Sequence record: OQ031074
Direction: 5' to 3' (one strand)
DNA length: 39,004 nt
From: Shigella phage SFP21A
Part shown: piece after piece, positions 1 through 39,004 of the stretch
How the letters are laid out: every line of letters starts with the position of its first letter
Position numbering within the stretch: position 1 is the first letter of the stretch
The notes under the pieces: model-generated
Seen by the model: the letters and a program-made list of their open reading frames with translations, nothing else
Database searches by the model: none
Told to the model about the DNA's origin: nothing
Made by a program: the position numbers and the translations under genes

Positions 1-1050
1 ATGGCAAACGTTCCGGGTCAGAAAATTGGTGCAGACCAAGGTAAGGGCAAATCTAGTGCAGACCAGCTCGCACTGTTCCTTAAGGTCTTCGCTGGTGAAG
101 TCCTGACAGCTTTCACTCGCCGCTCTGTTACCGCTGACAAACATATTGTCCGCACCATTCAGAATGGTAAGTCCGCACAGTTCCCGGTAATGGGTCGCAC
201 CTCAGGTGTGTATCTTGCTCCCGGTGAGCGCCTGAGCGATAAGCGCAAGGGTATCAAACACACTGAGAAGGTTATCACCATTGATGGTCTGCTGACCGCT
301 GACGTGATGATTTTCGACATCGAAGACGCCATGAACCACTATGACGTGGCTGGCGAGTATTCCAACCAGCTCGGTGAGGCTCTGGCTATCGCTGCTGATG
401 GCGCGGTACTGGCTGAGATGGCGATTCTGTGTAACCTCCAGGCTGCATCCGACGAGAACATCGCTGGTCTGGGCAAGGCGTCCGTTCTGGAAGTTGGTAC
501 TAAAGCAGACCTGAACACTCCAGCCAAGCTTGGTGAAGCTATCATCGGTCAACTGACCATCGCACGTGCGAAGCTGACTGCCAACTACGTGCCTGCTGGC
601 GACCGCTACTTCTACACCACCCCTGACAACTACTCCGCGATTCTGGCGGCTCTGATGCCTAACGCTGCTAACTACGCTGCGCTGATTGACCCTGAGACGG
701 GCAACATCCGTAACGTAATGGGCTTCGTTGTGGTAGAAGTTCCTCACCTGACTCAGGGCGGTGCTGGTGAAACTCGTGGTGACGATGGTATCTCTATCGC
801 TTCCGGTCAGAAACACGCATTCCCGGCTACCGCCAGCTCTACCGTTAAGGTTGCTCTGGACAACGTTGTGGGCCTGTTCTCTCACCGTTCTGCTGTCGGT
901 ACTGTTAAGCTGCGCGACTTGGCGCTGGAACGTGACCGCGACGTCGATGCTCAGGGCGACCTGATTGTTGGTAAGTACGCTATGGGTCACGGCGGTCTGC
1001 GTCCAGAAGCGGCAGGCGCACTGGTTTTCAAGGCAGCGTCAGCGGGTTAA
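1..1050 (+). CDS. 10A: major capsid protein (T7 gp10A homolog)
   Basis: 349-aa ORF with T7-capsid blocks in the translation (KSAQFPV, HTEKVITIDGLLTADV, MPNAANYAALIDPE, HRSAVGTVKLRDLALER, KYAMGHGGLRPEAAG). Its RBS AGGAGA is at the window end (~38991-38996), so the start codon sits at the permutation point. Confidence 0.95.
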   Translation: MANVPGQKIGADQGKGKSSADQLALFLKVFAGEVLTAFTRRSVTADKHIVRTIQNGKSAQFPVMGRTSGVYLAPGERLSDKRKGIKHTEKVITIDGLLTADVMIFDIEDAMNHYDVAGEYSNQLGEALAIAADGAVLAEMAILCNLQAASDENIAGLGKASVLEVGTKADLNTPAKLGEAIIGQLTIARAKLTANYVPAGDRYFYTTPDNYSAILAALMPNAANYAALIDPETGNIRNVMGFVVVEVPHLTQGGAGETRGDDGISIASGQKHAFPATASSTVKVALDNVVGLFSHRSAVGTVKLRDLALERDRDVDAQGDLIVGKYAMGHGGLRPEAAGALVFKAASAG

Positions 1051-1313
1051 CGACCTTTAAGGCCCTCTCTACAGAGGGTCCTACCTTAGAGACATACAGT
1101 TCTACGGTGGGAACCAGCTTGAAGGTTGACTTCCCTGAGCTTTCAGACGTGACCGATTGGTCGCTGCTTGAGGTGACTACGCCTGATGGTGTTAGCTACT
1201 CCCGTAGAACCAACAGTCTCTACTTCAAGGCCACCTCTGGCGTGGAAGGTCTGGTGATTGTTGGGTATGACGGTTCGCCTGTGCGTTCCTTCAACGTATC
1301 TTTCACAAACTAA
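1023..1313 (+). CDS. 10B: putative -1 frameshift extension of capsid (10B-like minor capsid form)
   Basis: The -1 frame is open from 975 to the TAA at 1311-1313. A slip-prone G GUU UUC sits at 1023-1029 just before the 10A stop, at the position where T7 makes 10B. Track ORF 1107..1313 is in this frame. Confidence 0.45.
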   Translation, partial: GFQGSVSGLTTFKALSTEGPTLETYSSTVGTSLKVDFPELSDVTDWSLLEVTTPDGVSYSRRTNSLYFKATSGVEGLVIVGYDGSPVRSFNVSFTN

Positions 1314-1317
1314 TTGA

Positions 1318-1358
1318 AACCCCTTGGGTGCCTTCGGGTGCTTGAGGGGTTTTTTGCT
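1318..1358 (+). terminator. intrinsic terminator after capsid gene (T-phi-like)
   Basis: GC-rich hairpin CCCCTTGGGTGCC..GGTGCTTGAGGGG followed by TTTTTT (1351-1356). Same position and similar sequence to T7 T-phi as recalled. Confidence 0.75.
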
Positions 1359-1370
1359 TAAGGAGGGCCT

Positions 1371-1937
1371 ATGGCTCAATACATTCCGCTTAACGCTAAT
1401 GACGACTTGGATGCTGTTAACGATATGCTGGCTGCTATCGGTGAACCAGCAGTCCTACAGCTTGATGAAGGTAACGCAGACGTATCGAACGCTCAGCGCA
1501 TCCTACATCGAGTCAATCGTCAGGTCCAAGCTAAAGGCTGGAACTTTAACATCAATGAGGCCGCTGTCCTAACACCGGATGTCCAAGACCAAAGGATTCG
1601 ATTCCTCCCGTCTTACCTCCGGGTTATGACTGCTGGTGCTACCAGCTACTACAGTAACATGGGTGGCTATCTCTACGACCTCAGCACCCAGTCGACAACC
1701 TTCACTGGGCCGATTACAGTCGAGCTGGTGGAGATGAAACCATTCTCAGAGATGCCTGTGGTCTTCCGGGACTACATCGTTACCAAGGCAAGCCGTGAGT
1801 TCAACGCTAAGTTCTTCGGAAGCCCTGAGTCTGAAGCCTATCTGAGGGAGCAGGAAGCAGAACTGTACCAGCAGGTTATGGAGTACGAGATGGACACCGG
1901 GCGCTACAACATGATGTCTGACATCGGTCGAGACTAA
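1371..1937 (+). CDS. 11: tail tubular protein A (gp11)
   Basis: 188 aa; RBS AAGGAGG upstream; conserved blocks vs T7 gp11 (AVNDMLAAIGEP, GWNFNINE, IVTKASREFNAKFFGSPE, MEYEMD); position after capsid. Confidence 0.9.
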   Translation: MAQYIPLNANDDLDAVNDMLAAIGEPAVLQLDEGNADVSNAQRILHRVNRQVQAKGWNFNINEAAVLTPDVQDQRIRFLPSYLRVMTAGATSYYSNMGGYLYDLSTQSTTFTGPITVELVEMKPFSEMPVVFRDYIVTKASREFNAKFFGSPESEAYLREQEAELYQQVMEYEMDTGRYNMMSDIGRD

Positions 1938-1948
1938 TAGGAGGTGAT

Positions 1949-4318
1949 ATGCCACTTTACACGCAATCAATCAAGAACCTGAAGGGTGGCATTAGCCAAC
2001 AGCCGGACATCCTGAGGTTCTCTGACCAAGGTGAACAGCAGATTAACGGCTGGTCATCCGAGAGTGATGGGCTTCAGAAGCGACCACCGACCGTCTGGAA
2101 GAAAAGACTTTCAGCCGTGAACTGGGTCATCCCGAACAATGCTAAGTTCCACCTGATTAACAGGGACGAGAACGAGCAGTATTACATCGTCTTCACAGGA
2201 AAGGAAATCATGGTCTTTGACCTTGAGGGGAACCAGTACGCTGTTTCAGGTGTAACGGACTACGTGAACACTTCCAAGCCACGTGACGACATCCGGGTCA
2301 TTACGGTAGCTGACTACACGTTCGTAGTGAATCGCCGAACTGTGGTGGCTCAGGGGACAACTAAGGCAAACCCTACTTACAACATGAAGAACCGCGCTTT
2401 GATTAACCTTCGTGGTGGTCAGTACGGTAGATTGCTGAAGGTAGGAATCAATGGTGGGACAAAGGTTGAGCACCAGCTTCCTCCGGGAGATAACGCCAAA
2501 GATGACCCACCTAAAGTCGACGCTCAGGCTATCGGCAAGGCGTTAGTGGACCTGCTTGTCGTGGCCTATCCGAACTACACGTTCACCCTCGGGTCTGGCT
2601 ACATCGAGATTAAAGCACCAGCAGGGACCACCATCAACTCGGTGGAGACTGAGGATGGTTACGCCAACCAGCTCATCAATGCGGTACTTGATACTGTGCA
2701 GACTATCAGTAAGCTACCTCTGGCAGCACCTGAAGGCTACATCATCCGTATTCAAGGTGAGACCAACAGCTCAGCCGATGAGTATTTCGTGAAGTATGAC
2801 TCCGCGAAGAAGACTTGGCGTGAGACTGTGGAGCCGGGGACCATAACAGGCTTTGACGCTTCCACCATGCCACACGCTCTGGTCAGACAGGCAGATGGTA
2901 ACTTTAGGTTCCAGACCCTAGACTGGACTGAGCGTGGTGCTGGTAACGATGAGACCAACCCGATGCCTAGCTTCGTGAACTCTACGATTAACGATGTGTT
3001 CTTCTATCGTAACCGCTTAGGGTTCCTCTCCGGCGAGAACGTCATTATGTCCCGGTCTGCTGGATACTTTGCGTTCTTCCCTAAGAGCGTGGCTACCATC
3101 AGTGATGATGACCCGATTGACGTGGCTGTGAGTCACCCTCGAATCTCCATCCTGAAGTATGCTGTACCGTTCGCAGAACAGCTACTACTGTGGTCTGATG
3201 AGGTCCAGTTCGTGATGACCAGCTCTGGGGTCCTGACCGCCAAGTCCATTCAGCTTGACGTAGGCTCTGAGTTCGCTGTTAGTGATAATGCGCGACCGTT
3301 CGCAATTGGACGTTCAGTCTTCTTCGCTGCCCCTCGTGGCTCGTTCACCAGCATTAACCGTTACTTTGCGGTGGCTGACGTTACGGACGTGAAGGACGCA
3401 GACGATACGACCGGGCATGTACTGTCTTACATTCCTAATGGAGTATTCGACATCCAAGGGTCCTCTACCGAGAACTTCATCACCGTGTCGACTGAAGGCG
3501 CTCCGAACAAGCTGTTCATCTACAAGTTCCTCTTCAAGGATGGCGTACAGCTTCAAGCCTCGTGGTCACACTGGGAGCTGGAGCAGGGCGAGCAGATTAT
3601 GGCATCAGCCTGTATCGGGTCCGCTATGTACATCGTGCGTAAGCATGGCTATGGCGTGGACTTGGAGAAGCTGGAGTTCATCAAGGAGACTGTGGACATC
3701 GCTGGCGAACCCTACCGCCTGCATCTTGATGGCAAAACCACTATGGTCATTCCGACTAACGCGTTTAACCCTAACACATACACCTCGTCATTCGACGTTG
3801 GCGCTGCTTATGGTGGAGTTTTCCCACCAGCAGGGAAGTACGTAATGGTAGACTCCAGTGGGCGATTCGTCCAACTGCCGGATACCGTATGGTCCAGCAC
3901 TCGGTGGGTGACTGTGAAGGGGGACTGGTCAGGCAAGACAGTGTTCCTTGGTCGCGTCTATAAGTTCACCTACGCCTTCTCTCGGTTCCTCATTAAGTAT
4001 GAAGACCAGAACGGGACGGTGACGGAAGACTCCGGTCGACTACAGCTTCGCCGCGCTTGGGTGAACTATCAGCGAACTGGTGCTCTGGTGATGCGAGTTG
4101 TCAACCAGCACCGTGAGTTCCTGAACACTCTGAATGGCTACAAGCTGGGTCTACAGGACATCGGTCAGGTTAACATTGGTGACGGTCAGTTCAGGTTCCC
4201 AATGAACGGAGATGCTCTGCACACTCGGTTAATCCTTGAGTCAGACTATCCGACCCAAGTGTCCATCGTTGGTTGCGGCTGGGAGGCTTCATATGCCCGT
4301 AAAGCCAAAGCTATCTAA
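1949..4318 (+). CDS. 12: tail tubular protein B (gp12)
   Basis: 789 aa (T7 gp12 ~794 aa); RBS GGAGGTGA upstream; synteny between gp11 and the core proteins. Confidence 0.9.
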   Translation: MPLYTQSIKNLKGGISQQPDILRFSDQGEQQINGWSSESDGLQKRPPTVWKKRLSAVNWVIPNNAKFHLINRDENEQYYIVFTGKEIMVFDLEGNQYAVSGVTDYVNTSKPRDDIRVITVADYTFVVNRRTVVAQGTTKANPTYNMKNRALINLRGGQYGRLLKVGINGGTKVEHQLPPGDNAKDDPPKVDAQAIGKALVDLLVVAYPNYTFTLGSGYIEIKAPAGTTINSVETEDGYANQLINAVLDTVQTISKLPLAAPEGYIIRIQGETNSSADEYFVKYDSAKKTWRETVEPGTITGFDASTMPHALVRQADGNFRFQTLDWTERGAGNDETNPMPSFVNSTINDVFFYRNRLGFLSGENVIMSRSAGYFAFFPKSVATISDDDPIDVAVSHPRISILKYAVPFAEQLLLWSDEVQFVMTSSGVLTAKSIQLDVGSEFAVSDNARPFAIGRSVFFAAPRGSFTSINRYFAVADVTDVKDADDTTGHVLSYIPNGVFDIQGSSTENFITVSTEGAPNKLFIYKFLFKDGVQLQASWSHWELEQGEQIMASACIGSAMYIVRKHGYGVDLEKLEFIKETVDIAGEPYRLHLDGKTTMVIPTNAFNPNTYTSSFDVGAAYGGVFPPAGKYVMVDSSGRFVQLPDTVWSSTRWVTVKGDWSGKTVFLGRVYKFTYAFSRFLIKYEDQNGTVTEDSGRLQLRRAWVNYQRTGALVMRVVNQHREFLNTLNGYKLGLQDIGQVNIGDGQFRFPMNGDALHTRLILESDYPTQVSIVGCGWEASYARKAKAI

Positions 4319-4342
4319 CTAATTGAATGGCCTATAGTTTCA

Positions 4343-4365
4343 ACTTAACTATCACTATAGGGACT
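4343..4365 (+). promoter_or_regulatory. phage RNAP promoter (ACTTAACTATCACTATAGGGACT), +1 about 4360
   Basis: Match to the window's own 12-copy promoter consensus; shares TCACTATAGGGA with T7 class III promoters. Confidence 0.8.
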
Positions 4366-4393
4366 ATAGGCCCTTTAAGTTATAGGAGACTTT

Positions 4394-4864
4394 ATGTATA
4401 TTCGTAAGGCTACTGAACCAGATGTTCACTACCTATTGGGACATCTCTCACAGGATGACGTTAATGAGTGCATAGCAAACTTCGGGTCGACCAAGGGTCT
4501 GACCGACAGAATGCTCAGTCACCTCACTACGTCATCTGTGGTTTTGACGAATGGCGTAGGCGAAGTGTTTGCCTATGGAGGGAACCAAGGAGATAACGTG
4601 TGGTTCCTGACTTCAAGTCTTGTCGAAAGGTTACGTCCTAAAGACAAGCGTGAGTTCATTCAGCGCATCTCTGAGTACAGGGACTTAATGTTAGACCAAT
4701 ACGGGACCATCTGGAACTACGTGTGGTCAGGCAACAAGTCTCACATTAAATTCTTGCGGTTGCTGGGAGCTAAGTTTCACCCTGAGGTGACTATTAGTCC
4801 GGTAACAGGTGAGCGTTTTCAACTATTCACAATCTCTAAGGAGGACGTATGTGTGAACCCGTAA
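4394..4864 (+). CDS. 13: internal virion protein A (gp13-like)
   Basis: 156-aa ORF with RBS TAGGAGA; position between gp12 and gp14; downstream of a phage promoter. Confidence 0.7.
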   Translation: MYIRKATEPDVHYLLGHLSQDDVNECIANFGSTKGLTDRMLSHLTTSSVVLTNGVGEVFAYGGNQGDNVWFLTSSLVERLRPKDKREFIQRISEYRDLMLDQYGTIWNYVWSGNKSHIKFLRLLGAKFHPEVTISPVTGERFQLFTISKEDVCVNP

Positions 4865-5436
4865 GTATCGGAATGGGTATACTGGCTGTAGCCGGGGCCA
4901 CTATGTCCGCATCTCAACAGGCCAAGGCTGAGGGTGCTGCCATCGACGCTCAGAACAGACAGGCTCAGGAGATGATTAAGCAGATGAACTACTCTGACGC
5001 CAACCTGACGATGCAGGAGCGAGACCTTAAAGAGCAACAGGTCGCTGAGCTGACAGAGACAACCCTGAACGGTATTCGCAATCAGGGCATGGTCCGTGCA
5101 GCAGTGGCTGAGTCCGGTCTTGAAGGAAACTCCATGAAACGCATTGAGCGCTCAGTGGAAGGAGACACTGTGAAAGAACGTGCTGGCATCACCGAAAGTT
5201 ACAACCGAGACTATGCGGCTATCTTCGGGAACCGTATTGCCAACATCGAGAACACCAAGTCTGCCATCAAGGGTCAGGCCAAAATCATCAAGACCAGCCC
5301 TCTGGCTCACGCACTTAACGTCACCTCTGCTGGTATGCAGGGTTACGCTATGGGTAGCTCTATCTCTGGCGCTAAGCCGTCTGGCGGTGCTGCTCCAATT
5401 AGTGCTGCTAAAGGCACACCTACAGGTCATAGCTAA
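4849..5436 (+). CDS. 14: internal virion protein B (gp14)
   Basis: 195 aa, starts MC.. like T7 gp14; RBS AAGGAGGA; conserved MKRIERSVEG / RDYAAIF region; length matches T7 (196 aa). Confidence 0.85.
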   Translation: MCEPVSIGMGILAVAGATMSASQQAKAEGAAIDAQNRQAQEMIKQMNYSDANLTMQERDLKEQQVAELTETTLNGIRNQGMVRAAVAESGLEGNSMKRIERSVEGDTVKERAGITESYNRDYAAIFGNRIANIENTKSAIKGQAKIIKTSPLAHALNVTSAGMQGYAMGSSISGAKPSGGAAPISAAKGTPTGHS

Positions 5437-5447
5437 CAGGAGGACCA

Positions 5448-7730
5448 ATGGCTAGTAATATCGAATCAGCTTTAGCTAACCGGACTATGGGCCGTGGTCG
5501 CGCTCCGGGCAAAGCTATCAGTGTGGACTATCAGGCGGCGAACGTTCAGGGGCAGACTGGGGACTCCGGTCTTGCCCGTGCGTTCACTAACTTCGTGGAG
5601 TCCGGCACTGGTCTGTACAAGCAGTTCCAAGAGAAGGCCAAGAACCTCGGGGATGAGCGGTCTAACGAGATTATACGTAAGCTGACTCCCCAGCAAAGGC
5701 GTGAGGCTATCCAGAATGGAACCCTGCTGTATCAGGACGACCCGTATGCAATGGAGGCACTGAAAGTCAAGACTGGTCGAAACGCTGCCTATGCGGTAGA
5801 CGATGAGATTAACGTCAAGATTCAGAACGGTGAGTTCCGCACCCGTCAGGAAATGGAGGAGTACCGCCACCAGCGACTTCAGGATGCCGCTAAGTCTTAT
5901 GCTGACGAGGCTGGTATTAACCCCAATGATGAGCACTTCCAGCGTGGATTTAACGCAGACATCACGGACCGAAACATAGCAATCTATGGGTCGTTCAATA
6001 AGTATTTCTCTAAGCAGTCAGAGAATACTGCTATGCTGAACACCCGTGTAGAGCTGAACTCGTTCCTGAATGATGGGGACCTGATGCGTTCACCTGAGGC
6101 AGGCAAGTCTTTCATGGCGTATCTTCGCGATGGGCTGACCACTGCTGCCATTCCGTCTGACCGAAGGGCGACTGAAGTAATCACACAGACGGTACGGGAT
6201 GCAATCCAGAAGTCCGGTGGCGCTAACTTCCTCCAGCAGATTCGACAGGAACGTATCACCCTTAACGGGGTGGACGCCACGATTGAGGAGATTGTTGGGC
6301 CTGAGGTCTTCAACGCTGCTGTGGTCGAGGCGCAAGGAACCGAGTATAAGCTGGTAGCGAAGTATCAGGAAGACTTGTCTCTGGGAGTTCAGTCTGCACT
6401 ACTTCAGGATGACCCGACCATTGGTCTGGCTCAAATCCAGAAACTCAAGGCTCAGAACAACCAGCTTCAGCCGGGTGAGGAAATGACACCACAACGTCAG
6501 ATGCTCATCAATGCCGAGGCCAGCCTCTTAGAGTCCGTGAAGCGCAAGTCCGCTGAGCAGGCTAAGGAGAACACTAAGCTCATCCAGACTCAGAATAAGC
6601 AGTTGGTCATCGACCAAGTGTATCAGAGACGACTGGCTGGCGAAAACGTGTCCACCAACTATGAGGACCTCCCGGTATCCGAGGCCACTGGTGAGTTCAA
6701 GCGTTCGGACATGAACAACTACGCCATGGGTAAACTCCAGCAGATTGACCAGATGGATATACCTCAGGCTGCTAAGGATGCTCAGAAGGTTGCGCTGCTA
6801 CGAGCTGATACCAACAATGGCCCGTTCCGTAACGCCTTCCAGACGCTGACTCAGGATGCTGCTGGTGAGTGGCAAGCTGCGGTCATCCGTGGTCAATACG
6901 ACCCAGACAAGATGCAGCGCTTCGAGTCCCTGCGTAAGGTCTACACTCAGGACCCTTCCAGTTTCGCGGCTCTATACCCTGAGCAGGCCCAATTGTTCAC
7001 GACTTTCGAGCAGATGGATAAGATGGGTCTGGACCCTCAGACTATGATTGACGCTGACAAACAGGCTGCAAGTCAGTCCCGTGAGATGCGCATTGAGTCT
7101 GACAAGGCGTGGCAGGAGCTGAAGAATGACTCGAAGAACAAGGACCTCTCGCGTCTACCGACAAGTCTGGACGCAAGTGCTCGTAAGGTATGGGACTCAT
7201 GGTATTACCGCACAGGTAACGCCGATGCAGCTACCCAGAACACTCAGAAGTGGCTGAACGAGAACACCGTGACTTTCAATGATGATGGTCAGGACGGTAA
7301 GTCCATCGGCATGGTGTCCAAGCATCAACTTATGGTCGGGGATAACCCTGAGTCGTGGCAGGTTGGTCGAGACATTATTGACACAGCTCGCAAGCAACTC
7401 ATCAAAACTAACCCTTGGGTCGTGAACTCTCAGCTCTCTGTAGTTGAGCAGAACGGCTCGGTCTTCCTGCAAGACGCCACTGGGACCATTCGTATTCGCT
7501 ACGATAAGGAACTGGTAGGCAAACTGTACCGTGAACAGCAGAAACAAGCCGAGGATAAAGCCTACGCTGAAGCTGAACGTAAAGCCAACACCCGCGCTCG
7601 CATTGTCGAGACTAAAGCGGCTGGTGATAAACGTCGAGCGGAGCGTGAAGGTAACATCCAGAAACGCGGCGGTATGTACAGTGATGTCTCGCTGGAGGGT
7701 ATCGCAAACACCTTAATCGGTAAGGAGTAA
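5448..7730 (+). CDS. 15: internal virion protein C (gp15)
   Basis: 760 aa (T7 ~747 aa); RBS AGGAGGA; synteny. Confidence 0.85.
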   Translation: MASNIESALANRTMGRGRAPGKAISVDYQAANVQGQTGDSGLARAFTNFVESGTGLYKQFQEKAKNLGDERSNEIIRKLTPQQRREAIQNGTLLYQDDPYAMEALKVKTGRNAAYAVDDEINVKIQNGEFRTRQEMEEYRHQRLQDAAKSYADEAGINPNDEHFQRGFNADITDRNIAIYGSFNKYFSKQSENTAMLNTRVELNSFLNDGDLMRSPEAGKSFMAYLRDGLTTAAIPSDRRATEVITQTVRDAIQKSGGANFLQQIRQERITLNGVDATIEEIVGPEVFNAAVVEAQGTEYKLVAKYQEDLSLGVQSALLQDDPTIGLAQIQKLKAQNNQLQPGEEMTPQRQMLINAEASLLESVKRKSAEQAKENTKLIQTQNKQLVIDQVYQRRLAGENVSTNYEDLPVSEATGEFKRSDMNNYAMGKLQQIDQMDIPQAAKDAQKVALLRADTNNGPFRNAFQTLTQDAAGEWQAAVIRGQYDPDKMQRFESLRKVYTQDPSSFAALYPEQAQLFTTFEQMDKMGLDPQTMIDADKQAASQSREMRIESDKAWQELKNDSKNKDLSRLPTSLDASARKVWDSWYYRTGNADAATQNTQKWLNENTVTFNDDGQDGKSIGMVSKHQLMVGDNPESWQVGRDIIDTARKQLIKTNPWVVNSQLSVVEQNGSVFLQDATGTIRIRYDKELVGKLYREQQKQAEDKAYAEAERKANTRARIVETKAAGDKRRAEREGNIQKRGGMYSDVSLEGIANTLIGKE

Positions 7731-7735
7731 TAACA

Positions 7736-10700
7736 ATGGCGACTCGTGGTATTCGCAACAATAACATCGGGAACATTCGTGTTTCCAAAGACCAGTGGGA
7801 AGGAGCCACAGGAGACGATGGGTCTTTCGTAACGTTCGACACTCCTGACTCTGGCGTCCGCGCTCTGGCGAAGAACCTGATGTCCTACGGTCGCCAAGGC
7901 TACGACTCAATCGAGAAGATTATCAACCGATGGGCACCGCCTAGCGAGAACGACACTCAGTCCTACATCAACTCTGTTGTGGCGGCTACTGGTATCCCAG
8001 CCACCCAAAGTCTAGACCTGACGAACCCTGATGTCCTCGCCTCTCTGTCTGAGGCTATCGGCTACCACGAGACTGGTTCCCGGTATGACCCTGAGGTCTA
8101 CAAGCTCGGAGTCTCTCGCGCCTTAAGTGGTGCGGGAGGCATCACCCCAAAGACCCCACCAGTAAGCGCTAACGTCTTCGACGCTCTCACGGAGGGCTTG
8201 AAGGCTAAACCTAAAGTCGCTCTTGGAGAGAACCTTCCGGGCGTTACTGGCATGAACATCGAAGGTCAGGAACCTGAGGCTCCCAATGAGTCTTTCGGAG
8301 AGATGTTCTATAAGTCAACTGGAGAGACGCTGGACCAAAGAGCGGACCGCTCTACATGGTTCGGCTTCGGTGGGGCTGCTGAGGCTGAAGTGAAGAACTC
8401 TCTGGTTGGCGTGGCTGTCCGCGCTGGTCAGACCGAGGACTCGCTGGATGTCATTGGCGACGTGTTTAACCCTACCCGCTGGAACAACCACAAGTGGTCC
8501 CGCGAGGAGTTAGACCAGATTCGTAACGCTGGGGTGCTTCCTCAGTATTACGGAGTCATCACTGGTGGTTCGCCTCAGAATCTGACTGAGCTGATTAACT
8601 TGGCGCTGGAGAACCAGAAGTTAGACGCTGAGAAGGCTAAGGCCGGGACTGGCGCTCAACTGGCGGCTGGTGTGATTGGCGCTGGAGTGGACCCACTGAC
8701 CTATGTTCCTATTGCCGGACAGGTAGGTAAAGGCGGTAAGCTGGTTAACAAGATGTTCACCGTGGCTGCTCAGTCTGGTGCGTTGGCTGGCGCGTCTGAG
8801 ATTGCTCGTACCTCTGTTGCTGGTGGCGATGCTCACGTGGCTGAGGCAATTATGGGCGGTGCTCTCTTCGGTGGTGGCATGACTGCTATCGGTGACGCTC
8901 TTGGCAAGGCTCTTGGAAAGTCTACCAATGAGTTCGCTGGTCCAGCTACACGTCTTGAGGCACGTGAGACTGCTCGTAACGTTGACGGTCAGGACCTGTC
9001 GCGTCTACCAATCCGTGAAGGAGAGGAGACCTTCAGTCACCAAGGCGTTAAGTTTGCTGACGTTCCTAACGAGCCGGGAAGTGTGCGACTGGAAGATGGT
9101 TCAATCCTGATTGGCGAGAACCCACTGAACCCTAAGACACGCCAAGTCTTCGACGAGGTGATTGAGCCTGAGCGTGCTGCTGCTGGTGTAAACCTTGGTG
9201 GACTTACCGAGATTGGCTTGAAACTCTTGAGGTCTGAGAACCCTGAGATTCGCGGACTTGCCGCTGACTTGGTGCGTTCCCCTACAGGTATGCAGTCGGG
9301 TGCTAGCGGGAAGATTGGAACTACAGCGTCAGACGTATTCGAGCGACTTCGTGCAGTGGACCATCGGTTCTACAACGACATCGACGATGCGGTGACTGAA
9401 GCCCTGAAGGACCCGTACTTCCAGACCAACTTCAACCGGGACACAGGGGCTTTCCGTCAGGACATCTACCAGCGTGTAGCTCTGGCTATCGAGGACGGAA
9501 GTGGAAACCTGAAGTCTGAGCTTACTCCGGGCGAACTGAAGGTCTACGACCTGCTGAAGAACCAGTTCGACGCCAAGCGTGAGATGATGGAGAACCCCGC
9601 GATGTTCGGTCGGGTGGACGCTAAGTCTATCTTCCCCGGCAGCCGATTCAAGGGAACATACGTACCTCACGTCTACAGCAACCAGATGAAGGAGTTGTAC
9701 ATCAAGGAGCTTGGAAGTCCTGAGGCGCTGCAAGAAGCAATCAAGAAGTCGTGGCTCACGAGCTATGCGTCAAGACCTGAGGTCAAAGCGCGGGTGGATG
9801 AGGCACTGATGGAAGCTGACCCTAACCTGACCCCAGAAGGACTTGCGGCTGCGGTCGATAAATATGCCAACGATAAGGCTTACGGTATCTCTCACACCGA
9901 CCTATTCGAGCGCTCGTCTGTCATGGAAGAGAACATCAACGGTCTGGTGGGTCTGGAGAACAACAACTTCCTTGAGGCCCGTAACCTGTTCGATAGCGAT
10001 ATGTCTATCATCCTGCCAAACGGTCAACCGTTCAGTGTGAACAGCCTCCGTGAGTGGGACATGGATAAGATTGTCCCGGCGTACAACCGTCGAGTCAATG
10101 GGGACATTGCTATCATGGCTGGGACCGGGAAGACCACGAAGGAGATGAAGGACGCAGTAGAGACCCTGATGAACCGTGCGGGTGATGACGGTAAACTGAA
10201 GGGTGAAGTCTCAACACTGCGTGACACCCTGAAGATTCTGACTGGTCGTGCTCGACGTGATGGTGCAGACGATGCTGCCTTTGCTACAGTGATGCGCACA
10301 ATGACAGACCTGTCCTTCTTCGCTAAGAATGCCTACATGGGTGTTCAGAATTTAACGGAGATTGGTGGTATGCTGGCTCGTGGTAACGTTCGTGCATTGC
10401 TACATGGAGTACCTATGTTCCGTGACCTAGCCTTCCGTAACAAGAAGGTAGGGGCCTCAGAGATTAAGGACCTGCACAATGTTATCTTCGGTAAGGAACT
10501 GGACGACTCAATCCGTCCGTCCAAACAGGATGTCATTGACCGCCTGAGGGCTTATAGCGCCCTAAGCAAACCTTCTGCCATCGCCTTGGGTTCTGCCAAG
10601 TATTACACAGGGGAACTTGCGGTCCGCTCTCCGTTTACGAAGGTCCTGAACGGCACGACGAACTACCTGCTGGATGCTGGACGTCAAGGCTTCCTGTCTG

Positions 10701-11632
10701 ACATCGTGGAGCACAGCCTGACTGGAAGTAAGCGTAAGTTTGATGACCGCTGGTTGAAGACCGCTGGTATTTCGGACGAGCAGTGGAAGGGCATTAAGTC
10801 CCTCATCCGTGAGTCAGTGACTCGTGGTCCAGACGGGAAGTACACCATCAAGGATAAGAAGGCGTTCAGTCAGGACCCAAGGGCTATGGACCTCTGGCGT
10901 ATGGGTGATGCCATCGCTGACGAGACCATGATTCGTCCGCACAAGCTGAGCAACATGGATGCCAAGGCGTATGGACCGATGGCGAAGACTGTCTTGCAGT
11001 TTAAGAACTTCGTTATCAAGTCCATCAACGGTCGAACCATGCGTACCTTCTACAATGCCACCAAGAACAACCGAGCGATGGACGCTGCGCTGTCAACGGT
11101 TATGTCTATGGGTCTGGCTGGAATGTACTACATGGCTCAGGCTCACATCAAGGCTTACGCTATGCAGGATGGTCGTGACCGAGAGTATCTGAAGCAAGCC
11201 CTTAACCCGACGATGATTGGCTATGCGGCTCTGTCCCGTAGCTCCCACTTGGGTGGACCACTGGGGGTAGCCAACATTCTGGGTGGAATCGCTGGGTATG
11301 AGGACACTAAGATGCTCCGCTCGTCAATCCTTCCGCGCTCACCTACCGAGAAACCCGAACGTGCTATTACCTATGGCGCTGCTAAGAGTGACCCGGTGAT
11401 GAATGTGGTTGGAAACTTCCTTGAGCAGGTTCCGGCTTTCGGCTACGCCGCTAACGTTGGGGCTTCTGCCTACAACTTGGCTGGATACCTGAAGGCTGAT
11501 ACCAGAGTGAACGAACGAGACTATATGACCGGGATGTATAACACTTTCCGAGAGCTGGTCCCGAACGACCCTATTACTCAGAAGCTCCTGTTGGGAACCT
11601 TTGAGGAACAAGGTATTCACATCAAGGACTAA
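7736..11632 (+). CDS. 16: internal virion protein D (gp16), ejection/core protein
   Basis: 1298 aa; long stretches recognisably like T7 gp16 (FGFGGAAEAE, EARETARN, SPTGMQSGASGK, RPEVKARVDE, ISHTDLFE, FLEARNLFDSDMSI, KTTKEMKD, LNGTTNYLLDA, MDLWRMGD, FKNFVIKS, LVPNDPITQ). The first ~130 aa are different, see findings. Confidence 0.9.
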   Translation: MATRGIRNNNIGNIRVSKDQWEGATGDDGSFVTFDTPDSGVRALAKNLMSYGRQGYDSIEKIINRWAPPSENDTQSYINSVVAATGIPATQSLDLTNPDVLASLSEAIGYHETGSRYDPEVYKLGVSRALSGAGGITPKTPPVSANVFDALTEGLKAKPKVALGENLPGVTGMNIEGQEPEAPNESFGEMFYKSTGETLDQRADRSTWFGFGGAAEAEVKNSLVGVAVRAGQTEDSLDVIGDVFNPTRWNNHKWSREELDQIRNAGVLPQYYGVITGGSPQNLTELINLALENQKLDAEKAKAGTGAQLAAGVIGAGVDPLTYVPIAGQVGKGGKLVNKMFTVAAQSGALAGASEIARTSVAGGDAHVAEAIMGGALFGGGMTAIGDALGKALGKSTNEFAGPATRLEARETARNVDGQDLSRLPIREGEETFSHQGVKFADVPNEPGSVRLEDGSILIGENPLNPKTRQVFDEVIEPERAAAGVNLGGLTEIGLKLLRSENPEIRGLAADLVRSPTGMQSGASGKIGTTASDVFERLRAVDHRFYNDIDDAVTEALKDPYFQTNFNRDTGAFRQDIYQRVALAIEDGSGNLKSELTPGELKVYDLLKNQFDAKREMMENPAMFGRVDAKSIFPGSRFKGTYVPHVYSNQMKELYIKELGSPEALQEAIKKSWLTSYASRPEVKARVDEALMEADPNLTPEGLAAAVDKYANDKAYGISHTDLFERSSVMEENINGLVGLENNNFLEARNLFDSDMSIILPNGQPFSVNSLREWDMDKIVPAYNRRVNGDIAIMAGTGKTTKEMKDAVETLMNRAGDDGKLKGEVSTLRDTLKILTGRARRDGADDAAFATVMRTMTDLSFFAKNAYMGVQNLTEIGGMLARGNVRALLHGVPMFRDLAFRNKKVGASEIKDLHNVIFGKELDDSIRPSKQDVIDRLRAYSALSKPSAIALGSAKYYTGELAVRSPFTKVLNGTTNYLLDAGRQGFLSDIVEHSLTGSKRKFDDRWLKTAGISDEQWKGIKSLIRESVTRGPDGKYTIKDKKAFSQDPRAMDLWRMGDAIADETMIRPHKLSNMDAKAYGPMAKTVLQFKNFVIKSINGRTMRTFYNATKNNRAMDAALSTVMSMGLAGMYYMAQAHIKAYAMQDGRDREYLKQALNPTMIGYAALSRSSHLGGPLGVANILGGIAGYEDTKMLRSSILPRSPTEKPERAITYGAAKSDPVMNVVGNFLEQVPAFGYAANVGASAYNLAGYLKADTRVNERDYMTGMYNTFRELVPNDPITQKLLLGTFEEQGIHIKD

Positions 11633-11650
11633 ACTATCACTATAGGAAAC
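11628..11650 (+). promoter_or_regulatory. phage RNAP promoter (ACTAAACTATCACTATAGGAAAC), +1 about 11645
   Basis: Consensus match; overlaps the stop of gene 16; followed by a 5' hairpin GGGAG..CTCCC. Confidence 0.8.
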
Positions 11651-11690
11651 GGGAGTGCTACCATAGGCTCCCATTTAATTCAACACTTAA

Positions 11691-14198
<2,508 letters not shown>

Positions 14199-14244
14199 CC
14201 GATAACTTTGGGTCAAGGACGACCCGTTTAACAATGGAGGTATT

Positions 14245-14439
14245 ATGATTGAGTTCGACTTCAAGAATGAGGTCCTCAAAGCCTCGCCTATCGTCGGGAC
14301 CGCTGCGGCTGATGGTGCCAGTCGGTTCTTCTTTGGGTTAACACTCAACGAATGGTTCTACGTCGCTGCTATCGCGTATACTGTGGTGCAGATTGGCGTA
14401 CTGATTTACAAGACGATTAAGAGCGGAGGTAAGACATGA
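14245..14439 (+). CDS. 17.5: class II holin (gp17.5)
   Basis: 64 aa; strongly similar to T7 gp17.5 (APIVGT, FFGLTLNEWFYVAAIAYTVVQIG); one hydrophobic TM segment; RBS GGAGGT. Confidence 0.85.
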   Translation: MIEFDFKNEVLKASPIVGTAAADGASRFFFGLTLNEWFYVAAIAYTVVQIGVLIYKTIKSGGKT

Positions 14440-14699
14440 CGCAGATGGACTTAGAGAAGTTCCTGTTAATGCTGGACACTGAACGTGCAAGACTTATGCT
14501 GCAAGACCTGCGGGATGACTCCAAGCGTTCACCTCAGCTTTATAACGCCATCGAGAAGCTGCTAGCTCGCCACAACTTTGTGCTCAGCAAGGTGTCTGTG
14601 GATGAGAAACAGTTAGCTGACATGGAGGCGCTGAACAGGGAGTACGATAAGGTGCTCTCAGCTACTGAGGATAATGACACCGGGTATGGTGTACAGTAA
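14436..14699 (+). CDS. 18: terminase small subunit (gp18)
   Basis: 87 aa; conserved LLMLDTE, RSPQLYNAIEKLLARH as in T7 gp18; directly upstream of the lysis/terminase block. Confidence 0.8.
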   Translation: MTQMDLEKFLLMLDTERARLMLQDLRDDSKRSPQLYNAIEKLLARHNFVLSKVSVDEKQLADMEALNREYDKVLSATEDNDTGYGVQ

Positions 14700-14756
14700 G
14701 TGTTAGACTCAAGGTCATTACCACTATATGTAGTGGCCTTTATGATTAACACACAC
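14699..14756 (+). ncRNA. RNase III-type processing hairpin (conserved motif copy 1)
   Basis: AGACTCAAGGTCAT..CCACTA-TATG-TAGTGG..CCTTTATGATTAAC: upper stem, internal loop and lower stem. The same flanking motif recurs at 24397 and 31047. Confidence 0.55.
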
Positions 14757-14803
14757 TACGGGCGGCGACGCTACGTGGATTCTGAGAAACTAGGAGGGCA
14801 ACT

Positions 14804-15253
14804 ATGCTCGAACTTTTACGTAGATGCGCCCCTTGGCTGGTGGCAGGACTCCTGTTCTGCTCAGGTTACTGGGTGGCAGACAATAAGTGGGAGGCGAAGG
14901 TAAGCAATGAGTACATCACGAAACTTGAGGCACGAGAGAATCAACGGGCTGCTATCCAAGGTGAAATCGACAAAGTGTCAGCAGAGTGGCAAGACAAGAT
15001 GTCCGCGCTGGAAGGCTCTACTGATAGGATTATTGCTGACCTTAACCGCGATAACAAGCGGCTGCGCATCCGAGTCAAACCAACCAGTGGCACAGTCCAG
15101 ACTGACGGTCGATGCGTCATTGATGGTTACGCCGAACTTGACGAACGAGATGCTAAGCGTCTTATCGCCATCGGACTGAAAGGCGACGAATGGATTAAGG
15201 CCCTCCAGAAGACCGTGAGAGCCATGCAGCAAGAGAAGGAGGTGAAACCTTGA
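14804..15253 (+). CDS. 18.5: Rz-like i-spanin (gp18.5)
   Basis: 149 aa; N-terminal TM ([13 protein letters not shown]) then coiled region; conserved [27 protein letters not shown] as in T7 gp18.5. Confidence 0.8.
14907..15179 (+). CDS. Rz1-like o-spanin embedded in +1 frame of Rz (gp18.7-like)
   Basis: ORF wholly inside gene 18.5 in another frame; contains a lipoprotein-like signal [17 protein letters not shown]. The true start may be an internal GTG, so the N-terminus is uncertain. Confidence 0.4.
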   Translation: MSTSRNLRHERINGLLSKVKSTKCQQSGKTRCPRWKALLIGLLLTLTAITSGCASESNQPVAQSRLTVDASLMVTPNLTNEMLSVLSPSD

Positions 15254-17013
15254 GTCAAGACTTAGCGGCGCGTCAGGCGCTTATGACTGCCCGTATGAAG
15301 GCAGACTTCGTGTTCTTCCTGTTCGTTCTGTGGAAAGCTCTGTCACTTCCTGTTCCGACTCGCTGTCAGATTGACATGGCGAAGAAGCTATCGGCTGGGG
15401 ACAACAGGCGTTTCATCTTACAGGCGTTCCGTGGTATCGGGAAGTCCTTCATTACGTGTGCCTTCGTGGTCTGGAAGCTGTGGAATAACCCGGACTTGAA
15501 GTTCATGATTGTGTCGGCCTCAAAGGAACGAGCCGATGCTAACTCCATCTTCATCAAGCGTATCATAGACCTGATGCCTCAGCTCCAAGAGTTGAAGCCT
15601 AAGCAGGGACAGCGAGACGCAGTAATCAGCTTTGACGTAGGGCCTGCCAAGCCTGACCACTCTCCTTCGGTTAAGTCCGTTGGTATCACTGGTCAGTTAA
15701 CTGGTAGTCGTGCTGACATCCTGATTGCCGATGACGTAGAGGTCCCCGGTAACTCAGCTACTCAGGCAGCGCGTGACCGACTGTCCGAGCTGGTGAAGGA
15801 GTTCGACGCAATCCTGAAGCCGGGTGGTACGGTTATCTATCTGGGTACGCCTCAGACCGAGATGACCCTATACCGCCAGCTTGAGGGTCGTGGTTATTCG
15901 ACTACCATCTGGCCTGCTCGCTACCCACGGGATGAGAAGGACTGGAAGTCTTACGGCGACCGTCTGGCTCCTATGCTTCAGGCCGAGCTTGAGTCTGACC
16001 CTGAGGGCTACTACTGGAGACCTACCGATGAGGTTCGCTTCGATGATGAGGACCTGAAGGAACGTGAGCTGTCCTACGGTAAGGCTGGCTTCGCTCTACA
16101 GTTCATGCTCAACCCGAACCTAGGGGATGCCGAGAAGTACCCTCTGAAGCTGCGTGACCTTATCGTAGCGGACTTGGACCCTGAGTCTAGCCCTATGGTC
16201 TACCAGTGGCTGCCGAACCTTCAGAACAAGCGTGATGACGTTCCTAACGTGGGACTCATGGGTGATTCCTACCACACGTATCAGACTGTAGGTTCTGCCT
16301 TCAGTTCGTACACCCAGAAGATTCTGGTCATTGACCCAAGTGGTCGAGGTAAGGATGAGACCGGATATGCGGTTCTGTACCAGCTCAACGGCTACATCTT
16401 CGTGATGGAAGCTGGTGGTATGCGAGGAGGCTACGAGGACTCTACGCTGGAAGCTCTGGCGAAGATTGGTCGCAAGTGGAAGATTAACGAGTACGTCATT
16501 GAGGGTAACTTCGGTGATGGCATGTATCTCGAATTATTCAAGCCTGTAGCGGCCCGTATTCACCCGGCAGCAGTTACCGAGGTCAAGAGTAAGGGTCAGA
16601 AGGAGCTACGCATCTGCGACGTTCTGGAGCCTATCATGGGGTCTCACCGACTCATCGTGAACTCCTCGACCATTGTGTCTGACTACCAGACTGCCACTGA
16701 TAAGGATGGAGTCCGCAACCCTATCTACTCACTGTTCTATCAGATGACCCGTATCAGCCGTGAACGTGGGGCCTTGGCTCACGATGACCGACTTGATGCT
16801 CTGGCTATCGGTGTGCAGTTCTTCGTAGAGTCTATGGCGAAGGATGCCATAAAGGGACAGCGTGAAGTAACCGAGGAGTGGCTGGAGGAACAGATGGAGG
16901 ACCCACGGAAAGGCTTTAAGTCCATCGAGACTGACTATTGGGACAATGGGGTCCGGGTCCAGTTCAATACGGATGATGACTTGGGCTTAGGGTCCTACGT
17001 ACAGTTCCACTAA
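15250..17013 (+). CDS. 19: terminase large subunit (gp19)
   Basis: 587 aa; near-identical blocks to T7 gp19 ([109 protein letters not shown]). Apparent TTG start 9 nt after GGAGG. Confidence 0.95.
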
Positions 17014-17106
17014 CCTAATGAATACCTACGCATGAAATCTGCATGTATAAGCAGTAAGTAGTGCGTTAGGTATCTCTCGTAACTTAATGATTCTAAAGGG
17101 AAATGG

Positions 17107-17129
17107 ACTTAACTATCACTATAGGGAAG
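17107..17129 (+). promoter_or_regulatory. phage RNAP promoter after gene 19 (phi-OR-like), +1 about 17124
   Basis: ACTTAACTATCACTATAGGGAAG; position equivalent to T7 phi-OR near the right genome end. Confidence 0.75.
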
Positions 17130-17303
17130 ACCCCCGGTTGCTTATAGTAAAGACTCAATGAATAAGCATATGCACACTTTATGCAAGACCTTAGGAGGCA
17201 GACTCCTGAGTTCTTACCTAAGGTTAACACCGATGGAGAGGGTGATTGTAATCATCACACCCTCATAACTTAAGTAGACCCTAAGCGACAGGAGGTATGT
17301 AGC

Positions 17304-17462
17304 ATGGGTAAGACCAAAGCTGTTCTCAAAGCTCTGGCGACCAATAGAGCTACATACAGGTTTCTTGCTGCTGTTCTACTTGCTGCTGGCGTTACTGCTG
17401 GAAGTCAGTGGGCCTGGTGGGTCGAGACTCTCGTATGTACTCTGGTGTCTGAGTGTCATTAA
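17304..17462 (+). CDS. small hydrophobic protein (gene 19.5 position)
   Basis: 52-aa ORF (MGKTKAVLKALATNRATYRFLAAVLLAAGVTAG..) with strong RBS GGAGGT 7 nt upstream; downstream of the phi-OR-like promoter; last ORF before the repeat region. Confidence 0.45.
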   Translation: MGKTKAVLKALATNRATYRFLAAVLLAAGVTAGSQWAWWVETLVCTLVSECH

Positions 17463-17489
17463 TGCCATCATGGTAACAATCAACGAAAG

Positions 17490-18060
17490 ACGGACCTAAG
17501 GTCAGTTCATAGCTGACGCTACTCTACTGACCTTAGCTACTGTAGTCAAGGACTTTAGGTAATACCCTAATAGAAGCTCACTTAGGGTCATCCTACTCAC
17601 TGGTCTACCCTAGTGTCGCCTGACCTACGGTCCTTGACCTACAGTGGCTGAGGCCTACAGTAGGGACGATGAGTTTTGGACCAAAAGTTTGAGACCACAT
17701 CTCACAGTTCAAGAACCTCAAGTCTCCCCATAGGGTCACTTCCAGTCAGACCAAAGGCCACCACCCCTAGACCTTCGGTCTAAACCTCAAGTCATTGACC
17801 CGAAGTCGACCCGAAGTCTGGACCGATAGGGCCTATATCTTGTGGTTGGGACGATGGGTCGGGACTATATGTTGTGTCTCCGAGTCCCTATCTGTATCAG
17901 CCTCAAGTCATCACCTTCAGTCTCACTACCTACAGTCATCGACCATCGGTAAAGCCGCTACCTACAGTCATCGACCTACAGTCAGTAGACACCATGTTGA
18001 CCTACAGTTTATCAGAGTCCTAAGGTCTAGACTCACAGGTTATCACATCCGGTCCGTTTA
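17490..18060. repeat. non-coding terminal region: short direct/inverted repeat arrays flanking a putative collapsed direct terminal repeat (about 17700-17889)
   Basis: Inverted repeat CCTAAGGTCAG / CTGACCTTAGG (17495-17537). Repeated CCTACAGT/GACCTACAGT units (17620-17660, 17930-18015), CCTCAAGTC x3, tandem GACCCGAAGTC x2 (17800-17822), 19-bp CTACCTACAGTCATCGACC x2 (17926-17975). 17700-17889 begins TCTCACAG.. and ends ..TCCCT, like the T7 160-bp terminal repeat as recalled. Confidence 0.5.
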
Positions 18061-18210
18061 GCAGTCAGAGACCATAGCTGACTAGGGTTATTAGTTAGTG
18101 TCTTGCTAACTGGACTCTCATTATCCACAGTCCAGACTTAAAGTCAATCATCTGTAGTCATCCTTATATAGTCATTGGACTACTGTATAAATTACCATGA
18201 TAAATAGTTG

Positions 18211-18240
18211 TTGACAGTGGGTCTAACTTTTGGTTTAATA
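18211..18240 (+). promoter_or_regulatory. host sigma70-type early promoter (T7 A1-like)
   Basis: TTGACA (18211-18216), 17-nt spacer, TTTAAT (18234-18239). Surrounding sequence resembles the T7 A1 region (GTCTAAC..). Confidence 0.65.
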
Positions 18241-18354
18241 GCTTCCGTCAACACGACACGGCAAACACCGGATAGTGAAGACGCCGGGTCGGTCCGGTTA
18301 AGTAGTCAGCCTGTAAGACATACGAAAAACAGGCAACCGACAGAAAGAAAGTAG

Positions 18355-18385
18355 TTGACAAGCAGTAACGACTTAAAGTAGTATG
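18355..18385 (+). promoter_or_regulatory. host sigma70-type early promoter (T7 A2/A3-like)
   Basis: TTGACA (18355-18360), ~17-18 nt spacer, -10-like GTAGTAT, then ATGTACCACATCGAAACGACAGTGAG, very similar to the transcribed region of T7 A3 as recalled. Confidence 0.65.
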
Positions 18386-18535
18386 TACCACATCGAAACG
18401 ACAGTGAGGCCTAACACTGAAACAGGCTAGCGAGGCGACGACAGCCAAGCGAATGCTCTTTAACAATCTGGATAAACTCTTAATGTGCGCCGATAGTAAG
18501 CGATTAACTCAAGAGACTTGTTGGCTACTGCGGGT

Positions 18536-18578
18536 CAGGCTCAAGATGAGCGCCTAAGGTCTCTTTATGATAATCACT
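18536..18578 (+). ncRNA. putative RNase III site upstream of gene 0.3 (R0.3-like)
   Basis: GGCTCAAGATGAGCGCCTAAGGTCTCTTTATGATAATCACT resembles the T7 R0.3 region (CTCAAGG..CCCTTTATGATATTCACT) and the window's own hairpin motif. Confidence 0.4.
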
Positions 18579-18597
18579 CACTTAAAGGATACACATC

Positions 18598-19050
18598 ATG
18601 ATTTACACTAACGAACCAGCTAACGTCTTCTATGTGCTCGTGTCAGCCGCTCGTGCTGGACTGTCAGACATAGTGAACATGGGCCGTCAGTTAGACCTTA
18701 AGGCACTGCTACAAGCTGAGCCAGACTACTACGGTGTGCTCGAATGCACTGGGCTTACAGGATGCTACCGCGAGGAAGGGCAAGAGGTCGCCACTGAGGA
18801 GAGAACATATCGTGTGCGCTGTGAGTCCAAAGCTCAGGCTATCAACGTTGCGCGGCTGGCCTGCAATGACTTTGAGCAAGACTGCGTGATGGTCTACAAG
18901 TCTCAGACTCACACGGCTGGCCTGATGTTCTGCAAAGGTCTGGATGGCTACCGCACTGAGCGCCTGCACGGGTCATTCCAGCAAGTCGATGCGCCCAAGG
19001 GTGAATGCTTCACGAAAGACGCTGAAGGACGCTTCTGGGAGGTTGTGTAA
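18598..19050 (+). CDS. 0.3: S-adenosyl-L-methionine hydrolase/lyase (T3 gene 0.3-type anti-restriction protein)
   Basis: 150 aa; N-terminus MIYTNEPANVFYVLVSA.. and blocks TGCYRE, RVRCESKAQAINVARLACN, QDCVMVYKSQTHTAGLMF match the T3 SAMase as recalled; first gene after the sigma70 promoters; RBS AAAGGA. Confidence 0.75.
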   Translation: MIYTNEPANVFYVLVSAARAGLSDIVNMGRQLDLKALLQAEPDYYGVLECTGLTGCYREEGQEVATEERTYRVRCESKAQAINVARLACNDFEQDCVMVYKSQTHTAGLMFCKGLDGYRTERLHGSFQQVDAPKGECFTKDAEGRFWEVV

Positions 19051-19051
19051 G

Positions 19052-19255
19052 ATGGTTAACTCATACCCTAATCACATCAAGCCATGGATAACGGTTGATA
19101 TTGAGACCGTGGGCGACTCCAAGTTTGTGACCATACGGTCAAGCATACACGTTAACAAGGAGTTCAAGCTACCACACAGCTACAGCCTGAGCTGGGGAGA
19201 CTGGGAGATTCTGCGTGATGGCGCTTTCCTCAAGTACGCAAGGAGGTTCTACTGA
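19052..19255 (+). CDS. hypothetical early protein
   Basis: 67-aa ORF starting ATG 19052 immediately after the SAMase stop (MVNSYPNHIKPWITVDIE..); early-region position; no recognisable motif. Confidence 0.4.
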   Translation: MVNSYPNHIKPWITVDIETVGDSKFVTIRSSIHVNKEFKLPHSYSLSWGDWEILRDGAFLKYARRFY

Positions 19256-19380
19256 TGTACACGATAAGCTACAGCAGCGAGCAGGCGTTCTATGATGGTC
19301 TCGTCGAGCTGATGAAGCGCGGGGCCTGCTACACGGCTAACCACCATGCGCTAACCATAACGCTGACAGGCGGGTACTGA
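19255..19380 (+). CDS. hypothetical small early protein
   Basis: 41-aa ORF (MYTISYSSEQAFYDGLVELMKRGACYTANHHALTITLTGGY); start overlaps the upstream stop (TGATG); RBS AGGAGG at 19241-19246. Confidence 0.35.
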   Translation: MYTISYSSEQAFYDGLVELMKRGACYTANHHALTITLTGGY

Positions 19381-19424
19381 GTGTTAACTGATTGTCACTT
19401 AACCACAAGAAGGAAACACACGTA

Positions 19425-20159
19425 ATGAACGCACACGATAAAGTAATCATGAATAACCTGATGTCTCAACTTCACGCTATAATCTGCGAGGAGTGCTACA
19501 AGATTGAAGACCCGTTCGCTGGCATAGCTGGTCAGCCACGCTGGGGAGCCTTTGAGATACTGGCCCGTGAGCATGGCTACAAGCTGTTAGGTCTGGGACA
19601 CTTCGCCGCTGCCTTTGAGCATGAGGACCTGCCGGGATATGCAATAAAGGTGGGCTTCAAGAAGGATGACTCAGGCGCTGCATATGCGGCCTTCTGCCGA
19701 GAGAATGAGGGTCTGGCTGGACTTCCGGTCATCCATCTGGTCAAGCGCTTCAGCAGGGCTTACATGGTGGCTATGGACAAGTACCGCTCACTGAATGACA
19801 TTGGTGGTGACTACTGCCGGGATGGTGAGACCTACGAGCAGCGAGTATTAAACGTGTCATGGCGTGTGGTCAACGCGATAATAGACCATTGCGAGCAACC
19901 GTCTGAGGCCCTGAGCTGGTGGCTGGACCAAGACGCACGGGCTGAGTTTGCACACGTCGAGGCTCAGTATATCAAGGACCTTGCGCAGACCGCTAAGAAG
20001 ATTAACAGTTTCTTCTACGGGCTGGCATCATTCGACACTCACCGCGCTAACGTGATGGTCGACAATAACGGGCGCTTGATAATCACGGACCCAGTGTCAT
20101 GGACCGCAATCGACCATCAAGATGAGCTGCAAGGAAAGCTGAATGCAATAGCTGAGTGA
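19425..20159 (+). CDS. 0.7: serine/threonine protein kinase (gp0.7 homolog), kinase domain only
   Basis: 244 aa from ATG 19425 (RBS AAGGAAAC); blocks GLGHFAAAF, IKVGFKKDDSGAAYAAFCR, GLASFDTHRANVMV, ITDPVSW match the T7 gp0.7 kinase domain; lacks the ~110-aa C-terminal shut-off region of T7 gp0.7. Confidence 0.8.
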   Translation: MNAHDKVIMNNLMSQLHAIICEECYKIEDPFAGIAGQPRWGAFEILAREHGYKLLGLGHFAAAFEHEDLPGYAIKVGFKKDDSGAAYAAFCRENEGLAGLPVIHLVKRFSRAYMVAMDKYRSLNDIGGDYCRDGETYEQRVLNVSWRVVNAIIDHCEQPSEALSWWLDQDARAEFAHVEAQYIKDLAQTAKKINSFFYGLASFDTHRANVMVDNNGRLIITDPVSWTAIDHQDELQGKLNAIAE

Positions 20160-20165
20160 TAGACG

Positions 20166-20190
20166 AGAGGCCACTACATCTAGTGGTCTC
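20166..20190 (+). ncRNA. stem-loop after kinase gene (possible RNase III site)
   Basis: GAGAGGCCACTACATCTAGTGGTCTC: stem CCACTA/TAGTGG shared with the hairpin at 14720; no U-tract, so a processing site is more likely than a terminator. Confidence 0.35.
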
Positions 20191-20224
20191 AAAGATTATT
20201 ACTCACAACATATAGAGGTGAACT

Positions 20225-20314
20225 ATGAACATTGGTTACTGGGTGTGCCTATCTCCGGTAATATTCCTGATAGCCTTCGGTCTTCTGGACGCAATCAAGC
20301 GAGGGTCATTATAA
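20225..20314 (+). CDS. hypothetical 29-aa hydrophobic peptide
   Basis: MNIGYWVCLSPVIFLIAFGLLDAIKRGSL; RBS GAGGTGA 7 nt upstream; stop overlaps the next start (TAATG). Confidence 0.3.
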   Translation: MNIGYWVCLSPVIFLIAFGLLDAIKRGSL

Positions 20315-20508
20315 TGGGCTGGCTACTTCTGGTCATCGGCTATGGTCTGATAGCTGCAATCCTTGCTAAGGACATAACCAAGGCACGTAAAGTCTACCGC
20401 TTCCAGTACGTATCACTGGGCCGCTGGACTGTAAGACAACCAAACGGACGCTTTATGCGCAACCTCGCAAACGTCTGGGACATCGCAACCTTAGGGAGTA
20501 AACTGTAA
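20314..20508 (+). CDS. hypothetical small membrane protein
   Basis: 64 aa with N-terminal TM segment (MGWLLLVIGYGLIAAILA) and basic tail; stop overlaps the next start (TAATG). Confidence 0.4.
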   Translation: MGWLLLVIGYGLIAAILAKDITKARKVYRFQYVSLGRWTVRQPNGRFMRNLANVWDIATLGSKL

Positions 20509-20834
20509 TGAGCAAGTCATATGGGATTAATCTGGTTCATGCGCTGGACGCAGACCTTAACCTACTTTCAGCACTGGCTACAGGCTACCGTCACGGGACC
20601 TCAAGTCACACCATTCGTCAGCAGCAGGAGCGCGACCGGGTGCTGCAAGCAAGACTCCGGGCCGAGGGCCAAAAGTCCGAGCTGATGTGTCTGGCGTATG
20701 GTGGACGACCTCGCACTGACGATGGTAAACTTCTGGTCTCAGGCTGGAGGGCGATAGACCAGCGGTCCGACATCAAGCATACATCCAAAGGAGACTTCAG
20801 CCATCTCCATGCTAACCCACTGATATGCAAGTAG
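20508..20834 (+). CDS. hypothetical early protein
   Basis: 108-aa ORF; RBS GGGAG upstream; no recognisable motif; directly upstream of the RNAP promoter/leader. Confidence 0.5.
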   Translation: MSKSYGINLVHALDADLNLLSALATGYRHGTSSHTIRQQQERDRVLQARLRAEGQKSELMCLAYGGRPRTDDGKLLVSGWRAIDQRSDIKHTSKGDFSHLHANPLICK

Positions 20835-20839
20835 TTTGG

Positions 20840-20862
20840 ACTAAACTATCACTAAAGGACTC
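20840..20862 (+). promoter_or_regulatory. phage RNAP promoter variant (..CTAAACTATCACTAAAGGAC), +1 about 20857, upstream of gene 1
   Basis: Exact 14-nt match to the upstream consensus, but CACTAAAGG instead of CACTATAGG (T3-like -2 base); followed by a structured leader. Confidence 0.5.
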
Positions 20863-20937
20863 AAGGTCGAAAGACTCTAAGTCAGGACTGAAGTGAAAGA
20901 CTTTAGTGATAAGACAACAGTTATAAGGACTTTAAGT

Positions 20938-23619
20938 ATGAGCGTCATCTCAATTGACAAACACGACTTCTCTGATGTGTCGAATGCAATCGAACCTTTC
21001 AACGTACTGGCGGACCACTACGGACAAGACCTAGCAGTCAAACAGCTCCAGCTAGAGCATGAGGCATACACTGAAGGTGAGCGACGTTTCATTAAGAACC
21101 TTGAGCGTCAGACTGAGCGCGGGGAACTGGCAGACAATCAGGTTGCTAAGCCACTGATGCAAACGCTGGTCCCGACCCTCGCTAAGGCTGTGCGTGAGTG
21201 GCATGAAGGCCCGGACGGTAAGTCCTCGACCTCGCGTCCAAGCGTAGCGTTTACCATGCTAAGCACTGATGAGAAGGCCGTCAAAGACCGCACTCTGCGC
21301 ATCTCCGCCGAGTCTGCTGCGGTCATCATACTGAAAGTAATCCTCAGCAAGCTGGTAAAGCCTGAAGGCATTCCGATAACTCCTATGGCGTCCGCGATAG
21401 GTCGCACACTGGAAGATGAAATCCGCTTTGGTCGCATCCGTGAGCAGGAGCAGGAGCACTTCAAGAAGACCATAGCGGAGAACCTGAAGAAACGCGCTGG
21501 CGCAAGCTACAAGAAAGCCTACATGCAGGCGGTCGAGGCGTCTATGCTTGAGCAGGGGCAACTGGCTGACGCGTGGGGGACTTGGAGTCCGACCGAGGCA
21601 GTTCACGTAGGCATCAAGATGCTAGAGCTGGTCATCCAGTCATCGCAACTGGTCGAGCTGAAGCGCTACGGTGCGGGGAATGCAGCAGCGGACGTCGAGA
21701 TGGTTCACCTGTCTGACTTCTGGGTCAAGAAGATGGCTCAGCGTGGCTTCTCTCTGGCGGGAATTGCCCCAGTTTACCAGCCATGCGTCGTGCCACCTAA
21801 GCCGTGGACCGGGGTGGTTGGAGGTGGGTACTGGGCTAAAGGTCGCAGGCCACTACCTCTGATTCGCTTAGGGTCTAAGGCTGCGGTCCAGCGCTACGAA
21901 GACGTGTACATGCCTGAAGTGTACGAGGCCGTGAACATCATTCAGCAGACTCCTTGGAAGGTAAACAAGAAGGTGCTGGAAGTGGTTAACATGGTCGAGA
22001 AGCTGAATAACACGCCTATCGCTGACATCCCTCAGATGGAGCCGCTGAAGCCTGAAGACTATGCGGGTGAGACCGAGGAGGAGCTTAAGGCTTGGAAGAA
22101 ATCTGCGGCTGGCATCTATCGACGCGAGAAGGCACGACAGTCTCGCCGTTTATCGCTGAGCTTCATCGTCTCACAGGCTAACAAGTTCTCTCAGTTCAAG
22201 GCCATCTGGTTCCCGTACAACATGGACTGGCGAGGTCGTGTTTACGCTGTCCCGATGTTCAACCCTCAGGGCAACGATATGCAGAAGGGCCTGCTGACTC
22301 TGGCGGTAGGCAAGCCAATCGGTGCGGACGGCTTCAAATGGCTGAAGGTACACGGTGCAAACTGCGCGGGTGTCGATAAAGTCACCTTTGAGGAGCGCAT
22401 CAAGTGGGTTGAGGACAATCACGACAACATCCTCGCGACTGCTAAGAGTCCGATGGATAGCATTGACTGGTGGGGCCAGCTAGACTCTCCGTTCTGCTTC
22501 CTCGCGTTCTGCTTTGAGTATGCCGGGGTTATGCACCACGGGCTGAGCTACTCCTGCTCTCTGCCTATCGCGTTCGATGGGTCCTGCTCTGGGATTCAAC
22601 ACTTCAGCGCCATGCTCCGTGACCACGTTGGTGGACATGCGGTAAACCTAACGCCTTCCGGTAAGGTCCAAGACATCTACCGCATTGTGTCCGACCGGGT
22701 GGAAGAACAGCTCAAGGAACTGCTGGTCAACGGCAGTGACAACGAGGTGAAGACCTTCGAGGACAAGAAGACAGGCGAGATTACTGAACGTCTGGTCCTT
22801 GGGACCCGTGAGCTGGCCCGACAGTGGCTGACCTACGGGATGTCACGCTCGGTCACTAAACGCTCGGTCATGACTCTGGCCTACGGGTCGAAGGAATACG
22901 GGTTCGCGGACCAAGTGTTTGAGGACACCGTGATGCCAGCGATTGACAGTGGCAAGGGCGCAATGTTCACCGACCCAAGCCAAGCGTCTCGCTTCATGGC
23001 TAAGATGATATGGGACGCTGTGAGTGTGACCGTAGTGGCTGCGGTGGATGCAATGAAGTGGCTTCAGGGTGCGGCTAAACTGCTGGCTGCCGAGGTCAAG
23101 GACAAGAAGACCAAAGAGGTCCTTAAGCCTTGCCTCCCGGTTCACTGGGTAACGCCTGATGGATTCCCGGTCTGGCAGGAATACCGCAAGAAAGACACCA
23201 CACGTCTGAACCTCCTGTTCCTTGGGTCGTTCAACCTGCAACCGACAGTCAACAAAGGGTCGAAGAAAGAGCTGGATAAGCACAAGCAGGAATCCGGTAT
23301 CAGCCCTAACTTTGTACACTCACAGGACGGCAGTCACCTGAGGAAGACTGTAGTCCACACCCACCGCAAGTATGGCGTGATGTCATTCGCGGTGATTCAC
23401 GACAGCTTTGGAACCATCCCGGCAGACGCTGAGTTCCTGTTCAAGGGAGTCCGTGAGACGATGGTCGAGACCTACCGCGACAACGATGTGCTGCAAGACT
23501 TCTACGAGCAGTTCGCAGACCAGCTTCATGAGAGCCAGCGCGACAAGTTGCCAGAGCTACCGAAGCGCGGTAAACTGAACATCGAAGACATTCTGTTATC
23601 TGACTTTGCATTCGCCTGA
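20938..23619 (+). CDS. 1: DNA-directed RNA polymerase, single-subunit (T7 gene 1 homolog)
   Basis: ~893 aa from ATG 20938; extensive near-identity to T7 RNAP blocks (PCVVPPKPWTG, RYEDVYMPEVY, AIWFPYNMDWRGRVYAV, MFNPQGNDM, SPFCFLAFCFEYAG, AFDGSCSGIQHFSAMLRD, VTKRSVMTLAYGSKE, HDSFGT, C-terminal DFAFA). Confidence 0.97.
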   Translation: MSVISIDKHDFSDVSNAIEPFNVLADHYGQDLAVKQLQLEHEAYTEGERRFIKNLERQTERGELADNQVAKPLMQTLVPTLAKAVREWHEGPDGKSSTSRPSVAFTMLSTDEKAVKDRTLRISAESAAVIILKVILSKLVKPEGIPITPMASAIGRTLEDEIRFGRIREQEQEHFKKTIAENLKKRAGASYKKAYMQAVEASMLEQGQLADAWGTWSPTEAVHVGIKMLELVIQSSQLVELKRYGAGNAAADVEMVHLSDFWVKKMAQRGFSLAGIAPVYQPCVVPPKPWTGVVGGGYWAKGRRPLPLIRLGSKAAVQRYEDVYMPEVYEAVNIIQQTPWKVNKKVLEVVNMVEKLNNTPIADIPQMEPLKPEDYAGETEEELKAWKKSAAGIYRREKARQSRRLSLSFIVSQANKFSQFKAIWFPYNMDWRGRVYAVPMFNPQGNDMQKGLLTLAVGKPIGADGFKWLKVHGANCAGVDKVTFEERIKWVEDNHDNILATAKSPMDSIDWWGQLDSPFCFLAFCFEYAGVMHHGLSYSCSLPIAFDGSCSGIQHFSAMLRDHVGGHAVNLTPSGKVQDIYRIVSDRVEEQLKELLVNGSDNEVKTFEDKKTGEITERLVLGTRELARQWLTYGMSRSVTKRSVMTLAYGSKEYGFADQVFEDTVMPAIDSGKGAMFTDPSQASRFMAKMIWDAVSVTVVAAVDAMKWLQGAAKLLAAEVKDKKTKEVLKPCLPVHWVTPDGFPVWQEYRKKDTTRLNLLFLGSFNLQPTVNKGSKKELDKHKQESGISPNFVHSQDGSHLRKTVVHTHRKYGVMSFAVIHDSFGTIPADAEFLFKGVRETMVETYRDNDVLQDFYEQFADQLHESQRDKLPELPKRGKLNIEDILLSDFAFA

Positions 23620-23632
23620 GGAGGCACTAACT

Positions 23633-23833
23633 ATGAAATTCGCACACAAGCAAACTGGCGTTAAAGGCGGTACTCAAATCGTGACCGTGACCGAGCGCAA
23701 CGGCAAGGGTCTGGTCAAGACCACGGTCATCCCAACAGAGATGTCCAAGGAGCTGAACGTCCCCTTCAAGTGGCTGGTTAAGCTGGTTCAGGAGCGCCAC
23801 GAGTCAGAACTCCGAGAGGCGGCAACTAAATGA
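23633..23833 (+). CDS. hypothetical protein
   Basis: 66-aa ORF from ATG 23633 with RBS GAGGAGG; immediately after RNAP. Confidence 0.5.
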   Translation: MKFAHKQTGVKGGTQIVTVTERNGKGLVKTTVIPTEMSKELNVPFKWLVKLVQERHESELREAATK

Positions 23834-23907
23834 CAGACCTTAAGTGGCTGGCCCTATGGCTGGCCTTCTTAGCAGTGTACACCTTAATCCAACGCAGAAG
23901 AGGTTAA
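23830..23907 (+). CDS. hypothetical 25-aa hydrophobic peptide
   Basis: MTDLKWLALWLAFLAVYTLIQRRRG; start overlaps the upstream stop (ATGA); predicted single TM helix; very short. Confidence 0.25.
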   Translation: MTDLKWLALWLAFLAVYTLIQRRRG

Positions 23908-23911
23908 CCCT

Positions 23912-24382
23912 ATGTTCTTTAACTCCGCACTGAAAGCACGTATCGCAGAACTTGAGTCACGACTGAAGATTAAAGACGCAACTAACGAGAGGCTCTTTGA
24001 GAAGATGGGAAAGTACGTCTCGAAGGTTTCAGAACTGGAGAAGCAGATTGAGTCTAAGCGTGAAGTCGAGCCGTTCCATGTTAAGCGTATGGTCGGCCTG
24101 AAGTTCAAGGCGCTATTCAACGGTCTCTACCAGCCGACTGAGTTCAAGACCGGGCCGGGACCATGCGGAAAGACGGTGACGCACTTCACCACAAGTCGAG
24201 ACGAACGGACCCTGACCATCCACCAGCACCACACGGATGGGTCCAGCAAGAGCTTCGAGTATCGACTGAGTGACATCGACGGTCGCATCCAGTACGACTA
24301 CGAGAACGTGATGGTCTACGGAGAAGAGGCAGAACGCGAGCGAGCACACTACGTCTTCCTGAGACGCCAGCGCTTCGCCTAA
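23912..24382 (+). CDS. hypothetical protein with N-terminal coiled-coil
   Basis: 156-aa ORF, RBS GAGG upstream; N-terminal heptad-like region (ARIAELESRLKIKDATNERLFEKMGKYVSKVSELEKQIE); no recognised catalytic motif. Confidence 0.55.
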   Translation: MFFNSALKARIAELESRLKIKDATNERLFEKMGKYVSKVSELEKQIESKREVEPFHVKRMVGLKFKALFNGLYQPTEFKTGPGPCGKTVTHFTTSRDERTLTIHQHHTDGSSKSFEYRLSDIDGRIQYDYENVMVYGEEAERERAHYVFLRRQRFA

Positions 24383-24400
24383 ACTATCACTATAGGATTA
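24378..24400 (+). promoter_or_regulatory. phage RNAP promoter (CCTAAACTATCACTATAGGATTA), +1 about 24395
   Basis: Consensus match; immediately followed by an RNase III-type hairpin. Confidence 0.75.
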
Positions 24401-24446
24401 GACTCAAGGTCATGACACAAAGTCGTGGCCTTCATGATTAACCCTA
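24397..24446 (+). ncRNA. RNase III-type processing hairpin (conserved motif copy 2)
   Basis: AGACTCAAGGTCATGAC-ACAAA-GTCGTGGCCTTCATGATTAAC; the stem GGUCAUGAC/GUCGUGGCC pairs with G-U wobbles; same flanks as 14699 and 31047. Confidence 0.55.
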
Positions 24447-24470
24447 ACTCATTCAATCAGGAGCTACACC

Positions 24471-24650
24471 ATGTATCAGAACACCATCAACTTCGAGCGC
24501 ATCCGTGAACGTCAGCAGACTGAGGGCTACATGCCTAAGGGTCGCAAGCTGAACAAGCCTAAACGTGGCGGTGGCGTGAAGGGTGCTTTCCGTAACGCTG
24601 AAGGCAAAGATTCTCTGGTCAACCAAGAGAAGTATTTCGTAGGAGCGTAA
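24471..24650 (+). CDS. gp1.1-like small basic protein
   Basis: 59-aa ORF (below the track cutoff); KGRKLNKPKRGG resembles T7 gp1.1 (KGRKLNKTKRDR as recalled); RBS CAGGAG. Confidence 0.5.
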   Translation: MYQNTINFERIRERQQTEGYMPKGRKLNKPKRGGGVKGAFRNAEGKDSLVNQEKYFVGA

Positions 24651-24652
24651 GA

Positions 24653-24940
24653 ATGGGCATGTTCTCAAGAGCACATAGTGGCAATCTGAACACTCTGCGT
24701 CAAGCCATCCACAACTGGCAGTCCGAGACCGACTACAACGCAGTAGTGAGCACTTGGTTTGACCCGGCGATGAACAGACACTGCGTCCGAGCGGTGATAG
24801 TCAACGTCCACACACGAGAGGTCCTCATTGAGAAGGACTTCACGGAGTACCCGAATATCCGCGACGAAGATGTGCAGACCGTAACGGTCGCCACTTGGTT
24901 CAACAAACAGTTCAACGACTACACTGGTCGCTTCCTTTAA
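24653..24940 (+). CDS. hypothetical protein at gene 1.2 position (possible gp1.2-like)
   Basis: 95 aa; starts MGMFSRAHSGNL.. (T7 gp1.2 starts MGRLYSGNL.. as recalled); RBS AGGAG; sits between the 1.1-like gene and ligase. Confidence 0.45.
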   Translation: MGMFSRAHSGNLNTLRQAIHNWQSETDYNAVVSTWFDPAMNRHCVRAVIVNVHTREVLIEKDFTEYPNIRDEDVQTVTVATWFNKQFNDYTGRFL

Positions 24941-24957
24941 TTCTGGAGACACTATCA

Positions 24958-26025
24958 ATGACTACTACCCTCAAGACCAACCCGCATCGCGCTGTAGATT
25001 ACTCTGAGTCTGGCGTTAAGAAAGCACTGGAAGCTGCCGGGTCGCTGGAAGCTGAAGTGAAGTATGACGGTGTGCGTATAAACATCCCGGTCTTCCCTAC
25101 TGGCGAGACGCAATGGTTAAGCCGAGAGTCTAAGCCTCTTCCGTCCCTGAGCTGGCTGTCTGTGCCAGAAGGTATCCACCAGTCTCCGGGAGAGCAGCAG
25201 AATGCAAGCGACTGGCGATGGTTCCTGAAGCAAGCAGGACATGAGGTATCTGGCCTGATGGTTGATGGCGAGGTGATGGTCAAGGGTGTAGACTTCAACA
25301 CGTCCTCAGGTCTTATCCGCACCATGTGGTCTGACCGCAAGAACTACAAGTGGAACATGAACCCTAAGGCCGACATGGAGACCAAGAAGTCTAACAAGGT
25401 TCCATTCCAGATTAGCCCTGAGTTCCTACAAGTGGTCGTCTACGGGGTCATCGACCTTAACGTCATCAACAACCCGAAAGCTGAAGGTCCTATCCATAGC
25501 GTCACTCGCCTGAAGGCCGAAGCTATTGTCCCTCTCCTCCAGAAATACTTCCCGGAAATCGACTGGGTTCTGTCTGAGTCACACACGGTCTATGACCTTG
25601 AGTCGCTCAACTCCCTGTACGAAGAGAAGCGTCTGGAAGGACACGAGGGCCTGGTAGTCAAGGACCCACTGGGCAAATACAAGCGTGGCAAGAAGTCAGG
25701 CATGTGGAAGATGAAGCCTGAGGAGACCATCGACGGGACCGTGTGTGGCCTCGTGTGGGGGACTCCGGGTAAGGCCAACGAAGGAAAGGTCATCGGCTTT
25801 GAGGTCCTGCTGGAGGATGGAATGGTGGTCAATGCCTGCGGTCTGACTGAAACGCAGAAGGACGAGTTCACCGCAGCGGTAAAAGAGTACCCAGAAGGTG
25901 AGGAGTTCTTCAACGGCTGGCAGTGTGAAGTCCTCTTCATGGAGCGGTTCCCGGATGGCTCACTCCGTCATCCCAGCTTCAAATGCTGGCGTGGAACTGA
26001 AGACAACCCAACCGTTAAGAGTTAA
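24958..26025 (+). CDS. 1.3: ATP-dependent DNA ligase (gp1.3)
   Basis: 355 aa from ATG 24958; adenylation motif EVKYDG; many blocks shared with T7 ligase (LKTNP, MVKGVDFNTSSGLIRT, YFPEIDW, EGHEGLVVKDP, YKRGKKSGMWKMKPE, GKVIGFEVLLE, PDGSLRHPSF, RGTEDNP). Confidence 0.93.
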   Translation: MTTTLKTNPHRAVDYSESGVKKALEAAGSLEAEVKYDGVRINIPVFPTGETQWLSRESKPLPSLSWLSVPEGIHQSPGEQQNASDWRWFLKQAGHEVSGLMVDGEVMVKGVDFNTSSGLIRTMWSDRKNYKWNMNPKADMETKKSNKVPFQISPEFLQVVVYGVIDLNVINNPKAEGPIHSVTRLKAEAIVPLLQKYFPEIDWVLSESHTVYDLESLNSLYEEKRLEGHEGLVVKDPLGKYKRGKKSGMWKMKPEETIDGTVCGLVWGTPGKANEGKVIGFEVLLEDGMVVNACGLTETQKDEFTAAVKEYPEGEEFFNGWQCEVLFMERFPDGSLRHPSFKCWRGTEDNPTVKS

Positions 26026-26034
26026 CTGAACGTC

Positions 26035-26070
26035 AACCCAGTGGTCTTCGCGGACTGCTGGGTTTCTTTG
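26035..26070 (+). terminator. intrinsic terminator after ligase (early terminator TE-like)
   Basis: 12-bp stem AACCCAGTGGTC / GACTGCTGGGTT (with G-U pairs), 6-nt loop, then U-rich TCTTTG; position equals T7 TE after gene 1.3. Confidence 0.7.
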
Positions 26071-26091
26071 CGTCTGGGCCACCATCCCGAC

Positions 26092-26114
26092 CCTAAGCTA
26101 TCACTATAGGACAA
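26092..26114 (+). promoter_or_regulatory. phage RNAP promoter (CCTAAGCTATCACTATAGGACAA), +1 about 26109
   Basis: Consensus match just downstream of the TE-like terminator. Confidence 0.75.
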
Positions 26115-26142
26115 CCATAAATTCGACCTAAGGAGGCCGACC

Positions 26143-26403
26143 ATGTTTAAGAACTTAATGTTCAACCGTTATTCCAATACCTTCCATCTGTCCAACAACC
26201 CGTTCGCTTGCATTAAGCGCAACGAGAAGCTGGGCTACTTCGGGAAGGCCGTTAAGCTGGCACCTACAGTCTTCGCTCTGATTACTACGGGCAAAGCTGA
26301 AGAGGCTCGCCAGAAGCGTGAGACCAACGTACCAGTGGTCTACACCAAGTGGCCTCGTGTTCGCCTGTTCGTTGAGTCTGTGAAGGAGGTGGTCAATGAC
26401 TAA
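26143..26403 (+). CDS. hypothetical protein (gene 1.6 position)
   Basis: 86-aa ORF with strong RBS AAGGAGG; no recognisable motif. Confidence 0.5.
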   Translation: MFKNLMFNRYSNTFHLSNNPFACIKRNEKLGYFGKAVKLAPTVFALITTGKAEEARQKRETNVPVVYTKWPRVRLFVESVKEVVND

Positions 26404-26704
26404 AAATGAACAGCCTATCTACACTGGCGGTTCTGCTGACTACTATCAGGTCCACATAAAGAGCACCACTACCCCCGGTCGACCTGAGTACATCGCTGAG
26501 TGCAACGACATCATCGAAGCTCTGGGCATGAACTTTGCGGAAGGCAATGCGTTCAAGGCAATATGGCGTCGAGCCGCCCAACGGACCTTGGGTCTGCGTA
26601 AAGCTGGCGCTAAAGATGATGGTCTTTACGATGCAGAGAAAGTCGAGTTCTTCGGTGCTCGTATGGTAGCTCAGAGTAAGGCGGGTAGTCATGACTCCAA
26701 GTGA
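26396..26704 (+). CDS. gp1.7 C-terminal-domain-like protein
   Basis: 102 aa; YQVHIK..IEALGMNFAEGNAFKAIWRRAAQRTLGLRKAGAK resembles the C-terminal conserved region of T7 gp1.7 (..EAIEVIARSM..GYCFGNILKYRLRAGKK as recalled); RBS GGAGGTGG. Confidence 0.45.
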   Translation: MTKNEQPIYTGGSADYYQVHIKSTTTPGRPEYIAECNDIIEALGMNFAEGNAFKAIWRRAAQRTLGLRKAGAKDDGLYDAEKVEFFGARMVAQSKAGSHDSK

Positions 26705-26786
26705 ATGGTGCGAGATGATGTTCGAGAGGACAGGCAACACAGACTATCTCGAAATGTATAACCTGTGGAAGGGGAGAGGGCTATGA
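26691..26786 (+). CDS. hypothetical 31-aa protein
   Basis: [31 protein letters not shown]; overlaps the upstream and downstream genes by a few nt (ATGA coupling); short, uncertain. Confidence 0.3.
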
Positions 26787-26947
26787 GCCTTGAAGAAAAG
26801 AAGTACATCGTGGAGCTTGAGGGTCGCGTTCAGTCCTTTGAGGTCCCGGTATACGCCAAGTCTCTGGACGAGGCGACCCTCAAGTCTCAGGAATATGAAG
26901 ATGCTGGTTTCGTGGTAGGCCGCATCCGACCTGAGCTGCACGACTAA
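26783..26947 (+). CDS. 2: host RNA polymerase inhibitor (gp2 homolog)
   Basis: 54 aa from ATG 26783; [34 protein letters not shown] parallels T7 gp2 ([34 protein letters not shown] as recalled). Confidence 0.7.
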
Positions 26948-26965
26948 ACTATCACTTTAGGAACA
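26943..26965 (+). promoter_or_regulatory. phage RNAP promoter variant (ACTAAACTATCACTTTAGGAACA), +1 about 26960
   Basis: Consensus upstream half; -3 A>T; upstream of the SSB gene. Confidence 0.65.
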
Positions 26966-26994
26966 CCTTAACTTTAACTAGGAGATTTACACCG

Positions 26995-27693
26995 ATGGCT
27001 AAAGAGCAACTGAAGACTTTCACCACTCCGGTAGCTGGTATCGTTGAGCCTTACGCATGGCTTAACAAAGCAGACACCAAGTTCAACGAGCGCGGTGAGC
27101 ATAAAGTCAACCTGACATTCGACCTGAGCGACCCGAAGGTCCGCAAGATGATTGATGTCTTGCAGAAGATTCACGACGATGCGTATGCGAAAGCACTCGC
27201 AGACCACGAGAAGAACCCTCCACAGGTTCAGCGTGGCAAGAAGCCTATCGAACCACGTGAAGGCGACATGCCGTGGATTGAGAACGGTGATGGCACTGTT
27301 ACCCTGAAGTTCAAATGCTTTGCGTCTTACTTGAAAGATGGCAAGTCCGAGCCTATCGTATTACGGTTCTACGACACCGATGCTAAACTCATCCGTGACG
27401 TCCCGAATATTGGCTCAGGGTCCAAGCTGAAGGTCAAGTTCAAAGTCCTGCCGTTCAAATGGAACGCTGCGACTGGTGCGAGCGTGAAGCTGCAACTGGA
27501 GTCCTGCCTGCTGGTCGAACTGAAAGAGTGGTCCGGCGATGGCACTGGTGGAGACGGTGGCTGGGGTGACGATGAAGACATCGGCTCTGGTGGCTACAAA
27601 GCGTCTACTGACGGTGACTTCGGGTCTGACGACTTCGGTGAAGATGCCGATGGTGGTGATGACTCTGCGTCCGGTGGCGACTACGACTTCTAA
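26995..27693 (+). CDS. 2.5: single-stranded DNA-binding protein (gp2.5)
   Basis: 232 aa; blocks AYAKALADHEKNPP, RGKKPIEP, EGDMPW, NGDGTVTLKFKCFAS, GSGSKLKVKF, WNAATGASVKLQLES as in T7 gp2.5; acidic C-terminal tail ending ..GDYDF. Confidence 0.93.
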   Translation: MAKEQLKTFTTPVAGIVEPYAWLNKADTKFNERGEHKVNLTFDLSDPKVRKMIDVLQKIHDDAYAKALADHEKNPPQVQRGKKPIEPREGDMPWIENGDGTVTLKFKCFASYLKDGKSEPIVLRFYDTDAKLIRDVPNIGSGSKLKVKFKVLPFKWNAATGASVKLQLESCLLVELKEWSGDGTGGDGGWGDDEDIGSGGYKASTDGDFGSDDFGEDADGGDDSASGGDYDF

Positions 27694-27695
27694 TC

Positions 27696-28148
27696 GTGGC
27701 TGCATGGACACCAAAACGGGGGCACTCTGTGGGTGCCTACCGCTCTGGACTTGAGGCCAAGAACCAGCAGTGGCTGGAGCAGAACGGCGTCAAAGCGGAG
27801 TACGAAAGCCATTATATCAACTATGTGATTCCGGCTTCCGACCACAAGTACACACCAGACTTCATCCTTCCGAATGGCATCATCGTCGAGACCAAAGGTA
27901 TCTTCGACAGTGAGGACCGCAAGAAGCATTTGCTGGTGCGAGAGCAACACCCTGAGCTGGACATCCGGTTCGTGTTCTCGTCCTCCCGCTCCAAGCTATA
28001 CAAGGGGTCCCCGACCACGTATGGCGCATGGTGCGAAAAGAACGGCTTTAAGTTTGCCGACAAGTTTATCCCGGTTGAGTGGCTGAGAGAGGCGACTGTA
28101 CGTCTGCCCTCAGGTATACTCATCCCGAAGAAAGGAGCTAAGAAATGA
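27696..28148 (+). CDS. 3: endonuclease I, Holliday-junction resolvase (gp3)
   Basis: 150 aa; GTG start right after the SSB stop; blocks YRSGLE, YVIPASDHKYTPDFILPNGIIVETKG, DRKKHLLVREQHPELDIRFVFSSSRSKLYKGSPT, KFADKFIP as in T7 gp3. Confidence 0.9.
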   Translation: MAAWTPKRGHSVGAYRSGLEAKNQQWLEQNGVKAEYESHYINYVIPASDHKYTPDFILPNGIIVETKGIFDSEDRKKHLLVREQHPELDIRFVFSSSRSKLYKGSPTTYGAWCEKNGFKFADKFIPVEWLREATVRLPSGILIPKKGAKK

Positions 28149-28369
28149 CTAAAGAAGTGCAGGTAGTCCGCGAGCGCCTGACCATTGATAAAATCCCAGT
28201 GGGCTACGCGTTCATCGTTCATGGTCGACCGGACGAAGTGTACGTGAAGATTAGCAACTCGCACGTCTTCAACCATAAGCGCCTACAGATGCACACGACT
28301 GTTAGCGAGCGCTTCAAGTCTCACCTGAATCTCGTAATCGTCGAGCTGGTGGTGTACAATGGTAAGTAA
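28145..28369 (+). CDS. hypothetical protein
   Basis: 74-aa ORF, RBS AAAGGAG, start overlaps the gp3 stop (ATGA); fills the gap between endonuclease and amidase. Confidence 0.5.
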   Translation: MTKEVQVVRERLTIDKIPVGYAFIVHGRPDEVYVKISNSHVFNHKRLQMHTTVSERFKSHLNLVIVELVVYNGK

Positions 28370-28817
28370 GGTTCAGTTCAAACCGCGTACAGTAACTGAC
28401 GCAATCTTCGTCCACTGTAGTGCGACCAAACCATCTCAGGACATCGGGGTAGACACTATCCGCATGTGGCACAAGCAGCAGGGCTGGCTGGACGTAGGCT
28501 ATCACTTCGTCATAAAGCGTGATGGCACTGTGGAAGAAGGCCGCCCGGTCGATGTAGTAGGGTCCCACGTTAAGGACTGGAACTCCCGGTCCGTAGGCGT
28601 CTGCCTTGTAGGTGGAATTGACGCCAAGGGCAAGTTTGAAGCCAACTTCACTCCTGCTCAGATGAGCGCTCTACGCAACAAGCTGGCTGAACTGAAGACG
28701 CTGTACCCTCAGGCAGACATCAAGGCTCACCACGATGTAGCACCAAAGGCTTGCCCAAGTTTTGACTTGCAGCGCTGGCTGAATACTAACGAACTGGTCA
28801 CTTCCGACCGAGGCTAA
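28359..28817 (+). CDS. 3.5: N-acetylmuramoyl-L-alanine amidase / T7 lysozyme (gp3.5)
   Basis: 152 aa; very close to T7 gp3.5 (VQFKPR, DAIFVHCSATKPSQ, QGWLDVGYHF, KRDGTVE, GSH, SVGVCLVGGID, KGKFEANFTPAQM, APKACPSFDL, NELVTSDRG). Confidence 0.93.
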   Translation: MVSKVQFKPRTVTDAIFVHCSATKPSQDIGVDTIRMWHKQQGWLDVGYHFVIKRDGTVEEGRPVDVVGSHVKDWNSRSVGVCLVGGIDAKGKFEANFTPAQMSALRNKLAELKTLYPQADIKAHHDVAPKACPSFDLQRWLNTNELVTSDRG

Positions 28818-28831
28818 CAAGGAGTATTAAC

Positions 28832-29044
28832 ATGATTAAGTTTATTGAATTTCTGGGTCGTCTGGTTGTGCGTGGCTATGCTCGTGCTGCGAGTGTGGAA
28901 CGAAAGGTCGCATCTGCTGCGGCTAAAGGTGCGGAAGCGGCTGCTGCGGAAGCGGATAGCCTGCGCATCAAGTCTCTGGACGCTGGCCTACGTGCCAAAG
29001 GTCTTGACAAGAAAGCCGAGCAACTGAAAGGCTTCTTCAGCTAA
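28832..29044 (+). CDS. hypothetical alanine-rich small protein
   Basis: 70-aa ORF with RBS AAGGAG; Ala/Lys-rich helical-looking sequence (KVASAAAKGAEAAAAEADSLRIKSLDAGLRAKGL). Confidence 0.5.
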   Translation: MIKFIEFLGRLVVRGYARAASVERKVASAAAKGAEAAAAEADSLRIKSLDAGLRAKGLDKKAEQLKGFFS

Positions 29045-29062
29045 ACTATCACCTTAGGGATG
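29040..29062 (+). promoter_or_regulatory. phage RNAP promoter variant (GCTAAACTATCACCTTAGGGATG), +1 about 29057
   Basis: Upstream half consensus; two changes in the -4/-3 region; precedes gene 4. Confidence 0.55.
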
Positions 29063-29109
29063 AGACCATGAGTCTTGTCCCTTTGTTCGCATTATTGACT
29101 AAGGAGTGA

Positions 29110-30816
<1,707 letters not shown>

Positions 30817-30867
30817 ATGTCAATGCCCTGAGTGCGACTGGAAGTCACCATATGGAGGACACCATTA

Positions 30868-31032
30868 GTGTTTAAGAAACTTAAAGCCCGATACCACACG
30901 TTCATGTACAAGTGGTGGAACGAGGAGGCCAACTGTCTGTCCCGAATCCTTGGAGACCAGCGGTTTGACTCTAAGGCGTGGAAGCGAGCGAACCAGAAGT
31001 TCATGTATCACTTCCTGCGTATCGACTACTAA
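30868..31032 (+). CDS. hypothetical protein (gene 4.x position)
   Basis: 54 aa from GTG 30868 (VFKKLKARYHTFMYKWWNEE..), with GGAGGA 8 nt upstream; ends just before the next promoter. Confidence 0.4.
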   Translation: MFKKLKARYHTFMYKWWNEEANCLSRILGDQRFDSKAWKRANQKFMYHFLRIDY

Positions 31033-31050
31033 GCTATCACTGTAGGATAG
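31028..31050 (+). promoter_or_regulatory. phage RNAP promoter variant (ACTAAGCTATCACTGTAGGATAG), +1 about 31045
   Basis: Consensus upstream half; -2 T>G; immediately followed by an RNase III-type hairpin and gene 5. Confidence 0.6.
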
Positions 31051-31090
31051 ACTCAAGGTCATTCACTTCGAGTGGCCTTTATGATTAGAC
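31047..31090 (+). ncRNA. RNase III-type processing hairpin (conserved motif copy 3)
   Basis: AGACTCAAGGTCATTCACT-TCG-AGTGGCCTTTATGATTAGAC; same conserved flanks as copies at 14699 and 24397. Confidence 0.55.
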
Positions 31091-31103
31091 TATAGGAGAC
31101 ATT

Positions 31104-33275
31104 ATGATTGACTTACAGAACATCTGGGGTTCGGACATCGAGACCAACGGTCTTCTTGATACCGTGTCCCAGTTCCACTGTGGGGTCCTGATTAACGCCG
31201 AGTCGAATGAGACCCTGAAGTATGGGGTAGCTCCGATGGTAGGTATCGTCGGTGGCTTCAAAGAGTATGTGCAGAAGGTCGAAGAGATTGCAGCCACACC
31301 GCATGGACTTCTGGTCTTCCACAACGGGATTAACTATGACGTCCCGGCTATTGACATTCTGAAGCGTAAGTATTTCGGTAAACGTTTTAACTTCCCGAAA
31401 CACAAGATGATTGACACGCTGGTCATGGGCCGCCTGATGTACCCGAACATTAAGTTCTCGGACATGGGTGCTGTGAAAGCTGGTCGTCTCCCACCTAAGA
31501 TGATGGGACGACAGTCTCTTGAAGCATGGGGCTACCGTCTCGGTGAGATGAAGGGTGAGTACAAGACCGATTACATTGCCAAGTGCAAGGCAGAAGGCAT
31601 CGAATATAAGGCTGGCGACGAGTGGTTGTTCCCGAGCCAAGAGATGCTTGACTATAACGTCCAAGACGTTGTGGTCACTCTGGCCCTGTTCAAGAAGTTC
31701 CTTACCGACAAGTTCTACTTCGGGTCTCCTGAGGCCGGACTTGAGGCTGTGTACGCACTGCGTCTCGAACATGATTCTGCGTGGACATGCGCTAAGATGG
31801 AGCGTAACGGCTACCCGATGAACTCGGAGATAGTCGAGGGCTTGTATCGTGAGCTATCAGTCAAACGTGCAGAGCTTTTAGATAAGCTGCGGTCGACGTT
31901 CGGTAGTTGGTATTCACCTAAGGGTGGCAAAGAGTTCTTCAAGCACCCACGAACCGGGGTAGACCTGCCGAAATACCCGCGAGTCATCTACCCGAAGGTA
32001 GGGGCAATCTTCAAGAAGCCGAAGAACAAAGCTCAGCGCTTAGGTCTGGAGCCTTGCGAACGAGACTCACGAGATACGATGGAAGGCGCACCGTTCACAC
32101 CGATTACCTTCGTTGAGTTCAATCCGGGCAGTGGCGACCACTTAGCTAAGGTTCTGATGGACCGGGGCTGGGAACCTACTGAGTTCACGGATACAGGTAA
32201 GCCTAAGTGTGATGACGAAACTCTGGAGCACGTTAAGCTGGCAGACCCAGAAGCTCAGGCTTGCGTAGAGCTGGTCCGTGAGTATCTGGTGGTCCAGAAG
32301 CGCATTGGTCAGGCGGCTGAAGGTAAGAACGCATGGCTTCGACTTGTGGGTCCTGACGGAAGGATGCACGGGTCGATTAACCCATGTGGTGCTGTAACCG
32401 GACGTGCGACTCACAGTTCACCTAACATGGCTCAGGTCCCGGCTAACGGTGCTCCTTGGGGTGAAATCTGCCGAAGTGCTTTCGGTGCTCAGTGGAACAA
32501 GAACAATGGCAAGCCAGACCCGTGGATTCAAGTTGGGGTCGATGCCTCAGGCCTTGAACTCCGTTGTCTGGGGAACCGTGCGTCCCCGTTCGATGGTGGT
32601 GAATATGCGAAGACTGTGGTCGAGGGAGACATCCACTGGGCTAATGCGGTCAACGCCGGGTTAGCACCTAACGTCCCACGCGATAAGTCCAGCCACGACC
32701 ACGATGCGTTCCGTAACAACGCCAAGACGTTCATCTATGCGTTCCTGTATGGTGCAGGGGCCGCGAAGATTGGACTGATAGTTGGCGGTGGTAAGAAGGA
32801 AGGTTCCGCCCTGATGAAGAAATTCATTGAGGGTACACCAGCTATCAAGGACCTGCGAGAGGCGGTGCAAAACACGCTCATCTCCGAGTCCAAGTGGGTA
32901 GATGGTGAGAACATCGTGAAGTGGAAACGCCGCTGGCTTAAAGGTCTGGACGGTAGACGTATCCACATCCGGTCTCCACACTCAGCACTTAACGCCTTAC
33001 TTCAGGGCGATGGTGCGGTAGTATGTAAGCACTGGATTGTCGAGACTGAACGTATGCTCGAAGAGGCCGGGTATGTCCACGGCTGGGAAGGAGACTTTGC
33101 GTACATGGCATGGGTCCACGACGAATTGCAGATTGCGTGTCGTACTCAGGAGATTGCCGAAGAAGTCGTCAAGATTGCTCAACTTGCTATGCGTAAGGTG
33201 GGTGAGTTCTATAACTTTAAATGCGTCCTTGATACCGAAGGTAAGATTGGACCAACGTGGAAGGAGTGTCACTAA
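31104..33275 (+). CDS. 5: DNA polymerase (gp5), family A with 3'-5' exonuclease
   Basis: 723 aa; blocks DIETNGLL, KFHCGV, LVFHNGINYDVPA, EAWGYRLGEMKGEYK, DYNVQDVVVT, FGSWY, VEFNPGS, GAVTGRATHSSPN, DASGLELRCL, NAKTFIYAFLYGAG, KRRWLKGLDGR, YMAWVHDE as in T7 gp5. Confidence 0.97.
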   Translation: MIDLQNIWGSDIETNGLLDTVSQFHCGVLINAESNETLKYGVAPMVGIVGGFKEYVQKVEEIAATPHGLLVFHNGINYDVPAIDILKRKYFGKRFNFPKHKMIDTLVMGRLMYPNIKFSDMGAVKAGRLPPKMMGRQSLEAWGYRLGEMKGEYKTDYIAKCKAEGIEYKAGDEWLFPSQEMLDYNVQDVVVTLALFKKFLTDKFYFGSPEAGLEAVYALRLEHDSAWTCAKMERNGYPMNSEIVEGLYRELSVKRAELLDKLRSTFGSWYSPKGGKEFFKHPRTGVDLPKYPRVIYPKVGAIFKKPKNKAQRLGLEPCERDSRDTMEGAPFTPITFVEFNPGSGDHLAKVLMDRGWEPTEFTDTGKPKCDDETLEHVKLADPEAQACVELVREYLVVQKRIGQAAEGKNAWLRLVGPDGRMHGSINPCGAVTGRATHSSPNMAQVPANGAPWGEICRSAFGAQWNKNNGKPDPWIQVGVDASGLELRCLGNRASPFDGGEYAKTVVEGDIHWANAVNAGLAPNVPRDKSSHDHDAFRNNAKTFIYAFLYGAGAAKIGLIVGGGKKEGSALMKKFIEGTPAIKDLREAVQNTLISESKWVDGENIVKWKRRWLKGLDGRRIHIRSPHSALNALLQGDGAVVCKHWIVETERMLEEAGYVHGWEGDFAYMAWVHDELQIACRTQEIAEEVVKIAQLAMRKVGEFYNFKCVLDTEGKIGPTWKECH

Positions 33276-33559
33276 TGGCTATTACTAAACGCCTGACCTG
33301 TAAGTTTGACCTGAAGATTGTCTTTACGTCTGAGGACGTAGAGTCCTACTCTCGTGAGCTGGTGGAGATGACCAAGGGTTATGTCTCCGGTAAGAAGCAG
33401 GATGGCCTTACCCGCAAGCTGGTTGAGACTGCCGTAGAGCATGGGGTAGAGTCTGCCATTGAGCTGCACCTGAAGTCTGTGCTGGCGTCCAAGCTGAAAG
33501 ATGAGCTGCCGGAAGACGGGGCGACCCTCTCGAATATCAGCGTGGGGTTCAAGCAATGA
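33275..33559 (+). CDS. hypothetical protein (gene 5.5 position)
   Basis: 94 aa from ATG 33275 overlapping the DNAP stop (TAATG); starts MAITKRL..; T7 gp5.5 occupies this slot, homology not verified. Confidence 0.45.
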   Translation: MAITKRLTCKFDLKIVFTSEDVESYSRELVEMTKGYVSGKKQDGLTRKLVETAVEHGVESAIELHLKSVLASKLKDELPEDGATLSNISVGFKQ

Positions 33560-33765
33560 GTGAATACTTACGGGTCCTAGCGGCCCTTAAGTCCTGCCCG
33601 AAGACCTTCCAGTCCAACTATGTGCGCAACAACGCTGCACTTGTGGCTGAGGCTGCGAGTCGTGGACATCTAAGCTGCCTGTCTATGGATGGGCGTAACA
33701 ACGGTGCGTGGGAGATTACCGCTGCTGGCACCAAGTTCCTGAACCAACACGGAGGCTGTCTATGA
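33556..33765 (+). CDS. 5.7: gp5.7 homolog
   Basis: 69 aa; near-identical to T7 gp5.7 as recalled (LKSCPKTFQSNYVRNNAALVAEAASRGH, GAWEITAAGTKFL). Confidence 0.7.
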   Translation: MSEYLRVLAALKSCPKTFQSNYVRNNAALVAEAASRGHLSCLSMDGRNNGAWEITAAGTKFLNQHGGCL

Positions 33766-34094
33766 GCTTACTAGAAACTTTACAATCCCTGCTGCGTGAG
33801 AACCCTTGGTCAGACGAGCTGCCAGACGAGTGGGAAATCCTTGAGGATGGAGACTGGTGTGACAACCATAAGTCCGAGGCCAAAGAGGACATCGTTAAGC
33901 ACCTGCCTTCCGGTAAAATCTTCCGCGTGTCTCTGGGTCGAACTGGGGACTACTGGCAGGGCTACGAGACTGAGTTCTATGATGCTGAAGAGGTTGAACC
34001 TTATGAAGCGGTCGTGGTTCTATACCGTCCTGTGAAACTTCTGGATGTCACTGTCCCGGCAATGAGTAAAGCCAAGGCGGTGAGCAATGAGTGA
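33762..34094 (+). CDS. hypothetical acidic protein (gene 5.9 position)
   Basis: 110 aa from ATG 33762 (ATGA overlap with 5.7); strongly acidic (DELPDEWEILEDGDW.., YDAEEVEPYE); no similarity to T7 gp5.9 as recalled. Confidence 0.55.
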   Translation: MSLLETLQSLLRENPWSDELPDEWEILEDGDWCDNHKSEAKEDIVKHLPSGKIFRVSLGRTGDYWQGYETEFYDAEEVEPYEAVVVLYRPVKLLDVTVPAMSKAKAVSNE

Positions 34095-34953
34095 GAAGAA
34101 GATAGCTCTGGTTCTGGATGGTGACTATCTGGTCTTCTCTTCTATGGCTGCTGCCGAGGACGAGACAGACTGGGGCGATGACATCTGGACACTTATCTGC
34201 GACCATGAGAAGGCTCGTCGTATCCTTGAGAACACCATCGCTGAAATCGTTAAGAAGCGCAAGGCGTGGAAAGACGCTAAGATTGTGATGTGCTTCACCG
34301 ATGACGATAACTGGCGTAAGGGTGTTCTGCCTACCTATAAAGCCAACCGTAAAGGTTCTCGCAAGCCTGTCGGTTACAAGAAGTTCGTAGCCGAAGTGAT
34401 GGCTGACCCACGGTTCAACAGCTTCCTGCGCCCTACGCTTGAGGGTGATGACTGTATGGGTATCATCGGGACCCGACCTCAAATTGTCGGATGTGACCAT
34501 GCGGTGCTGGTGTCCTGTGATAAGGACTTCAAGACCATCCCGAACTGTGAGTTCTTCTGGTTAACCACTGGTGAAATCCTGAGCCATACGACTGCCGAGG
34601 CAGACTACTGGCACATGGAGCAGACCATTAAGGGCGACACTACAGATGGCTACGGCGGGATTCCGGGGATGGGTGAGGACACCACTCGTGCGTTCCTTGA
34701 TGAGCCGTACTACTTCGTGCAGGAGAGCCGCGAGCTTAAGACTGGCAAGAACAAAGGCCAGATTAAGACTGAGTGGAAGAAGTATCCGAAGCGCGAAGAC
34801 CAGACGTTATGGGACTGCATGGTGACTCTGGCTGCTAAAGCTGGGATGACCGAACAGGAGCTACTGGTACAAGCTCAGGTCGCTCGCATCTGTCGGGCAT
34901 CTGACTACGACCCTAAGTCCAAGGAGGTCATTCTGTGGACACCCTCCATGTAG
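34087..34953 (+). CDS. 6: 5'-3' exonuclease (gp6)
   Basis: 288 aa; blocks VLDGDYLVF, CDHEKARRILE, TYKANRKG, KPVGY, LEGDDCMGIIG, SCDKDFKTIPNC, QTIKGDTTDGY, GKNKGQ, TLWDC, AKAGMTE as in T7 gp6. Confidence 0.93.
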   Translation: MSEKKIALVLDGDYLVFSSMAAAEDETDWGDDIWTLICDHEKARRILENTIAEIVKKRKAWKDAKIVMCFTDDDNWRKGVLPTYKANRKGSRKPVGYKKFVAEVMADPRFNSFLRPTLEGDDCMGIIGTRPQIVGCDHAVLVSCDKDFKTIPNCEFFWLTTGEILSHTTAEADYWHMEQTIKGDTTDGYGGIPGMGEDTTRAFLDEPYYFVQESRELKTGKNKGQIKTEWKKYPKREDQTLWDCMVTLAAKAGMTEQELLVQAQVARICRASDYDPKSKEVILWTPSM

Positions 34954-35075
34954 TGTATTGGGCCGGACTGCTGGCCCTTTACTTACTGTACACGTTCAGT
35001 GGGACAAATCGTCCTAAGCATTGAGTTTAACCGATAGTCATAACCTATCGACCTACAGCTACCCATAGGTGAAAC

Positions 35076-35098
35076 ACTAAACTATCACTATAGGGACT
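35076..35098 (+). promoter_or_regulatory. phage RNAP promoter (ACTAAACTATCACTATAGGGACT), +1 about 35093
   Basis: Full consensus; precedes the 6.5/6.7/7/7.3/portal block. Confidence 0.8.
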
Positions 35099-35160
35099 TT
35101 AGGACCTAAGTTATGACTATAAGATAAACTTAAGTTAATACTTTAAGAGGAGACTTTAAG

Positions 35161-35433
35161 ATGGGCCTGAAAGCCATTGATGATATTGTTAATCAGCAAC
35201 TCGACGAGAGACTTAAGGTCCCTGCATTCTCCGAGTCCGCTATCCAATTCCTTCACGTTCTGTTCAACGAGCGGTATGTATCCCGTTGTGGGACAATCCG
35301 TGACCTGAAGGCTGCTGGCTACAGTGATGCCTATATTGCTGGGTTCATCGCTGGTCTGGGCTATGCCTCGGAGTCTGTGGACTCTGCGCTGGCTAAGCGT
35401 CAGAACCTGAAGGACAACATTCAGTTCGACTAA
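35161..35433 (+). CDS. hypothetical protein (gene 6.5 position)
   Basis: 90-aa ORF, RBS AGAGGAGA; first gene after the promoter. Confidence 0.5.
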   Translation: MGLKAIDDIVNQQLDERLKVPAFSESAIQFLHVLFNERYVSRCGTIRDLKAAGYSDAYIAGFIAGLGYASESVDSALAKRQNLKDNIQFD

Positions 35434-35442
35434 GGAGGGACT

Positions 35443-35667
35443 ATGTGTTTCAGCCCGAAGATTAGCACTCCGAAGCCATCGACCGCTGCACCTGAGCCTG
35501 CACCTCTGAGCGAGGAAGTAGCCAGTGTCGACATCGGGGCAGAGGCTGACGCAGACACCAAAGAGACCAAAGGTATTTCAGACCTGAAAGTCAAGAAGGA
35601 GTCTGCACCGAAAGATAAATCGTCCGTGAGCCGTGCTATGCGAGCTTCCGGCGTTAACATGGGGTAA
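35443..35667 (+). CDS. 6.7: gp6.7-like virion protein
   Basis: 74 aa starting MCFSPKISTPK.. (T7 gp6.7 starts MCFSPKIKTPK as recalled); RBS AAGGAGGG. Confidence 0.65.
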   Translation: MCFSPKISTPKPSTAAPEPAPLSEEVASVDIGAEADADTKETKGISDLKVKKESAPKDKSSVSRAMRASGVNMG

Positions 35668-35671
35668 GACT

Positions 35672-36073
35672 ATGCTCCACTACCGAAACTCAAGCGATGG
35701 TCGCCTCATGGCTGCATATCGCCTCTGGGAAGACGGACAGTCTGACTTCGCCTCCTTCTCCGAGTTCAAGCAGCATACCTTCCGTATGGCTGATGAGCTT
35801 GAGGGCGAGGAGTACACAATCTACGATGATGAGTGTAAGCCTGTGGCCTACCTCTACATGCTGGCTTCAGCGTCTTGGCACCGAAAGACTCCCGGTCTTG
35901 ACCTTTCCATTCTCGCTATCCGTAGTGACTCGCAGTCCTCCCGCAAGGTTCTTGAGACTGTCAGACACATTATTGACGGAGAGTGCAGACGATGGGGTCT
36001 TAACTGGTGGTCCCGTGTCAAGCACAATGGGCCAGTAGACATCGTTACAACCAAGGAGATTAACCGTGGGTAA
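35672..36073 (+). CDS. gp7-like protein (gene 7 position)
   Basis: 133 aa from ATG 35672; same length and position as T7 gp7; sequence homology not verified. Confidence 0.5.
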   Translation: MLHYRNSSDGRLMAAYRLWEDGQSDFASFSEFKQHTFRMADELEGEEYTIYDDECKPVAYLYMLASASWHRKTPGLDLSILAIRSDSQSSRKVLETVRHIIDGECRRWGLNWWSRVKHNGPVDIVTTKEINRG

Positions 36074-36317
36074 ATCCATTAGTAAAGCCTTTAAGAAAGT
36101 TGTCGGCGGCGCGCTGAACACAGTTGGTCTGGGACCCTCTGCTCCTCAGCCTAAAGCTCAGGACGTTCAGGTAGCTGCTGCTCCGGTAGAAGTGCCTCAG
36201 GACCAAGTGACTGACGTTGAGACCGATGTGACCGAGACCGATAAGAAGAAGGTCAAGTCAACTGGTAAGCGTGGACTTCAGGTCTCTCGCACATCCGGTG
36301 GCGGTATCTCAATTTAA
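36066..36317 (+). CDS. 7.3: gp7.3-like tail/virion protein
   Basis: 83 aa, GTG start after AAGGAG; MGK.. N-terminus and C-terminal ..RTSGGGISI mirror T7 gp7.3 (..RSSGGGINI as recalled). Confidence 0.65.
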   Translation: MGKSISKAFKKVVGGALNTVGLGPSAPQPKAQDVQVAAAPVEVPQDQVTDVETDVTETDKKKVKSTGKRGLQVSRTSGGGISI

Positions 36318-36331
36318 GCAGGAGGTGACAA

Positions 36332-37900
36332 ATGGCTGAACGTGAAGGCTTCGCTGCTGAAGGGGCCAAAGCGGTCTATGACCGACTGAAGAACGGACGA
36401 CAGCCGTATGAGACCCGTGCTCAGAACTGTGCTGCTGTCACCATACCGTCGCTGTTTCCGAAAGAGTCTGACAACTCCTCAACCGAGTATACGACTCCGT
36501 GGCAGGCGGTGGGCGCTCGCTGTCTGAACAACCTCGCTGCCAAGCTGATGCTGGCCCTGTTCCCACAAGCCCCGTGGATGAGACTTACCGTCTCTGAATA
36601 TGAGGCAAAGGCCCTGAGTCAAGACTCTGAGGCTGCTGCCCGTGTTGACGAGGGGCTGGCTATGGTGGAACGTGTTCTGATGGCCTATATGGAGACTAAC
36701 AGTTTCCGTGTCCCGCTGTTCGAGGCCCTTAAGCAGCTTATCGTCGCAGGCAACTGTCTGCTGTACGTTCCTGAACCTGAGCAAGGGACCTACAGTCCTA
36801 TGCGCATGTATCGTCTGGTCTCCTATGTAGTCCAGCGTGATGCGTTCGGCAACGTTCTACAGATTGTCACCCTAGACAAGGTGGCTTACAGCGCACTGCC
36901 GGAAGACGTTAAGTCTCAGCTAAACGCTGACGACTACGAGCCGGACACAGAGCTGGAAGTCTACACGCACATCTATCGTCAAGACGATGAGTACCTGCGC
37001 TATGAGGAAGTGGAGGGAATAGAGGTGAAGGGGACCGATGGTTCCTACCCGCTGAATGCCTGTCCTTACATCCCGGTACGAATGGTTCGACTGGATGGTG
37101 AAGACTATGGTCGTTCTTACTGCGAGGAATATCTGGGAGACCTGAACTCGCTGGAGACGATTACAGAAGCTATCACCAAAATGGCTAAGGTAGCCTCCAA
37201 AGTGGTGGGCCTCGTTAATCCGAACGGTATAACGCAACCTCGACGTCTAAACAAGGCGGCTACAGGTGAGTTCGTGGCTGGTCGCGTAGAGGACATCAAC
37301 TTCCTTCAACTGACGAAAGGTCAGGACTTTACGATTGCTAAATCGGTGGCTGACGCTATCGAGCAACGTCTAGGCTGGGCCTTCCTTCTTAATAGTGCTG
37401 TTCAGCGTAATGCTGAGCGAGTAACTGCTGAAGAGATTCGTTATGTTGCTGGCGAACTGGAGGCGACCTTAGGTGGCGTGTACTCTGTACAGTCTCAGGA
37501 GATGCAGTTACCTCTGGTCCGTGTGTTGCTGAACCAGCTTCAGTCCGCTGGCATGATTCCTGACCTTCCGAAAGAAGCGGTAGAGCCTACGGTCTCCACT
37601 GGTCTGGAAGCTCTGGGTCGTGGTCAGGACTTGGAGAAGCTGACTCAGGCGGTGAACATGATGACTGGACTTCAGCCTCTGGCTCAGGACCCGGACATTA
37701 ACTTGCCTACCCTTAAGCTGAGACTTCTCAACGCTCTGGGTATCGACACATCCGGTCTACTCCTGACGCAGGACGAGAAGATTCAGCGCATGGCTGAGCA
37801 GTCGTCCCAAAATGCAGTAGTCCAAGGTGCTGGTGTTGCTGGTGCTAACATGGGCGCTGCTGTTGGTCAAGGGGCTGGTGAGGATATGGCTCAGGCTTAA
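36332..37900 (+). CDS. 8: portal (head-to-tail connector) protein (gp8)
   Basis: 522 aa; long identity runs with T7 gp8 (YETRAQNCA, TIPSLFPK, TPWQAVGAR, LNNLA.KLMLALFP, SEYEAK, VDEGL.MVER, LFEALKQL, YRL.SYVVQRDAFGNVLQ, PYIP.RMVRLDGE.YGRSY.EEYLGDL, GLVNP.GITQPRRL, ERVTAEEIRYVA, LPLVRVLL, PKEAVEPT.STGLEA.GRGQDL). Confidence 0.97.
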   Translation: MAEREGFAAEGAKAVYDRLKNGRQPYETRAQNCAAVTIPSLFPKESDNSSTEYTTPWQAVGARCLNNLAAKLMLALFPQAPWMRLTVSEYEAKALSQDSEAAARVDEGLAMVERVLMAYMETNSFRVPLFEALKQLIVAGNCLLYVPEPEQGTYSPMRMYRLVSYVVQRDAFGNVLQIVTLDKVAYSALPEDVKSQLNADDYEPDTELEVYTHIYRQDDEYLRYEEVEGIEVKGTDGSYPLNACPYIPVRMVRLDGEDYGRSYCEEYLGDLNSLETITEAITKMAKVASKVVGLVNPNGITQPRRLNKAATGEFVAGRVEDINFLQLTKGQDFTIAKSVADAIEQRLGWAFLLNSAVQRNAERVTAEEIRYVAGELEATLGGVYSVQSQEMQLPLVRVLLNQLQSAGMIPDLPKEAVEPTVSTGLEALGRGQDLEKLTQAVNMMTGLQPLAQDPDINLPTLKLRLLNALGIDTSGLLLTQDEKIQRMAEQSSQNAVVQGAGVAGANMGAAVGQGAGEDMAQA

Positions 37901-37917
37901 CTATCACTATAGGAACA
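37895..37917 (+). promoter_or_regulatory. phage RNAP promoter (GCTTAACTATCACTATAGGAACA), +1 about 37912
   Basis: Consensus match; followed by a 9-bp perfect stem GGAACAACG / CGTTGTTCC (37912-37961) at the transcript 5' end. Confidence 0.75.
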
Positions 37918-37988
37918 ACGTCTGGTCTACAATTTGTAGGTTTCTAGTCCCGTTGTTCCTACCATTTCAATCAAAGGAGAACGACTCA

Positions 37989-38873
37989 ATGTCCCAATCA
38001 GTTTATGCCGAGTTCGGCGTTAGCCCTAATGCAATCACTGGCTCCGTTGAGGACCTGAACGAACACCAGCGGTCTATGCTCGAACAGGACGTAGCAGTTC
38101 GCGATGGCGATGATGCTATTACCTTCAAGCAACTGGAAGACGAGAACGACTCGACTACCGAAGAAGACGAAAACGTCGACGAGACTGAAGGTGATGATGA
38201 TACCGAAGGCAACGACGATGAGTCTGATACCGAAGGTGATGACCAAGAGTTTGTCGAACTGGGTGAAACTCCTAAAGAGCTGACCGAAAGTGTCACCGCT
38301 CTGAACGAGAACGAAGCTGCCTTCGACGACATGGTTTCTGCTGCTGTAGAGGCTGGCAAGGTCACTGCTGATGACATCACCGCTATTAAGGCCGAATACG
38401 CCTCTAAAGGTGAGCTGTCCGAGGCATCCTATGCTAAGCTGGCTGAAGCTGGTTACACAAAGCGTTTCGTCGATTCATTCGTCCGTGGTCAGGAAGCTCT
38501 GGCTGAGCAGTATGCTGCTGGTGTGGTTCGCTACGCTGGTGGGGCTGAGCAGTTTAACCGCATCCTGTCTCACCTTGAGGCTAACGATAAGTCAACCAAG
38601 GAAGCCCTTGAGTCTGCAATCATCCGTAAGGACCTTGCGACCGCTAAGGCCATCCTGAATCTGGCTGGTCGTAACCTCGGTAAGACCCGTGGAGTTGCCC
38701 CTCAGCGAACCTTGACTACTCAAGGTAAGCCAGCGGTATCCGCACCGAAGGTCCAGACCGAAGGTTTCAGCTCCAAGGCCGATATGGTCAAGGCGATGAG
38801 TGACCCACGCTACCTGCGTGACGCGAAGTACACAATGGAGGTACGCGCTAAGGTTGCAGCGTCTAGTCTGTAA
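37989..38873 (+). CDS. 9: capsid assembly (scaffold) protein (gp9)
   Basis: 294 aa from ATG 37989 (RBS AAAGGAGA); blocks VYAEFGV, EHQRSMLEQDVAVRDGDDAI, FVELGETPKEL, LSEASYAKLAEAGYTK.FVDSFVRGQEALAEQY, RKDLATAKAILNLAG, KAMSDPRY as in T7 gp9; acidic central region. Confidence 0.93.
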   Translation: MSQSVYAEFGVSPNAITGSVEDLNEHQRSMLEQDVAVRDGDDAITFKQLEDENDSTTEEDENVDETEGDDDTEGNDDESDTEGDDQEFVELGETPKELTESVTALNENEAAFDDMVSAAVEAGKVTADDITAIKAEYASKGELSEASYAKLAEAGYTKRFVDSFVRGQEALAEQYAAGVVRYAGGAEQFNRILSHLEANDKSTKEALESAIIRKDLATAKAILNLAGRNLGKTRGVAPQRTLTTQGKPAVSAPKVQTEGFSSKADMVKAMSDPRYLRDAKYTMEVRAKVAASSL

Positions 38874-38877
38874 GAGG

Positions 38878-38900
38878 ACTAAACTATCACTATAGGGAGA
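38878..38900 (+). promoter_or_regulatory. phage RNAP promoter for capsid gene (phi-10-like), +1 about 38895
   Basis: ACTAAACTATCACTATAGGGAGA with the full GGGAGACC initiating region; ~100-nt leader and RBS AGGAGA run to the window end, and the capsid ATG is at position 1. Confidence 0.85.
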
Positions 38901-39004
38901 CCAAGAGTATGACTCAAGGTTTCCCTGTAACTTCAGTCCATACGGATTGGGCATAGCGAAGTAACTAAACTTTATTTCTTTCATTCGAATAGGAGAATTA
39001 TCAT

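What the first reader, a model, noticed from the sequence alone, without database searches (positions are those of the whole stretch)
975..1313. Programmed -1 frameshift producing an extended minor capsid protein
The capsid gene stops at 1048-1050, but the -1 frame is open from 975 to 1313 and would add ~95 aa. A U-rich slip site G GUU UUC (1023-1029) sits in the overlap, in the same place relative to the stop as the T7 10A/10B frameshift site. A strong terminator hairpin follows the extended ORF.
Basis: partly seen in the sequence, partly recalled or inferred. Interest (0 to 1): 0.45.

Follow-up and report, generated by a model that had tools for sequence, protein, structure and literature searches.

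The report
Frameshifted capsid protein with Ig-like tail
This T7-like phage very probably makes a second, longer capsid protein by a programmed -1 ribosome slip at G GUU UUC, as T7 does. The added tail here is a small Ig-like display domain that public genome records list as a separate "hypothetical" gene.

Summary
The window is a complete Kayfunavirus-type genome, 98.7% identical to Cronobacter phage Dev2 over 1-1400, rotated to start at gene 10.

- **Gene layout:** Gene 10A is 1..1050. The -1 frame is open 975..1313. The heptamer G_GUU_UUC (1023-1029) is in the right phase 18 nt before the 10A stop. A T7 T-phi-like terminator (1316-1353) follows the -1 stop.
- **Predicted product:** 10B would be 343 + 94 = 437 aa, 46.0 kDa.
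- **Slip site tracks the tail:** In 83 related loci, all 55 with a T7-type or window-type tail have [G/C]GTTTTC. Of 19 loci without a tail, 16 use other Val/Phe codons.
- **No independent gene:** The -1 frame is under purifying selection upstream of any start codon (pN/pS 0.33, against 1.3-1.6 in the other frames). No start codon is conserved.
- **Tail structure:** The predicted tail is a 20-residue disordered linker plus a 7-strand Ig-like domain. The annotated stand-alone starts would cut off its first strand.
- **Experimental support:** The same heptamer is shown to shift by mass spectrometry in Kvp1. Frameshifting in K1F gene 10 is reported and exploited for display, and 10B is annotated as a frameshift product in T7.

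This is a new member of a known kind. The useful point is that about 450 phage records list this tail as a separate small ORF. 10B has not been detected as a protein for this phage.

The parts
1..1050 (+). Gene 10A, major capsid protein (349 aa, stop TAA at 1048-1050)
   Evidence: Pfam PF21703 Gp10A-like, E 1.3e-104. 98.7% nt identity to Cronobacter phage Dev2 gp10.
1023..1029 (+). Slippery heptamer G_GUU_UUC, in zero-frame phase (Val342-Phe343), followed by an invariant A at 1030
   Evidence: It is the only GGTTTTC on the + strand of the window. The same heptamer and phase occur in T7, K1F and Kvp1. It is conserved in 57 of 83 loci and linked to tail presence.
1029..1313 (+). 10B-specific -1 frame coding sequence (94 codons plus stop TAA at 1311-1313). 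The -1 frame is open from 975.
   Evidence: Purifying selection in this frame only. Matches PHROG 7473 at E 3.4e-37. Found by tblastn in 454 phage records.
1029..1091 (+). Linker part of the 10B tail (tail residues 1-21), predicted disordered. It contains the 10A stop read through in the -1 frame.
   Evidence: AlphaFold2 pLDDT about 48 for residues 1-20. Within the window clade, pN/pS is 0.33 in the -1 frame against 1.61 and 1.28 in the other frames for 1050-1118.
1092..1310 (+). Ig-like beta-sandwich domain of the 10B tail (tail residues 22-94, seven strands)
1107..1313 (+). Stand-alone ORF as listed mechanically (GTG 1107; relatives annotate TTG 1119..1313 as gp10.1 / 'minor capsid protein'). 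Judged not to be an independent gene.
   Evidence: Starts are not conserved. Weak SD, -2.9 and -5.6 kcal/mol against -10 to -13 for genes 11 and 12. These starts would cut off strand 1 of the domain.
1051..1128 (+). Predicted RNA three-way structure. It includes hairpin 1062-1079 (7 bp, loop CUAC), hairpin 1080-1111, and closing stem 1051-1061/1118-1128. A possible outer helix runs 1035-1046/1132-1141. Candidate frameshift stimulator; role unproven.
   Evidence: z -3.3. Consensus fold within the clade. The 120 nt after the heptamer are among the 0.7% most stable of 3889 genome windows. Positionally equivalent hairpins occur in other lineages, with 2 compensated pairs in the Klebsiella-phage (Przondovirus-type) lineage.
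1316..1353 (+). T-phi-like intrinsic terminator (17-bp stem, UUCG loop, U-run to 1355) with CCCC at 1321-1324
   Evidence: Alignment with the K1F and T7 terminators. The T7 CCCC is implicated in gene 10 frameshifting (PMC5009743).
1371..1937 (+). Gene 11 (tail tubular protein A); context, strong SD AAGGAGG

Best explanation
**Mechanism.** A minority of ribosomes translating gene 10 slip one base back on G_GUU_UUC (1023-1029). tRNA-Phe in the A site re-pairs from UUC to UUU, and tRNA-Val in the P site re-pairs from GUU to GGU. Translation then continues in the -1 frame (CAA GGC AGC ...), passes the 10A stop, and ends at UAA 1311-1313, just before the T-phi-like terminator.

**Product.** The product is a 437-aa minor capsid protein 10B. 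It consists of the capsid fold (residues 1-343), a roughly 20-residue flexible linker, and a roughly 73-residue Ig-like beta-sandwich domain. The domain would be displayed on the outside of a fraction of capsid subunits.

**Origin of the tail.** Relative to K1F and T7, the tail is an exchanged cassette. Homology runs up to GGTTTTCA, breaks, and resumes at the last two codons of 10B plus the terminator.

**Shown versus inferred.**
- Shown by sequence and comparison: the site, phase, open frame, selection, fold prediction and cassette boundaries.
- Inferred from T7, Kvp1 and K1F experiments: that the shift actually happens. That its efficiency is about 10% as in T7 rests on my own knowledge of the T7 literature, not on a paper read here.
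- Inferred from the fold: that the domain is surface-displayed and acts as a weak adhesion or decoration module.
- Unproven: a highly structured RNA segment starting 5-21 nt after the heptamer, and the terminator's CCCC, are candidate stimulators.
For: **1. Site and phase.** The heptamer is identical to T7's, where 10B is annotated as a frameshift join. It is identical to Kvp1's, where mass spectrometry found 10B peptides (PMC2579914; L032 is Kvp1 at 100%). It is identical to K1F's, where a GFP fusion to the 10B C-terminus gives fluorescent virions (PMC6277420).

**2. Heptamer linked to tail.** In 83 loci, all 55 with a window-type or T7-type tail carry [G/C]GTTTTC. Of the 19 without a recognisable tail, 16 have GTC/GTA/GTG/ATC-TTC or GTT-TAC, and there the terminator follows the 10A stop directly. 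Fisher p is 1.4e-13, not corrected for phylogeny. The Val-Phe residues are kept, so the constraint is on the nucleotides.

**3. Open frame.** The -1 frame is open from the heptamer to the domain in all 32 distinct window-type tails and in 4 further loci. This includes lineages only about 45% identical in the tail and one with a much longer linker.

**4. Selection.** Within the window clade, pN/pS is 0.33 for 1050-1118 and 0.20 for 1119-1310 in the -1 frame. In the other two frames it is 1.3-1.9.

**5. No conserved start.**
- TTG1119 is CTG in L004 and CTT in L012.
- GTG1107 is GTA in L100 and absent in L014 and in the Klebsiella-phage lineage.
- Gene callers start the ORF at 6 different alignment columns.
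- SD pairing is -2.9 and -5.6 kcal/mol, against -12.6 and -10.8 for genes 11 and 12.

**6. Domain boundary.** The AlphaFold2 model has strand 1 at tail residues 22-26 (nt 1092-1106), upstream of both candidate starts. The PHROG 7473 profile also aligns from tail residue 15.

**7. Cassette boundaries.** They lie at the heptamer and at the terminator. Both tail types occur among capsids 94-97% identical to the window's.
Against: - No protein data exist for this phage or, in the papers I could search, for any phage with this tail type.
- All twelve GenBank and RefSeq records of this tail type that I inspected either annotate the tail as a separate ORF or leave it unannotated. None annotates it as a join.
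- All 33 protein clusters found are short, 54-87 aa, and no natural in-frame capsid-tail fusion turned up.
- P-site re-pairing (GUU to GGU) is imperfect, and the first base of the heptamer varies in relatives (G in 57, C in 2, A in 1). Efficiency may therefore be low.
- No canonical stimulator lies 5-9 nt downstream with covariation support.
- Some relatives have an ATG overlapping the 10A stop (TAATG in L001 and L012). This leaves room there for termination-reinitiation as an additional route.
Confidence: 0.85

Rival explanations
1. The tail is an independent small gene (gp10.1, 64-68 aa). It would be translated from its own start (GTG 1107 or TTG 1119), as annotated in GenBank, and would not be joined to the capsid protein.
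For: - Relatives annotate 1119..1313 (TTG) as gp10.1, 'hypothetical' or 'minor capsid protein'.
- A GGUGG motif lies 7 nt before TTG1119, with an SD duplex of -5.6 kcal/mol.
- All database proteins of the family are short.
Against: - Neither start is conserved, even among close relatives. L004 and L012 lack TTG1119, L100 lacks GTG1107, and L014 and the Klebsiella-phage lineage lack both.
- Gene callers choose 6 different start columns.
- The 68 nt upstream of the starts are under purifying selection in this frame and are always open back to the heptamer.
- These starts would delete beta-strand 1 of a confidently predicted domain.
- The SD is far weaker than that of neighbouring genes.
- This reading does not explain why the silent GTT-TTC codon pair is invariant only in phages that have a tail.
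Confidence: 0.07
2. Both routes operate. Most tail protein is made as 10B by frameshifting, and some free tail domain is made by internal initiation or, in relatives with TAATG, by termination-reinitiation at the 10A stop.
For: - L001 and L012 carry an ATG overlapping the 10A stop.
- 87-aa ORFs starting there are called in several phages (P0001-P0003).
- There is a weak SD before TTG1119.
Against: - The window itself has ACG, not ATG, at 1050-1052.
- The ATG is sporadic.
- A free 64-68 aa fragment would lack strand 1.
Confidence: 0.05
3. The -1 product arises by transcriptional slippage. The phage RNA polymerase would delete one U in the U4 run, rather than the ribosome slipping.
For: The site is a T run (1025-1028), and slippage by RNA polymerases on homopolymer runs is known (reviewed in PMC5009743).
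Against: - Four U is much shorter than the runs that give appreciable transcriptional slippage (established knowledge; see PMC5009743).
- The conserved unit is the phased heptamer plus a following A, not run length.
- The T7 and Kvp1 cases are described as ribosomal (PMC5009743, PMC2579914).
Confidence: 0.02

Closest known systems
Bacteriophage T7 gene 10A/10B programmed -1 ribosomal frameshift (Condron, Atkins and Gesteland 1991, as reviewed in PMC5009743; NC_001604 annotates 10B as a join)
   Same: - The capsid protein is homologous.
- The heptamer G_GUU_UUC is identical, in the same phase, followed by A, within the last codons of 10A.
- The -1 ORF ends immediately before a T-phi-type terminator containing CCCC.
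   Different: - The tail is 94 codons from the shift instead of 56 and is unrelated in sequence. T7 has an Ala/Glu/Lys-rich tail (...LTPAQEAARTRAANKARKEAE...); this one has a linker plus an Ig-like domain.
- The heptamer lies 18 nt rather than 9 nt before the stop.
- The terminator CCCC lies 290 nt rather than 179 nt after the heptamer.
Escherichia phage K1F gene 10/10b (type species of Kayfunavirus; PMC6277420, PMC13370021)
   Same: - Same genus-level backbone.
- The sequence around the heptamer is identical (TCCAGAAGC.GCAGGCGCACTGGTTTTCA).
- The terminator is nearly identical.
- K1F 10b has been used experimentally to display GFP and Ig-like/BACON domains on the capsid.
   Different: K1F has the short T7-type tail (48 codons from the shift, 44 beyond 10A). 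The window carries a natural Ig-like domain at the position where the K1F engineers inserted foreign domains.
Kluyvera phage Kvp1 10B (mass-spectrometry proof of -1 shift 'at TTTTCA', PMC2579914)
   Same: Same heptamer and following A (GCGCTGGTTTTCAA). L032 is Kvp1.
   Different: Kvp1 has a T7-type tail of 44 codons beyond the 10A stop.
T3 / phiYeO3-12-type 10B with a predicted Ig-like domain (shift at Lys codons according to PMC2579914; Ig-like, mucin-binding tail according to the discussion of bioRxiv 10.64898/2026.06.25.734500)
   Same: An Ig-like domain is appended to a fraction of capsid subunits by a -1 frameshift near the end of gene 10.
   Different: - The slip site differs. Loci with tails that look Big_2-like to me (named from their sequence, not tested against Pfam) have A_AAG_G and lack GGTTTTC.
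- The domain family differs: no Pfam hit, and hhalign probability against those tails is 0.9%.

Membership tests
T7-type gene 10 programmed -1 frameshift (10A/10B) | Host gene is a T7 gp10A-type major capsid protein | tested here: met
   PF21703 Gp10A-like, E 1.3e-104, residues 60-342.
T7-type gene 10 programmed -1 frameshift (10A/10B) | Heptamer G_GUU_UUC in zero-frame phase within the last codons of 10A | tested here: met
   1023-1029, phase correct, 18 nt before the stop. Same in T7 (9 nt) and K1F (12 nt).
T7-type gene 10 programmed -1 frameshift (10A/10B) | -1 frame open from the heptamer past the 10A stop, in this phage and its relatives | tested here: met
   975..1313 open. Open in all 32 distinct window-type tails and 4 extra loci.
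T7-type gene 10 programmed -1 frameshift (10A/10B) | Heptamer conserved at silent positions only where a tail exists | tested here: met
   55 of 55 tailed loci have it, against 3 of 19 tail-less loci. The 3 exceptions look like damaged tails.
T7-type gene 10 programmed -1 frameshift (10A/10B) | Coding constraint in the -1 frame upstream of any internal start | tested here: met
   pN/pS 0.33 (-1 frame) against 1.61 and 1.28 for 1050-1118. The comparison uses 12 sequences, with most of the signal coming from L012.
T7-type gene 10 programmed -1 frameshift (10A/10B) | Tail ORF ends at a T-phi-type terminator whose CCCC contributes to shifting in T7 | tested here: inconclusive
   The terminator and CCCC are present. 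Their effect on shifting cannot be tested here. The role in T7 is taken from PMC5009743.
T7-type gene 10 programmed -1 frameshift (10A/10B) | 10B protein detected (larger capsid band, junction peptide) | not testable with these tools
   No proteomic data were available. No paper was found for this tail type.
T7/K1F-type 10B tail (orthology of the tail itself) | Tail sequence with the ...LTPxQKAARTRAANKA... motif | tested here: not met
   The alignment breaks right after GGTTTTCA and resumes at the last two codons. The tail belongs to PHROG 7473.
Ig-like domains displayed on phage structural proteins | Ig-like beta-sandwich fold | tested here: met
Ig-like domains displayed on phage structural proteins | Membership of a described sequence family (Pfam Big_2, BACON, etc.) | tested here: not met
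   No Pfam hit at E <= 1 other than noise. hhalign against the Big_2-looking tails gives probability 0.9%. Comparison with a BACON-repeat protein, P0038, gives probability 36%, which is only a hint.
Independent small gene gp10.1 (as annotated in GenBank) | Conserved start codon with a ribosome-binding site | tested here: not met
   Starts are lost in L004, L012, L100, L014 and the Klebsiella-phage lineage. There are 6 different called starts. The SD is weak.

The most novel reading that the evidence does not exclude
The segment between the gene 10 slip site and the T-phi terminator may be a natural plug-in slot. Its boundaries, GGTTTTCA and the last codons plus terminator, are fixed, while the displayed module is exchanged by recombination among T7-family phages. 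The modules seen are the T7-type charged tail, this unclassified Ig-like domain, tails that look Big_2-like in one or two copies, and a 470-codon tail. A positionally conserved RNA hairpin or three-way structure starting about 20-30 nt after the heptamer, too far away for a classical stimulator, may be a shared non-canonical part of the shift signal in all these lineages.
Probability: 0.3. Interest if true: 0.45.

Novelty: new member of a known kind. Interest (0 to 1): 0.27.

Why it matters
**Annotation.** About 450 deposited phage genomes carry this tail. They include Kayfunavirus phages, KP32-like Klebsiella phages used in therapy work, and Pectobacterium and Dickeya phages. In every record of this tail type that I inspected, it is listed as a separate hypothetical ORF or left out. 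The correct gene model is a frameshifted capsid protein, and proteomics databases built from those records cannot find the junction or linker peptides.

**Biology.** A fraction of capsid subunits of these phages would display an Ig-like domain. This is the same arrangement that engineers build on K1F 10b to make phages stick to epithelia (PMC13370021). It bears on phage adherence, immunogenicity and display technology.

**Mechanism.** It adds nothing fundamentally new to the T7 paradigm.

Tried and rejected
- **In-frame fusions.** I looked for a natural in-frame capsid-tail fusion as independent proof. The word-index search and the full HMM search of 1.84 billion representatives gave only short ORFs. 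They also gave weak additive matches to unrelated Ig-repeat proteins (BACON, He_PIG/PKD, Invasin_D3/Big_1).
- **BACON relationship.** hhalign probability is 36%, so this is not claimed.
- **Relationship to the Big_2-looking tails.** hhalign probability is 0.9%, so this is rejected at the sequence level.
- **Rfam.** Only sub-threshold chance hits in 900-1450.
- **Canonical stimulator 5-9 nt after the heptamer.** In the window clade the consensus fold has an outer helix starting 5 nt after the heptamer. The sequences are too similar to test it. By my reading of the alignment columns, the equivalent outer helix in the Klebsiella-phage lineage is broken in several sequences without compensation. 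Only the inner hairpin there shows compensated pairs. I therefore do not claim the outer helix.
- **Literature.** I searched for proteomic or structural evidence for this tail type and found nothing. The two Condron 1991 papers are not in the held library, so their content is cited only through PMC5009743 and PMC2579914.
- **Records labelled only 'major capsid protein'.** I checked three records whose match fell under that label, hoping for a slippage join. None had one.
Full report
**What the window is.** Over 1-1400 the window is 98.7% identical to Cronobacter phage Dev2. It is 98% identical to Citrobacter phages SH4 and SH5 and to Shigella phages SFPH2 and SFP20, all in genus Kayfunavirus of the T7 family. 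It starts exactly at the ATG of the major capsid gene, as does the SFP20 record, whose features have the same coordinates. The capsid protein (1..1050, 349 aa) matches Pfam Gp10A-like at E 1.3e-104.

**Checking the observation.**
- The 10A stop is TAA at 1048-1050.
- The -1 frame has a stop at 972-974 and is open from 975 to TAA 1311-1313.
- GGTTTTC is at 1023-1029 with GTT and TTC as zero-frame codons. It is the only GGTTTTC on the + strand of the 39-kb window.
- A shift there gives 343 + 94 = 437 aa and 46.0 kDa, against 36.4 kDa for 10A.
- The hairpin after the -1 stop is a 17-bp stem with a UUCG loop and a U-run (1316-1353, -25.2 kcal/mol, z -4.6). It aligns with the K1F terminator and with T7 T-phi.

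**Is it more than chance? Comparative test of the slip site.** I fetched 80 gene 10 loci from IMG/VR and added several GenBank records. For each I located the 10A stop, the homologous Val-Phe codon pair and the -1 ORF.
- Fifty-seven loci have GGTTTTC.
- Of these, 30 have a tail like the window's (87-92 codons beyond the stop, motif RRTNSLYFK). Another 23 have the T7/K1F-type tail (39-51 codons, motif LTPQQKAARTRAANKA). One has a tail that looks Big_2-like.
- The remaining 3 look like damaged tails: a premature stop in L035, a 1-nt deletion in L019, and a disrupted domain in L018.
- Two more loci with the window-type tail have CGTTTTC, and one (L107) has AGTTTTC.
- Sixteen loci that code the same Val/Ile-Phe/Tyr residues with GTC-TTC, GTA-TTC, GTG-TTC, ATC-TTC, GTT-ATC or GTT-TAC have no tail. 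In those I folded, the terminator follows the 10A stop within 10-25 nt.
- The association gives Fisher p = 1.4e-13. The loci are phylogenetically related and some are the same phage from two sources, so this number overstates independence.
- The qualitative point stands: a silent codon choice is invariant exactly where a tail exists. The base after the heptamer is A in all 57.

**Is the tail translated from the capsid frame or from its own start?** GenBank records of close relatives annotate 1119..1313 (TTG start) as 'gp10.1 hypothetical protein' or 'minor capsid protein'. KP32-like Klebsiella phages do the equivalent. Some records leave it unannotated, and none of the twelve I opened uses a join. 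Five results argue against an independent gene.

1. The -1 frame is open all the way back to the heptamer in all 32 distinct window-type tails and in four further loci. These include one with a linker twice as long.
2. Within the window clade (12 sequences, no indels), the stretch 1050-1118 lies upstream of both candidate starts. It has pN/pS 0.33 in the -1 frame but 1.61 and 1.28 in the other frames. Twelve of its 23 variable sites fall at -1 frame third positions. The domain part 1119-1310 gives 0.20 against 1.87 and 1.41. Much of the linker signal comes from the most divergent member, L012.
3. No start codon is conserved. TTG1119 is CTG in L004 and CTT in L012. GTG1107 is GTA in L100. Both are missing in L014 and in the Klebsiella-phage lineage. 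The 33 protein clusters of this family in the 5.8-billion-protein collection are 54-87 aa long, and the 24 that I aligned start at six different alignment columns.
4. SD pairing before GTG1107 and TTG1119 is -2.9 and -5.6 kcal/mol. The values for genes 11 and 12 are -12.6 and -10.8, and the median over 30 long ORFs is -7.8.
5. AlphaFold2, run on the 25-sequence alignment, predicts tail residues 1-20 as disordered. Residues 21-94 form a seven-strand beta domain at pLDDT about 90. The first strand is at residues 22-26, that is nt 1092-1106, upstream of both starts. The PHROG 7473 profile also aligns from tail residue 15.

**Experimental anchors from relatives.**
- T7's RefSeq record annotates 10B as a two-piece join at the same heptamer.
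- The review by Atkins et al. lists G_GU as the X_XX of the T7 gene 10 site. It also notes that a CCCC in the terminator, more than 200 nt 3' of the site, is involved (PMC5009743).
- For Kluyvera phage Kvp1, MALDI MS/MS of a 43.6-kDa band identified -1 frame peptides, with the shift 'at TTTTCA' (PMC2579914). Locus L032 is Kvp1 at 100% identity and has GCGCTGGTTTTCAA.
- For K1F, the type species of the window's genus, a -1 shift adding 44 triplets is reported, and GFP fused to the 10b C-terminus yields stable fluorescent phage (PMC6277420). My count for K1F agrees: 48 codons from the shift, 44 beyond 10A.

**What is different here: the tail.**
- Aligning window, K1F and T7 shows continuous homology up to GGTTTTCA, no homology through the tail, and homology again from the last two codons of 10B through the terminator.
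- Both tail types occur among capsids 94-97% identical to the window's (L011-L014 against L015-L017, L022, L023, L053). The window-type tail also occurs in Klebsiella-phage loci whose capsids are about 73% identical. So tail type does not follow capsid phylogeny. It behaves as an exchangeable cassette bounded by the slip site and the terminator.
- The domain has no Pfam match and belongs to PHROG 7473, 'unknown function'.
- Sequence-profile comparison with the Big_2-looking tails of other T7-family loci is negative (hhalign probability 0.9%). I named those tails Big_2-like from their sequence and did not test them against Pfam.
- A full HMM search found weak additive matches to Ig-repeat proteins. 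The best is a BACON-repeat protein, but hhalign gives only 36% probability. I leave the family unassigned.
- By tblastn the tail occurs in 454 phage records: 285 Klebsiella phages, then Escherichia, Salmonella, Enterobacter, Pectobacterium and others.
- An Ig-like tail added to 10B by frameshifting is already described for T3 (discussion in bioRxiv 10.64898/2026.06.25.734500). T3 and phiYeO3-12 shift at Lys codons (PMC2579914). In my loci the Big_2-looking tails indeed go with A_AAG_G and lack GGTTTTC.
- The window therefore combines the T7-type Phe site with an Ig-like tail of a different family.

**RNA context.**
- The 120 nt following the heptamer fold to -48.1 kcal/mol. That is within the most stable 0.7% of 3889 windows of the genome. 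For 1015-1130 the z-score is -3.3.
- The consensus fold of ten clade members has three parts: a hairpin 1062-1079, a second hairpin 1080-1111, and a closing stem 1051-1061/1118-1128. A possible outer helix starts 5 nt after the heptamer.
- Diversity is too low for a real covariation test. Two pairs are compensated and several are broken in L012.
- Nearly every lineage with the heptamer has a stable hairpin starting about 20-35 nt after it, despite unrelated sequences. In the Klebsiella-phage lineage that hairpin has two pairs with compensatory changes. By my reading of the same alignment, the outer helix is not supported there.
- The spacing is longer than the 5-9 nt typical of -1 stimulators. 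I therefore report this as a candidate element of unknown role, not as an established stimulator.
- Rfam has nothing for the region.

**Verdict.** I put about 0.85 on a -1 ribosomal shift at 1023-1029 producing a 437-aa minor capsid protein. The step from 'all sequence signatures present' to 'protein is made' rests on experiments in T7, Kvp1 and K1F, not on this phage. It is a new member of a well-known kind. The added value is the corrected gene model for a widespread, unclassified Ig-like capsid tail. Interest is modest.

Noticed in passing
Loci L038, L042, L043, L050, L056, L057, L081 (about 20 nt before the 10A stop, near 2485-2525 in locus coordinates): T7-family capsid genes whose -1 tail looks like a Big_2-type Ig domain (two copies in L038, 176 codons). 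They lack GGTTTTC but all have A_AAG_G just before the stop. This fits the Lys-codon shift reported for T3 and phiYeO3-12 (PMC2579914).
   Followed up: partly
L072 (IMGVR_UViG_3300034349_000001), from about 1245 onward: [quoted passage not shown] It begins with an Ig-like segment and continues with a large extra part that resembles an esterase/lipase-type region. If it is a frameshift product, this would be an unusually large capsid appendage.
   Followed up: no
window 1061-1081 and equivalent positions in L011/L013/L014, in the Klebsiella-phage-type loci L047 and L061-L082, in the Kvp1-like and related T7-type-tail loci L020 and L026-L040, and in K1F (L091): A stable hairpin starts about 20-35 nt after the heptamer (8-14 nt after the 10A stop) in almost every lineage that has a 10B tail, although the sequences are unrelated. 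Two compensated base pairs occur in the Klebsiella-phage lineage. The spacing is too long for a classical -1 stimulator, and the role is unknown.
   Followed up: partly
L001 1049-1053 and L012 (same alignment position); window 1050-1052 is ACG: Some close relatives have TAATG, an ATG overlapping the 10A stop in the tail frame. Gene callers therefore predict 87-aa ORFs (P0001-P0003). This could allow termination-reinitiation as a second route to the tail in those phages, but not in the window.
   Followed up: partly
L019 (IMGVR_UViG_2974615076_000001) about 2540; L018 (IMGVR_UViG_2974604219_000001) about 2700; L035 about 2585: These three loci keep the heptamer but have a damaged tail. L019 has a 1-nt deletion at the 10A stop that puts the K1F-type tail in the +1 frame. 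In L018 the window-type domain is replaced halfway by a hydrophobic sequence. L035 has a premature stop. They could be sequencing errors or natural loss; I know T7 10B to be dispensable.
   Followed up: no
window 1-39004: The window appears to be a whole phage genome rotated to begin at the gene 10 ATG. Late genes 10-19 come first, and the early and DNA-metabolism genes follow from about 18.5 kb. GenBank record OQ031076.1 (Shigella phage SFP20) uses the same rotation and the same feature coordinates.
   Followed up: partly
window 309-315: A second in-phase U-rich heptamer, G_AUU_UUC (ATG ATT TTC), lies inside the capsid gene. By my reading of the sequence, the -1 frame there hits a stop after about 9 codons, so it has no coding potential.
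   Followed up: partly
window 202-990, minus strand: A 262-aa ORF lies antisense to the capsid gene. It was not examined and is most likely a by-product of codon bias in a highly expressed gene.
   Followed up: no

What the first reader, a model, noticed from the sequence alone, without database searches (positions are those of the whole stretch)
14699..14756. Family of conserved RNase III-type hairpins with identical flanking motif
Three sites share the flanks AGACTCAAGGTCAT .. GGCCTT(T/C)ATGATTA but have different central stems (CCACTA/TAGTGG; GGTCATGAC/GTCGTGGCC with G-U pairs; TCACT/AGTGG). Conserved lower stem, asymmetric internal loop and variable, compensatory upper stem is the pattern of T7 RNase III processing signals. 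Copies are at 14699-14756 (after the small terminase gene), 24397-24446 and 31047-31090 (each right after a phage promoter). A degenerate fourth copy lies upstream of gene 0.3 (18536-18578), and a related hairpin follows the kinase gene (20166-20190).
Basis: partly seen in the sequence, partly recalled or inferred. Interest (0 to 1): 0.5.

Follow-up and report, generated by a model that had tools for sequence, protein, structure and literature searches.

The report
T7-type RNase III mRNA processing hairpins
These repeated hairpins are this T7/T3-like phage's copies of the textbook signals at which the host enzyme RNase III cuts long phage transcripts into separate messenger RNAs, so the finding is correct but ordinary.

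Summary
The window is a circularly permuted genome of a T7/T3-like podophage. Its closest relative is Shigella phage SFPH2 (genus Kayfunavirus). The three sites with shared flanks are real and far beyond chance. They lie at the positions of the annotated T3 RNase III sites R18.5, R1.1 and R4.7. Their core is essentially the sequence of T7 R1.1, the classic RNase III substrate.

Comparison of 84-123 distinct relatives gives one structure: a 7-bp lower stem, a 4/5-nt internal loop (ACUC / UAUGA), and an upper stem of at least 10 bp. Both stems covary strongly. The pairs next to the predicted cut match the published RNase III preference.

A covariance model built from these sequences recovers 7 of the 10 annotated T3 sites. 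In the window it finds five members: 14700-14752, 24395-24444, 31044-31091, 18500-18577 and 20156-20202.

- The conserved block is the internal loop plus the base of the upper stem, not the lower stem.
- Two of the quoted "central stems" are alternative registers.
- The gene 0.3 copy starts at 18498, not 18536.

Cleavage itself could not be tested here. The kind is already known, so interest is low.

The parts
14700..14752 (+). RNase III site at the R18.5 position, between gene 18 (small terminase) and gene 18.5. Segments: lower stem GUGUUAG/UUAACAC, internal loop ACUC/UAUGA, upper stem AAGGUCAUUAC/GUAGUGGCCUU, 8-nt terminal loop. The cut predicted by homology lies between U14743 and G14744.
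   Evidence: (65.7 bits, E about 1e-16). Syntenic with T3 R18.5. Proximal-box and distal-box pairs are identical to T7 R1.1.
24395..24444 (+). RNase III site at the R1.1 position, before gene 1.1. It begins at the predicted +1 G of the promoter just upstream. Segments: lower stem GGAUUAG/UUAACCC with one A.C mismatch, internal loop ACUC/CAUGA, upper stem AAGGUCAUGAC/GUCGUGGCCUU. The predicted cut lies between U24435 and G24436.
   Evidence: z -4.0; 62.7 bits. Syntenic with T3 and T7 R1.1. It deviates from R1.1 at two positions: C.C at proximal-box position 4 and G-C at distal-box position 1.
31044..31091 (+). RNase III site at the T3 R4.7 position, before gene 5 (DNA polymerase). Segments: internal loop ACUC/UAUGA and upper stem AAGGUCAUUC/GAGUGGCCUU, both identical to T7 R1.1, with terminal loop ACUUC. 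The predicted cut lies between U31082 and G31083. In read-through transcripts an extended lower stem (CUGUAG/CUAUAG) reaches into the gene 5 Shine-Dalgarno region.
   Evidence: z -3.3; 58.8 bits. Syntenic with T3 R4.7.
18500..18577 (+). RNase III site at the R0.3 position, upstream of gene 0.3 (SAM hydrolase). It has the same ACUC/UAUGA loop. Segments: lower stem GCGAUUA/UAAUCAC with a C.A mismatch, as in T3 R0.3; upper stem AAGAGACUU/AGGUCUCUU; a 37-nt branched insert. The predicted cut lies between U18568 and G18569.
   Evidence: 23.3 bits; 31.7 bits; z -2.45, the same fold in SFPH2. Proximal-box and distal-box pairs are identical to T7 R1.1.
20156..20202 (+). Diverged family member just after the gene 0.7 kinase. 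The geometry is the same: 7 bp, a 4/5 loop, then 10 bp. The loop reads ACGA/AAAGA and the upper stem GAGGCCACUA/UAGUGGUCUC. The cut is tentatively predicted after A20193.
   Evidence: z -5.9; 28.3 bits, E 1.4e-5, every pair standard.
24383..24397 (+). Phage RNA polymerase promoter core (ACTATCACTATAGGA). Its predicted +1 G (24395) is the first base of the R1.1-position hairpin.
   Evidence: 12 copies, all on the + strand. The promoter-then-hairpin layout matches T3 phi1.1/R1.1.
31033..31047 (+). Phage RNA polymerase promoter core (GCTATCACTGTAGGA) directly abutting the hairpin before gene 5.

Best explanation
These are host RNase III processing signals in the phage's polycistronic transcripts. 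They are orthologues of the T7/T3 sites R18.5, R1.1 and R4.7, with further members at the R0.3 position and after gene 0.7.

**Structure.** In the + strand RNA each site folds into two coaxial helices, a lower stem of about 7 bp and an upper stem of 10-11 bp. Together these make roughly two turns of double-stranded RNA. A 4-nt/5-nt internal loop (ACUC on the 5' side, UAUGA on the 3' side) separates the helices.

**Recognition.** RNase III binds the helix. The three pairs just above the loop (A-U, A-U, G-C) and the U-G/U-A pairs higher up are the positions known to set binding and cut-site choice.

**Cleavage.** The internal loop limits cleavage to one bond on the 3' side, between UAU and GA. 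The upstream mRNA then ends in a stable 3' hairpin that protects it from 3' exonucleases. The downstream mRNA (genes 18.5-19, 1.1-1.3, or 5 onward) starts with a short defined leader.

**Promoter-proximal sites.** At the two sites that follow a promoter, transcripts started there lose a leader hairpin of about 40 nt. Read-through transcripts are separated from the upstream message.

**Shown versus inferred.** Shown here: sequence, structure, covariation, synteny and homology. Inferred from homology: the cleavage itself, its exact position, and its effects on stability and translation.
For: - **Repeat beyond chance:** exact flanks occur at three + strand sites.
- **Genome type:** the window is a T7/T3-like phage, closest to SFPH2 in Kayfunavirus.
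- **Annotated counterparts:** the T3 record annotates RNase III stem-loops at the syntenic positions with the same core. T7 carries the core at its R0.5 and R1.1 positions.
- **Upper-stem covariation:** a scan of viral contigs with only the flanks fixed gave at least 120 loci, nearly all contigs of 38-41 kb. There were 61 distinct central sequences, and 55 extend the helix by at least 3 pairs. Shuffled sequences gave a mean of 4.6 and a maximum of 12.
- **Consensus structure:** RNAalifold predicts the lower stem, 4/5 loop and upper stem. On that structure 96.8% of cells pair, against 25-52% in the slid registers. There were 185 double-sided changes, against 5-48 in the slid registers.
- **Core left free:** with the core not fixed by a search pattern, 123 distinct sequences gave 95.1% paired. 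Fourteen of 17 pairs showed double-sided changes. The proximal-box pairs were G-C 123/123, A-U 122/123 and A-U 116/123.
- **Strand specificity:** frequent G.U pairs would be A.C mismatches on the other strand, so the structure is specific to the transcribed strand.
- **Model search:** the covariance model recovers 7 of 10 annotated T3 sites, 7 T7 sites, and five window sites.
- **Published rules:** the geometry and box pairs match the R1.1 description and the RNase III rules (PMC6121014, PMC1540722). The same homology scheme places the T7 R1.1 cut after nt 5887. That is the coordinate I recall from the original T7 annotation; this rests on memory and is not in the record held here.
- **Kinase:** the window keeps the gene 0.7 kinase. 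The SFPH2 record describes that protein as a positive regulator of RNase III.
Against: - No cleavage data exist for this phage, and none can be produced with these tools.
- Rfam has no family that matches, so there is no independent curated model.
- The 24395 site departs from the optimal rules at two positions: C.C next to the predicted scissile bond, and G-C at distal-box position 1.
- The 20156 site departs more, with loop ACGA/AAAGA and G-C at proximal-box position 3. Its efficiency and exact cut site are uncertain.
- Many compared sequences are related by descent or are paralogues, so the cell counts overstate the number of independent compensatory events.
- The second alignment was fitted to the model.
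- One family site present in relatives is deleted in this genome. Individual sites are therefore dispensable.
Confidence: 0.9

Rival explanations
1. The hairpins act mainly as mRNA-stabilising or translation-controlling structures in their own right, for example a 3' or 5' protective hairpin or Shine-Dalgarno masking. RNase III cleavage would then be absent or incidental in this phage.
For: - The hairpins are stable.
- At 31044 the extended lower stem overlaps the gene 5 Shine-Dalgarno region.
- Published work shows that some RNase III-binding structures are bound but not cut (PMC1540722).
- The 24395 site has non-optimal pairs at two box positions.
Against: - The near-invariant elements are the internal loop and the proximal-box pairs. 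These are what RNase III recognition needs, and stability alone would not require them.
- The 31044 site is identical to the cleaved T7 R1.1 in every stem and loop position.
- A stabilising hairpin would need neither the 4/5 loop nor the conserved AAG/CUU pairs.
Confidence: 0.05
2. They are transcription terminators or pause sites for the host or the phage RNA polymerase.
For: A simple terminator scan flags 14721-14736 in the alternative register, followed by CCTTTATGAT.
Against: - Only one of the three sites is flagged, and weakly, with 3 G-C pairs and a broken T run.
- The scan finds fewer terminator-like sites in the region (10) than in shuffles (13.2).
- No site has a U tract after the full hairpin.
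- Two sites sit immediately downstream of promoters and in front of essential genes, where termination would be counter-productive.
- Separate G+C-rich hairpins followed by T runs, which look like true terminators, lie at about 1316-1355 and 26035-26065.
Confidence: 0.02
3. They are DNA-level repeats, such as recombination hot spots, protein operators or origin elements. The RNA fold would then be incidental.
For: - The core is repeated several times per genome and in 744 phage records.
- An indel relative to SFPH2 has both ends inside such hairpins.
- The conserved TATGAT gives a sigma-70-like -10 match at 14718-14746.
Against: - All copies are on the transcribed strand.
- Pairing is kept by compensatory changes in both stems while the sequence varies.
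- Many conserved pairs are G.U, which pair only in RNA of this strand.
- A DNA-binding site would conserve sequence rather than complementarity.
Confidence: 0.03

Closest known systems
Bacteriophage T7 R1.1 RNase III processing signal, with T7 R0.3, R0.5, R4.7, R6.5 and R18.5
   Same: - Same core, ACUCAAGGUC...GGCCUUUAUGA.
- Same 4/5 asymmetric internal loop and two-helix layout, and the same proximal-box and distal-box pairs.
- The 31044 site equals R1.1 in the loop and the whole upper stem.
- Same arrangement of a phage promoter immediately followed by the hairpin (PMC6121014, PMC1540722).
   Different: - Lower-stem sequences and terminal loops differ.
- The window's promoter sequence differs: CTATCACTATAGG, not T7's.
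- The window's R1.1-position site has CAUGA rather than UAUGA, and a G-C at distal-box position 1.
- Cleavage has been shown for T7 but not for this phage.
Bacteriophage T3 annotated RNase III recognition sites R18.5, R1.1, R4.7, R0.3 and R0.5 (NC_003298)
   Same: - Same gene neighbourhoods.
- Same core motif.
- The model built here recovers them at their annotated coordinates.
- The R0.3 lower stem shares even the C.A mismatch.
   Different: - The window's R0.3-position site has a 37-nt branched insert in the upper stem.
- The window has no family member at the R0.5 or R1.3 positions.
- The window carries two extra ORFs between the post-kinase site and gene 1.
- At the R6.5 position the window has a hairpin of similar geometry but unrelated sequence, which the model does not detect.
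Cellular and lambda RNase III substrates, such as rRNA operon spacers (from general knowledge)
   Same: Double-stranded stems of about two helical turns, recognised by the same host enzyme.
   Different: Many of those are cut on both strands of a regular helix. The T7-type sites have an internal loop that restricts cleavage to one strand and leaves a 3' hairpin (PMC1540722).

Membership tests
T7-group (Studiervirinae) RNase III processing signal, R1.1 type | Irregular hairpin of two coaxial helices that together give about two turns of double-stranded RNA | tested here: met
   A 7-bp lower stem plus a 10-11-bp upper stem at 14700, 24395, 31044 and 20156. At 18500 the upper stem is 9 bp plus a branched extension.
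T7-group (Studiervirinae) RNase III processing signal, R1.1 type | Asymmetric 4-nt/5-nt internal loop between the helices, which carries the scissile bond on its 3' side (PMC6121014) | tested here: met
   The loop is ACUC/UAUGA at 14700, 31044 and 18500, ACUC/CAUGA at 24395, and ACGA/AAAGA at 20156. RNAalifold predicts the same loop on 84 sequences.
T7-group (Studiervirinae) RNase III processing signal, R1.1 type | Proximal box next to the cut: G-C at position 1, A-U or U-A at position 2, A-U at position 3, and no G-C or C-G pair at position 4 (PMC1540722) | tested here: met
   - G-C, A-U, A-U at 14700, 24395, 31044 and 18500.
- Position 4 is C.U at three of those sites and C.C at 24395.
- The 20156 site has G-C at position 3.
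- Across 123 relatives: G-C 123/123, A-U 122/123, A-U 116/123.
T7-group (Studiervirinae) RNase III processing signal, R1.1 type | Distal box of a U-A and a U-G pair at the R1.1 distance from the cut (PMC1540722) | tested here: inconclusive
   - Present at 14700, 31044 and 18500.
- 24395 has U-G then G-C, and 20156 has C-G then U-A.
- The T7 R0.5-position site also deviates: its upper stem reads AAGGUCGCUC/GAGUGGCCUU.
- In relatives these two pairs vary: UG 72 / CG 45, and UA 54 / CG 53. The distal box tunes efficiency rather than defining membership.
T7-group (Studiervirinae) RNase III processing signal, R1.1 type | Sense-strand, intergenic position syntenic with known T7/T3 sites | tested here: met
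   The sites lie at gene 18|18.5, promoter|1.1, promoter|5, upstream of 0.3, and after 0.7. All are on the + strand, which is the coding strand of every gene.
T7-group (Studiervirinae) RNase III processing signal, R1.1 type | Sequence-plus-structure homology to annotated members | tested here: met
   The model scores the window sites at 65.7, 62.7, 58.8, 28.3 and 23.3-31.7 bits. It scores annotated T3 sites at 20-68 bits (7 of 10 recovered) and seven T7 sites at 22-72 bits.
T7-group (Studiervirinae) RNase III processing signal, R1.1 type | Base pairing maintained by compensatory substitutions | tested here: met
   Up to 5 pair types occur per position in both helices, and 0 of 500 shuffles reach the observed scores. 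Caveat: the sequences are related to each other, and alignment A2 was fitted to the model.
T7-group (Studiervirinae) RNase III processing signal, R1.1 type | [quoted passage not shown] | not testable with these tools
   This needs RNA end mapping in rnc+ and rnc- hosts, or an enzyme assay.
Intrinsic (rho-independent) terminator | G+C-rich stem followed directly by a U tract | tested here: not met
   Only 14721-14736 is flagged, weakly and in an alternative register. The other sites are not flagged, and the region holds fewer terminator-like sites than shuffles do.
Any Rfam family | Match at the gathering score | tested here: not met
   No match anywhere in the window. Rfam appears to hold no model for these phage signals.

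The most novel reading that the evidence does not exclude
Besides being processing signals, the repeated hairpin cores may serve as break-and-join points for the gain, loss and exchange of small early-gene cassettes among T7-like phages.

Three states of one locus upstream of the kinase gene fit this reading:
- SFPH2 has two hairpins flanking an extra gene.
- Most relatives have one intact hairpin.
- This genome has only a lower-stem scar. The junction lies inside the internal-loop sequences.

One locus cannot separate a real preference from coincidence.
Probability: 0.15. Interest if true: 0.35.

Novelty: already known. Interest (0 to 1): 0.1.

Why it matters
The practical value is mainly for annotation. 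Public records of this phage group (SFPH2, K1F and about 740 other matching records) leave these signals unannotated. The covariance model and segment map made here would let them be marked routinely.

The sites also predict the mature mRNA ends of this phage. That is useful when engineering it or reading its transcriptome. Nothing here challenges current understanding of RNase III or of T7-like gene expression.

Tried and rejected
- **Rfam scan of the whole window:** no family matched.
no stable hairpin (z +0.45). This was resolved by the model hit with a 5' arm further upstream.
- **Terminator hypothesis:** not supported.
- **Reverse-complement 13-mer inside the ligase gene (25592-25604):** it is conserved only as part of near-identical coding sequence in close relatives. 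A codon variant occurs in some, and the sequence is absent from that context in K1F. Nothing shows that the complementarity is selected.
- **K1F genome paper and Panayotatos & Truong 1985:** neither is held in the library.
- **K1F and SFPH2 records:** neither carries an RNase III annotation.
- **T7 RefSeq record as held:** it lists no RNase III sites. The T7 cut coordinates quoted rest on my memory of the original annotation, cross-checked only by the motif positions.

Full report
**What the window is.** All long ORFs lie on the + strand, in the order of a T7/T3-type genome that has been circularly permuted to start at the capsid gene. The closest public genomes are Shigella phage SFPH2 (94.8% identity over 6 kb) and Cronobacter phage GW1. 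SFPH2 is classified in Kayfunavirus, the K1F group of Studiervirinae. A phage promoter, CTAAACTATCACTATAGGR, occurs 12 times, always on the + strand.

**Checking the observation.** The 5' motif occurs exactly on the + strand only at those three places, and so does the 3' motif. The first site starts right after the stop codon of gene 18. The other two abut promoters at 24383-24397 and 31033-31047. All three fold as hairpins, with z = -2.0, -4.0 and -3.3.

**Link to known sites.** The T3 reference record annotates ten 'RNase III recognition site' stem-loops.
- Seven of them carry the same core, CT[CT]AAGGTC...GGCCTT..TGAT.
- R18.5, R1.1 and R4.7 lie in the same gene neighbourhoods as the three window sites.
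- T7 has the exact core at 1438-1471 and 5858-5890, and its 3' half at 884-893. From memory of the original T7 annotation, these are R0.5, R1.1 and R0.3.
[quoted passage not shown] It is described as a hairpin with an asymmetric 4-nt/5-nt internal loop and one primary cleavage site used in vivo (PMC6121014).

**Structure from comparison.** Nearly all hits lie in contigs of 38-41 kb.
- Of 61 distinct centres, 55 extend the AAGGUC/GGCCUU helix by at least three further pairs. Shuffled centres gave a mean of 4.6 and a maximum of 12.
- The sequences outside the flanks also pair and covary. Examples are GTGATA/TATCAC, GTGTTA/TAACAC, GTGGTA/TACCAC, GCGATA/TATCGC and GGTCTA/TAGACT.
- On 84 distinct sequences (alignment A1), RNAalifold predicts a 7-bp lower stem, a 4/5 internal loop and a 10-bp upper stem.
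- On that structure 96.8% of cells pair, against 25-52% in slid registers. There are 185 double-sided changes, against 5-48 in slid registers.
- Many conserved pairs are G.U, so the fold exists only in RNA of the transcribed strand.
- Part of A1 was fixed by the search pattern, so I repeated the count on model-derived matches. With 123 distinct sequences, 95.1% of cells pair. Fourteen of 17 pairs show double-sided changes.
- Caveats: the sequences are related by descent and paralogy, and the second alignment was fitted to the model.

**Family membership in the window.** A covariance model built from A1 was run over the whole window without filters.

| Site (model hit) | Position | Score (bits) |
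|---|---|---|
| 14698-14754 | R18.5 | 65.7 |
| 24393-24446 | R1.1 | 62.7 |
| 31042-31093 | T3 R4.7 | 58.8 |
| 20154-20204 | after gene 0.7 | 28.3 (every pair standard) |
| 18498-18578 | R0.3 | 23.3 (31.7) |

Nothing else scored above noise. The same model recovers T3 R0.3, R0.5, R1.1, R1.3, R4.7, R6.5 and R18.5 at their annotated coordinates, and seven sites in T7.

1. The conserved block is the top of the lower stem, the internal loop and the first 6-7 pairs of the upper stem. The outer lower stem and the distal upper stem are the variable, compensating parts.
2. CCACTA/TAGTGG and TCACT/AGTGG are alternative registers. The homologous helices are AAGGUCAUUAC/GUAGUGGCCUU and AAGGUCAUUC/GAGUGGCCUU.
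3. The gene 0.3 copy begins at 18498. With the right boundaries the element folds (z -2.45), and SFPH2 has the same fold.
4. 20166-20190 is only the upper stem of a complete element.

**Test against the published enzyme rules.** PMC1540722 defines the preferred substrate as follows:
- a proximal box with G-C at position 1, A-U or U-A at position 2, A-U at position 3, and A-U or U-A at position 4;
- a distal box of a U-A and a U-G pair;
- at least 11 bp between the cut and the loop.

The same paper notes that native R1.1 has a U.C pair at proximal-box position 4. Segment maps of the window sites show:
- Sites 14700, 31044 and 18500 match R1.1 at every one of these positions.
- Site 31044 is identical to R1.1 throughout the loop and upper stem.
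- Site 24395 has C.C at proximal-box position 4 and G-C at distal-box position 1.
- Site 20156 has G-C at proximal-box position 3 and a different loop sequence.
- In 123 relatives the three proximal-box pairs are nearly invariant. This explains why the core is so conserved.

Applied to T7 R1.1, the homology scheme places the cut after nt 5887. That agrees with the coordinate I recall from the original T7 annotation.

**Mechanism.** RNase III binds the roughly 20-bp composite helix. The internal loop restricts cleavage to one bond on the 3' side, which leaves a 3' hairpin that protects the upstream RNA (PMC1540722).
- Predicted cuts are U14743/G14744, U24435/G24436, U31082/G31083 and U18568/G18569, and tentatively A20193/G20194.
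- At 24395 the hairpin starts at the promoter's predicted +1 G. Transcripts started there would therefore lose a leader of about 41 nt.
- At 31044 an extended lower stem in read-through RNA overlaps the gene 5 Shine-Dalgarno region. Cleavage may therefore also free the ribosome-binding site.
- These functional consequences are inference from the T7 literature and from the folds.

**Rivals.**
- The terminator reading fails. No site has a U tract after the full hairpin. Only one weak hit appears, in an alternative register, and the region holds fewer terminator-like sites than shuffles do.
- A DNA-level repeat does not explain strand-specific G.U pairs or conserved complementarity with varying sequence.
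- A purely structural RNA role does not explain conservation of the enzyme's recognition pairs.

**Novelty.** The kind is textbook, and the three sites are direct orthologues of annotated T3 and T7 sites. The element matches 744 phage records, all T7-like phages of enterobacteria. Almost none annotate it; T7M labels its copy R0.5. SFPH2 and K1F carry no such annotation.

**Side observations.**
- Other stable hairpins of different sequence sit at the T3 R13, R3.8 and R6.5 positions. Two of them enclose a promoter, as in T3.
- Upstream of the kinase gene the window has only a scar, GAGTGTTAA|CTGATTGTCAC. Most relatives have one intact family hairpin there (EP1, 36.1 bits). SFPH2 has two hairpins flanking an extra gene.

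Noticed in passing
window 19379-19398: A lower-stem 'scar', GAGTGTTAA|CTGATTGTCAC, lies between a small ORF and the kinase gene. Most relatives have one intact family hairpin here; in EP1 the window's deletion is 29 nt. SFPH2 has two hairpins flanking an extra gene, 466 bp that the window lacks. The junction lies inside the internal-loop sequences, so this genome has lost the site.
   Followed up: partly
window 4329-4376: A 13-bp perfect hairpin, GGCCUAUAGUUUC...GGGACUAUAGGCC, encloses most of the promoter before gene 13 in its loop (z -4.3). The layout matches the annotated T3 R13 site, which overlaps promoter phi13. The family model does not detect it.
   Followed up: partly
window 35021-35134: A long hairpin before gene 6.5 (z -5.6) has a lower stem, a small internal loop and an 11-bp upper stem. 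A large insert in it contains the phage promoter at 35081-35095. The architecture matches T3 and T7 R6.5, but the sequence is unrelated to the family core.
   Followed up: partly
window 29056-29082: An 11-bp hairpin lies immediately after the promoter before gene 4 (z -3.7), at the position of T3 R3.8.
   Followed up: partly
window 20847-20913: Before gene 1, a promoter-like sequence (CTATCACTAAAGGA) pairs with a downstream inverted copy (CTTTAGTGATAAG) (z -2.5). The loop holds GACTCAAGGTCG, the family's 5' motif, with no 3' partner. This may be the counterpart of T3/T7 R1, or a remnant.
   Followed up: partly
window 25592-25604 (- strand): An exact reverse complement of the 13-mer GACTCAAGGTCAT lies inside the ligase gene (codons V-Y-D-L-E-S). 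In RNA it could pair with the 5' arm of the hairpins. It is conserved only as coding sequence in close relatives, so it is probably a coincidence.
   Followed up: partly
window 14718-14746: A sigma-70-like promoter match (TTACCA, 17 nt, TATGAT) uses the hairpin's conserved TATGAT as its -10 element. The T7 record lists a minor E. coli promoter E at 36836, about 20 nt upstream of where I recall its R18.5 cut (36856, from memory).
   Followed up: no
window 37910-37961 and 38891-38929: Stable leader hairpins start at or just after the predicted +1 of the promoters before genes 9 and 10. The first has z -5.3; the second was only seen in the fold of the intergenic region.
   Followed up: no
L030 1583-2283 (IMG/VR contig IMGVR_UViG_2974612054_000001): Three family hairpins lie about 300 bp apart in the early region of a T7-like contig, so each small early gene there is bracketed by processing sites.
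   Followed up: no

What the first reader, a model, noticed from the sequence alone, without database searches (positions are those of the whole stretch)
17470..18150. Collapsed genome ends: putative direct terminal repeat flanked by short-repeat arrays
This ~680-bp stretch has no convincing ORF and is packed with short repeats: an inverted pair CCTAAGGTCAG/CTGACCTTAGG, multiple (GA)CCTACAGT units, CCTCAAGTC x3, tandem GACCCGAAGTC x2, and a 19-bp CTACCTACAGTCATCGACC x2. The segment 17700-17889 starts TCTCACAG.. and contains CCCCATAGGG, GACCTTCGGT and ..TCCCTATCTGT, matching the organisation of the T7 terminal repeat as recalled. The physical left end of the virion DNA is therefore probably near 17700, with one copy of the terminal repeat collapsed in this circular-style representation.
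Basis: partly seen in the sequence, partly recalled or inferred. Interest (0 to 1): 0.5.

Follow-up and report, generated by a model that had tools for sequence, protein, structure and literature searches.

The report
Collapsed T7-like phage genome ends
This stretch is where the two ends of a T7-like phage chromosome were joined by the assembler, with one copy of its 190-bp terminal repeat left in the middle; that is ordinary and well known, but most of the short repeats around it turn out to be copies of a palindromic word (GAC-N5-GTC) that is unexpectedly over-abundant across the genomes of this phage genus.

Summary
The window is a complete Kayfunavirus (K1F-like, T7 relative) genome, circularly permuted to open at the capsid gene ATG. 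Window 17700-17889 is a single copy of the direct terminal repeat (DTR). Its two boundaries coincide with the DTR boundaries of four relatives deposited with both repeat copies (K1F 178 bp, IMM-002 189, Ro45lw 190, SH5 190/191); SH5's ends were measured by run-off sequencing of virion DNA. The sequence left of 17700 is the right-end unique DNA (terminase, phiOR-type promoter, gene 19.5). The sequence right of 17889 is the left-end unique DNA (host-type promoters, gene 0.3). This arrangement is the T7 'concatemer junction', including the ...GAGTCCCT|ATCTGT boundary shared with T7 and T3. The short repeats are far above chance (16 motif hits in 681 bp against 0.8 expected) and parallel the T7 arrays that flank its repeat. 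The finding itself is already known biology. One unexpected side result: most repeat units are instances of GAC-N5-GTC. That word occurs 74 times in the genome (about 20 expected). The excess survives synonymous-codon permutation (z about 12), is confined to the Kayfunavirus clade, and is unexplained.

The parts
15283..17013 (+). Terminase large subunit (gene 19 homologue), the last large gene of the genetic right end
   Evidence: PHROG phrog_38 terminase large subunit, E 1.6e-131; 64% identical to T7 gp19 and 93% to K1F
17110..17130 (+). Phage-RNA-polymerase promoter in the position of T7 phiOR (TAACTATCACTATAGGGAAGA)
   Evidence: One of 9 + strand copies of TCACTATAGGRA (0.26 expected). It lies between gene 19 and gene 19.5, as phiOR does in T7
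17304..17462 (+). Gene 19.5 homologue (52 aa), the last gene before the right end
   Evidence: phrog_2193, E 2e-21. The homologous ORFs are annotated gp19.5 in PE3-1 and IMM-002
17490..17560 (.). Highly conserved noncoding block containing the perfect 11-nt inverted repeat 17496-17506 / 17526-17536 (19-nt loop), centred 184 bp left of the repeat; candidate cis-acting processing or packaging element
   Evidence: the repeat finder I10. As ssDNA it folds at -11.2 kcal/mol, z -3.5, with 0 of 200 shuffles as good. In 13 relatives, 0.91-0.98 of bases are identical, higher than in most of gene 19.5
17620..17661 (+). Right-end short-repeat cluster (GACCTACGGTC, GACCTACAGT, GCCTACAGT), the counterpart of the T7 repeats left of the right-end terminal repeat
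   Evidence: T7 has related CCTAAGG/CCTAAAG/CCTATAG units in the same position
17665..17699 (+). Last 35 bp of right-end unique DNA abutting the repeat; the left-end cleavage site lies at 17699|17700
   Evidence: Identical to the 35 bp that precede the right-end repeat copy of K1F; 0.93-0.97 conserved across 13 relatives
17700..17889 (+). Direct terminal repeat, 190 bp, single (collapsed) copy; inferred virion DNA = 39,004 + 190 = 39,194 bp
   Evidence: Repeat boundaries of K1F, Ro45lw, IMM-002 and SH5 map to 17700 and 17889 (K1F 17888). Terminal repeats are annotated in Ro45lw and SH5. There is only one copy in the window. Landmarks are shared with T7 and T3
17768..17782 (.). Small hairpin inside the repeat (TAGACC-TTC-GGTCTA), homologous to the T7 hairpin AAAGTCAACC-TTC-GGTTGACCTT
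   Evidence: Fold z -3.0; T7 inverted repeat I7 at 63-85; ACCTTCGGT is aligned in T7 and T3
17797..17818 (+). Perfect tandem duplication GACCCGAAGTC x2 inside the repeat
   Evidence: TRF period 11, 2.0 copies, 100% match
17889..17896 (+). Concatemer-junction motif TATCTGTA at the right boundary of the repeat; counterpart of the T7 class II pause/termination signal (H + ATCTGTT), matching 6 of 7 conserved bases
   Evidence: T7 and T3 read ...GTGTCCCT|ATCTGTT. PE3-1 annotates the homologous CTATCTGT as 'concatemeric junction'. The class II motif is described in bioRxiv 10.64898/2026.02.12.705533
17899..18029 (+). Left-end short-repeat array: about 8 units of type NACCYNMRGTC spaced 13-26 bp apart (including the 19-mer x2), the counterpart of the T7 CCTAAAG array right of its left repeat
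   Evidence: the T7 array lies at 175-341 with 13-bp spacing. Unit number and sequence vary among relatives
18355..18384 (+). Sigma-70-type early promoter candidate (TTGACA-18-TAGTAT); a second TTGACA at 18211 precedes a conserved block. Position corresponds to T7/T3 A1-A3
   Evidence: Consensus scan, 10 of 12; T7 and T3 annotate A1-A3 in the same interval. Consensus match only
18598..19050 (+). Gene 0.3, first gene of the genetic left end (T3-type SAM hydrolase family)
   Evidence: phrog_2226, E 6.4e-47; annotated S-adenosyl-L-methionine hydrolase in the closest relatives

Best explanation
The region is the concatemer junction of a T7-like (Kayfunavirus) phage genome. The genome was assembled or deposited in circular style, so right-end unique DNA (up to 17699), one copy of the 190-bp direct terminal repeat (17700-17889) and left-end unique DNA (from 17890) are contiguous. 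Shown here: the gene order, the homology, the boundary positions, the single copy and the permutation. Inferred from T7/T3 biology: virion DNA is linear, starts at 17700, ends at 17889 and carries the 190 bp at both ends, giving 39,194 bp. Replication produces head-to-tail concatemers with exactly the arrangement seen in the window. Terminase (gp18/gp19) recognises pac signals in and around the repeat and cuts at 17699|17700 and 17889|17890, and the missing repeat copy is made by DNA synthesis during processing. Transcription from the phiOR-type promoter (17110) runs through the junction, and in T7 it pauses at the class II signal that sits exactly at the right repeat boundary; here that signal is TATCTGTA. 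The flanking arrays correspond to the T7 short-repeat arrays, whose role is not established. The conserved inverted repeat 184 bp left of the repeat is a candidate for the fold-back (hairpin) intermediate described for T7, but that assignment is inference.
For: The region lies between terminase/gene 19.5 and gene 0.3. K1F positions 1-35 are identical to window 17700-17734, and the 35 bp before K1F's right repeat are identical to 17665-17699. All four two-copy relatives map their repeat boundaries to 17700 and 17889, with 'terminal repeat' annotations and experimentally measured ends for SH5 (PMC4925675). The ...GTCYCT|ATCTGT rule holds in T7, T3 and the Kayfunavirus relatives examined, and 11 IMG/VR contigs end exactly on it. 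There is a single copy in the window. The window's end-to-start join is contiguous in linear relatives. The short repeats are enriched about 20-fold locally, and T7 has the same layout. Conservation peaks at the cleavage site and at the inverted repeat. Literature: a concatemer holds one repeat copy and the second is synthesised, and DTRs are often lost or placed mid-contig by assemblers (PMC10438801); pacB/pacC recognition and cutting (PMC9860248); the concatemer-junction class II pause/terminator; a hairpin intermediate containing the repeat (PMC4281155).
Against: There are no reads or virion DNA data for this phage, so the ends are inferred by homology (91-94% identity in the repeat to Ro45lw, IMM-002 and SFP20). 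The exact boundary could be off by a base or two: K1F's record gives 178 bp against 179 in the literature, and SH5's gives 191 against 190. The junction motif differs from the 'strictly conserved' T7 class II motif at its seventh base (ATCTGTA against ATCTGTT), so pausing by this phage's polymerase is unproven. The role assigned to the inverted repeat rests partly on my recollection of the T7 hairpin literature; the only source read here mentions the hairpin without giving its position.
Confidence: 0.93

Rival explanations
1. The genome ends are real but lie elsewhere, or the repeat has a different length in this phage, so that 17700-17889 is only approximately the repeat.
For: Repeat length varies within the genus (178-191 bp). 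The interior of the repeat is the least conserved part of the region (0.57-0.84). Deposited boundaries differ by 1 nt from published values.
Against: Both boundary sequences are the best-conserved parts of the region (0.93-0.99 at the left site, 0.87 at the right) and are shared even with T7 and T3. All four two-copy relatives agree to within 1 nt.
Confidence: 0.04
2. The phage packages by a headful or cos mechanism, and the region is simply a noncoding regulatory or origin region with no terminal repeat.
For: The window itself shows no duplication. T7-type phiOR/phiOL regions also act as secondary replication origins (my knowledge of the T7 literature, not tested here), so an origin function may coexist.
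Against: The terminase, gene order and junction sequence are those of phages with demonstrated short DTRs. The collapse of a DTR to one copy is the expected assembly behaviour (PMC10438801).
Confidence: 0.02
3. The region encodes small proteins (for example the 88-aa ORF 17795-18061), as several relatives annotate.
For: Automated annotations in relatives place 'hypothetical protein' CDSs here.
Against: There is no family hit for the longest ORF. The ORFs cross the repeat boundary. Relatives differ by many indels and by unit-number changes. Names attached in IMM-002 ('50S ribosomal protein L31', 'AC4 protein', 'ATPase 8') are evident mis-calls. The end-determined, curated records (T7, T3, K1F, Ro45lw, SH5) annotate no gene here.
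Confidence: 0.01

Closest known systems
Bacteriophage T7 concatemer junction (160-bp terminal repeat, flanking short-repeat arrays, phiOR, class II pause site)
   Same: Same position between gene 19.5 and gene 0.3. Same first bases (TCTCACAGT), CCCCATAG, an internal ACCTTCGGT hairpin, and a right boundary ...GTCCCT|ATCTGT. Arrays of a short unit lie on both sides and inside the repeat, with a phage promoter upstream.
   Different: The repeat is 190 bp rather than 160. The array unit is (G/N)ACCTACAGTC-like instead of CCTAAAG, with less regular spacing (13-26 bp against 13). The junction motif is ATCTGTA rather than ATCTGTT. In this lineage the unit belongs to a genome-wide over-represented word (GAC-N5-GTC), which T7 lacks.
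Kayfunavirus direct terminal repeats (K1F 178/179 bp; SH4/SH5 190 bp; Ro45lw 190 bp; IMM-002 189 bp)
   Same: Homologous sequence with boundaries at the same aligned positions. The flanks on both sides are near-identical, including the conserved inverted repeat and the arrays.
   Different: This genome is not identical to any deposited one (best 93-96%) and is represented with one repeat copy in mid-sequence. The interior of the repeat and the number of array units differ. Gene 0.3 is a SAM hydrolase here but Ocr-like in K1F and Ro45lw.
Bacteriophage T3 terminal repeat (231 bp)
   Same: It starts TCTCATAGTTCAAGAACC..., very close to the window, and ends ...GTGTCCCT|ATCTGTT.
   Different: It is longer, has CCTAAAG-type units, and belongs to a different genus.

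Membership tests
T7-like (Studiervirinae) short direct terminal repeat / concatemer junction | Lies between the last right-end genes (19, 19.5) and the first left-end gene (0.3) | tested here: met
   Terminase 15283-17013, gp19.5 17304-17462, gene 0.3 18598-19050
T7-like (Studiervirinae) short direct terminal repeat / concatemer junction | Repeat begins with the conserved left-end sequence TCTCAYAGT | tested here: met
   Window 17700 reads TCTCACAGTTCAAGAACC; the first 35 nt are identical to K1F position 1 onward; shared with T7 and T3
T7-like (Studiervirinae) short direct terminal repeat / concatemer junction | Repeat ends ...G(A/T)GTC(C/T)CT and is followed by ATCTGT | tested here: met
   Window reads ...GAGTCCCT|ATCTGTA at 17889|17890. 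The same holds in T7, T3, K1F, Ro45lw, IMM-002 and SH5, and 11 contig ends stop on it
T7-like (Studiervirinae) short direct terminal repeat / concatemer junction | Boundaries coincide with ends determined on virion DNA of relatives | tested here: met
   SH5 (run-off sequencing, PMC4925675) and three other two-copy records map to 17700 and 17889
T7-like (Studiervirinae) short direct terminal repeat / concatemer junction | The sequence is physically present at both ends of this phage's virion DNA | not testable with these tools
   No reads or virion DNA are available; the window holds one copy
T7-like (Studiervirinae) short direct terminal repeat / concatemer junction | Arrays of short repeats adjoin the repeat on both sides | tested here: met
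   16 units in 681 bp against 0.8 expected; CCTACAGT 10 against 1.5; T7 has the same layout
T7 RNA polymerase class II pause/termination signal (concatemer-junction type) | Seven-base strictly conserved motif ATCTGTT preceded by A, C or T | tested here: not met
   The window has T+ATCTGTA (6 of 7 bases). The five Kayfunavirus junctions aligned, and PE3-1, also read ATCTGTA, whereas T7 and T3 read ATCTGTT. HATCTGTW is not enriched genome-wide (8 against 6.6)
T7 RNA polymerase class II pause/termination signal (concatemer-junction type) | Located exactly at the right boundary of the terminal repeat, downstream of a phiOR-type promoter | tested here: met
   17889-17896; promoter at 17110-17130 on the same strand; PE3-1 annotation 'concatemeric junction'
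T7 RNA polymerase class II pause/termination signal (concatemer-junction type) | The cognate polymerase pauses or terminates there | not testable with these tools
   Needs in vitro transcription with this phage's RNA polymerase

The most novel reading that the evidence does not exclude
The short-repeat arrays around the terminal repeat are dense clusters of a Kayfunavirus-specific cis-element, the palindromic word GAC-N5-GTC (weakly GAC-Y-N-W-N-R-GTC). This word is maintained by selection at the DNA level throughout the genome (74 copies; 48 in genes against 12.7 expected under synonymous-codon permutation). It would be read by an unidentified two-fold-symmetric factor acting in packaging, DNA condensation or replication. 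The companion word GAC-N3-GTC is completely avoided. If so, the long-unexplained T7-type terminal arrays would, in this genus, be the high-density end of a genome-wide site system.
Probability: 0.3. Interest if true: 0.65.

Novelty: already known. Interest (0 to 1): 0.25.

Why it matters
For the finding itself, the value is practical. The record should be re-opened at 17700 and given a second 190-bp repeat (true genome 39,194 bp), and nothing in 17470-18150 should be annotated as a gene. Many public T7-like records share this defect: 22 of the 36 contigs that run to a contig end stop at arbitrary positions, not at or within 4 nt of a true genome end. Beyond that, the role of the repeat arrays next to T7-type terminal repeats has never been settled. 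In Kayfunavirus the array unit is an instance of a genome-wide, DNA-level-selected, clade-specific palindromic word. That gives a concrete handle for experiments: a defined 11-bp site, 74 copies, and a commercial enzyme (AhdI) that cuts it.

Tried and rejected
1. Coding potential of the region: the longest ORF has no family, so this was rejected. 2. Known RNA families: no Rfam match at E up to 1 over 16900-18700. 3. Intrinsic terminators: none found. 4. Codon usage as an explanation for the motif excess: rejected by codon shuffling, by synonymous permutation and by same-phase spacer controls N2/N8/N11. 5. The idea that the excess is specific to the degenerate array unit ACCYNMRGT: replaced by the sharper GAC-N5-GTC after related classes also scored high. 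6. A host origin for the word bias: a 50-kb E. coli K-12 sample shows neither the N5 excess nor the N3 avoidance. 7. Whether T7's own unit CCTAAAG is comparably enriched inside T7: only 6 internal + strand copies against 2.4 expected, so it is not comparable. 8. A clade-specific DNA-binding protein: ten window proteins were scanned (eight shared with K1F and absent from T7, plus the small terminase and a T3 gene 1.05-like protein). None has a recognisable DNA-binding domain; most are 'unknown function'. 9. Literature: no paper in the searchable library combines GACNNNNNGTC with phage, and a search for K1F / overrepresented / palindrome found nothing relevant. 10. The position of the T7 hairpin intermediate could not be retrieved from open papers, so the link to the inverted repeat at 17496-17536 remains inference.

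Full report
WHAT THE WINDOW IS. The 39,004-bp window is a complete genome of a T7-like phage of the genus Kayfunavirus (K1F-like). The junction region is 95.7% identical to Shigella phage SFPH2 and 91-92% to SFP20, Enterobacter phage EP1 and Cronobacter phage GW1. No deposited genome is identical; the best matches over 25 kb are 93-96%. The window opens at the ATG of the major capsid gene (phrog_267). Its last 400 bases joined to its first 400 bases align as one uninterrupted piece (100% coverage, 99.4% identity) in the middle of linear, end-determined genomes such as Citrobacter phage SH5, at the gene 9/gene 10 boundary. The window is therefore a circular-style permutation of a linear genome.

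THE OBSERVATION. CCTACAGT occurs 10 times in the window against 1.5 expected from dinucleotide-preserving shuffles, and six of these copies lie in the region, all on the + strand. A degenerate form of the unit, ACCYNMRGT, occurs 16 times in 17470-18150 against 0.8 expected from the genome's own background rate (P about 1e-15), 13 of them on the + strand. Two transcription slips need correcting. The second arm of the inverted pair ends in C, so the perfect inverted repeat is CTAAGGTCAGT / ACTGACCTTAG (17496-17506 / 17526-17536). TCCCTATCTGT straddles the repeat boundary rather than lying inside it. The absence of a credible gene is also confirmed. The longest ORF has no family, relatives differ by many indels, and no Rfam family matches.

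WHAT IT IS. Upstream lie the large terminase (15283-17013), a phage-polymerase promoter at 17110-17130 in the position of T7 phiOR, and a gene 19.5 homologue (17304-17462). Downstream lie sigma-70-type promoter candidates and gene 0.3 (18598-19050, SAM-hydrolase family). This is the genetic right end of a T7-like genome followed directly by its left end.

K1F's deposited sequence begins TCTCACAGTTCAAGAACCTCAAGTCTCCCCATAGG, identical to window 17700-17734. The 35 bases preceding K1F's right-end repeat copy are identical to window 17665-17699. I reconstructed concatemer junctions (right unique, one repeat, left unique) for four Kayfunavirus genomes that carry both repeat copies: K1F 178 bp, IMM-002 189 bp, Ro45lw 190 bp and SH5 191 bp in the records. 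I then aligned them with the window. All four repeat starts map to 17700, and the ends map to 17889 (K1F 17888). Ro45lw and SH5 annotate these stretches as terminal repeats. SH5's ends were determined by run-off Sanger sequencing from virion DNA, giving 190 bp (PMC4925675). Ro45lw's 190 bp is reported in PMC9866566.

T7 (160 bp) and T3 (231 bp, annotated) end ...GTGTCCCT and continue ATCTGTT. The window reads ...GAGTCCCT|ATCTGTA at 17889|17890. PE3-1 annotates the homologous CTATCTGT as 'concatemeric junction'. Thirty-six of the IMG/VR relative loci run to a contig end. Eleven of those stop exactly on ...YCYCT with TCTCAYAG 148-193 nt upstream, three more are within 1-4 nt, and the remaining 22 end at arbitrary positions. 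The first 25 bases of the repeat occur once in the window. One copy of a 190-bp direct terminal repeat therefore sits at 17700-17889, and the virion chromosome is inferred to be 39,194 bp.

HOW IT WORKS. Shown here: the anatomy, the boundaries and the conservation. Inferred from T7/T3 knowledge: concatemers formed during replication carry one repeat between successive genomes, terminase cuts at specific sites, and the second repeat copy is synthesised (PMC10438801). The small terminase recognises pacB and the large subunit cuts at pacC (PMC9860248). A hairpin DNA species containing the repeat has been seen in T7 infections and is taken to support primase-initiated duplication (PMC4281155). The T7 'concatemer junction' is a class II pause/termination signal for T7 RNA polymerase, with a seven-base conserved core preceded by A, C or T (bioRxiv 10.64898/2026.02.12.705533).

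In the window the corresponding motif, TATCTGTA, matches six of the seven core bases. The five Kayfunavirus junctions aligned, and PE3-1, also read ATCTGTA, while T7 and T3 read ATCTGTT. I therefore file it as positionally equivalent but not as a demonstrated class II signal.

Conservation across 13 relatives peaks at the left cleavage site (17660-17720, 0.93-0.99) and at the inverted-repeat block (17520-17560, 0.97-0.98). The latter is better conserved than most of gene 19.5. The interior of the repeat (0.57-0.84) and the left-end array (0.60-0.88) vary, including in unit number. The inverted repeat folds as single-stranded DNA at -11.2 kcal/mol (z -3.5). It is centred 184 bp left of the repeat, which makes it a reasonable candidate for the fold-back site. 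I could not retrieve the position of the T7 hairpin from open literature, so this remains inference. T7 shows the same overall architecture: units inside the repeat, a 13-bp-spaced CCTAAAG array to its right, related units to the left of the right-end copy, and a small hairpin inside the repeat.

COMPARISON AND NOVELTY. This is an ordinary, already described element, namely the collapsed direct terminal repeat / concatemer junction of a T7-like phage, in a genome that is a new but close relative of described Kayfunavirus phages. What remains untested is the physical state of this phage's own DNA. The published SH4/SH5 run-off primers match the window (exact at 17368-17387; one mismatch at 18059-18078), so the decisive experiment is trivial.

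SIDE RESULT (not part of the finding as given). The degenerate array unit was also over-represented outside the region: 46 hits against about 10 expected. Codon shuffling did not explain this. Decomposing it showed that the underlying word is the palindromic pattern GAC-N5-GTC. It occurs 74 times in the window, while spacers of 0-2, 4 and 7-12 give 7-18, N6 gives 35 and N3 gives 0. Spacers N2, N8 and N11 have the same codon phase as N5 and give only 12, 12 and 18.

Third-order Markov simulations expect 19.9 +/- 4.5. K1F has 80 copies against 17.2 +/- 4.3, and T7 has 14 against 10.6. Within 33 genes, permuting synonymous codons while keeping every protein sequence gives 12.7 +/- 3.0 against 48 observed (z 11.9). 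GAC-N3-GTC is 0 against 12.7 (z -4.3), and GTC-N2-GAC is 40 against 15.5 (z 7.3).

In 80 terminase-anchored loci from IMG/VR, all 22 with at least 81% terminase identity to the window show an N5-to-control-spacer ratio of 4.3-8.0. Nearly all loci with 76% identity or less have a ratio near 1. GAC-N3-GTC is near-absent across the whole group.

Between the window and K1F, 40 of 61 aligned sites are retained (66%) against 41% for control spacers (Fisher p 0.0035). The fixed bases are 93% identical against 82% for the spacer bases. There are also 21 window-only and 21 K1F-only sites, which indicates turnover. A 50-kb E. coli K-12 sample shows neither bias.

Ten sites lie within 17493-18290, and most array units are instances or near-instances of the word: GACCTAAGGTC, GACCTACGGTC, GACCTTCGGTC, GACCCGAAGTC x2, GACGATGGGTC, GACCTACAGTC and GACTTAAAGTC. 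I found no report of this in the searchable literature. I also found no recognisable DNA-binding protein among the clade-specific genes. The most economical reading is a binding site for a two-fold-symmetric factor. A relation to the GTC recognition triplet of T7-type primase is another possibility; that triplet is from my own knowledge and was not tested here. Neither reading was tested.

VERDICT. The finding is confirmed and explained, and it is already known biology, so it scores low on its own. The overall interest is raised slightly by the unexplained clade-specific GAC-N5-GTC excess, which ties the terminal arrays to a genome-wide sequence feature.

Noticed in passing
whole window (74 sites; 17493, 17622, 17770, 17797, 17808, 17850, 17973, 18135, 18213 and 18280 around the junction): The palindromic word GAC-N5-GTC (the AhdI site) is about 4-fold over-represented: 74 against 19.9 +/- 4.5 expected. 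In genes it is 48 against 12.7 under synonymous-codon permutation (z 11.9). The excess is shared by K1F and by all 22 loci with at least 81% terminase identity, and is absent from T7, from most more distant T7-like loci and from an E. coli sample. Sites are retained between the window and K1F more often than control-spacer words (66% against 41%). No explanation found.
   Followed up: partly
whole window; K1F (L022); most of L023-L102: GAC-N3-GTC is completely absent from the window and K1F (about 13-20 expected; z -4.3 against synonymous permutation). It occurs 0-3 times in each of the T7-like loci examined and once in T7. An E. coli 50-kb sample has 6. This may reflect restriction avoidance or a site that is harmful to the phage.
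   Followed up: partly
whole window: GTC-N2-GAC (40 in genes against 15.5 expected, z 7.3) and GAC-N6-GTC (32 against 17, z 4.0) are also over-represented. Their relation to the N5 word is unknown.
   Followed up: no
whole window: Many 6-bp palindromes are entirely absent despite 12-20 expected copies: CTGCAG, CAGCTG, TGATCA, GGTACC, ACCGGT, TGGCCA, GAATTC, AGATCT, and also GGTNACC. This is the classic restriction-site avoidance of T7-like phages.
   Followed up: no
17490-17560: A noncoding block containing a perfect 11-nt inverted repeat is more conserved across 13 relatives (0.91-0.98) than most of the adjacent gene 19.5 (0.63-0.84 over 17300-17419). This implies a cis-acting role. It is unannotated in every record examined.
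   Followed up: partly
L009 205-470 and L010 238-855 (Escherichia phage IMM-002, MF630921.1): The public record annotates implausible CDSs inside the noncoding junction and terminal repeat: 'glycine cleavage system protein H', 'restriction modification system DNA specificity subunit', 'ATPase 8', '50S ribosomal protein L31' and 'AC4 protein'. Several other relatives carry 'hypothetical protein' calls there. These are likely annotation artefacts.
   Followed up: no
window 1-1050 versus 17300-18600 and 18598-19380: Mosaicism. The capsid region is 99.4% identical to Citrobacter phage SH5 and Cronobacter phage Dev2, while the junction is closest to Shigella phage SFPH2 (95.7%). Gene 0.3 is a T3-type SAM hydrolase with no K1F or T7 counterpart, whereas K1F and Ro45lw carry Ocr-like genes in that position.
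   Followed up: no
11700-14198: In the tail fibre/spike ORF (832 aa), only the N-terminal part (about 190-250 aa) is similar to K1F and T7. The rest has no counterpart in either, which suggests a swapped receptor-binding module.
   Followed up: no
38198-38250: A 27-bp tandem repeat (2.0 copies, 80% match, TGATACCGAAGGCAACGACCAAGAGTC) lies inside the scaffolding-protein gene region.
   Followed up: no
L075 (IMGVR_UViG_3300020045_000942), L073, L074: A few distant loci (65-70% terminase identity; L075 has only 43% GC) also show a raised GAC-N5-GTC ratio (4.0, 2.8, 2.1). The trait may therefore exist outside Kayfunavirus or have arisen more than once.
   Followed up: no

What the first reader, a model, noticed from the sequence alone, without database searches (positions are those of the whole stretch)
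18598..19050. T3-type SAM hydrolase as first early gene in a genome whose promoters are not T3-type
The first early gene encodes a SAM hydrolase/lyase-type protein (T3 gene 0.3 family), which blocks restriction-modification by depleting SAM, not the Ocr DNA mimic of T7. The late-promoter specificity region here (ACTAAACTATC..) differs from both T7 (TAATACGACTC..) and T3 (AATTAACCCTC..). This suggests a mosaic early region or a separate lineage.
Basis: partly seen in the sequence, partly recalled or inferred. Interest (0 to 1): 0.45.

Follow-up and report, generated by a model that had tools for sequence, protein, structure and literature searches.

The report
SAM-degrading anti-restriction gene in K1F-like phage
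The first gene of this T7-like (K1F-group) phage genome is an intact relative of the phage T3 enzyme that destroys S-adenosylmethionine to disarm host restriction; the gene is real, but the same arrangement is already published for closely related phages, so it is ordinary.

Summary
ORF 18598-19050 (+, 150 aa) is a full-length homologue of T3 gp0.3. It is 63% identical to it, matches PDB 7OCK/8BB1 at E=1e-57, and matches Pfam PF23780 S-AdoMet_lyase at E=1e-39. All known SAM-binding residues and nearly all MetK-contact residues are conserved. It is the first gene after the host-type early promoters. The 12 phage promoters share the consensus CTAAACTATCACTATAGG, which is neither T7-type nor T3-type.

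The explanation is simple. The window is a circularly permuted Kayfunavirus (K1F-like) genome. Its RNA polymerase is 93.5% identical to K1F's and carries the K1F specificity loop (S754/N756/V761), which recognises ACTAT at -12..-8.

K1F itself has Ocr at this position. A relative whose RNAP N-terminal 300 aa are 98.7% identical (SAKp10309) carries Ocr plus a gp0.4-like gene exactly where this window has SAMase plus a DUF7300 ORF (18582-19254). SAMase identities across genera also disagree with RNAP identities.

None of this is new. SAMase as gene 1 is annotated or published for the kayfunaviruses SFPH2, GW1, IME278 and B1, and for at least four other Studiervirinae genera. The enzyme is a lyase, not a hydrolase. 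Activity was not tested.

The parts
18211..18239 (+). Host (sigma-70)-type early promoter candidate, TTGACA-17-TTTAAT (A1/A2 equivalent)
   Evidence: Read directly from the sequence. The automatic scan missed it because its rule requires A at position 2 of the -10 hexamer. This is inference only.
18355..18384 (+). Host-type early promoter, TTGACA-18-TAGTAT (equivalent of T3/T7 promoter A3)
   Evidence: It matches 10 of 12 consensus positions in the scan. It lies inside the stretch 18344-18973, which aligns to T3 672-1275 at 66% nt identity; T3's A3 -35 hexamer is annotated at 683-688.
18511..18565 (+). Leader hairpin at the position of T3's RNase III site R0.3
   Evidence: RNA fold of 18480-18600 gives MFE -33.8 kcal/mol and z = -2.4 against shuffles. 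The position corresponds to the R0.3 site annotated in T3 at 822-875. RNase III cleavage is inferred, not shown.
18582..19254 (+). Exchangeable two-gene module in the '0.3 slot' (SAMase + DUF7300 ORF)
   Evidence: Against the Ocr-bearing kayfunavirus SAKp10309, nt similarity runs 17104-18581 (88%) and 19255-21000 (91%), with nothing in between. SFPH2 is collinear at 96%. SAKp10309 has Ocr (168 aa) plus a gp0.4-like 51-aa gene in the gap. The junction sequences are shown.
18598..19050 (+). SAM lyase (SAMase) gene, T3 gene 0.3 family, 150 aa; SD AAAGGA at 18584-18589
   Evidence: Sequence matches: Pfam PF23780 E=1e-39; PDB 7OCK/8BB1 E=1e-57; 62.9% identity to T3 gp0.3 and 96.7% to SFPH2 gp07. 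Conserved residues: G55, Y57, E68, Q94 and D95 (substrate binding), and I2, T4, N9, Q103, T104, H105 and T106 (MetK contacts) (residue roles).
19052..19255 (+). 67-aa DUF7300 ORF; its start lies 1 nt after the SAMase stop codon, and it is part of the swapped module
   Evidence: Pfam PF23974 E=1.4e-26 and PHROG 4445, function unknown. Its relatives are mostly in Acinetobacter and Pseudomonas phages, so it is not specifically linked to SAMase.
20938..23619 (+). Phage RNA polymerase gene (gene 1) with K1F-type specificity loop
   Evidence: It is 93.5% identical to K1F RNAP, 62.6% to T3 and 62.2% to T7. Loop residues are S754, N756 and V761, as in K1F. These are the substitutions that retarget T7 RNAP to ACTAT promoters (PMC11880802 Table 2).
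4343..4365 (+). K1F-type phage promoter (-17..+6)
   Evidence: ACTTAACTATCACTATAGGGACT
11628..11650 (+). K1F-type phage promoter
   Evidence: ACTAAACTATCACTATAGGAAAC
17107..17129 (+). K1F-type phage promoter downstream of the terminase gene (phiOR-like position)
   Evidence: ACTTAACTATCACTATAGGGAAG; the large terminase subunit ORF ends at 17013.
20840..20862 (+). K1F-type phage promoter immediately upstream of the RNAP gene
   Evidence: ACTAAACTATCACTAAAGGACTC. The same placement is seen in K1F, SAKp10309, IME278 and SFPH2.
24378..24400 (+). K1F-type phage promoter
   Evidence: CCTAAACTATCACTATAGGATTA
26092..26114 (+). K1F-type phage promoter
   Evidence: CCTAAGCTATCACTATAGGACAA
26943..26965 (+). 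K1F-type phage promoter
   Evidence: ACTAAACTATCACTTTAGGAACA
29040..29062 (+). K1F-type phage promoter
   Evidence: GCTAAACTATCACCTTAGGGATG
31028..31050 (+). K1F-type phage promoter
   Evidence: ACTAAGCTATCACTGTAGGATAG
35076..35098 (+). K1F-type phage promoter
   Evidence: ACTAAACTATCACTATAGGGACT
37895..37917 (+). K1F-type phage promoter
   Evidence: GCTTAACTATCACTATAGGAACA
38878..38900 (+). K1F-type phage promoter (best match to the full consensus)
   Evidence: ACTAAACTATCACTATAGGGAGA

Best explanation
The window is a complete, circularly permuted genome of a K1F-like T7-group phage (genus Kayfunavirus). Its leftmost gene (18598-19050) encodes a functional orthologue of the T3 gene 0.3 SAMase.

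Proposed mechanism, inferred by homology to T3. When the leading end of the DNA enters the cell, the host RNA polymerase transcribes the gene from the A-type promoters (about 18211-18384). The leader is probably processed at an R0.3-like hairpin. The 150-aa protein is then made before any other phage protein. It cleaves S-adenosylmethionine to 5'-methylthioadenosine and homoserine lactone, which is a lyase reaction. Because the MetK-contact residues are conserved, it probably also binds and inhibits the host SAM synthetase MetK. The resulting collapse of the SAM pool disables SAM-dependent defences (type I and III restriction, BREX) before they can act on the unmodified phage DNA.

The 'non-T3' promoters are simply K1F-type promoters read by this phage's K1F-type RNA polymerase. 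They have no functional connection to the SAMase gene, which host RNA polymerase transcribes.

Within the genus, the first-gene slot is an exchangeable anti-defence module. Some members carry SAMase (plus DUF7300), others carry Ocr (plus gp0.4-like), and a few carry both.

Shown here: homology, residue conservation, gene position, promoter and RNAP type, and module breakpoints. Inferred: enzymatic activity, MetK binding, and the anti-restriction phenotype.
For: Homology. Pfam PF23780 matches at E=1e-39. PDB 7OCK/8BB1 T3 SAMase matches at E=1e-57 along the full length. Identity to T3 gp0.3 is 62.9%.

Functional residues. The SAM-binding residues are G55, Y57, E68, Q94 and D95. The MetK-contact or tail-stabilising residues are I2, T4, E6, N9, Q103, T104, H105 and T106. 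All are identical to T3; only K5 is changed, to N. Their roles come from PMC7877911 and bioRxiv 10.1101/2023.02.27.530186.

Position. The gene follows sigma-70-like promoters and a hairpin that align with T3's A3 promoter and R0.3 site.

Lineage.
- The genome is 90-94% nt identical over 91-96% of the 22-kb query (window 17000-39004) to Cronobacter phage GW1 and Shigella phages SFP21B and ESh23.
- The early region is 95% identical to Kayfunavirus SFPH2.
- The RNAP is 93.5% identical to K1F's, with K1F loop residues.
- K1F's own promoters read CTTAACTATCACTATAGG and CTAAACTATCACTATAGG.
- The K1F loop maps to ACTAT.

Module swap. Breakpoints lie at 18581/18582 and 19254/19255 against SAKp10309, which has Ocr, while the RNAP N-termini are 98.7% identical. 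K1F has Ocr. IME278 has both genes. About 33 phage records carry a SAMase at least 80% identical, against about 220 records with an RNAP at least 80% identical.

Prior reports. SAMase is noted as unique to SFPH2 relative to SH4 and Dev2 (PMC6302001). ORF1 of Kayfunavirus B1 is annotated as a SAM lyase (PMC12785254).
Against: No biochemical or genetic test exists for this allele or for any kayfunavirus allele that I could find.

One MetK-contact residue differs (K5N). The natural host, and therefore its MetK, is unknown, so MetK inhibition is less certain than catalysis.

The R0.3-like hairpin is only modestly more stable than shuffled sequence (z = -2.4).

Only one early promoter passed the automatic scan.

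In T3, E68Q alone leaves 20-30% activity. Residue conservation is therefore supportive, not proof of activity.
Confidence: 0.9

Rival explanations
1. The gene was recently captured directly from a T3-like (Teetrevirus) phage, making this genome a fresh T3 x K1F hybrid.
For: The nearest SAMase group outside Kayfunavirus is the T3 / T7M / Klebsiella teetrevirus group, at 60-64% identity. The protein core (residues 66-110) is 80% identical to T3. T3's SAMase is closer to this one (63%) than to KP32's (42%), although T3's RNAP is closer to KP32's (74% against 64%). Some lateral movement between these lineages therefore did occur.
Against: Identity to T3 is only 63% aa and 66% nt. That is the same as the RNAP divergence (62.6%), so no recent transfer is indicated. 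The identity distribution has a gap between 80% and 64%. The allele is shared at 86-97% identity by about 33 kayfunavirus-type records. The C-terminal 24 residues resemble Klebsiella-phage alleles (65-71%) more than T3 (54%).
Confidence: 0.05
2. SAMase was already present in the common ancestor of Studiervirinae and was inherited vertically here. Ocr-bearing kayfunaviruses such as K1F are the ones that replaced it.
For: SAMase occupies the same first-gene position in at least five genera. Divergence from T3 equals RNAP divergence. The homology with T3 extends upstream into the A3 promoter and leader.
Against: Pairwise identities are incongruent with the RNAP. KP32 and phi1_146026 have RNAPs 98% identical but SAMases only 49% identical. 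T3-KP32 is 74% for RNAP and 42% for SAMase. Only about 15% of kayfunavirus-type records carry the gene. Genomes with nearly identical RNAPs differ in slot content. Vertical descent alone does not explain this distribution. The direction of replacement was not resolved here.
Confidence: 0.3
3. The protein is a SAM-dependent methyltransferase, as RefSeq and PHROG label its homologues.
For: RefSeq re-annotations of T3, SFPH2, GW1 and others, and PHROG 2226, use the name 'SAM-dependent methyltransferase'.
Against: The only Pfam hit is the S-AdoMet lyase family. The T3 member is experimentally a SAM-cleaving lyase with a beta-barrel fold unrelated to Rossmann methyltransferases. The original GenBank records call it S-adenosyl-L-methionine hydrolase. 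The label is an annotation error.
Confidence: 0.01
4. The protein is a catalytically weakened variant that acts mainly by sequestering MetK rather than by cleaving SAM.
For: In T3, the catalytically dead E68Q/Q94A mutant keeps partial anti-BREX activity through MetK binding. The MetK-contact residues are conserved here.
Against: All residues known to matter for SAM binding and catalysis are also conserved: G55, Y57, E68, Q94 and D95. Nothing suggests loss of activity.
Confidence: 0.04

Closest known systems
Bacteriophage T3 gp0.3 SAMase (S-adenosylmethionine lyase; PDB 7OCK, 8BB1; NP_523296)
   Same: The length is the same to within 2 residues, and identity is 63% from end to end. All characterised SAM-binding residues and nearly all MetK-contact residues are identical. 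It occupies the same position as the first gene after the host-type promoters A1-A3 and the R0.3 leader.
   Different: 37% of residues differ, and there is a 2-residue deletion in the C-terminal tail, which resembles Klebsiella-phage alleles instead. K5 is N. T3's Shine-Dalgarno sequence for the internal start at M28 is not conserved. The T3 gene sits in a Teetrevirus backbone with T3-type promoters; this one sits in a Kayfunavirus backbone.
SAMase (gene 1) of published kayfunaviruses: Shigella phage SFPH2 gp07, Cronobacter phage GW1, Enterobacter phages IME278, EP1 and B1
   Same: Protein identity is 94-97%. The slot is the same, and the flanking sequence is 92-96% nt identical to SFPH2, GW1 and EP1, and about 85-90% to IME278. 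The gene is already annotated as S-adenosyl-L-methionine hydrolase or lyase and is mentioned in PMC6302001 and PMC12785254.
   Different: Differences are only at allele level. Downstream small ORFs vary: SFPH2 has an extra 115-aa ORF before the kinase gene, and IME278 additionally carries a short Ocr.
T7/K1F gp0.3 Ocr (DNA mimic)
   Same: It occupies the same genomic slot and has the same expression timing. It has the same biological role, neutralising type I R-M and BREX. In close relatives it replaces this gene exactly.
   Different: The sequence and mechanism are unrelated: Ocr is a DNA mimic that binds the enzymes, whereas SAMase destroys a cofactor. No Ocr homologue is present in this window.
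Svi3-3 / Orf1 environmental phage SAM lyases (PDB 6ZM9 family, eLife 2021)
   Same: The reaction is the same, and the same few substrate-binding residues are conserved: Gly, Tyr, Glu and Gln.
   Different: Sequence similarity to the T3 group is barely detectable. Svi3-3 is a trimer with its active sites at subunit interfaces, whereas the T3-type enzyme is a monomeric beta-barrel when bound to MetK. Neither Svi3-3 nor Orf1 gave an anti-BREX effect in the T3 study. None of these comparisons was tested here against this protein.

Membership tests
T3 gene 0.3-type SAM lyase (Pfam PF23780 S-AdoMet_lyase) | Significant full-length sequence similarity to T3 gp0.3 | tested here: met
   phmmer against PDB 7OCK/8BB1 gives E=1.2e-57 over residues 1-149 of 150. 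BLASTP identity is 62.9% at E=3e-69.
T3 gene 0.3-type SAM lyase (Pfam PF23780 S-AdoMet_lyase) | Scores above the curated family threshold | tested here: met
   135.8 bits against a gathering cut-off of 28, covering profile positions 1-132 of 133. PHROG 2226 matches at E=6e-47.
T3 gene 0.3-type SAM lyase (Pfam PF23780 S-AdoMet_lyase) | Conserved substrate-binding residues (T3 numbering G55, Y57, E68, Q94, D95; equivalent to Svi3-3 G56, Y58, E69, Q104, E105) | tested here: met
   All five are identical in the pairwise alignment. E68 and Q94-D95 are invariant in the 6-genus alignment.
T3 gene 0.3-type SAM lyase (Pfam PF23780 S-AdoMet_lyase) | MetK-binding surface (I2, T4, N9, Q103, T104, T106; H105-E6 tail lock) | tested here: met
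   All are identical to T3 except the neighbouring K5, which is N. Actual binding was not tested.
T3 gene 0.3-type SAM lyase (Pfam PF23780 S-AdoMet_lyase) | First gene at the leading genome end, transcribed by host RNA polymerase | tested here: met
   The gene lies downstream of sigma-70-like promoters aligned to T3 A3, and no phage promoter lies between 17129 and 20840. Early transcription itself is inferred.
T3 gene 0.3-type SAM lyase (Pfam PF23780 S-AdoMet_lyase) | Cleaves SAM to MTA plus homoserine lactone; relieves type I R-M and BREX restriction | not testable with these tools
   This needs an enzyme assay and plating experiments.
Genus Kayfunavirus (K1F-like Studiervirinae) | Genome-wide nucleotide similarity to genus members | tested here: met
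   Identity is 90-94% over 91-96% of a 22-kb query to GW1, SFP21B and ESh23. SFPH2 and IME278 carry the Kayfunavirus taxonomy line.
Genus Kayfunavirus (K1F-like Studiervirinae) | K1F-type RNA polymerase and cognate promoter (ACTAT at -12..-8) | tested here: met
   The RNAP is 93.5% identical to K1F's. The loop has S754, N756 and V761. Twelve promoters match K1F's own promoters.
Genus Teetrevirus (T3-like) | T3-type RNAP (D748) and AATTAACCCTCACTAAAGGGAGA promoters | tested here: not met
   The RNAP is 62.6% identical to T3's and has N748. None of the 12 promoters has the T3-type ACCCT at -12..-8; one site, 20840-20862, does carry the CACTAAAGG core.
Ocr (T7 gp0.3 DNA mimic) | Sequence similarity to T7 or K1F Ocr | tested here: not met
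   tblastn of four Ocr proteins against the whole window gives a best E of 1.7.
SAM-dependent methyltransferase (RefSeq/PHROG label of homologues) | Methyltransferase domain | tested here: not met
   The Pfam scan returns only the lyase family PF23780 and no methyltransferase family at E<=0.01.

The most novel reading that the evidence does not exclude
The stretch between the conserved R0.3 leader and the next conserved small gene (window 18582-19254) may be a dedicated recombination slot in K1F-like phages. Two-gene anti-defence cassettes (SAMase+DUF7300, Ocr+gp0.4-like, or both in tandem) would be exchanged there between otherwise near-identical genomes and across genera.

The SAMase allele itself may be chimeric, with a T3-like core and a Klebsiella-phage-like C-terminal tail.

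Cassette choice might track the host's defence repertoire. For example, swapping Ocr for SAMase might avoid Ocr-triggered defences; this last point comes from my own knowledge and was not tested.
Probability: 0.3. Interest if true: 0.3.

Novelty: already known. Interest (0 to 1): 0.12.

Why it matters
It matters little for discovery. SAMase as the first gene of T7-group phages has been textbook knowledge since the 1960s. Its presence in K1F-like phages is already annotated and mentioned in print.

The finding has practical value in three ways.
1. It corrects a widespread mis-annotation ('SAM-dependent methyltransferase', 'hydrolase').
2. Kayfunaviruses differ in their anti-restriction gene (SAMase, Ocr or both). 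This is relevant when choosing phages for therapy against hosts with type I R-M or BREX.
3. The sharply bounded SAMase/Ocr swap is a clean natural example of modular exchange of anti-defence genes, which a systematic survey could exploit.

Tried and rejected
1. Is DUF7300 a dedicated SAMase partner? tblastn shows most of its relatives in Acinetobacter (Friunavirus-type) and Pseudomonas phages, and only about 14 kayfunavirus-type records at 60% identity or more. There is no specific linkage, so I rejected the idea.

2. Is T3's internal in-frame start (M28) conserved? The Met is present, but T3's GAGGTG Shine-Dalgarno sequence is not. No claim is made.

3. Is a second anti-restriction gene (Ocr) hidden elsewhere in the window, as in IME278? 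None was found.

4. Are the antisense and overlapping ORFs inside 18598-19050 real (for example 18709-18969 on the - strand, 86 aa)? I treated them as mechanical. The + strand frame has a strong family match along its whole length.

5. Is the site at 14717 (CATTACCACTATATGTAG) a 13th promoter? It has 3 mismatches in the core and lacks the upstream ACTAA, so I excluded it.

6. Structure prediction and the large protein-database searches were not run. A 63% identical solved structure already settles the fold and family. The alignment I had included proteins from fetched loci, which the structure tool would not accept.

7. One literature search failed because a term was too short. Two scripts failed or misread the file layout before being corrected.
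Full report
**What is at the coordinates**

The ORF listing gives an ATG-initiated ORF at 18598-19050 on the + strand, 150 aa. An AAAGGA ribosome-binding site lies 8 nt upstream.

The protein matches Pfam PF23780, 'S-Adenosylmethionine lyase family'. The match has E=1.1e-39 and 135.8 bits against a curated cut-off of 28, and covers 132 of 133 profile positions. It also matches PHROG 2226 at E=6e-47.

Against all PDB sequences, the only real hit is the T3 SAMase chain of entries 7OCK and 8BB1. That hit has E=1.2e-57 and aligns residues 1-149 to 1-151. BLASTP against T3 gp0.3, taken from NC_003298, gives 62.9% identity.

**Is the protein likely to be active?**

I took the functional residues from the literature.
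- *Substrate binding.* The Svi3-3 structure paper identifies Gly56, Tyr58, Glu69, Gln104 and Glu105 as the residues that hold SAM in the reactive conformation. It shows that T3 E68 is the equivalent of Glu69. It also shows that the whole family are lyases that make MTA and homoserine lactone, not hydrolases (PMC7877911).
- *Catalysis and MetK contacts.* The T3 BREX/MetK study shows that E68Q/Q94A is catalytically dead. It shows that the MetK contacts are I2, T4, N9, Q103, T104 and T106, with H105-E6 locking the N-terminal tail. It reports T4, N9, Q103, T104 and H105 as strictly conserved among homologues (bioRxiv 10.1101/2023.02.27.530186).

In my alignment, G55, Y57, E67, E68, Q94, D95, I2, T4, E6, N9, Q103, T104, H105 and T106 are all identical to T3. 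Only K5 differs (N). I therefore infer an active SAM lyase that probably also binds MetK. This is inference from conservation; nothing was assayed.

**Is it the first early gene?**

The window is a circular permutation of a T7-type genome.
- The large terminase subunit ORF ends at 17013.
- K1F bases 1-190 align to about 17700-17900. The left end of the genome therefore lies near 17700.
- Between that point and 18598 there are only short, repeat-rich stretches.
- There is a sigma-70-type promoter at 18355-18384 (TTGACA-18-TAGTAT). It lies inside the stretch 18344-18973, which aligns at 66% nt identity to T3 672-1275, where T3's A3 promoter is annotated.
- I read a second promoter candidate, TTGACA-17-TTTAAT, at 18211-18239 by eye.
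- A hairpin lies at 18511-18565, at the position of T3's R0.3 RNase III site. It is modestly stable (z = -2.4).
- No phage-type promoter lies between 17129 and 20840.

The gene is therefore in the classical 0.3 position, to be transcribed by host RNA polymerase.

**The promoters**

Twelve sites align into the consensus gaCTAAACTATCACTATAGGaa. In register, -17..-8 reads ACTAAACTAT here, TAATACGACT in T7 and AATTAACCCT in T3. T3's annotated promoters were read from L001.

The explanation is the lineage.
- The RNA polymerase (20938-23619) is 93.5% identical to K1F's, but only 62.6% to T3's and 62.2% to T7's.
- K1F's own promoters read CTTAACTATCACTATAGG and CTAAACTATCACTATAGG.
- The specificity loop carries S754, N756 and V761, as in K1F. 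T7 and T3 have Q, R and I at these positions.
- A 2025 NAR paper tabulates exactly these three substitutions as the K1F-loop graft that retargets T7 RNAP to ACTAT at -12..-8 (PMC11880802).

At the genome level, the 22-kb query (window 17000-39004) is 90-94% identical over 91-96% of its length to Cronobacter phage GW1 and Shigella phages SFP21B and ESh23. The early region is 95% identical to Kayfunavirus SFPH2. The window is a Kayfunavirus.

**Mosaic or separate lineage? Both**

*1. Separate lineage.* This is shown above.

*2. Mosaic within the genus.*
- K1F, the type species, carries an Ocr-like gene 0.3.
- Klebsiella phage SAKp10309 has an RNAP whose N-terminal 300 aa are 98.7% identical to this window's.
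- Against SAKp10309, nucleotide similarity runs 17104-18581 (88%) and 19255-21000 (91%), with nothing in between.
- The gap holds SAMase plus a 67-aa DUF7300 ORF here. In SAKp10309 it holds Ocr (168 aa) plus a 51-aa protein that is 39% identical to T7 gp0.4.
- The left junction falls between the leader hairpin and the ribosome-binding site. The right junction is the start codon of the next conserved small gene.
- Enterobacter phage IME278, whose RNAP is 99.6% identical, has SAMase and a short Ocr in tandem.
- By record counts, about 220 phage records have an RNAP at least 80% identical to this one. Only about 33 have a SAMase at least 80% identical. The next SAMase band starts at 64%. These counts include GenBank/RefSeq duplicates.

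*3. Incongruence across genera.* SAMase identities do not follow RNAP identities.

| Pair | RNAP identity | SAMase identity |
|---|---|---|
| window vs T3 | 64% | 63% |
| T3 vs KP32 | 74% | 42% |
| KP32 vs phi1_146026 | 98% | 49% |

Within the protein, the core (residues 66-110) is 80% identical to T3. The last 24 residues are closer to Klebsiella-phage alleles (65-71%) than to T3 (54%). This is suggestive of an intragenic mosaic, but the segment is short.

The SAMase gene has therefore moved laterally among Studiervirinae. The 63% aa and 66% nt identity to T3 rules out a recent capture from T3 itself.

**Why this is ordinary**

SAMase homologues are found in 499 phage records. In every genus I opened, the gene is the first early gene:
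- Teetrevirus T3
- Kayfunavirus SFPH2
- Przondovirus KP32
- Pektosvirus PP47 (also stated in PMC7693777)
- Chatterjeevirus ICP3

The same holds for the unclassified Klebsiella phage phi1_146026, whose RNAP is 98% identical to KP32's; the short CDSs annotated upstream of its SAMase fall in the terminal non-coding region.

Each of these has its own RNAP. The gene is read by the host polymerase, so there is no reason for it to co-vary with phage promoter specificity.

For kayfunaviruses specifically, two papers already report it. The SFPH2 paper notes S-adenosyl-L-methionine hydrolase as a gene unique to SFPH2 relative to SH4 and Dev2 (PMC6302001). The phage B1 paper lists ORF1 as a SAM lyase that is 96% identical to IME278's (PMC12785254).

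**Mechanism**

*Shown here:* family membership, conserved functional residues, leading-end position behind host-type promoters, absence of Ocr, and K1F-type transcription machinery.

*Inferred by homology to T3:* immediate early expression; cleavage of SAM to MTA plus homoserine lactone; binding and inhibition of MetK; and consequent failure of SAM-dependent type I restriction and BREX.

**Verdict**

The finding is an already known feature in an already known kind of phage.

The only mildly interesting residue is the sharply bounded SAMase/Ocr cassette exchange and the possible chimeric allele. Both would need a systematic survey to become a result.

Noticed in passing
window 19052-19255 (+): A 67-aa DUF7300 (PF23974) ORF starts 1 nt after the SAMase stop codon and belongs to the same swapped module. 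Its relatives are mainly early-region small ORFs of Acinetobacter (Friunavirus-type) podophages and Pseudomonas M6-like siphophages. Its function is unknown.
   Followed up: partly
window 18598-19050; L001 901-1359; L006 2000-2452: RefSeq re-annotations and PHROG 2226 name this family 'SAM-dependent methyltransferase'. That is wrong: the family are SAM lyases. One 2025 paper on phage B1 describes the enzyme as cleaving S-adenosylhomocysteine, which is also inaccurate.
   Followed up: yes
window 20840-20862 (+), just upstream of the RNAP gene at 20938: A phage-type promoter (ACTAAACTATCACTAAAGGAC, with an A in place of T in the core) sits directly in front of the phage RNA polymerase gene. The same is seen in K1F, SAKp10309, IME278 and SFPH2. 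This would allow positive autoregulation of gene 1. In the T3 and T7 annotations fetched here, gene 1 is preceded only by host-type promoters.
   Followed up: partly
window 19392-20159 (+): The gene 0.7-type protein kinase is only 255 aa, against 369 aa in T3 and 359 aa in T7. It aligns only to the N-terminal kinase part (T3 residues 60-226). The C-terminal part present in T3 and T7 is missing.
   Followed up: no
window 17600-18180: The window is a circular permutation; the genome ends fall near 17700. The region is full of short, imperfect direct repeats (ACCTACAGTCATCGACCTACAGT and related, 4 copies; GACCCGAAGTC in tandem). This is typical of T7-group terminal and concatemer-junction regions. 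The exact terminal repeat was not defined.
   Followed up: partly
window 20893 vs 20938: The mechanical ORF for the RNA polymerase starts at a GTG at 20893 (908 aa). Alignment to K1F, T3 and T7 starts at the ATG at 20938 (893 aa), which is the likely true start.
   Followed up: partly
L007 (KP32_195) vs L008 (phi1_146026): These two Klebsiella phages have RNA polymerases 98% identical but SAMases only 49% identical. SAMase alleles are therefore exchanged or replaced between near-identical Przondovirus backbones as well.
   Followed up: partly
one search hits; L002 1114-1623: The N-terminal 98 aa of K1F Ocr are 82-94% identical to Ocr genes in Klebsiella phages and in SP6-like Vectrevirus K1E. 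K1F, SAKp10309 and similar phages carry a roughly 55-70-aa C-terminal extension that T7 Ocr and IME278 Ocr lack. The Ocr module is thus even more mobile across genera than SAMase.
   Followed up: no
HG813241 Cronobacter phage Dev2 gp0.2 (H36): Dev2 carries only a partial SAMase match: 62% of the length at 57% identity, annotated as hypothetical. This may be a decayed or truncated allele in the same slot.
   Followed up: no

What the first reader, a model, noticed from the sequence alone, without database searches (positions are those of the whole stretch)
19425..20159. Gene 0.7 kinase lacks the C-terminal host shut-off domain
The ORF ends shortly after the conserved ITDPVSW block, at 244 aa, whereas T7 gp0.7 is ~359 aa with a separable C-terminal transcription shut-off region. 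Only the kinase module appears to be encoded. A stable hairpin follows the stop.
Basis: partly seen in the sequence, partly recalled or inferred. Interest (0 to 1): 0.4.

Follow-up and report, generated by a model that had tools for sequence, protein, structure and literature searches.

The report
Kinase-only T7-type phage protein kinase
This phage's early protein kinase really does lack the extra C-terminal "host shut-off"/DNA-binding domain found in phage T7, but this short form is the normal, conserved version in its whole group of phages and not an error or a peculiarity of this genome.

Summary
Observation confirmed. The ORF 19425-20159 (+) encodes a 244-aa homologue of the T7 gp0.7 kinase. 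Its last residue aligns with T7 R242. That is the border between the kinase domain (1-242) and the shut-off/DNA-binding (SO) domain (243-359).

No SO-like sequence exists in any frame of the 39-kb window. The control worked: the same SO profile detects 53 of 77 more distant homologues.

The stop is not an artefact. The same TGA and the same length (242-244 aa) occur in about 40 Kayfunavirus records and in Caroctavirus CR8 (54% identity). All 43 closest database clusters are short. dN/dS is 0.04-0.17.

All catalytic motifs are intact and the predicted fold is a confident protein-kinase fold.

The hairpin after the stop (20153-20205) is the counterpart of the T3/T7 R1 RNase III processing site, not a terminator.

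The gene is an accessory 775-bp cassette within the genus. K1F and Ro45lw lack it, and it is flanked by a 7-bp direct repeat.

Whether the SO domain was lost or never acquired could not be resolved.

Verdict: real and correctly interpreted, but ordinary for the clade, which already has its own PHROG family. Interest is modest: the clade is a natural "delta-SO" kinase.

The parts
19425..20159 (+). Gene 0.7-type protein kinase, kinase domain only (244 aa plus TGA)
   Evidence: ORF. PHROG 15752 is matched end to end at E 3e-111, while phrog_2828 (T7/T3 type, 366 positions) is matched only over positions 51-224. The protein is 98% identical to the annotated kinases of SFPH2, Dev2 and GW1. AF2 model pLDDT 90.3 with a kinase fold.
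19590..19598 (+). Gly-rich loop G56-L-G58 (G58 = T7 G76; the G76F mutant is catalytically dead in T7)
   Evidence: Invariant columns in alignments A1, A3 and A5. The G76F mutant is described in PMC13645617.
19647..19649 (+). Invariant Lys K75 in IKVGFKK (= T7 K93), presumed ATP-binding lysine
   Evidence: Invariant in 55 sequences. The ATP-binding role is inferred by analogy with protein kinases.
20034..20051 (+). Catalytic-loop motif D204-T-H206-R-A-N209 (= T7 D195/H197/N200)
   Evidence: Invariant columns.
20088..20099 (+). DPV motif D222-P223-V224 (T7 213-215, DFG-like) and S225 (= T7 S216, autoinhibitory phosphosite)
   Evidence: Invariant columns. The motif and the site are described in PMC13645617.
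20109..20156 (+). C-terminal helix (residues 229-243) that corresponds to the T7 linker helix ending at R242; the protein stops where the T7 SO domain would begin
   Evidence: Alignment. Helix H229-243 in the model.
20153..20205 (+). Two-part hairpin (lower stem, internal loop, upper stem 20167-20176/20181-20190) overlapping the stop codon: R1-type RNase III processing site
   Evidence: Fold. It aligns with the annotated T3 R1 stem-loop and with the corresponding region downstream of T7 gene 0.7. The consensus structure is shared, with 6 of 20 pairs compensatory. No T-run or terminator match. It is kept in the kinase-less K1F and Ro45lw.
19377..19383 (+). Upstream copy of the 7-bp direct repeat CTGAGTG, at the stop of the 41-aa ORF
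   Evidence: Ro45lw has one copy at this junction and no kinase.
20152..20158 (+). Downstream copy of CTGAGTG, at the kinase stop; the two copies are 775 bp apart and bound the kinase cassette
19255..19380 (+). 41-aa early ORF upstream (phrog_33188)
   Evidence: The homologue Ro45lw_03 abuts the hairpin directly.
20314..20508 (+). 64-aa basic ORF with a hydrophobic N-terminus (phrog_2385), between the kinase and the RNA polymerase
   Evidence: It is also present in kinase-less Ro45lw.
20508..20834 (+). 108-aa ORF (phrog_7066, called 'gp0.38' in Dev2 and CR8)
20938..23619 (+). T7-type RNA polymerase (gene 1), 62% identical to T7 gp1

Best explanation
The window is a circularly permuted, complete genome of a Kayfunavirus (K1F-like, T7 family) phage. 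Gene 19425-20159 is a genuine early gene under purifying selection. It encodes a T7K (gp0.7)-type Ser/Thr/Tyr protein kinase made of the kinase domain alone. The protein ends at the position where T7, T3 and JSS1 kinases continue into the basic C-terminal shut-off/DNA-binding (SO) domain. Shown: the architecture, its conservation across the clade, intact catalytic motifs, and a confident kinase fold. Inferred from work on T7K and JSS1_004: the protein is made early from host-polymerase transcripts and phosphorylates host proteins, and probably defence proteins, promiscuously. It then inactivates itself through the conserved Ser225 (T7 S216). Because it has no SO domain, it should lack the kinase-independent, toxic transcription shut-off and DNA binding. 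By analogy with the engineered T7 delta-SO phage, it should show less bias toward nucleic-acid-binding substrates and earlier self-inactivation. Inhibition of the host polymerase would then rest on the gp2 and gp5.7 homologues that the genome does encode. The hairpin overlapping the stop codon is the positional and sequence counterpart of the T3/T7 R1 RNase III site. It most likely defines and stabilises the 3' end of the kinase mRNA and is not a terminator. Within the genus the kinase is an accessory 775-bp cassette, present or absent between two copies of CTGAGTG.
For: Identity and architecture. PHROG 15752 is matched end to end (E 3e-111). phrog_2828 is matched only over its kinase part. 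Window E244 aligns with T7 R242. There is no SO match by tblastn or by HMM over six frames. The HMM control works: 53 of 77 distant homologues hit, down to about 1e-27, and 0 of 43 in the window's clade.

Conservation. About 40 phage records at 82-98% identity cover through residue 244. Annotated lengths are 244 aa (SFPH2, Dev2), 243 aa (CHRF_10037) and 242 aa (CR8, a different genus). All 43 clusters at 54% identity or more are at most 244 aa. All five genes compared end in the same TGA, with omega 0.04-0.17 against the window and 0-0.23 over all pairs.

Activity features. G56/G58, K75, D204/H206/N209 and D222-P-V-S225 are invariant. The AF2 model has pLDDT 90.3 and pTM 0.87. Foldseek finds APH(2''), Stk1/PknB and Rad53 kinases at probability 1.0, and T7K-like phage kinases in BFVD.

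Function of the SO domain. PMC13645617 covers DNA binding, substrate bias, delayed autoinhibition and the PK 1-242 / SO 243-359 border. PMC12345140 covers JSS1_004.

Other host-polymerase inhibitors. gp2 (26780-26932) and gp5.7 (33556-33762) homologues are present.

Hairpin. Cassette.
Against: No experiment on any kinase of this clade was found, so activity, promiscuity and the absence of shut-off are all inferred. The clade has about 27 extra residues in the helical lobe (window roughly 120-187) compared with T7 and T3. These might supply a different targeting function. The depletion of Ser/Thr/Tyr in early proteins that was reported for phages with T7K homologues is not evident here: early 14.4%, middle 14.1%, late 16.2%. 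RNase III cleavage at the hairpin is inferred from homology with the annotated T3 R1 site only.
Confidence: 0.85

Rival explanations
1. The stop at 20157-20159 is a sequencing or assembly error, or a frameshift, and the SO domain continues in another frame.
For: None beyond the length difference from T7.
Against: No SO similarity exists in any frame of the window. The same TGA stop and length are found in independently sequenced SFPH2, Dev2, CHRF_10037 and CR8, in about 40 records and in 43 database clusters. The sequence after the stop is a conserved RNase III-type hairpin and conserved small ORFs, not coding remnants.
Confidence: 0.01
2. This is a recent truncation (a nonsense mutation, like T7 amber or deletion mutants) of a full-length kinase in this isolate, and the gene is decaying.
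For: Such truncations do occur elsewhere. T3-like P0114 (250 aa) stops a few residues (about four alignment columns) past the kinase/SO border. P0096 (278 aa) looks frameshifted.
Against: Omega is 0.04-0.17 over the whole gene and 0.26 over the last 30 codons. The end point is identical across two genera. All catalytic residues are invariant.
Confidence: 0.02
3. The shut-off/DNA-binding function is supplied in trans by a separate small basic protein encoded just downstream: the 64-aa ORF (pI 11.0) or the 108-aa ORF (pI 9.6).
For: Both ORFs lie where the SO domain would lie, and both are basic.
Against: Neither has sequence similarity to SO. Both ORFs are also present in kinase-less Ro45lw, so they are not coupled to the kinase. 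The 64-aa protein starts with a hydrophobic, membrane-like segment, and its CR8 homologue is annotated with a TM helix.
Confidence: 0.06
4. The hairpin after the stop is a transcription terminator that ends early transcription after the kinase.
For: It is a stable G+C-containing stem.
Against: There is no T-run and no terminator-like match in 17500-21500. The essential RNA polymerase gene lies downstream and must be transcribed by the host polymerase. The hairpin aligns and co-folds with the annotated T3 R1 RNase III site and with the corresponding region downstream of T7 gene 0.7.
Confidence: 0.04
5. The short form is the ancestral architecture. On this reading the T7-type SO domain was added later in the T7/T3 lineage, and Kayfunavirus never lost it.
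For: The short clade is monophyletic (100/100) and branches near the base of the kinase tree. The outgroups, jumbo phage JP4 (213 aa), Vibrio D530 (294 aa) and Pseudomonas Illi-1 (405 aa), have no T7-type SO hit.
Against: The branching order relative to SO-bearing kinases is unresolved (18/100 bootstrap). Secondary loss clearly happens in other lineages (P0066, and P0052/67/87). The linker helix and the R1-type site directly after the stop are shared with T7 and T3.
Confidence: 0.4

Closest known systems
Phage T7 gp0.7 protein kinase (T7K; UniProt P00513), also T3 gp0.7 and JSS1_004
   Same: The kinase domain is homologous (35-39% identity over window 37-227). It has the same Gly loop, Lys, DxHxxN, DPV motif and autoinhibitory Ser. 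It sits in the same early-gene position upstream of gene 1 and is followed by the same R1-type RNase III hairpin.
   Different: The window protein has no C-terminal SO/DNA-binding domain (T7 243-359). It has about 27 extra residues in the helical lobe. Three small ORFs lie between the hairpin and gene 1.
Engineered T7 delta-SO kinase (residues 1-242; PMC13645617) and, from my own knowledge, the classical JS78 amber fragment that keeps kinase activity but not shut-off
   Same: The window protein ends at the same alignment position (E244 = T7 R242), so it is a natural equivalent of the kinase-only construct.
   Different: It is a natural form conserved by selection, at only about 35% identity to T7. 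Its behaviour has not been measured.
Kayfunavirus/Caroctavirus 'protein kinase' family, PHROG 15752 (Dev2 gp0.5, SFPH2, GW1, IMM-002, CR8 gene 0.7)
   Same: 54-98% identity, the same 242-244 aa length, the same stop and the same downstream hairpin.
   Different: Nothing substantive; the window protein is another member. Database notes copy T7 functions such as 'inhibitor of host transcription', which rest partly on the domain that is missing here.
T3 R1 and T7 R1 RNase III processing sites
   Same: Position immediately after the gene 0.7 stop, a two-part stem with an internal loop, and shared core sequence (AGG.CA...GTGG.CT). The consensus fold has compensatory pairs.
   Different: The lower stem differs and includes the stop codon here. 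Cleavage has not been shown for this phage.

Membership tests
T7 gp0.7-type phage protein kinase (Pfam PF27024 Phage_T7_kinase; PHROG 2828/15752) | Significant match to the family profile | tested here: met
   PHROG 15752 E 3e-111 (full length) and phrog_2828 E 6e-52. All 120 listed homologues carry PF27024. The local Pfam copy lacks this model and gave no kinase hit.
T7 gp0.7-type phage protein kinase (Pfam PF27024 Phage_T7_kinase; PHROG 2828/15752) | Catalytic motifs: Gly loop (T7 G76), Lys (T7 K93), DxHxxN, DPV (T7 213-215) | tested here: met
   G58, K75, D204/H206/N209 and D222-P223-V224 are invariant in 55 sequences.
T7 gp0.7-type phage protein kinase (Pfam PF27024 Phage_T7_kinase; PHROG 2828/15752) | Protein-kinase-like fold | tested here: met
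   AF2 pLDDT 90.3, pTM 0.87. Foldseek PDB hits to APH(2''), Stk1/PknB, Rad53 and MPS1 at probability 1.0. BFVD hits to T7K-like kinases, TM 0.74-0.94.
T7 gp0.7-type phage protein kinase (Pfam PF27024 Phage_T7_kinase; PHROG 2828/15752) | Early-region position between the anti-restriction gene and gene 1 | tested here: met
   SAM lyase at 18598-19050, kinase at 19425-20159, RNA polymerase at 20938-23619.
T7 gp0.7-type phage protein kinase (Pfam PF27024 Phage_T7_kinase; PHROG 2828/15752) | Ser/Thr/Tyr kinase activity and autophosphorylation | not testable with these tools
   Inferred only. The autoinhibitory Ser (T7 S216) is conserved as S225.
Full-length two-domain T7K architecture (kinase + SO/DNA-binding domain) | C-terminal basic shut-off/DNA-binding domain after the kinase domain | tested here: not met
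   The protein ends at T7 R242. There is no SO match in any frame by tblastn or HMM. 0 of 43 clade members have it, against 53 of 77 distant homologues.
T7-group RNase III processing site (R1) | Two-part hairpin with an internal loop, immediately downstream of gene 0.7, with sequence and structure shared with T3/T7 R1 | tested here: met
T7-group RNase III processing site (R1) | Cleavage by host RNase III | not testable with these tools
   No Rfam family covers these sites (one search found nothing). An experiment is needed.

The most novel reading that the evidence does not exclude
The Kayfunavirus/Caroctavirus kinase is not a degraded T7K. It is either the ancestral kinase-only form, with the toxic DNA-binding SO domain added later in the T7/T3 lineage, or a form that replaced SO-based targeting with its clade-specific insertion of about 27 residues in the helical lobe. 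In either case it offers a natural system for separating the anti-defence kinase activity from DNA tethering and transcription shut-off.
Probability: 0.3. Interest if true: 0.45.

Novelty: new member of a known kind. Interest (0 to 1): 0.25.

Why it matters
Recent work shows that the T7 kinase disarms many bacterial defence systems (PMC13645617). Its C-terminal domain tethers it to DNA, biases it toward nucleic-acid-binding targets and delays its self-inactivation. For JSS1_004, both domains are needed against Dnd (PMC12345140).

A whole clade of therapeutic-candidate phages infecting Escherichia, Shigella, Salmonella, Enterobacter and Cronobacter carries the kinase without that domain, and some close relatives carry no kinase at all.

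This gives a ready-made natural comparison for asking what the kinase domain alone contributes. It also shows that database notes such as 'inhibitor of host transcription' on these proteins are carried over from a domain they do not have.

For this particular window it means the gene is ordinary and correctly assembled.

Tried and rejected
- Pfam-A (local copy) gave no kinase hit, only noise at E of 0.02 or worse. The relevant model PF27024 is newer than that copy, so this is not evidence against a kinase.
- The Rfam gathering scan of the whole window found nothing. T7 RNase III sites are not an Rfam family.
- A second hairpin was sought at the upstream cassette junction (19365-19430, z -0.3) and before gene 1 (20815-20900, z 0.1). 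Neither is significant.
- Ser/Thr/Tyr depletion in early proteins, as a signature of a promiscuous kinase, shows no clear signal: 14.4, 14.1 and 16.2%. The kinase itself is low at 10.2%.
- Loss versus gain of SO was tested with a neighbour-joining tree with outgroups. The clade is monophyletic but its placement is unresolved at 18/100.
- A literature search for a statement that K1F-like kinases lack the SO domain found none. The SFPH2 paper does not mention the kinase. Supplementary tables of the Nature paper are not held.
- One search printed excessive low-score tblastn noise; only its top lines are meaningful.

Full report
**What is in the sequence.**
- On the + strand an ORF runs from ATG 19425 to TGA 20157-20159 and encodes 244 aa. 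An in-frame TTG at 19392 is possible, but annotated relatives start at the ATG.
- The motif ITDPVSW is residues 220-226, and the protein ends 18 residues later.
- tblastn with all T7 proteins shows that the window is a complete, circularly permuted T7-family genome. It begins in gene 10. The early region lies at about 17.3-20.9 kb, followed by gene 1 (RNA polymerase, 20938-23619, 62% identical to T7).
- The nearest records are Kayfunavirus phages. SFPH2, Dev2 and GW1 are 98% identical on this protein, and SFPH2 is 93.9% identical in DNA over 19200-20900.

**It is a gp0.7-type kinase.**
- PHROG 15752 ('protein kinase', 260 positions) is matched from end to end at E 3e-111.
- The T7/T3-type family phrog_2828 (366 positions) is matched only over positions 51-224.
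- BLASTP against T7 gp0.7 (359 aa) aligns window 37-227 with T7 55-218 at 35% identity, E 3e-34.
- The following are invariant in alignments of up to 55 homologues:
  - the glycine loop (G56, G58; G58 = T7 G76, whose G76F mutant is catalytically dead);
  - K75;
  - D204/H206/N209;
  - the DPV motif D222-P223-V224, which is T7 213-215 and the family's DFG equivalent;
  - S225, which is the T7 autoinhibitory S216.
  The roles of G76F, DPV and S216 are taken from PMC13645617.
- An AlphaFold2 model built on that alignment is confident (pLDDT 90.3, pTM 0.87).
- Foldseek finds aminoglycoside phosphotransferases and Hanks-type kinases (Stk1/PknB, Rad53, MPS1) at probability 1.0. In BFVD it finds the IME278 kinase and T7K-like kinases.

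**The shut-off domain is absent.**
- In the multiple alignment the last residue, E244, sits on T7 R242. This is the border used by Bartolec et al. for the kinase domain (1-242) and the SO domain (243-359) (PMC13645617).
- T7 residues 230-359 have no tblastn match anywhere in the 39-kb window in any frame. The best E is 0.8, at an unrelated place.
- An HMM of the SO region of T7, T3, SRT7 and pEa_SNUABM_57 scores nothing better than E = 2.1 against all six-frame ORFs. The kinase-part HMM finds 19392-20156 at 2e-54.
- The SO HMM is a working detector. It hits 53 of 77 more distant database homologues (down to about 1e-27) and 0 of 43 members of the window's clade.

**It is not an error or a recent truncation.**
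- About 40 phage records at 82-98% protein identity align through residue 244.
- Annotated lengths are 244 aa (SFPH2, Dev2), 243 aa (CHRF_10037) and 242 aa in Citrobacter phage CR8. CR8 belongs to a different genus, Caroctavirus, at 54% identity.
- In the 5.8-billion-protein collection, all 43 clusters with 54% identity or more are at most 244 aa. More distant homologues (47% or less) are mostly 320-400 aa.
- All five genes compared end with the same TGA.
- dN/dS is 0.044 against SFPH2, 0.158 against CHRF_10037 and 0.168 against CR8, where dS exceeds 2.

**The hairpin.**
- RNA folding of 20140-20230 gives a two-part hairpin at 20153-20205. It has a lower stem that includes the stop codon, an internal loop, a 10-bp upper stem and a 4-nt loop. 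Its energy is -25.9 kcal/mol with z -3.7.
- There is no T-run, and no terminator-like site is found in 17500-21500.
- In T3 the stem-loop annotated 'RNase III recognition site R1' begins 3 nt after the gene 0.7 stop.
- The window hairpin aligns with T3 R1 and with the corresponding T7 region just downstream of gene 0.7. The sequences share a consensus structure in which 6 of 20 pairs show compensatory changes.
- I therefore read it as the R1-type processing site. Cleavage itself is inferred.
- The same hairpin is kept in Ro45lw and K1F, which have no kinase.

**Genomic context and variability.**
- Upstream lie a T3-type SAM lyase (18598-19050, PF23780, E 1e-39) and small ORFs.
- Between the hairpin and gene 1 there are three small ORFs (29, 64 and 108 aa). 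T7 and T3 have none there.
- The two larger ones are basic (pI 11.0 and 9.6). They show no SO similarity and also occur in kinase-less relatives, so I do not think they replace the SO domain.
- Within Kayfunavirus the kinase is accessory. K1F, the type species, and Ro45lw lack it.
- In the window the gene sits on a 775-bp segment bounded by two copies of CTGAGTG (19377-19383 and 20152-20158). Each copy contains the stop codon of the preceding ORF.
- Ro45lw has a single copy at the junction, TATTGAGTGATAGGCGAGAGGCC.... This is the pattern expected for deletion or insertion at a short direct repeat.

**Is kinase-only unusual in the family?**
- It is a minority architecture but a recurrent one.
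- A separate T7-like lineage (P0052, P0067, P0087; 246-247 aa) ends even sooner after ITDPVSF. On a 41.3-kb contig its gene is followed directly by the RNA polymerase gene.
- T3-like P0114 (250 aa) stops a few residues past the kinase/SO border, and P0066 (254 aa) stops shortly after it.
- Other homologues of 368-383 aa, such as Dickeya JA10/Ninurta and Klebsiella NahiliMali/Sibilus, carry a different C-terminal region that the SO HMM does not recognise.
- The Nature paper likewise says that Autographiviridae homologues 'mostly' keep the SO domain, and that jumbo-phage and prophage homologues lack it.
- A neighbour-joining tree of the kinase domain with outgroups shows the short clade as monophyletic (100/100). 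Its position relative to SO-bearing kinases is unresolved (18/100). The outgroups (JP4, D530, Illi-1) have no T7-type SO.
- So 'lacks' is established, while 'lost' is not.

**How it most likely works.**
- Shown: a conserved, selected, structurally complete kinase domain without SO, followed by an R1-type hairpin.
- Inferred from T7K and JSS1_004 (PMC13645617, PMC12345140):
  - early expression and broad phosphorylation of host and defence proteins;
  - self-inactivation at the conserved Ser;
  - no kinase-independent shut-off or DNA binding;
  - probably a weaker preference for nucleic-acid-binding substrates and earlier autoinhibition, as in the T7 delta-SO phage.
- Host RNA polymerase inhibition would rely on the gp2 (26780-26932, 46% identical) and gp5.7 (33556-33762, 77% identical) homologues.
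- One caveat is the insertion of about 27 residues in the helical lobe (window about 120-187). It is specific to the clade and of unknown role.
- The reported Ser/Thr/Tyr depletion of early proteins is not evident here.

**Novelty and score.**
- The protein is another member of a catalogued family (PHROG 15752) that is annotated in dozens of genomes.
- I found no paper that points out the missing SO domain for this clade. Even so, the architecture is plainly visible in public records and is consistent with remarks in PMC13645617.
- The finding is correct and ordinary for the clade. It has modest interest as a natural delta-SO kinase and as a warning about transferred annotations such as 'inhibitor of host transcription'.

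Noticed in passing
window 1-39004: The window is a whole, circularly permuted Kayfunavirus genome. It starts in gene 10 (capsid, 16-1032) and runs through gene 19 (15271-16995), then the early region, then genes 1 to 9 (38001-38870). The physical ends and terminal repeat must lie at about 17.0-17.5 kb.
   Followed up: partly
window 19377-19383 and 20152-20158; L009:1700-1730: The kinase gene is a 775-bp presence/absence cassette bounded by the direct repeat CTGAGTG. Each copy provides the TGA stop of the preceding ORF. Ro45lw has one copy and no kinase, and K1F also lacks the kinase but keeps the hairpin.
   Followed up: yes
window 20225-20314: An unannotated 29-aa hydrophobic ORF (MNIGYWVCLSPVIFLIAFGLLDAIKRGSL) follows a GAGGTG ribosome-binding site. 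Its stop overlaps the start of the 64-aa ORF (TAATG). CR8 annotates a small gene '0.705' at the same place, whereas SFPH2 and Dev2 do not.
   Followed up: partly
window 18598-19050: The anti-restriction gene is the T3-type S-adenosylmethionine lyase (PF23780, E 1e-39), not a T7 Ocr. K1F's record annotates an 'ocr-like' 0.3 instead, so this slot also varies within the genus.
   Followed up: partly
window about 19785-19985 (kinase residues about 120-187): The clade has an insertion of about 27 residues in the helical lobe of the kinase relative to T7 and T3. It is modelled as confident helices (H137-155, H159-166, H169-174). Its role is unknown; it could affect substrate choice.
   Followed up: no
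proteins P0052, P0067, P0087 (L012:3501-4244); P0114; P0066: Kinase-only or truncated T7K homologues occur independently in other T7-like lineages. One lineage is 246-247 aa and is followed directly by the RNA polymerase gene. T3-like P0114 stops a few residues past the kinase/SO border.
   Followed up: partly
proteins P0068, P0071, P0076, P0080, P0098 and others: Some homologues of 368-383 aa (Dickeya, Klebsiella and Erwinia phages) carry a different C-terminal region (...KPAGALDAPVFIH) that the T7-type SO profile does not recognise.
   Followed up: no
phage records OR786095.1, PQ520054.1, MT350292.1: Records named 'Staphylococcus phage MBBL139', 'Enterococcus phage IME_EF3' and 'Enterococcus phage EFA-1' are about 84-90% identical in DNA (92-95% on the kinase protein) to this enterobacterial Kayfunavirus region. 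Their host labels look doubtful, possibly from contamination or mislabelling.
   Followed up: no
window 20893-20940: The mechanical ORF for the RNA polymerase starts at GTG 20893, but similarity to T7 gp1 begins at ATG 20938 (residue 1). That ATG is the likely true start.
   Followed up: partly
database annotations of SFPH2, Dev2, GW1, IMM-002, CR8 (RefSeq versions): RefSeq notes call these short kinases 'inhibitor of host transcription; positively regulates RNaseIII; negatively on RNaseE'. The text is transferred from T7 gp0.7, although the shut-off domain is missing.
   Followed up: yes

What the first reader, a model, noticed from the sequence alone, without database searches (positions are those of the whole stretch)
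20225..20834. Three-gene unassigned cluster between the kinase and RNA polymerase genes, two with membrane segments
Between the gene 0.7 hairpin and the gene 1 promoter lie three coupled ORFs: a 29-aa hydrophobic peptide, a 64-aa protein with one N-terminal TM helix and a basic tail, and a 108-aa soluble protein. T7 has no genes between 0.7 and 1. This is the variable early region where phages of this family often carry anti-defence or superinfection-exclusion accessory genes.
Basis: inference. Interest (0 to 1): 0.55.

Follow-up and report, generated by a model that had tools for sequence, protein, structure and literature searches.

The report
Conserved early small-gene trio before RNA polymerase
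The three small genes are real and sit between the kinase and RNA polymerase genes of this T7-like Shigella phage, but they are a conserved, already catalogued, function-unknown early module of its genus, not a newly acquired insertion.

Summary
The window is Shigella phage SFP21A, a T7-like phage of the genus Kayfunavirus. All three ORFs exist at the stated coordinates and are joined by TAATG stop/start overlaps.

- **29-aa ORF:** a real gene. It is exactly 29 codons in 16 alleles, with pN/pS 0.26 in frame. It is found in 94 phage records and is often unannotated.
- **64-aa protein:** a membrane-anchored member of the phage T3 gene 0.6 family (PHROG 2385, 356 phage records). It is not related to T7 gp0.6.
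- **108-aa protein:** belongs to the small "gp0.38" family (PHROG 7066). That family has only 13 clusters among 1.84 billion proteins and no known fold.

Among 28 related loci, the 108-aa gene always sits about 100 nt before gene 1, and the 64-aa gene is intact in 26. The kinase is present in only 11, so the kinase is the variable part, not the cluster.

An RNase III-type hairpin bounds the module on its 5' side, and a phage-RNAP promoter separates it from gene 1.

No function is known, and nothing links the cluster to anti-defence or superinfection exclusion.

The parts
20153..20205 (+). RNase III-type processing hairpin at the 5' edge of the module. It has a long imperfect stem with internal loops, and its upper-stem core resembles the T7/T3 R1 sites.
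   Evidence: MFE -25.4 kcal/mol, z -4.5. It is conserved in every related locus whatever gene lies upstream. The consensus structure has 18 pairs; all variable pairs keep pairing, with one compensatory change. The AGGTCATC...GGTGGCCT core is shared with the annotated T3/T7 R1 sites.
20225..20314 (+). p29: a 29-aa hydrophobic micro-protein (MNIGYWVCLSPVIFLIAFGLLDAIKRGSL) with one predicted TM helix. By the positive-inside rule it is N-out/C-in.
   Evidence: ORF. KD maximum 2.19. All 16 distinct alleles in relatives are exactly 29 codons, with an SD and a stop overlapping the next start. pN/pS is 0.26 in frame against 1.26 and 1.54 out of frame. Found by tblastn in 94 phage records, many without annotation.
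20314..20508 (+). p64: a bitopic membrane protein of the T3 gene 0.6 family. It has an N-terminal TM anchor (about residues 2-19) and a very conserved basic 45-residue cytoplasmic tail.
   Evidence: PHROG 2385, E 4e-28. BLASTP to T3 gp0.6, E 4e-8. Annotated '0.6' in K1F and '0.71' with a TMHMM helix in CR8. 356 phage records. The tail is almost invariant, with pN/pS 0.19 against 0.59 for the TM part. AF2 pLDDT 71: helix 3-34, loop, helix 45-63. The 96-aa GTG extension is rejected because its frame has stops in 8 of 16 alleles.
20508..20834 (+). p108: a soluble basic helical protein of the 'gp0.38' family. Its conserved core is residues 27-108, including a strongly conserved but predicted-disordered C-terminal tail (HTxxGDFSHLHANPLICK).
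   Evidence: PHROG 7066, E 3e-42. 219 phage records. Alignment A1 shows a variable N-terminus and a conserved core. Only 13 representative clusters among 1.84e9 proteins. AF2 pLDDT 66, with 4 helices. No PDB or BFVD analogue outside its own family. pN/pS 0.27, and 0.16 for the C-tail.
20838..20862 (+). Phage-RNA-polymerase promoter immediately upstream of gene 1 (ggactaaACTATCACTAAAGGAC). It marks the 3' boundary of the module.
   Evidence: The consensus ACTATCACTATAGGrA occurs 10 times in the window against 0.25 expected. Most relatives have a perfect consensus at the same place. CR8 annotates a predicted promoter there.

Best explanation
This is the standard early-gene module that Kayfunavirus and Caroctavirus phages carry directly upstream of their RNA polymerase gene. 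Its order is: RNase III-type hairpin, (optional small hydrophobic ORFs, here p29), p64 (T3 gene 0.6 family), p108 (gp0.38 family), phage promoter, gene 1.

**Shown by the sequence and comparison**
- All three ORFs are genuine protein-coding genes under purifying selection.
- They are linked by overlapping stop/start codons.
- The module is conserved across the genus.
- p29 is facultative: it can be present, cleanly deleted, or replaced or accompanied by another hydrophobic ORF.

**Inferred from T7 biology**
- The module lies in the class I region, so host RNA polymerase transcribes it right after DNA entry.
- RNase III cuts at the hairpin, which leaves p29-p64-p108 as the 5' cistrons of the gene 1 mRNA.
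- Translational coupling gives co-ordinated synthesis of the three proteins.
- Once phage polymerase exists, the promoter at 20845 transcribes gene 1 without the trio.

**Inferred for the proteins**
- p29 and p64 insert into the inner membrane N-out/C-in.
- p64 uses an exchangeable TM anchor to present an almost invariant basic 45-residue tail at the cytoplasmic face, where it binds a conserved host (or phage) partner.
- p108 is a soluble helical protein that engages its partner through its invariant C-terminal tail.
- Together they are non-essential host-interaction (takeover or conditional-fitness) factors. Their target is unknown.
For: - ORFs, overlaps and SD motifs.
- p29 is real.
- p64 belongs to the T3 0.6 family with a TM anchor.
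- The p64 tail is far more constrained than its anchor.
- Natural variants keep the tail, or part of it, on a different N-terminus: ZG49 fusion and P0228.
- p108 family and its conserved C-tail.
- Module constancy against kinase variability.
- The hairpin is conserved and RNase III-like.
- Phage promoter before gene 1.
- Dispensability: p64 is missing in CR44b and truncated in ZG49, p29 is absent in many phages, and the first 25 residues of p108 are replaceable by an HNH insertion.
Against: - There is no expression or localisation data for any member, and no paper on function was found.
- Topology rests on hydropathy and the positive-inside rule only.
- Both AF2 models are of modest confidence (pLDDT 66 and 71).
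- A consensus phage promoter at 17112, upstream of the whole early region, could also transcribe the trio later in infection, so 'early only' is not established.
- Coupling suggests joint function, but p64 occurs without p108 in other genera, and an HNH gene can separate the two. A physical complex is therefore not implied.
Confidence: 0.6

Rival explanations
1. One reading: the trio is an accessory anti-defence or superinfection-exclusion cassette. The membrane proteins p29 and p64 would block DNA entry by a second phage or neutralise a membrane-acting host defence, with p108 as a soluble inhibitor.
For: - The trio lies in the early region, next to the SAM lyase anti-restriction gene and the kinase.
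- Small bitopic membrane proteins are a common form of exclusion factor (established knowledge, for example T4 Imm and HK97 gp15).
- p29 and the alternative hydrophobic ORF show presence/absence turnover.
- The genes are dispensable in some relatives.
Against: - p64 and p108 are near-universal and strongly conserved in the genus, which is unlike typical patchy counter-defence genes.
- There is no similarity to any catalogued family or fold.
- The conserved part of p64 is predicted to be cytoplasmic, not periplasmic, which is not where an entry block would be expected to act.
Confidence: 0.2
2. p108 substitutes for the missing C-terminal host-transcription shut-off domain of gp0.7. The kinase here is the kinase domain only, and p108 would act on host RNA polymerase or on transcription.
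For: - The kinase is 244 aa and aligns only to T7 gp0.7 residues 55-218.
- p108 is basic, helical and always adjacent to gene 1.
Against: - No similarity between the p108 profile and T7 or T3 gp0.7.
- p108 is also present in the 17 of 28 loci that have no kinase at all, so it is not tied to the truncated kinase.
Confidence: 0.1
3. p64 works like T7 gp0.6, which has been reported to bind the cytoskeletal protein MreB, because relatives label it 'gp0.6'.
For: - K1F, EcoDS1 and Dev2 name the homologue 0.6.
- T3 gp0.6 and T7 gp0.6A share a 13-residue C-terminal match.
- MreB sits at the membrane, where the p64 tail would be.
Against: - p64 against T7 gp0.6A gives no alignment.
- The T7 0.6A family is conserved in its N-terminal 45 residues and occurs in unrelated large phages, so it is a different family.
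- The shared name is positional only.
Confidence: 0.07
4. The 29-aa ORF is spurious, and the real second gene is the 96-aa GTG-initiated ORF (20218-20508), as annotated in phage Pisces (87 aa).
For: - The open frame exists in the window.
- A few gene callers chose an extended start, giving 85-88 aa.
Against: - The extension frame carries stop codons in 8 of 16 alleles and has pN/pS 1.5, while the p29 frame has pN/pS 0.26 and a fixed 29-codon length.
- Most called homologues are 64-67 aa.
Confidence: 0.03

Closest known systems
Phage T3 gene 0.6 protein (also phiYeO3-12/AP5 gene 0.6, K1F/EcoDS1 gp0.6, CR8 gp0.71; PHROG 2385)
   Same: Matches p64 in these respects:
- About 65 aa, with an N-terminal TM helix.
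- The conserved motif R(F/W)TVRxxNGRF...N..V..IAT.
- An early (class I) gene that follows an RNase III-type hairpin.
- Function unknown.
   Different: In T3, Berlinvirus and Przondovirus the gene lies between 0.3 and 0.7. Here, and in all Kayfunavirus and Caroctavirus phages, it lies after 0.7, directly upstream of p108 and gene 1. Identity to T3 is only 33%.
gp0.38 of EcoDS1 / CR8 gene 0.38 / CR44b gene 0.42 (PHROG 7066)
   Same: Same family as p108, in the same position immediately before the gene 1 promoter.
   Different: The window's copy carries a 26-residue N-terminal extension that is absent (83-86 aa forms) or expanded (130-139 aa forms) in other members. No member has a known function.
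T7 early region between gene 0.7 and gene 1 (RNase III site R1, E. coli promoter C)
   Same: The same genome neighbourhood. The hairpin core AGGTCATC...GGTGGCCT resembles R1.
   Different: T7 and T3 go straight from R1 to gene 1. Here three cistrons and a phage-type promoter are interposed.
Small membrane superinfection-exclusion proteins (T4 Imm, HK97 gp15)
   Same: Small, membrane-anchored and expressed early. This rests on established knowledge and is a resemblance in kind only.
   Different: No sequence or fold similarity was detected. The conserved domain of p64 is predicted to be cytoplasmic. No exclusion phenotype is known.

Membership tests
T3 gene 0.6 family (PHROG 2385) - for p64 | Significant sequence match to the family profile and to T3 gp0.6 itself | tested here: met
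   hmmscan E 4e-28 over residues 1-63. BLASTP to T3 gp0.6 gives E 4e-8 at 33% identity.
T3 gene 0.6 family (PHROG 2385) - for p64 | About 65 aa with a single N-terminal transmembrane helix | tested here: met
   64 aa, with KD maximum 1.93 over residues 1-19. TMHMM helices are annotated in the CR8 homologue and the AP5 homologue.
T3 gene 0.6 family (PHROG 2385) - for p64 | Location in the host-RNAP-transcribed early region of a Studiervirinae genome | tested here: met
   It lies between the kinase and gene 1. Homologues lie in the early region of T3, Berlinvirus, Przondovirus and CR8.
gp0.38 family (PHROG 7066) - for p108 | Significant match to the family profile, with the conserved core and C-terminal GDFSHLHANPLICK tail | tested here: met
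   hmmscan E 3e-42. Alignment A1. Foldseek hit to EcoDS1 Gp0.38 at 84% identity.
T7 gp0.6A family (reported MreB binder) - for p64 | Sequence similarity to T7 gp0.6A | tested here: not met
   No BLASTP alignment. The T7 0.6A family has a different conserved region and distribution. Only a 13-residue tail match to T3 gp0.6.
T7 gp0.7 C-terminal host shut-off domain - for p108 | Sequence or profile similarity to gp0.7 residues about 243-359 | tested here: not met
   hhalign probability below 1% against T7 and T3 gp0.7.
T3 gene 0.65 / Przondovirus ORF downstream of the 0.6 homologue - for p108 | Sequence or profile similarity (asks whether the p64-p108 pair equals the T3 0.6-0.65 pair) | tested here: not met
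   hhalign probability below 1%.
Known anti-phage defence proteins (PADLOC) and curated families (Pfam, NCBIfam) | Any profile match for p29, p64 or p108 | tested here: not met
   No hits at or near the thresholds.
Superinfection-exclusion / anti-defence accessory genes | A phenotype: blocks a second phage, or restores plating on a host carrying a defence system | not testable with these tools
   This needs deletion mutants and plating or exclusion assays.
RNase III processing sites of T7-group early mRNAs - for the hairpin 20153-20205 | A long imperfect stem-loop with an internal loop in an intergenic early position, conserved in structure | tested here: met
   Fold z -4.5. All 18 consensus pairs are kept across 12 relatives. 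The core is shared with the annotated T3/T7 R1 sites. Cleavage itself was not tested.

The most novel reading that the evidence does not exclude
The two membrane proteins, the widely overlooked 29-aa peptide p29 and the gp0.6-type p64, could form an inner-membrane device, possibly acting with p108. It would be made in the first minutes of infection and would either exclude superinfecting phages or disarm a membrane-acting abortive-infection or defence effector. This would give the first function to the T3 gene 0.6 family, which is present in more than 350 sequenced Studiervirinae genomes.
Probability: 0.15. Interest if true: 0.55.

Novelty: already known. Interest (0 to 1): 0.22.

Why it matters
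The practical value is mostly for annotation.

- **Overlooked gene:** the 29-aa ORF is a real, selected micro-protein gene that about half of the related GenBank records fail to annotate.
- **Misleading name:** the '0.6' label on the 64-aa protein refers to T3 gene 0.6. It does not refer to the MreB-binding T7 gp0.6, so that function should not be transferred.
- **Layout of the genus:** the constant part of the Kayfunavirus early region is this trio plus gene 1, while the kinase and the SAM lyase are the variable parts.
- **Open question:** the T3 gene 0.6 family is among the most widespread uncharacterised early genes of T7-like phages used in therapy. A function for it would be useful, but nothing here points to a particular one.

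Tried and rejected
1. **Insertion relative to close relatives.** Rejected. The module is conserved across 28 related loci and in 219-356 phage records.
2. **96-aa GTG-extended p64 instead of p29 plus p64.** Rejected on stop codons and pN/pS.
3. **p64 homologous to T7 gp0.6A (MreB binder).** Rejected.
4. **p108 equals the detached gp0.7 C-terminal shut-off domain.** No similarity.
5. **p108 equals T3 gp0.65 or the Przondovirus ORF downstream of the 0.6 homologue.** No similarity.
6. **p29 as a duplicate of the p64 TM segment (shared IGYG motif).** No alignment.
7. **Family searches.** Pfam, NCBIfam and PADLOC found nothing.
8. **Structure route for p108.**
   - The PDB profile search found nothing significant.
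   - Foldseek against PDB and BFVD found only its own family.
   - The afdb50 library was unavailable.
9. **Exhaustive HMMER profile search for remote p108 relatives.** Only 13 clusters, all from the same family.
10. **Second RNase III-like structure between p108 and gene 1.** The 121-nt fold was not significant (z -0.9). An 11-bp inverted repeat that includes the promoter core gives z -2.4, but it is specific to the window's subclade.
11. **Literature.** Searches for gp0.38, K1F or T3 gene 0.6 function, expression data and exclusion found no functional study.

Full report
**Identity of the window.** The 108-aa product is 100% identical to 'hypothetical protein SFP21A_020 [Shigella phage SFP21A]', from a contig of 39,004 bp. 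DNA of 19300-21100 matches 195 phage records at 80-95% identity, nearly all of the genus Kayfunavirus (K1F-like T7 relatives). The assembly is circularly permuted, so the early region lies at about 17-24 kb.

**Check of the observation.** The three ORFs are at the stated coordinates:
- 20225-20314 (29 aa, ATG);
- 20314-20508 (64 aa, ATG);
- 20508-20834 (108 aa, ATG).

Both junctions are TAATG overlaps, and each start has an SD-like motif. Hydropathy supports one TM segment in p29 (maximum 2.19) and one in p64 (1.93, residues 1-19), and none in p108 (1.07). p64 has pI 11.0 and p108 has pI 9.6.

Upstream is a gp0.7-type kinase (PHROG 15752, E 4e-112). Downstream is the T7-type RNA polymerase. 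T7 annotates nothing between 0.7 and 1.

**Is the 29-aa ORF a gene?** Yes.
- In the related loci fetched there are 16 distinct nucleotide alleles. Every one is exactly 29 codons, with an ATG, an upstream SD, and a stop that overlaps or abuts the p64 start.
- Pooled pN/pS is 0.26 in the p29 frame, against 1.26 and 1.54 in the other two frames.
- The frame that would extend p64 to the 96-aa GTG ORF has internal stops in 8 of 16 alleles.
- tblastn finds p29 in 94 phage records, and a large share of them have no feature annotated over it.
- p29 is facultative. It is precisely deleted in some phages, so that its SD is fused directly to the p64 ATG. In others it is replaced or preceded by a different 53-55-aa hydrophobic ORF.

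**What is p64?**
- It matches PHROG 2385 (E 4e-28).
- It is a homologue of phage T3 gene 0.6 (E 4e-8, 33% identity; alignment).
- K1F annotates it as '0.6'. CR8 annotates it as '0.71' with a TMHMM helix. A paper on the T3-like phage AP5 also notes a TM domain in gene 0.6 (PMC4283147).
- It occurs in 356 phage records, including Przondovirus, Berlinvirus, and Pectobacterium and Erwinia phages. In those genera, and in T3, it lies upstream of 0.7.
- The C-terminal 45 residues are almost invariant, while the TM segment varies. pN/pS is 0.19 for the tail against 0.59 for the TM part.
- AF2 gives a long helix (3-34), a loop and a second helix (45-63), at pLDDT 71.
- The flanking charges imply N-out/C-in (inference).
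- It is not related to T7 gp0.6A. There is no alignment, and the T7 0.6A family has a different conserved region and distribution. The MreB story attached to T7 gp0.6 should therefore not be transferred.

**What is p108?**
- It matches PHROG 7066 (E 3e-42), the family of 'Gp0.38' of EcoDS1, CR8 0.38 and CR44b 0.42.
- It is present in 219 phage records.
- An exhaustive profile search of 1.84 billion representatives finds only 13 clusters.
- The conserved core is residues 27-108. The N-terminus is absent, present or expanded in different members.
- The AF2 model (pLDDT 66) has four helices and a disordered C-terminal tail. That tail is nevertheless the most constrained part, with pN/pS 0.16.
- It is unrelated to the gp0.7 C-terminal domain and to T3 gp0.65.

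**Is the cluster an insertion?** Relative to T7 and T3, yes in layout. Those phages go from the R1 hairpin straight to gene 1. Relative to close relatives, no. Across 28 distinct Kayfunavirus and Caroctavirus loci:
- the p108 core always ends 101-156 nt (usually 101-107 nt) before gene 1;
- p64 is intact in all but CR44b, where it is absent, and ZG49, which has a 47-aa p29::p64-tail fusion;
- the kinase is present in only 11 of the 28 loci.

CR8, from a different genus, has the same three-gene layout, 0.705-0.71-0.38, followed by a predicted promoter. In this genus the cluster is the constant part and the kinase is the variable part.

**Expression signals.**
- The hairpin at 20153-20205 folds at -25.4 kcal/mol (z -4.5).
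- It is present at the 5' edge of the module in every locus, whatever lies upstream.
- It keeps all 18 consensus pairs across relatives.
- It shares the AGGTCATC...GGTGGCCT core with the annotated T3 and T7 R1 RNase III sites.
- Between p108 and gene 1 lies a phage-polymerase promoter, ggactaaACTATCACTAAAGGAC. Its consensus occurs 10 times in the window against 0.25 expected. Most relatives have a perfect consensus there.

From T7 biology I infer the following. Host polymerase transcribes the trio early. RNase III trims the transcript at the hairpin, so the trio forms the 5' part of the gene 1 mRNA. The phage promoter later transcribes gene 1 without the trio. A consensus phage promoter at 17112 could still read through the early region, so 'early only' is not proven.

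**Function.**
- Nothing links the trio to a known activity. There are no Pfam, NCBIfam or PADLOC hits, and no functional paper was found.
- The best-supported reading is a conserved, non-essential early host-interaction module. It would consist of two small inner-membrane proteins, one presenting an invariant basic cytoplasmic tail, plus a soluble helical protein with an invariant C-terminal tail.
The near-universal conservation and the predicted cytoplasmic location of p64's conserved domain weigh mildly against it.

**Verdict.** The genes belong to already catalogued, uncharacterised families, so this is an ordinary feature of the genus. The useful by-products are three:
- validation of an under-annotated 29-aa gene;
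- the correction that '0.6' here means T3 gene 0.6, not T7 gp0.6;
- a clear map of the module's boundaries.

Noticed in passing
window 20838-20909: Gene 1 (RNA polymerase) is preceded by a promoter for the phage's own polymerase, which T7 and T3 lack at this position. In the window's subclade the promoter has a TATA-to-TAAA change. Its core is also one arm of an 11-bp inverted repeat (20847-20857 / 20899-20909; fold z -2.4). Most relatives have a perfect consensus and no repeat.
   Followed up: partly
L003 2530-2952 (IMM-002); also L012, L015, L016/L042: An HNH ('endonuclease VII') ORF is inserted exactly at the p64/p108 junction in several relatives. In some of them, such as IMM-002, it replaces the first 25 or so codons of p108. 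This looks like a homing-endonuclease hot spot.
   Followed up: partly
L008 2600-2743 (Escherichia phage ZG49): A natural in-frame deletion fuses p29 residues 1-28 to the last 19 residues of p64, giving a 47-aa ORF. Intact p64 is therefore dispensable in that phage.
   Followed up: yes
protein P0228 (38.7-kb phage contig): A 66-aa variant carries the conserved p64 C-terminal domain on an unrelated, non-hydrophobic N-terminus. A precomputed Pfam tag, PF26807, was not reproduced by my scan.
   Followed up: partly
L033 2006-2173, L037, L023, K1F (L050 1840-2007): An alternative 53-55-aa ORF (…GWLAVDI.FSPVG.VRG.L.W.GLAG), hydrophobic enough by eye for two TM segments (not computed), sits upstream of p64. 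It either replaces p29 or lies in front of it.
   Followed up: partly
window 19425-20159: The gp0.7-type kinase is the kinase domain only: 244 aa, aligning to T7 gp0.7 residues 55-218. It lacks the T7 C-terminal shut-off region. The gene is absent from 17 of 28 related loci, and the SAM lyase (18598-19050) was likewise undetected in most of those loci.
   Followed up: partly
search results: Several Kayfunavirus genomes at about 85-92% identity are deposited as Staphylococcus, Enterococcus or Acinetobacter phages (MBBL139, IME_EF3, EFA-1, vB_Aba_01KA). The host labels are probably wrong, or the samples contaminated.
   Followed up: no
window 20286-20315: A sigma-70-like match (TGGACG-18-TATAAT, 10 of 12) lies inside p29. 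Its -10 hexamer is formed by the p29/p64 stop/start overlap. That sequence is not conserved in relatives, so the match is probably chance.
   Followed up: partly
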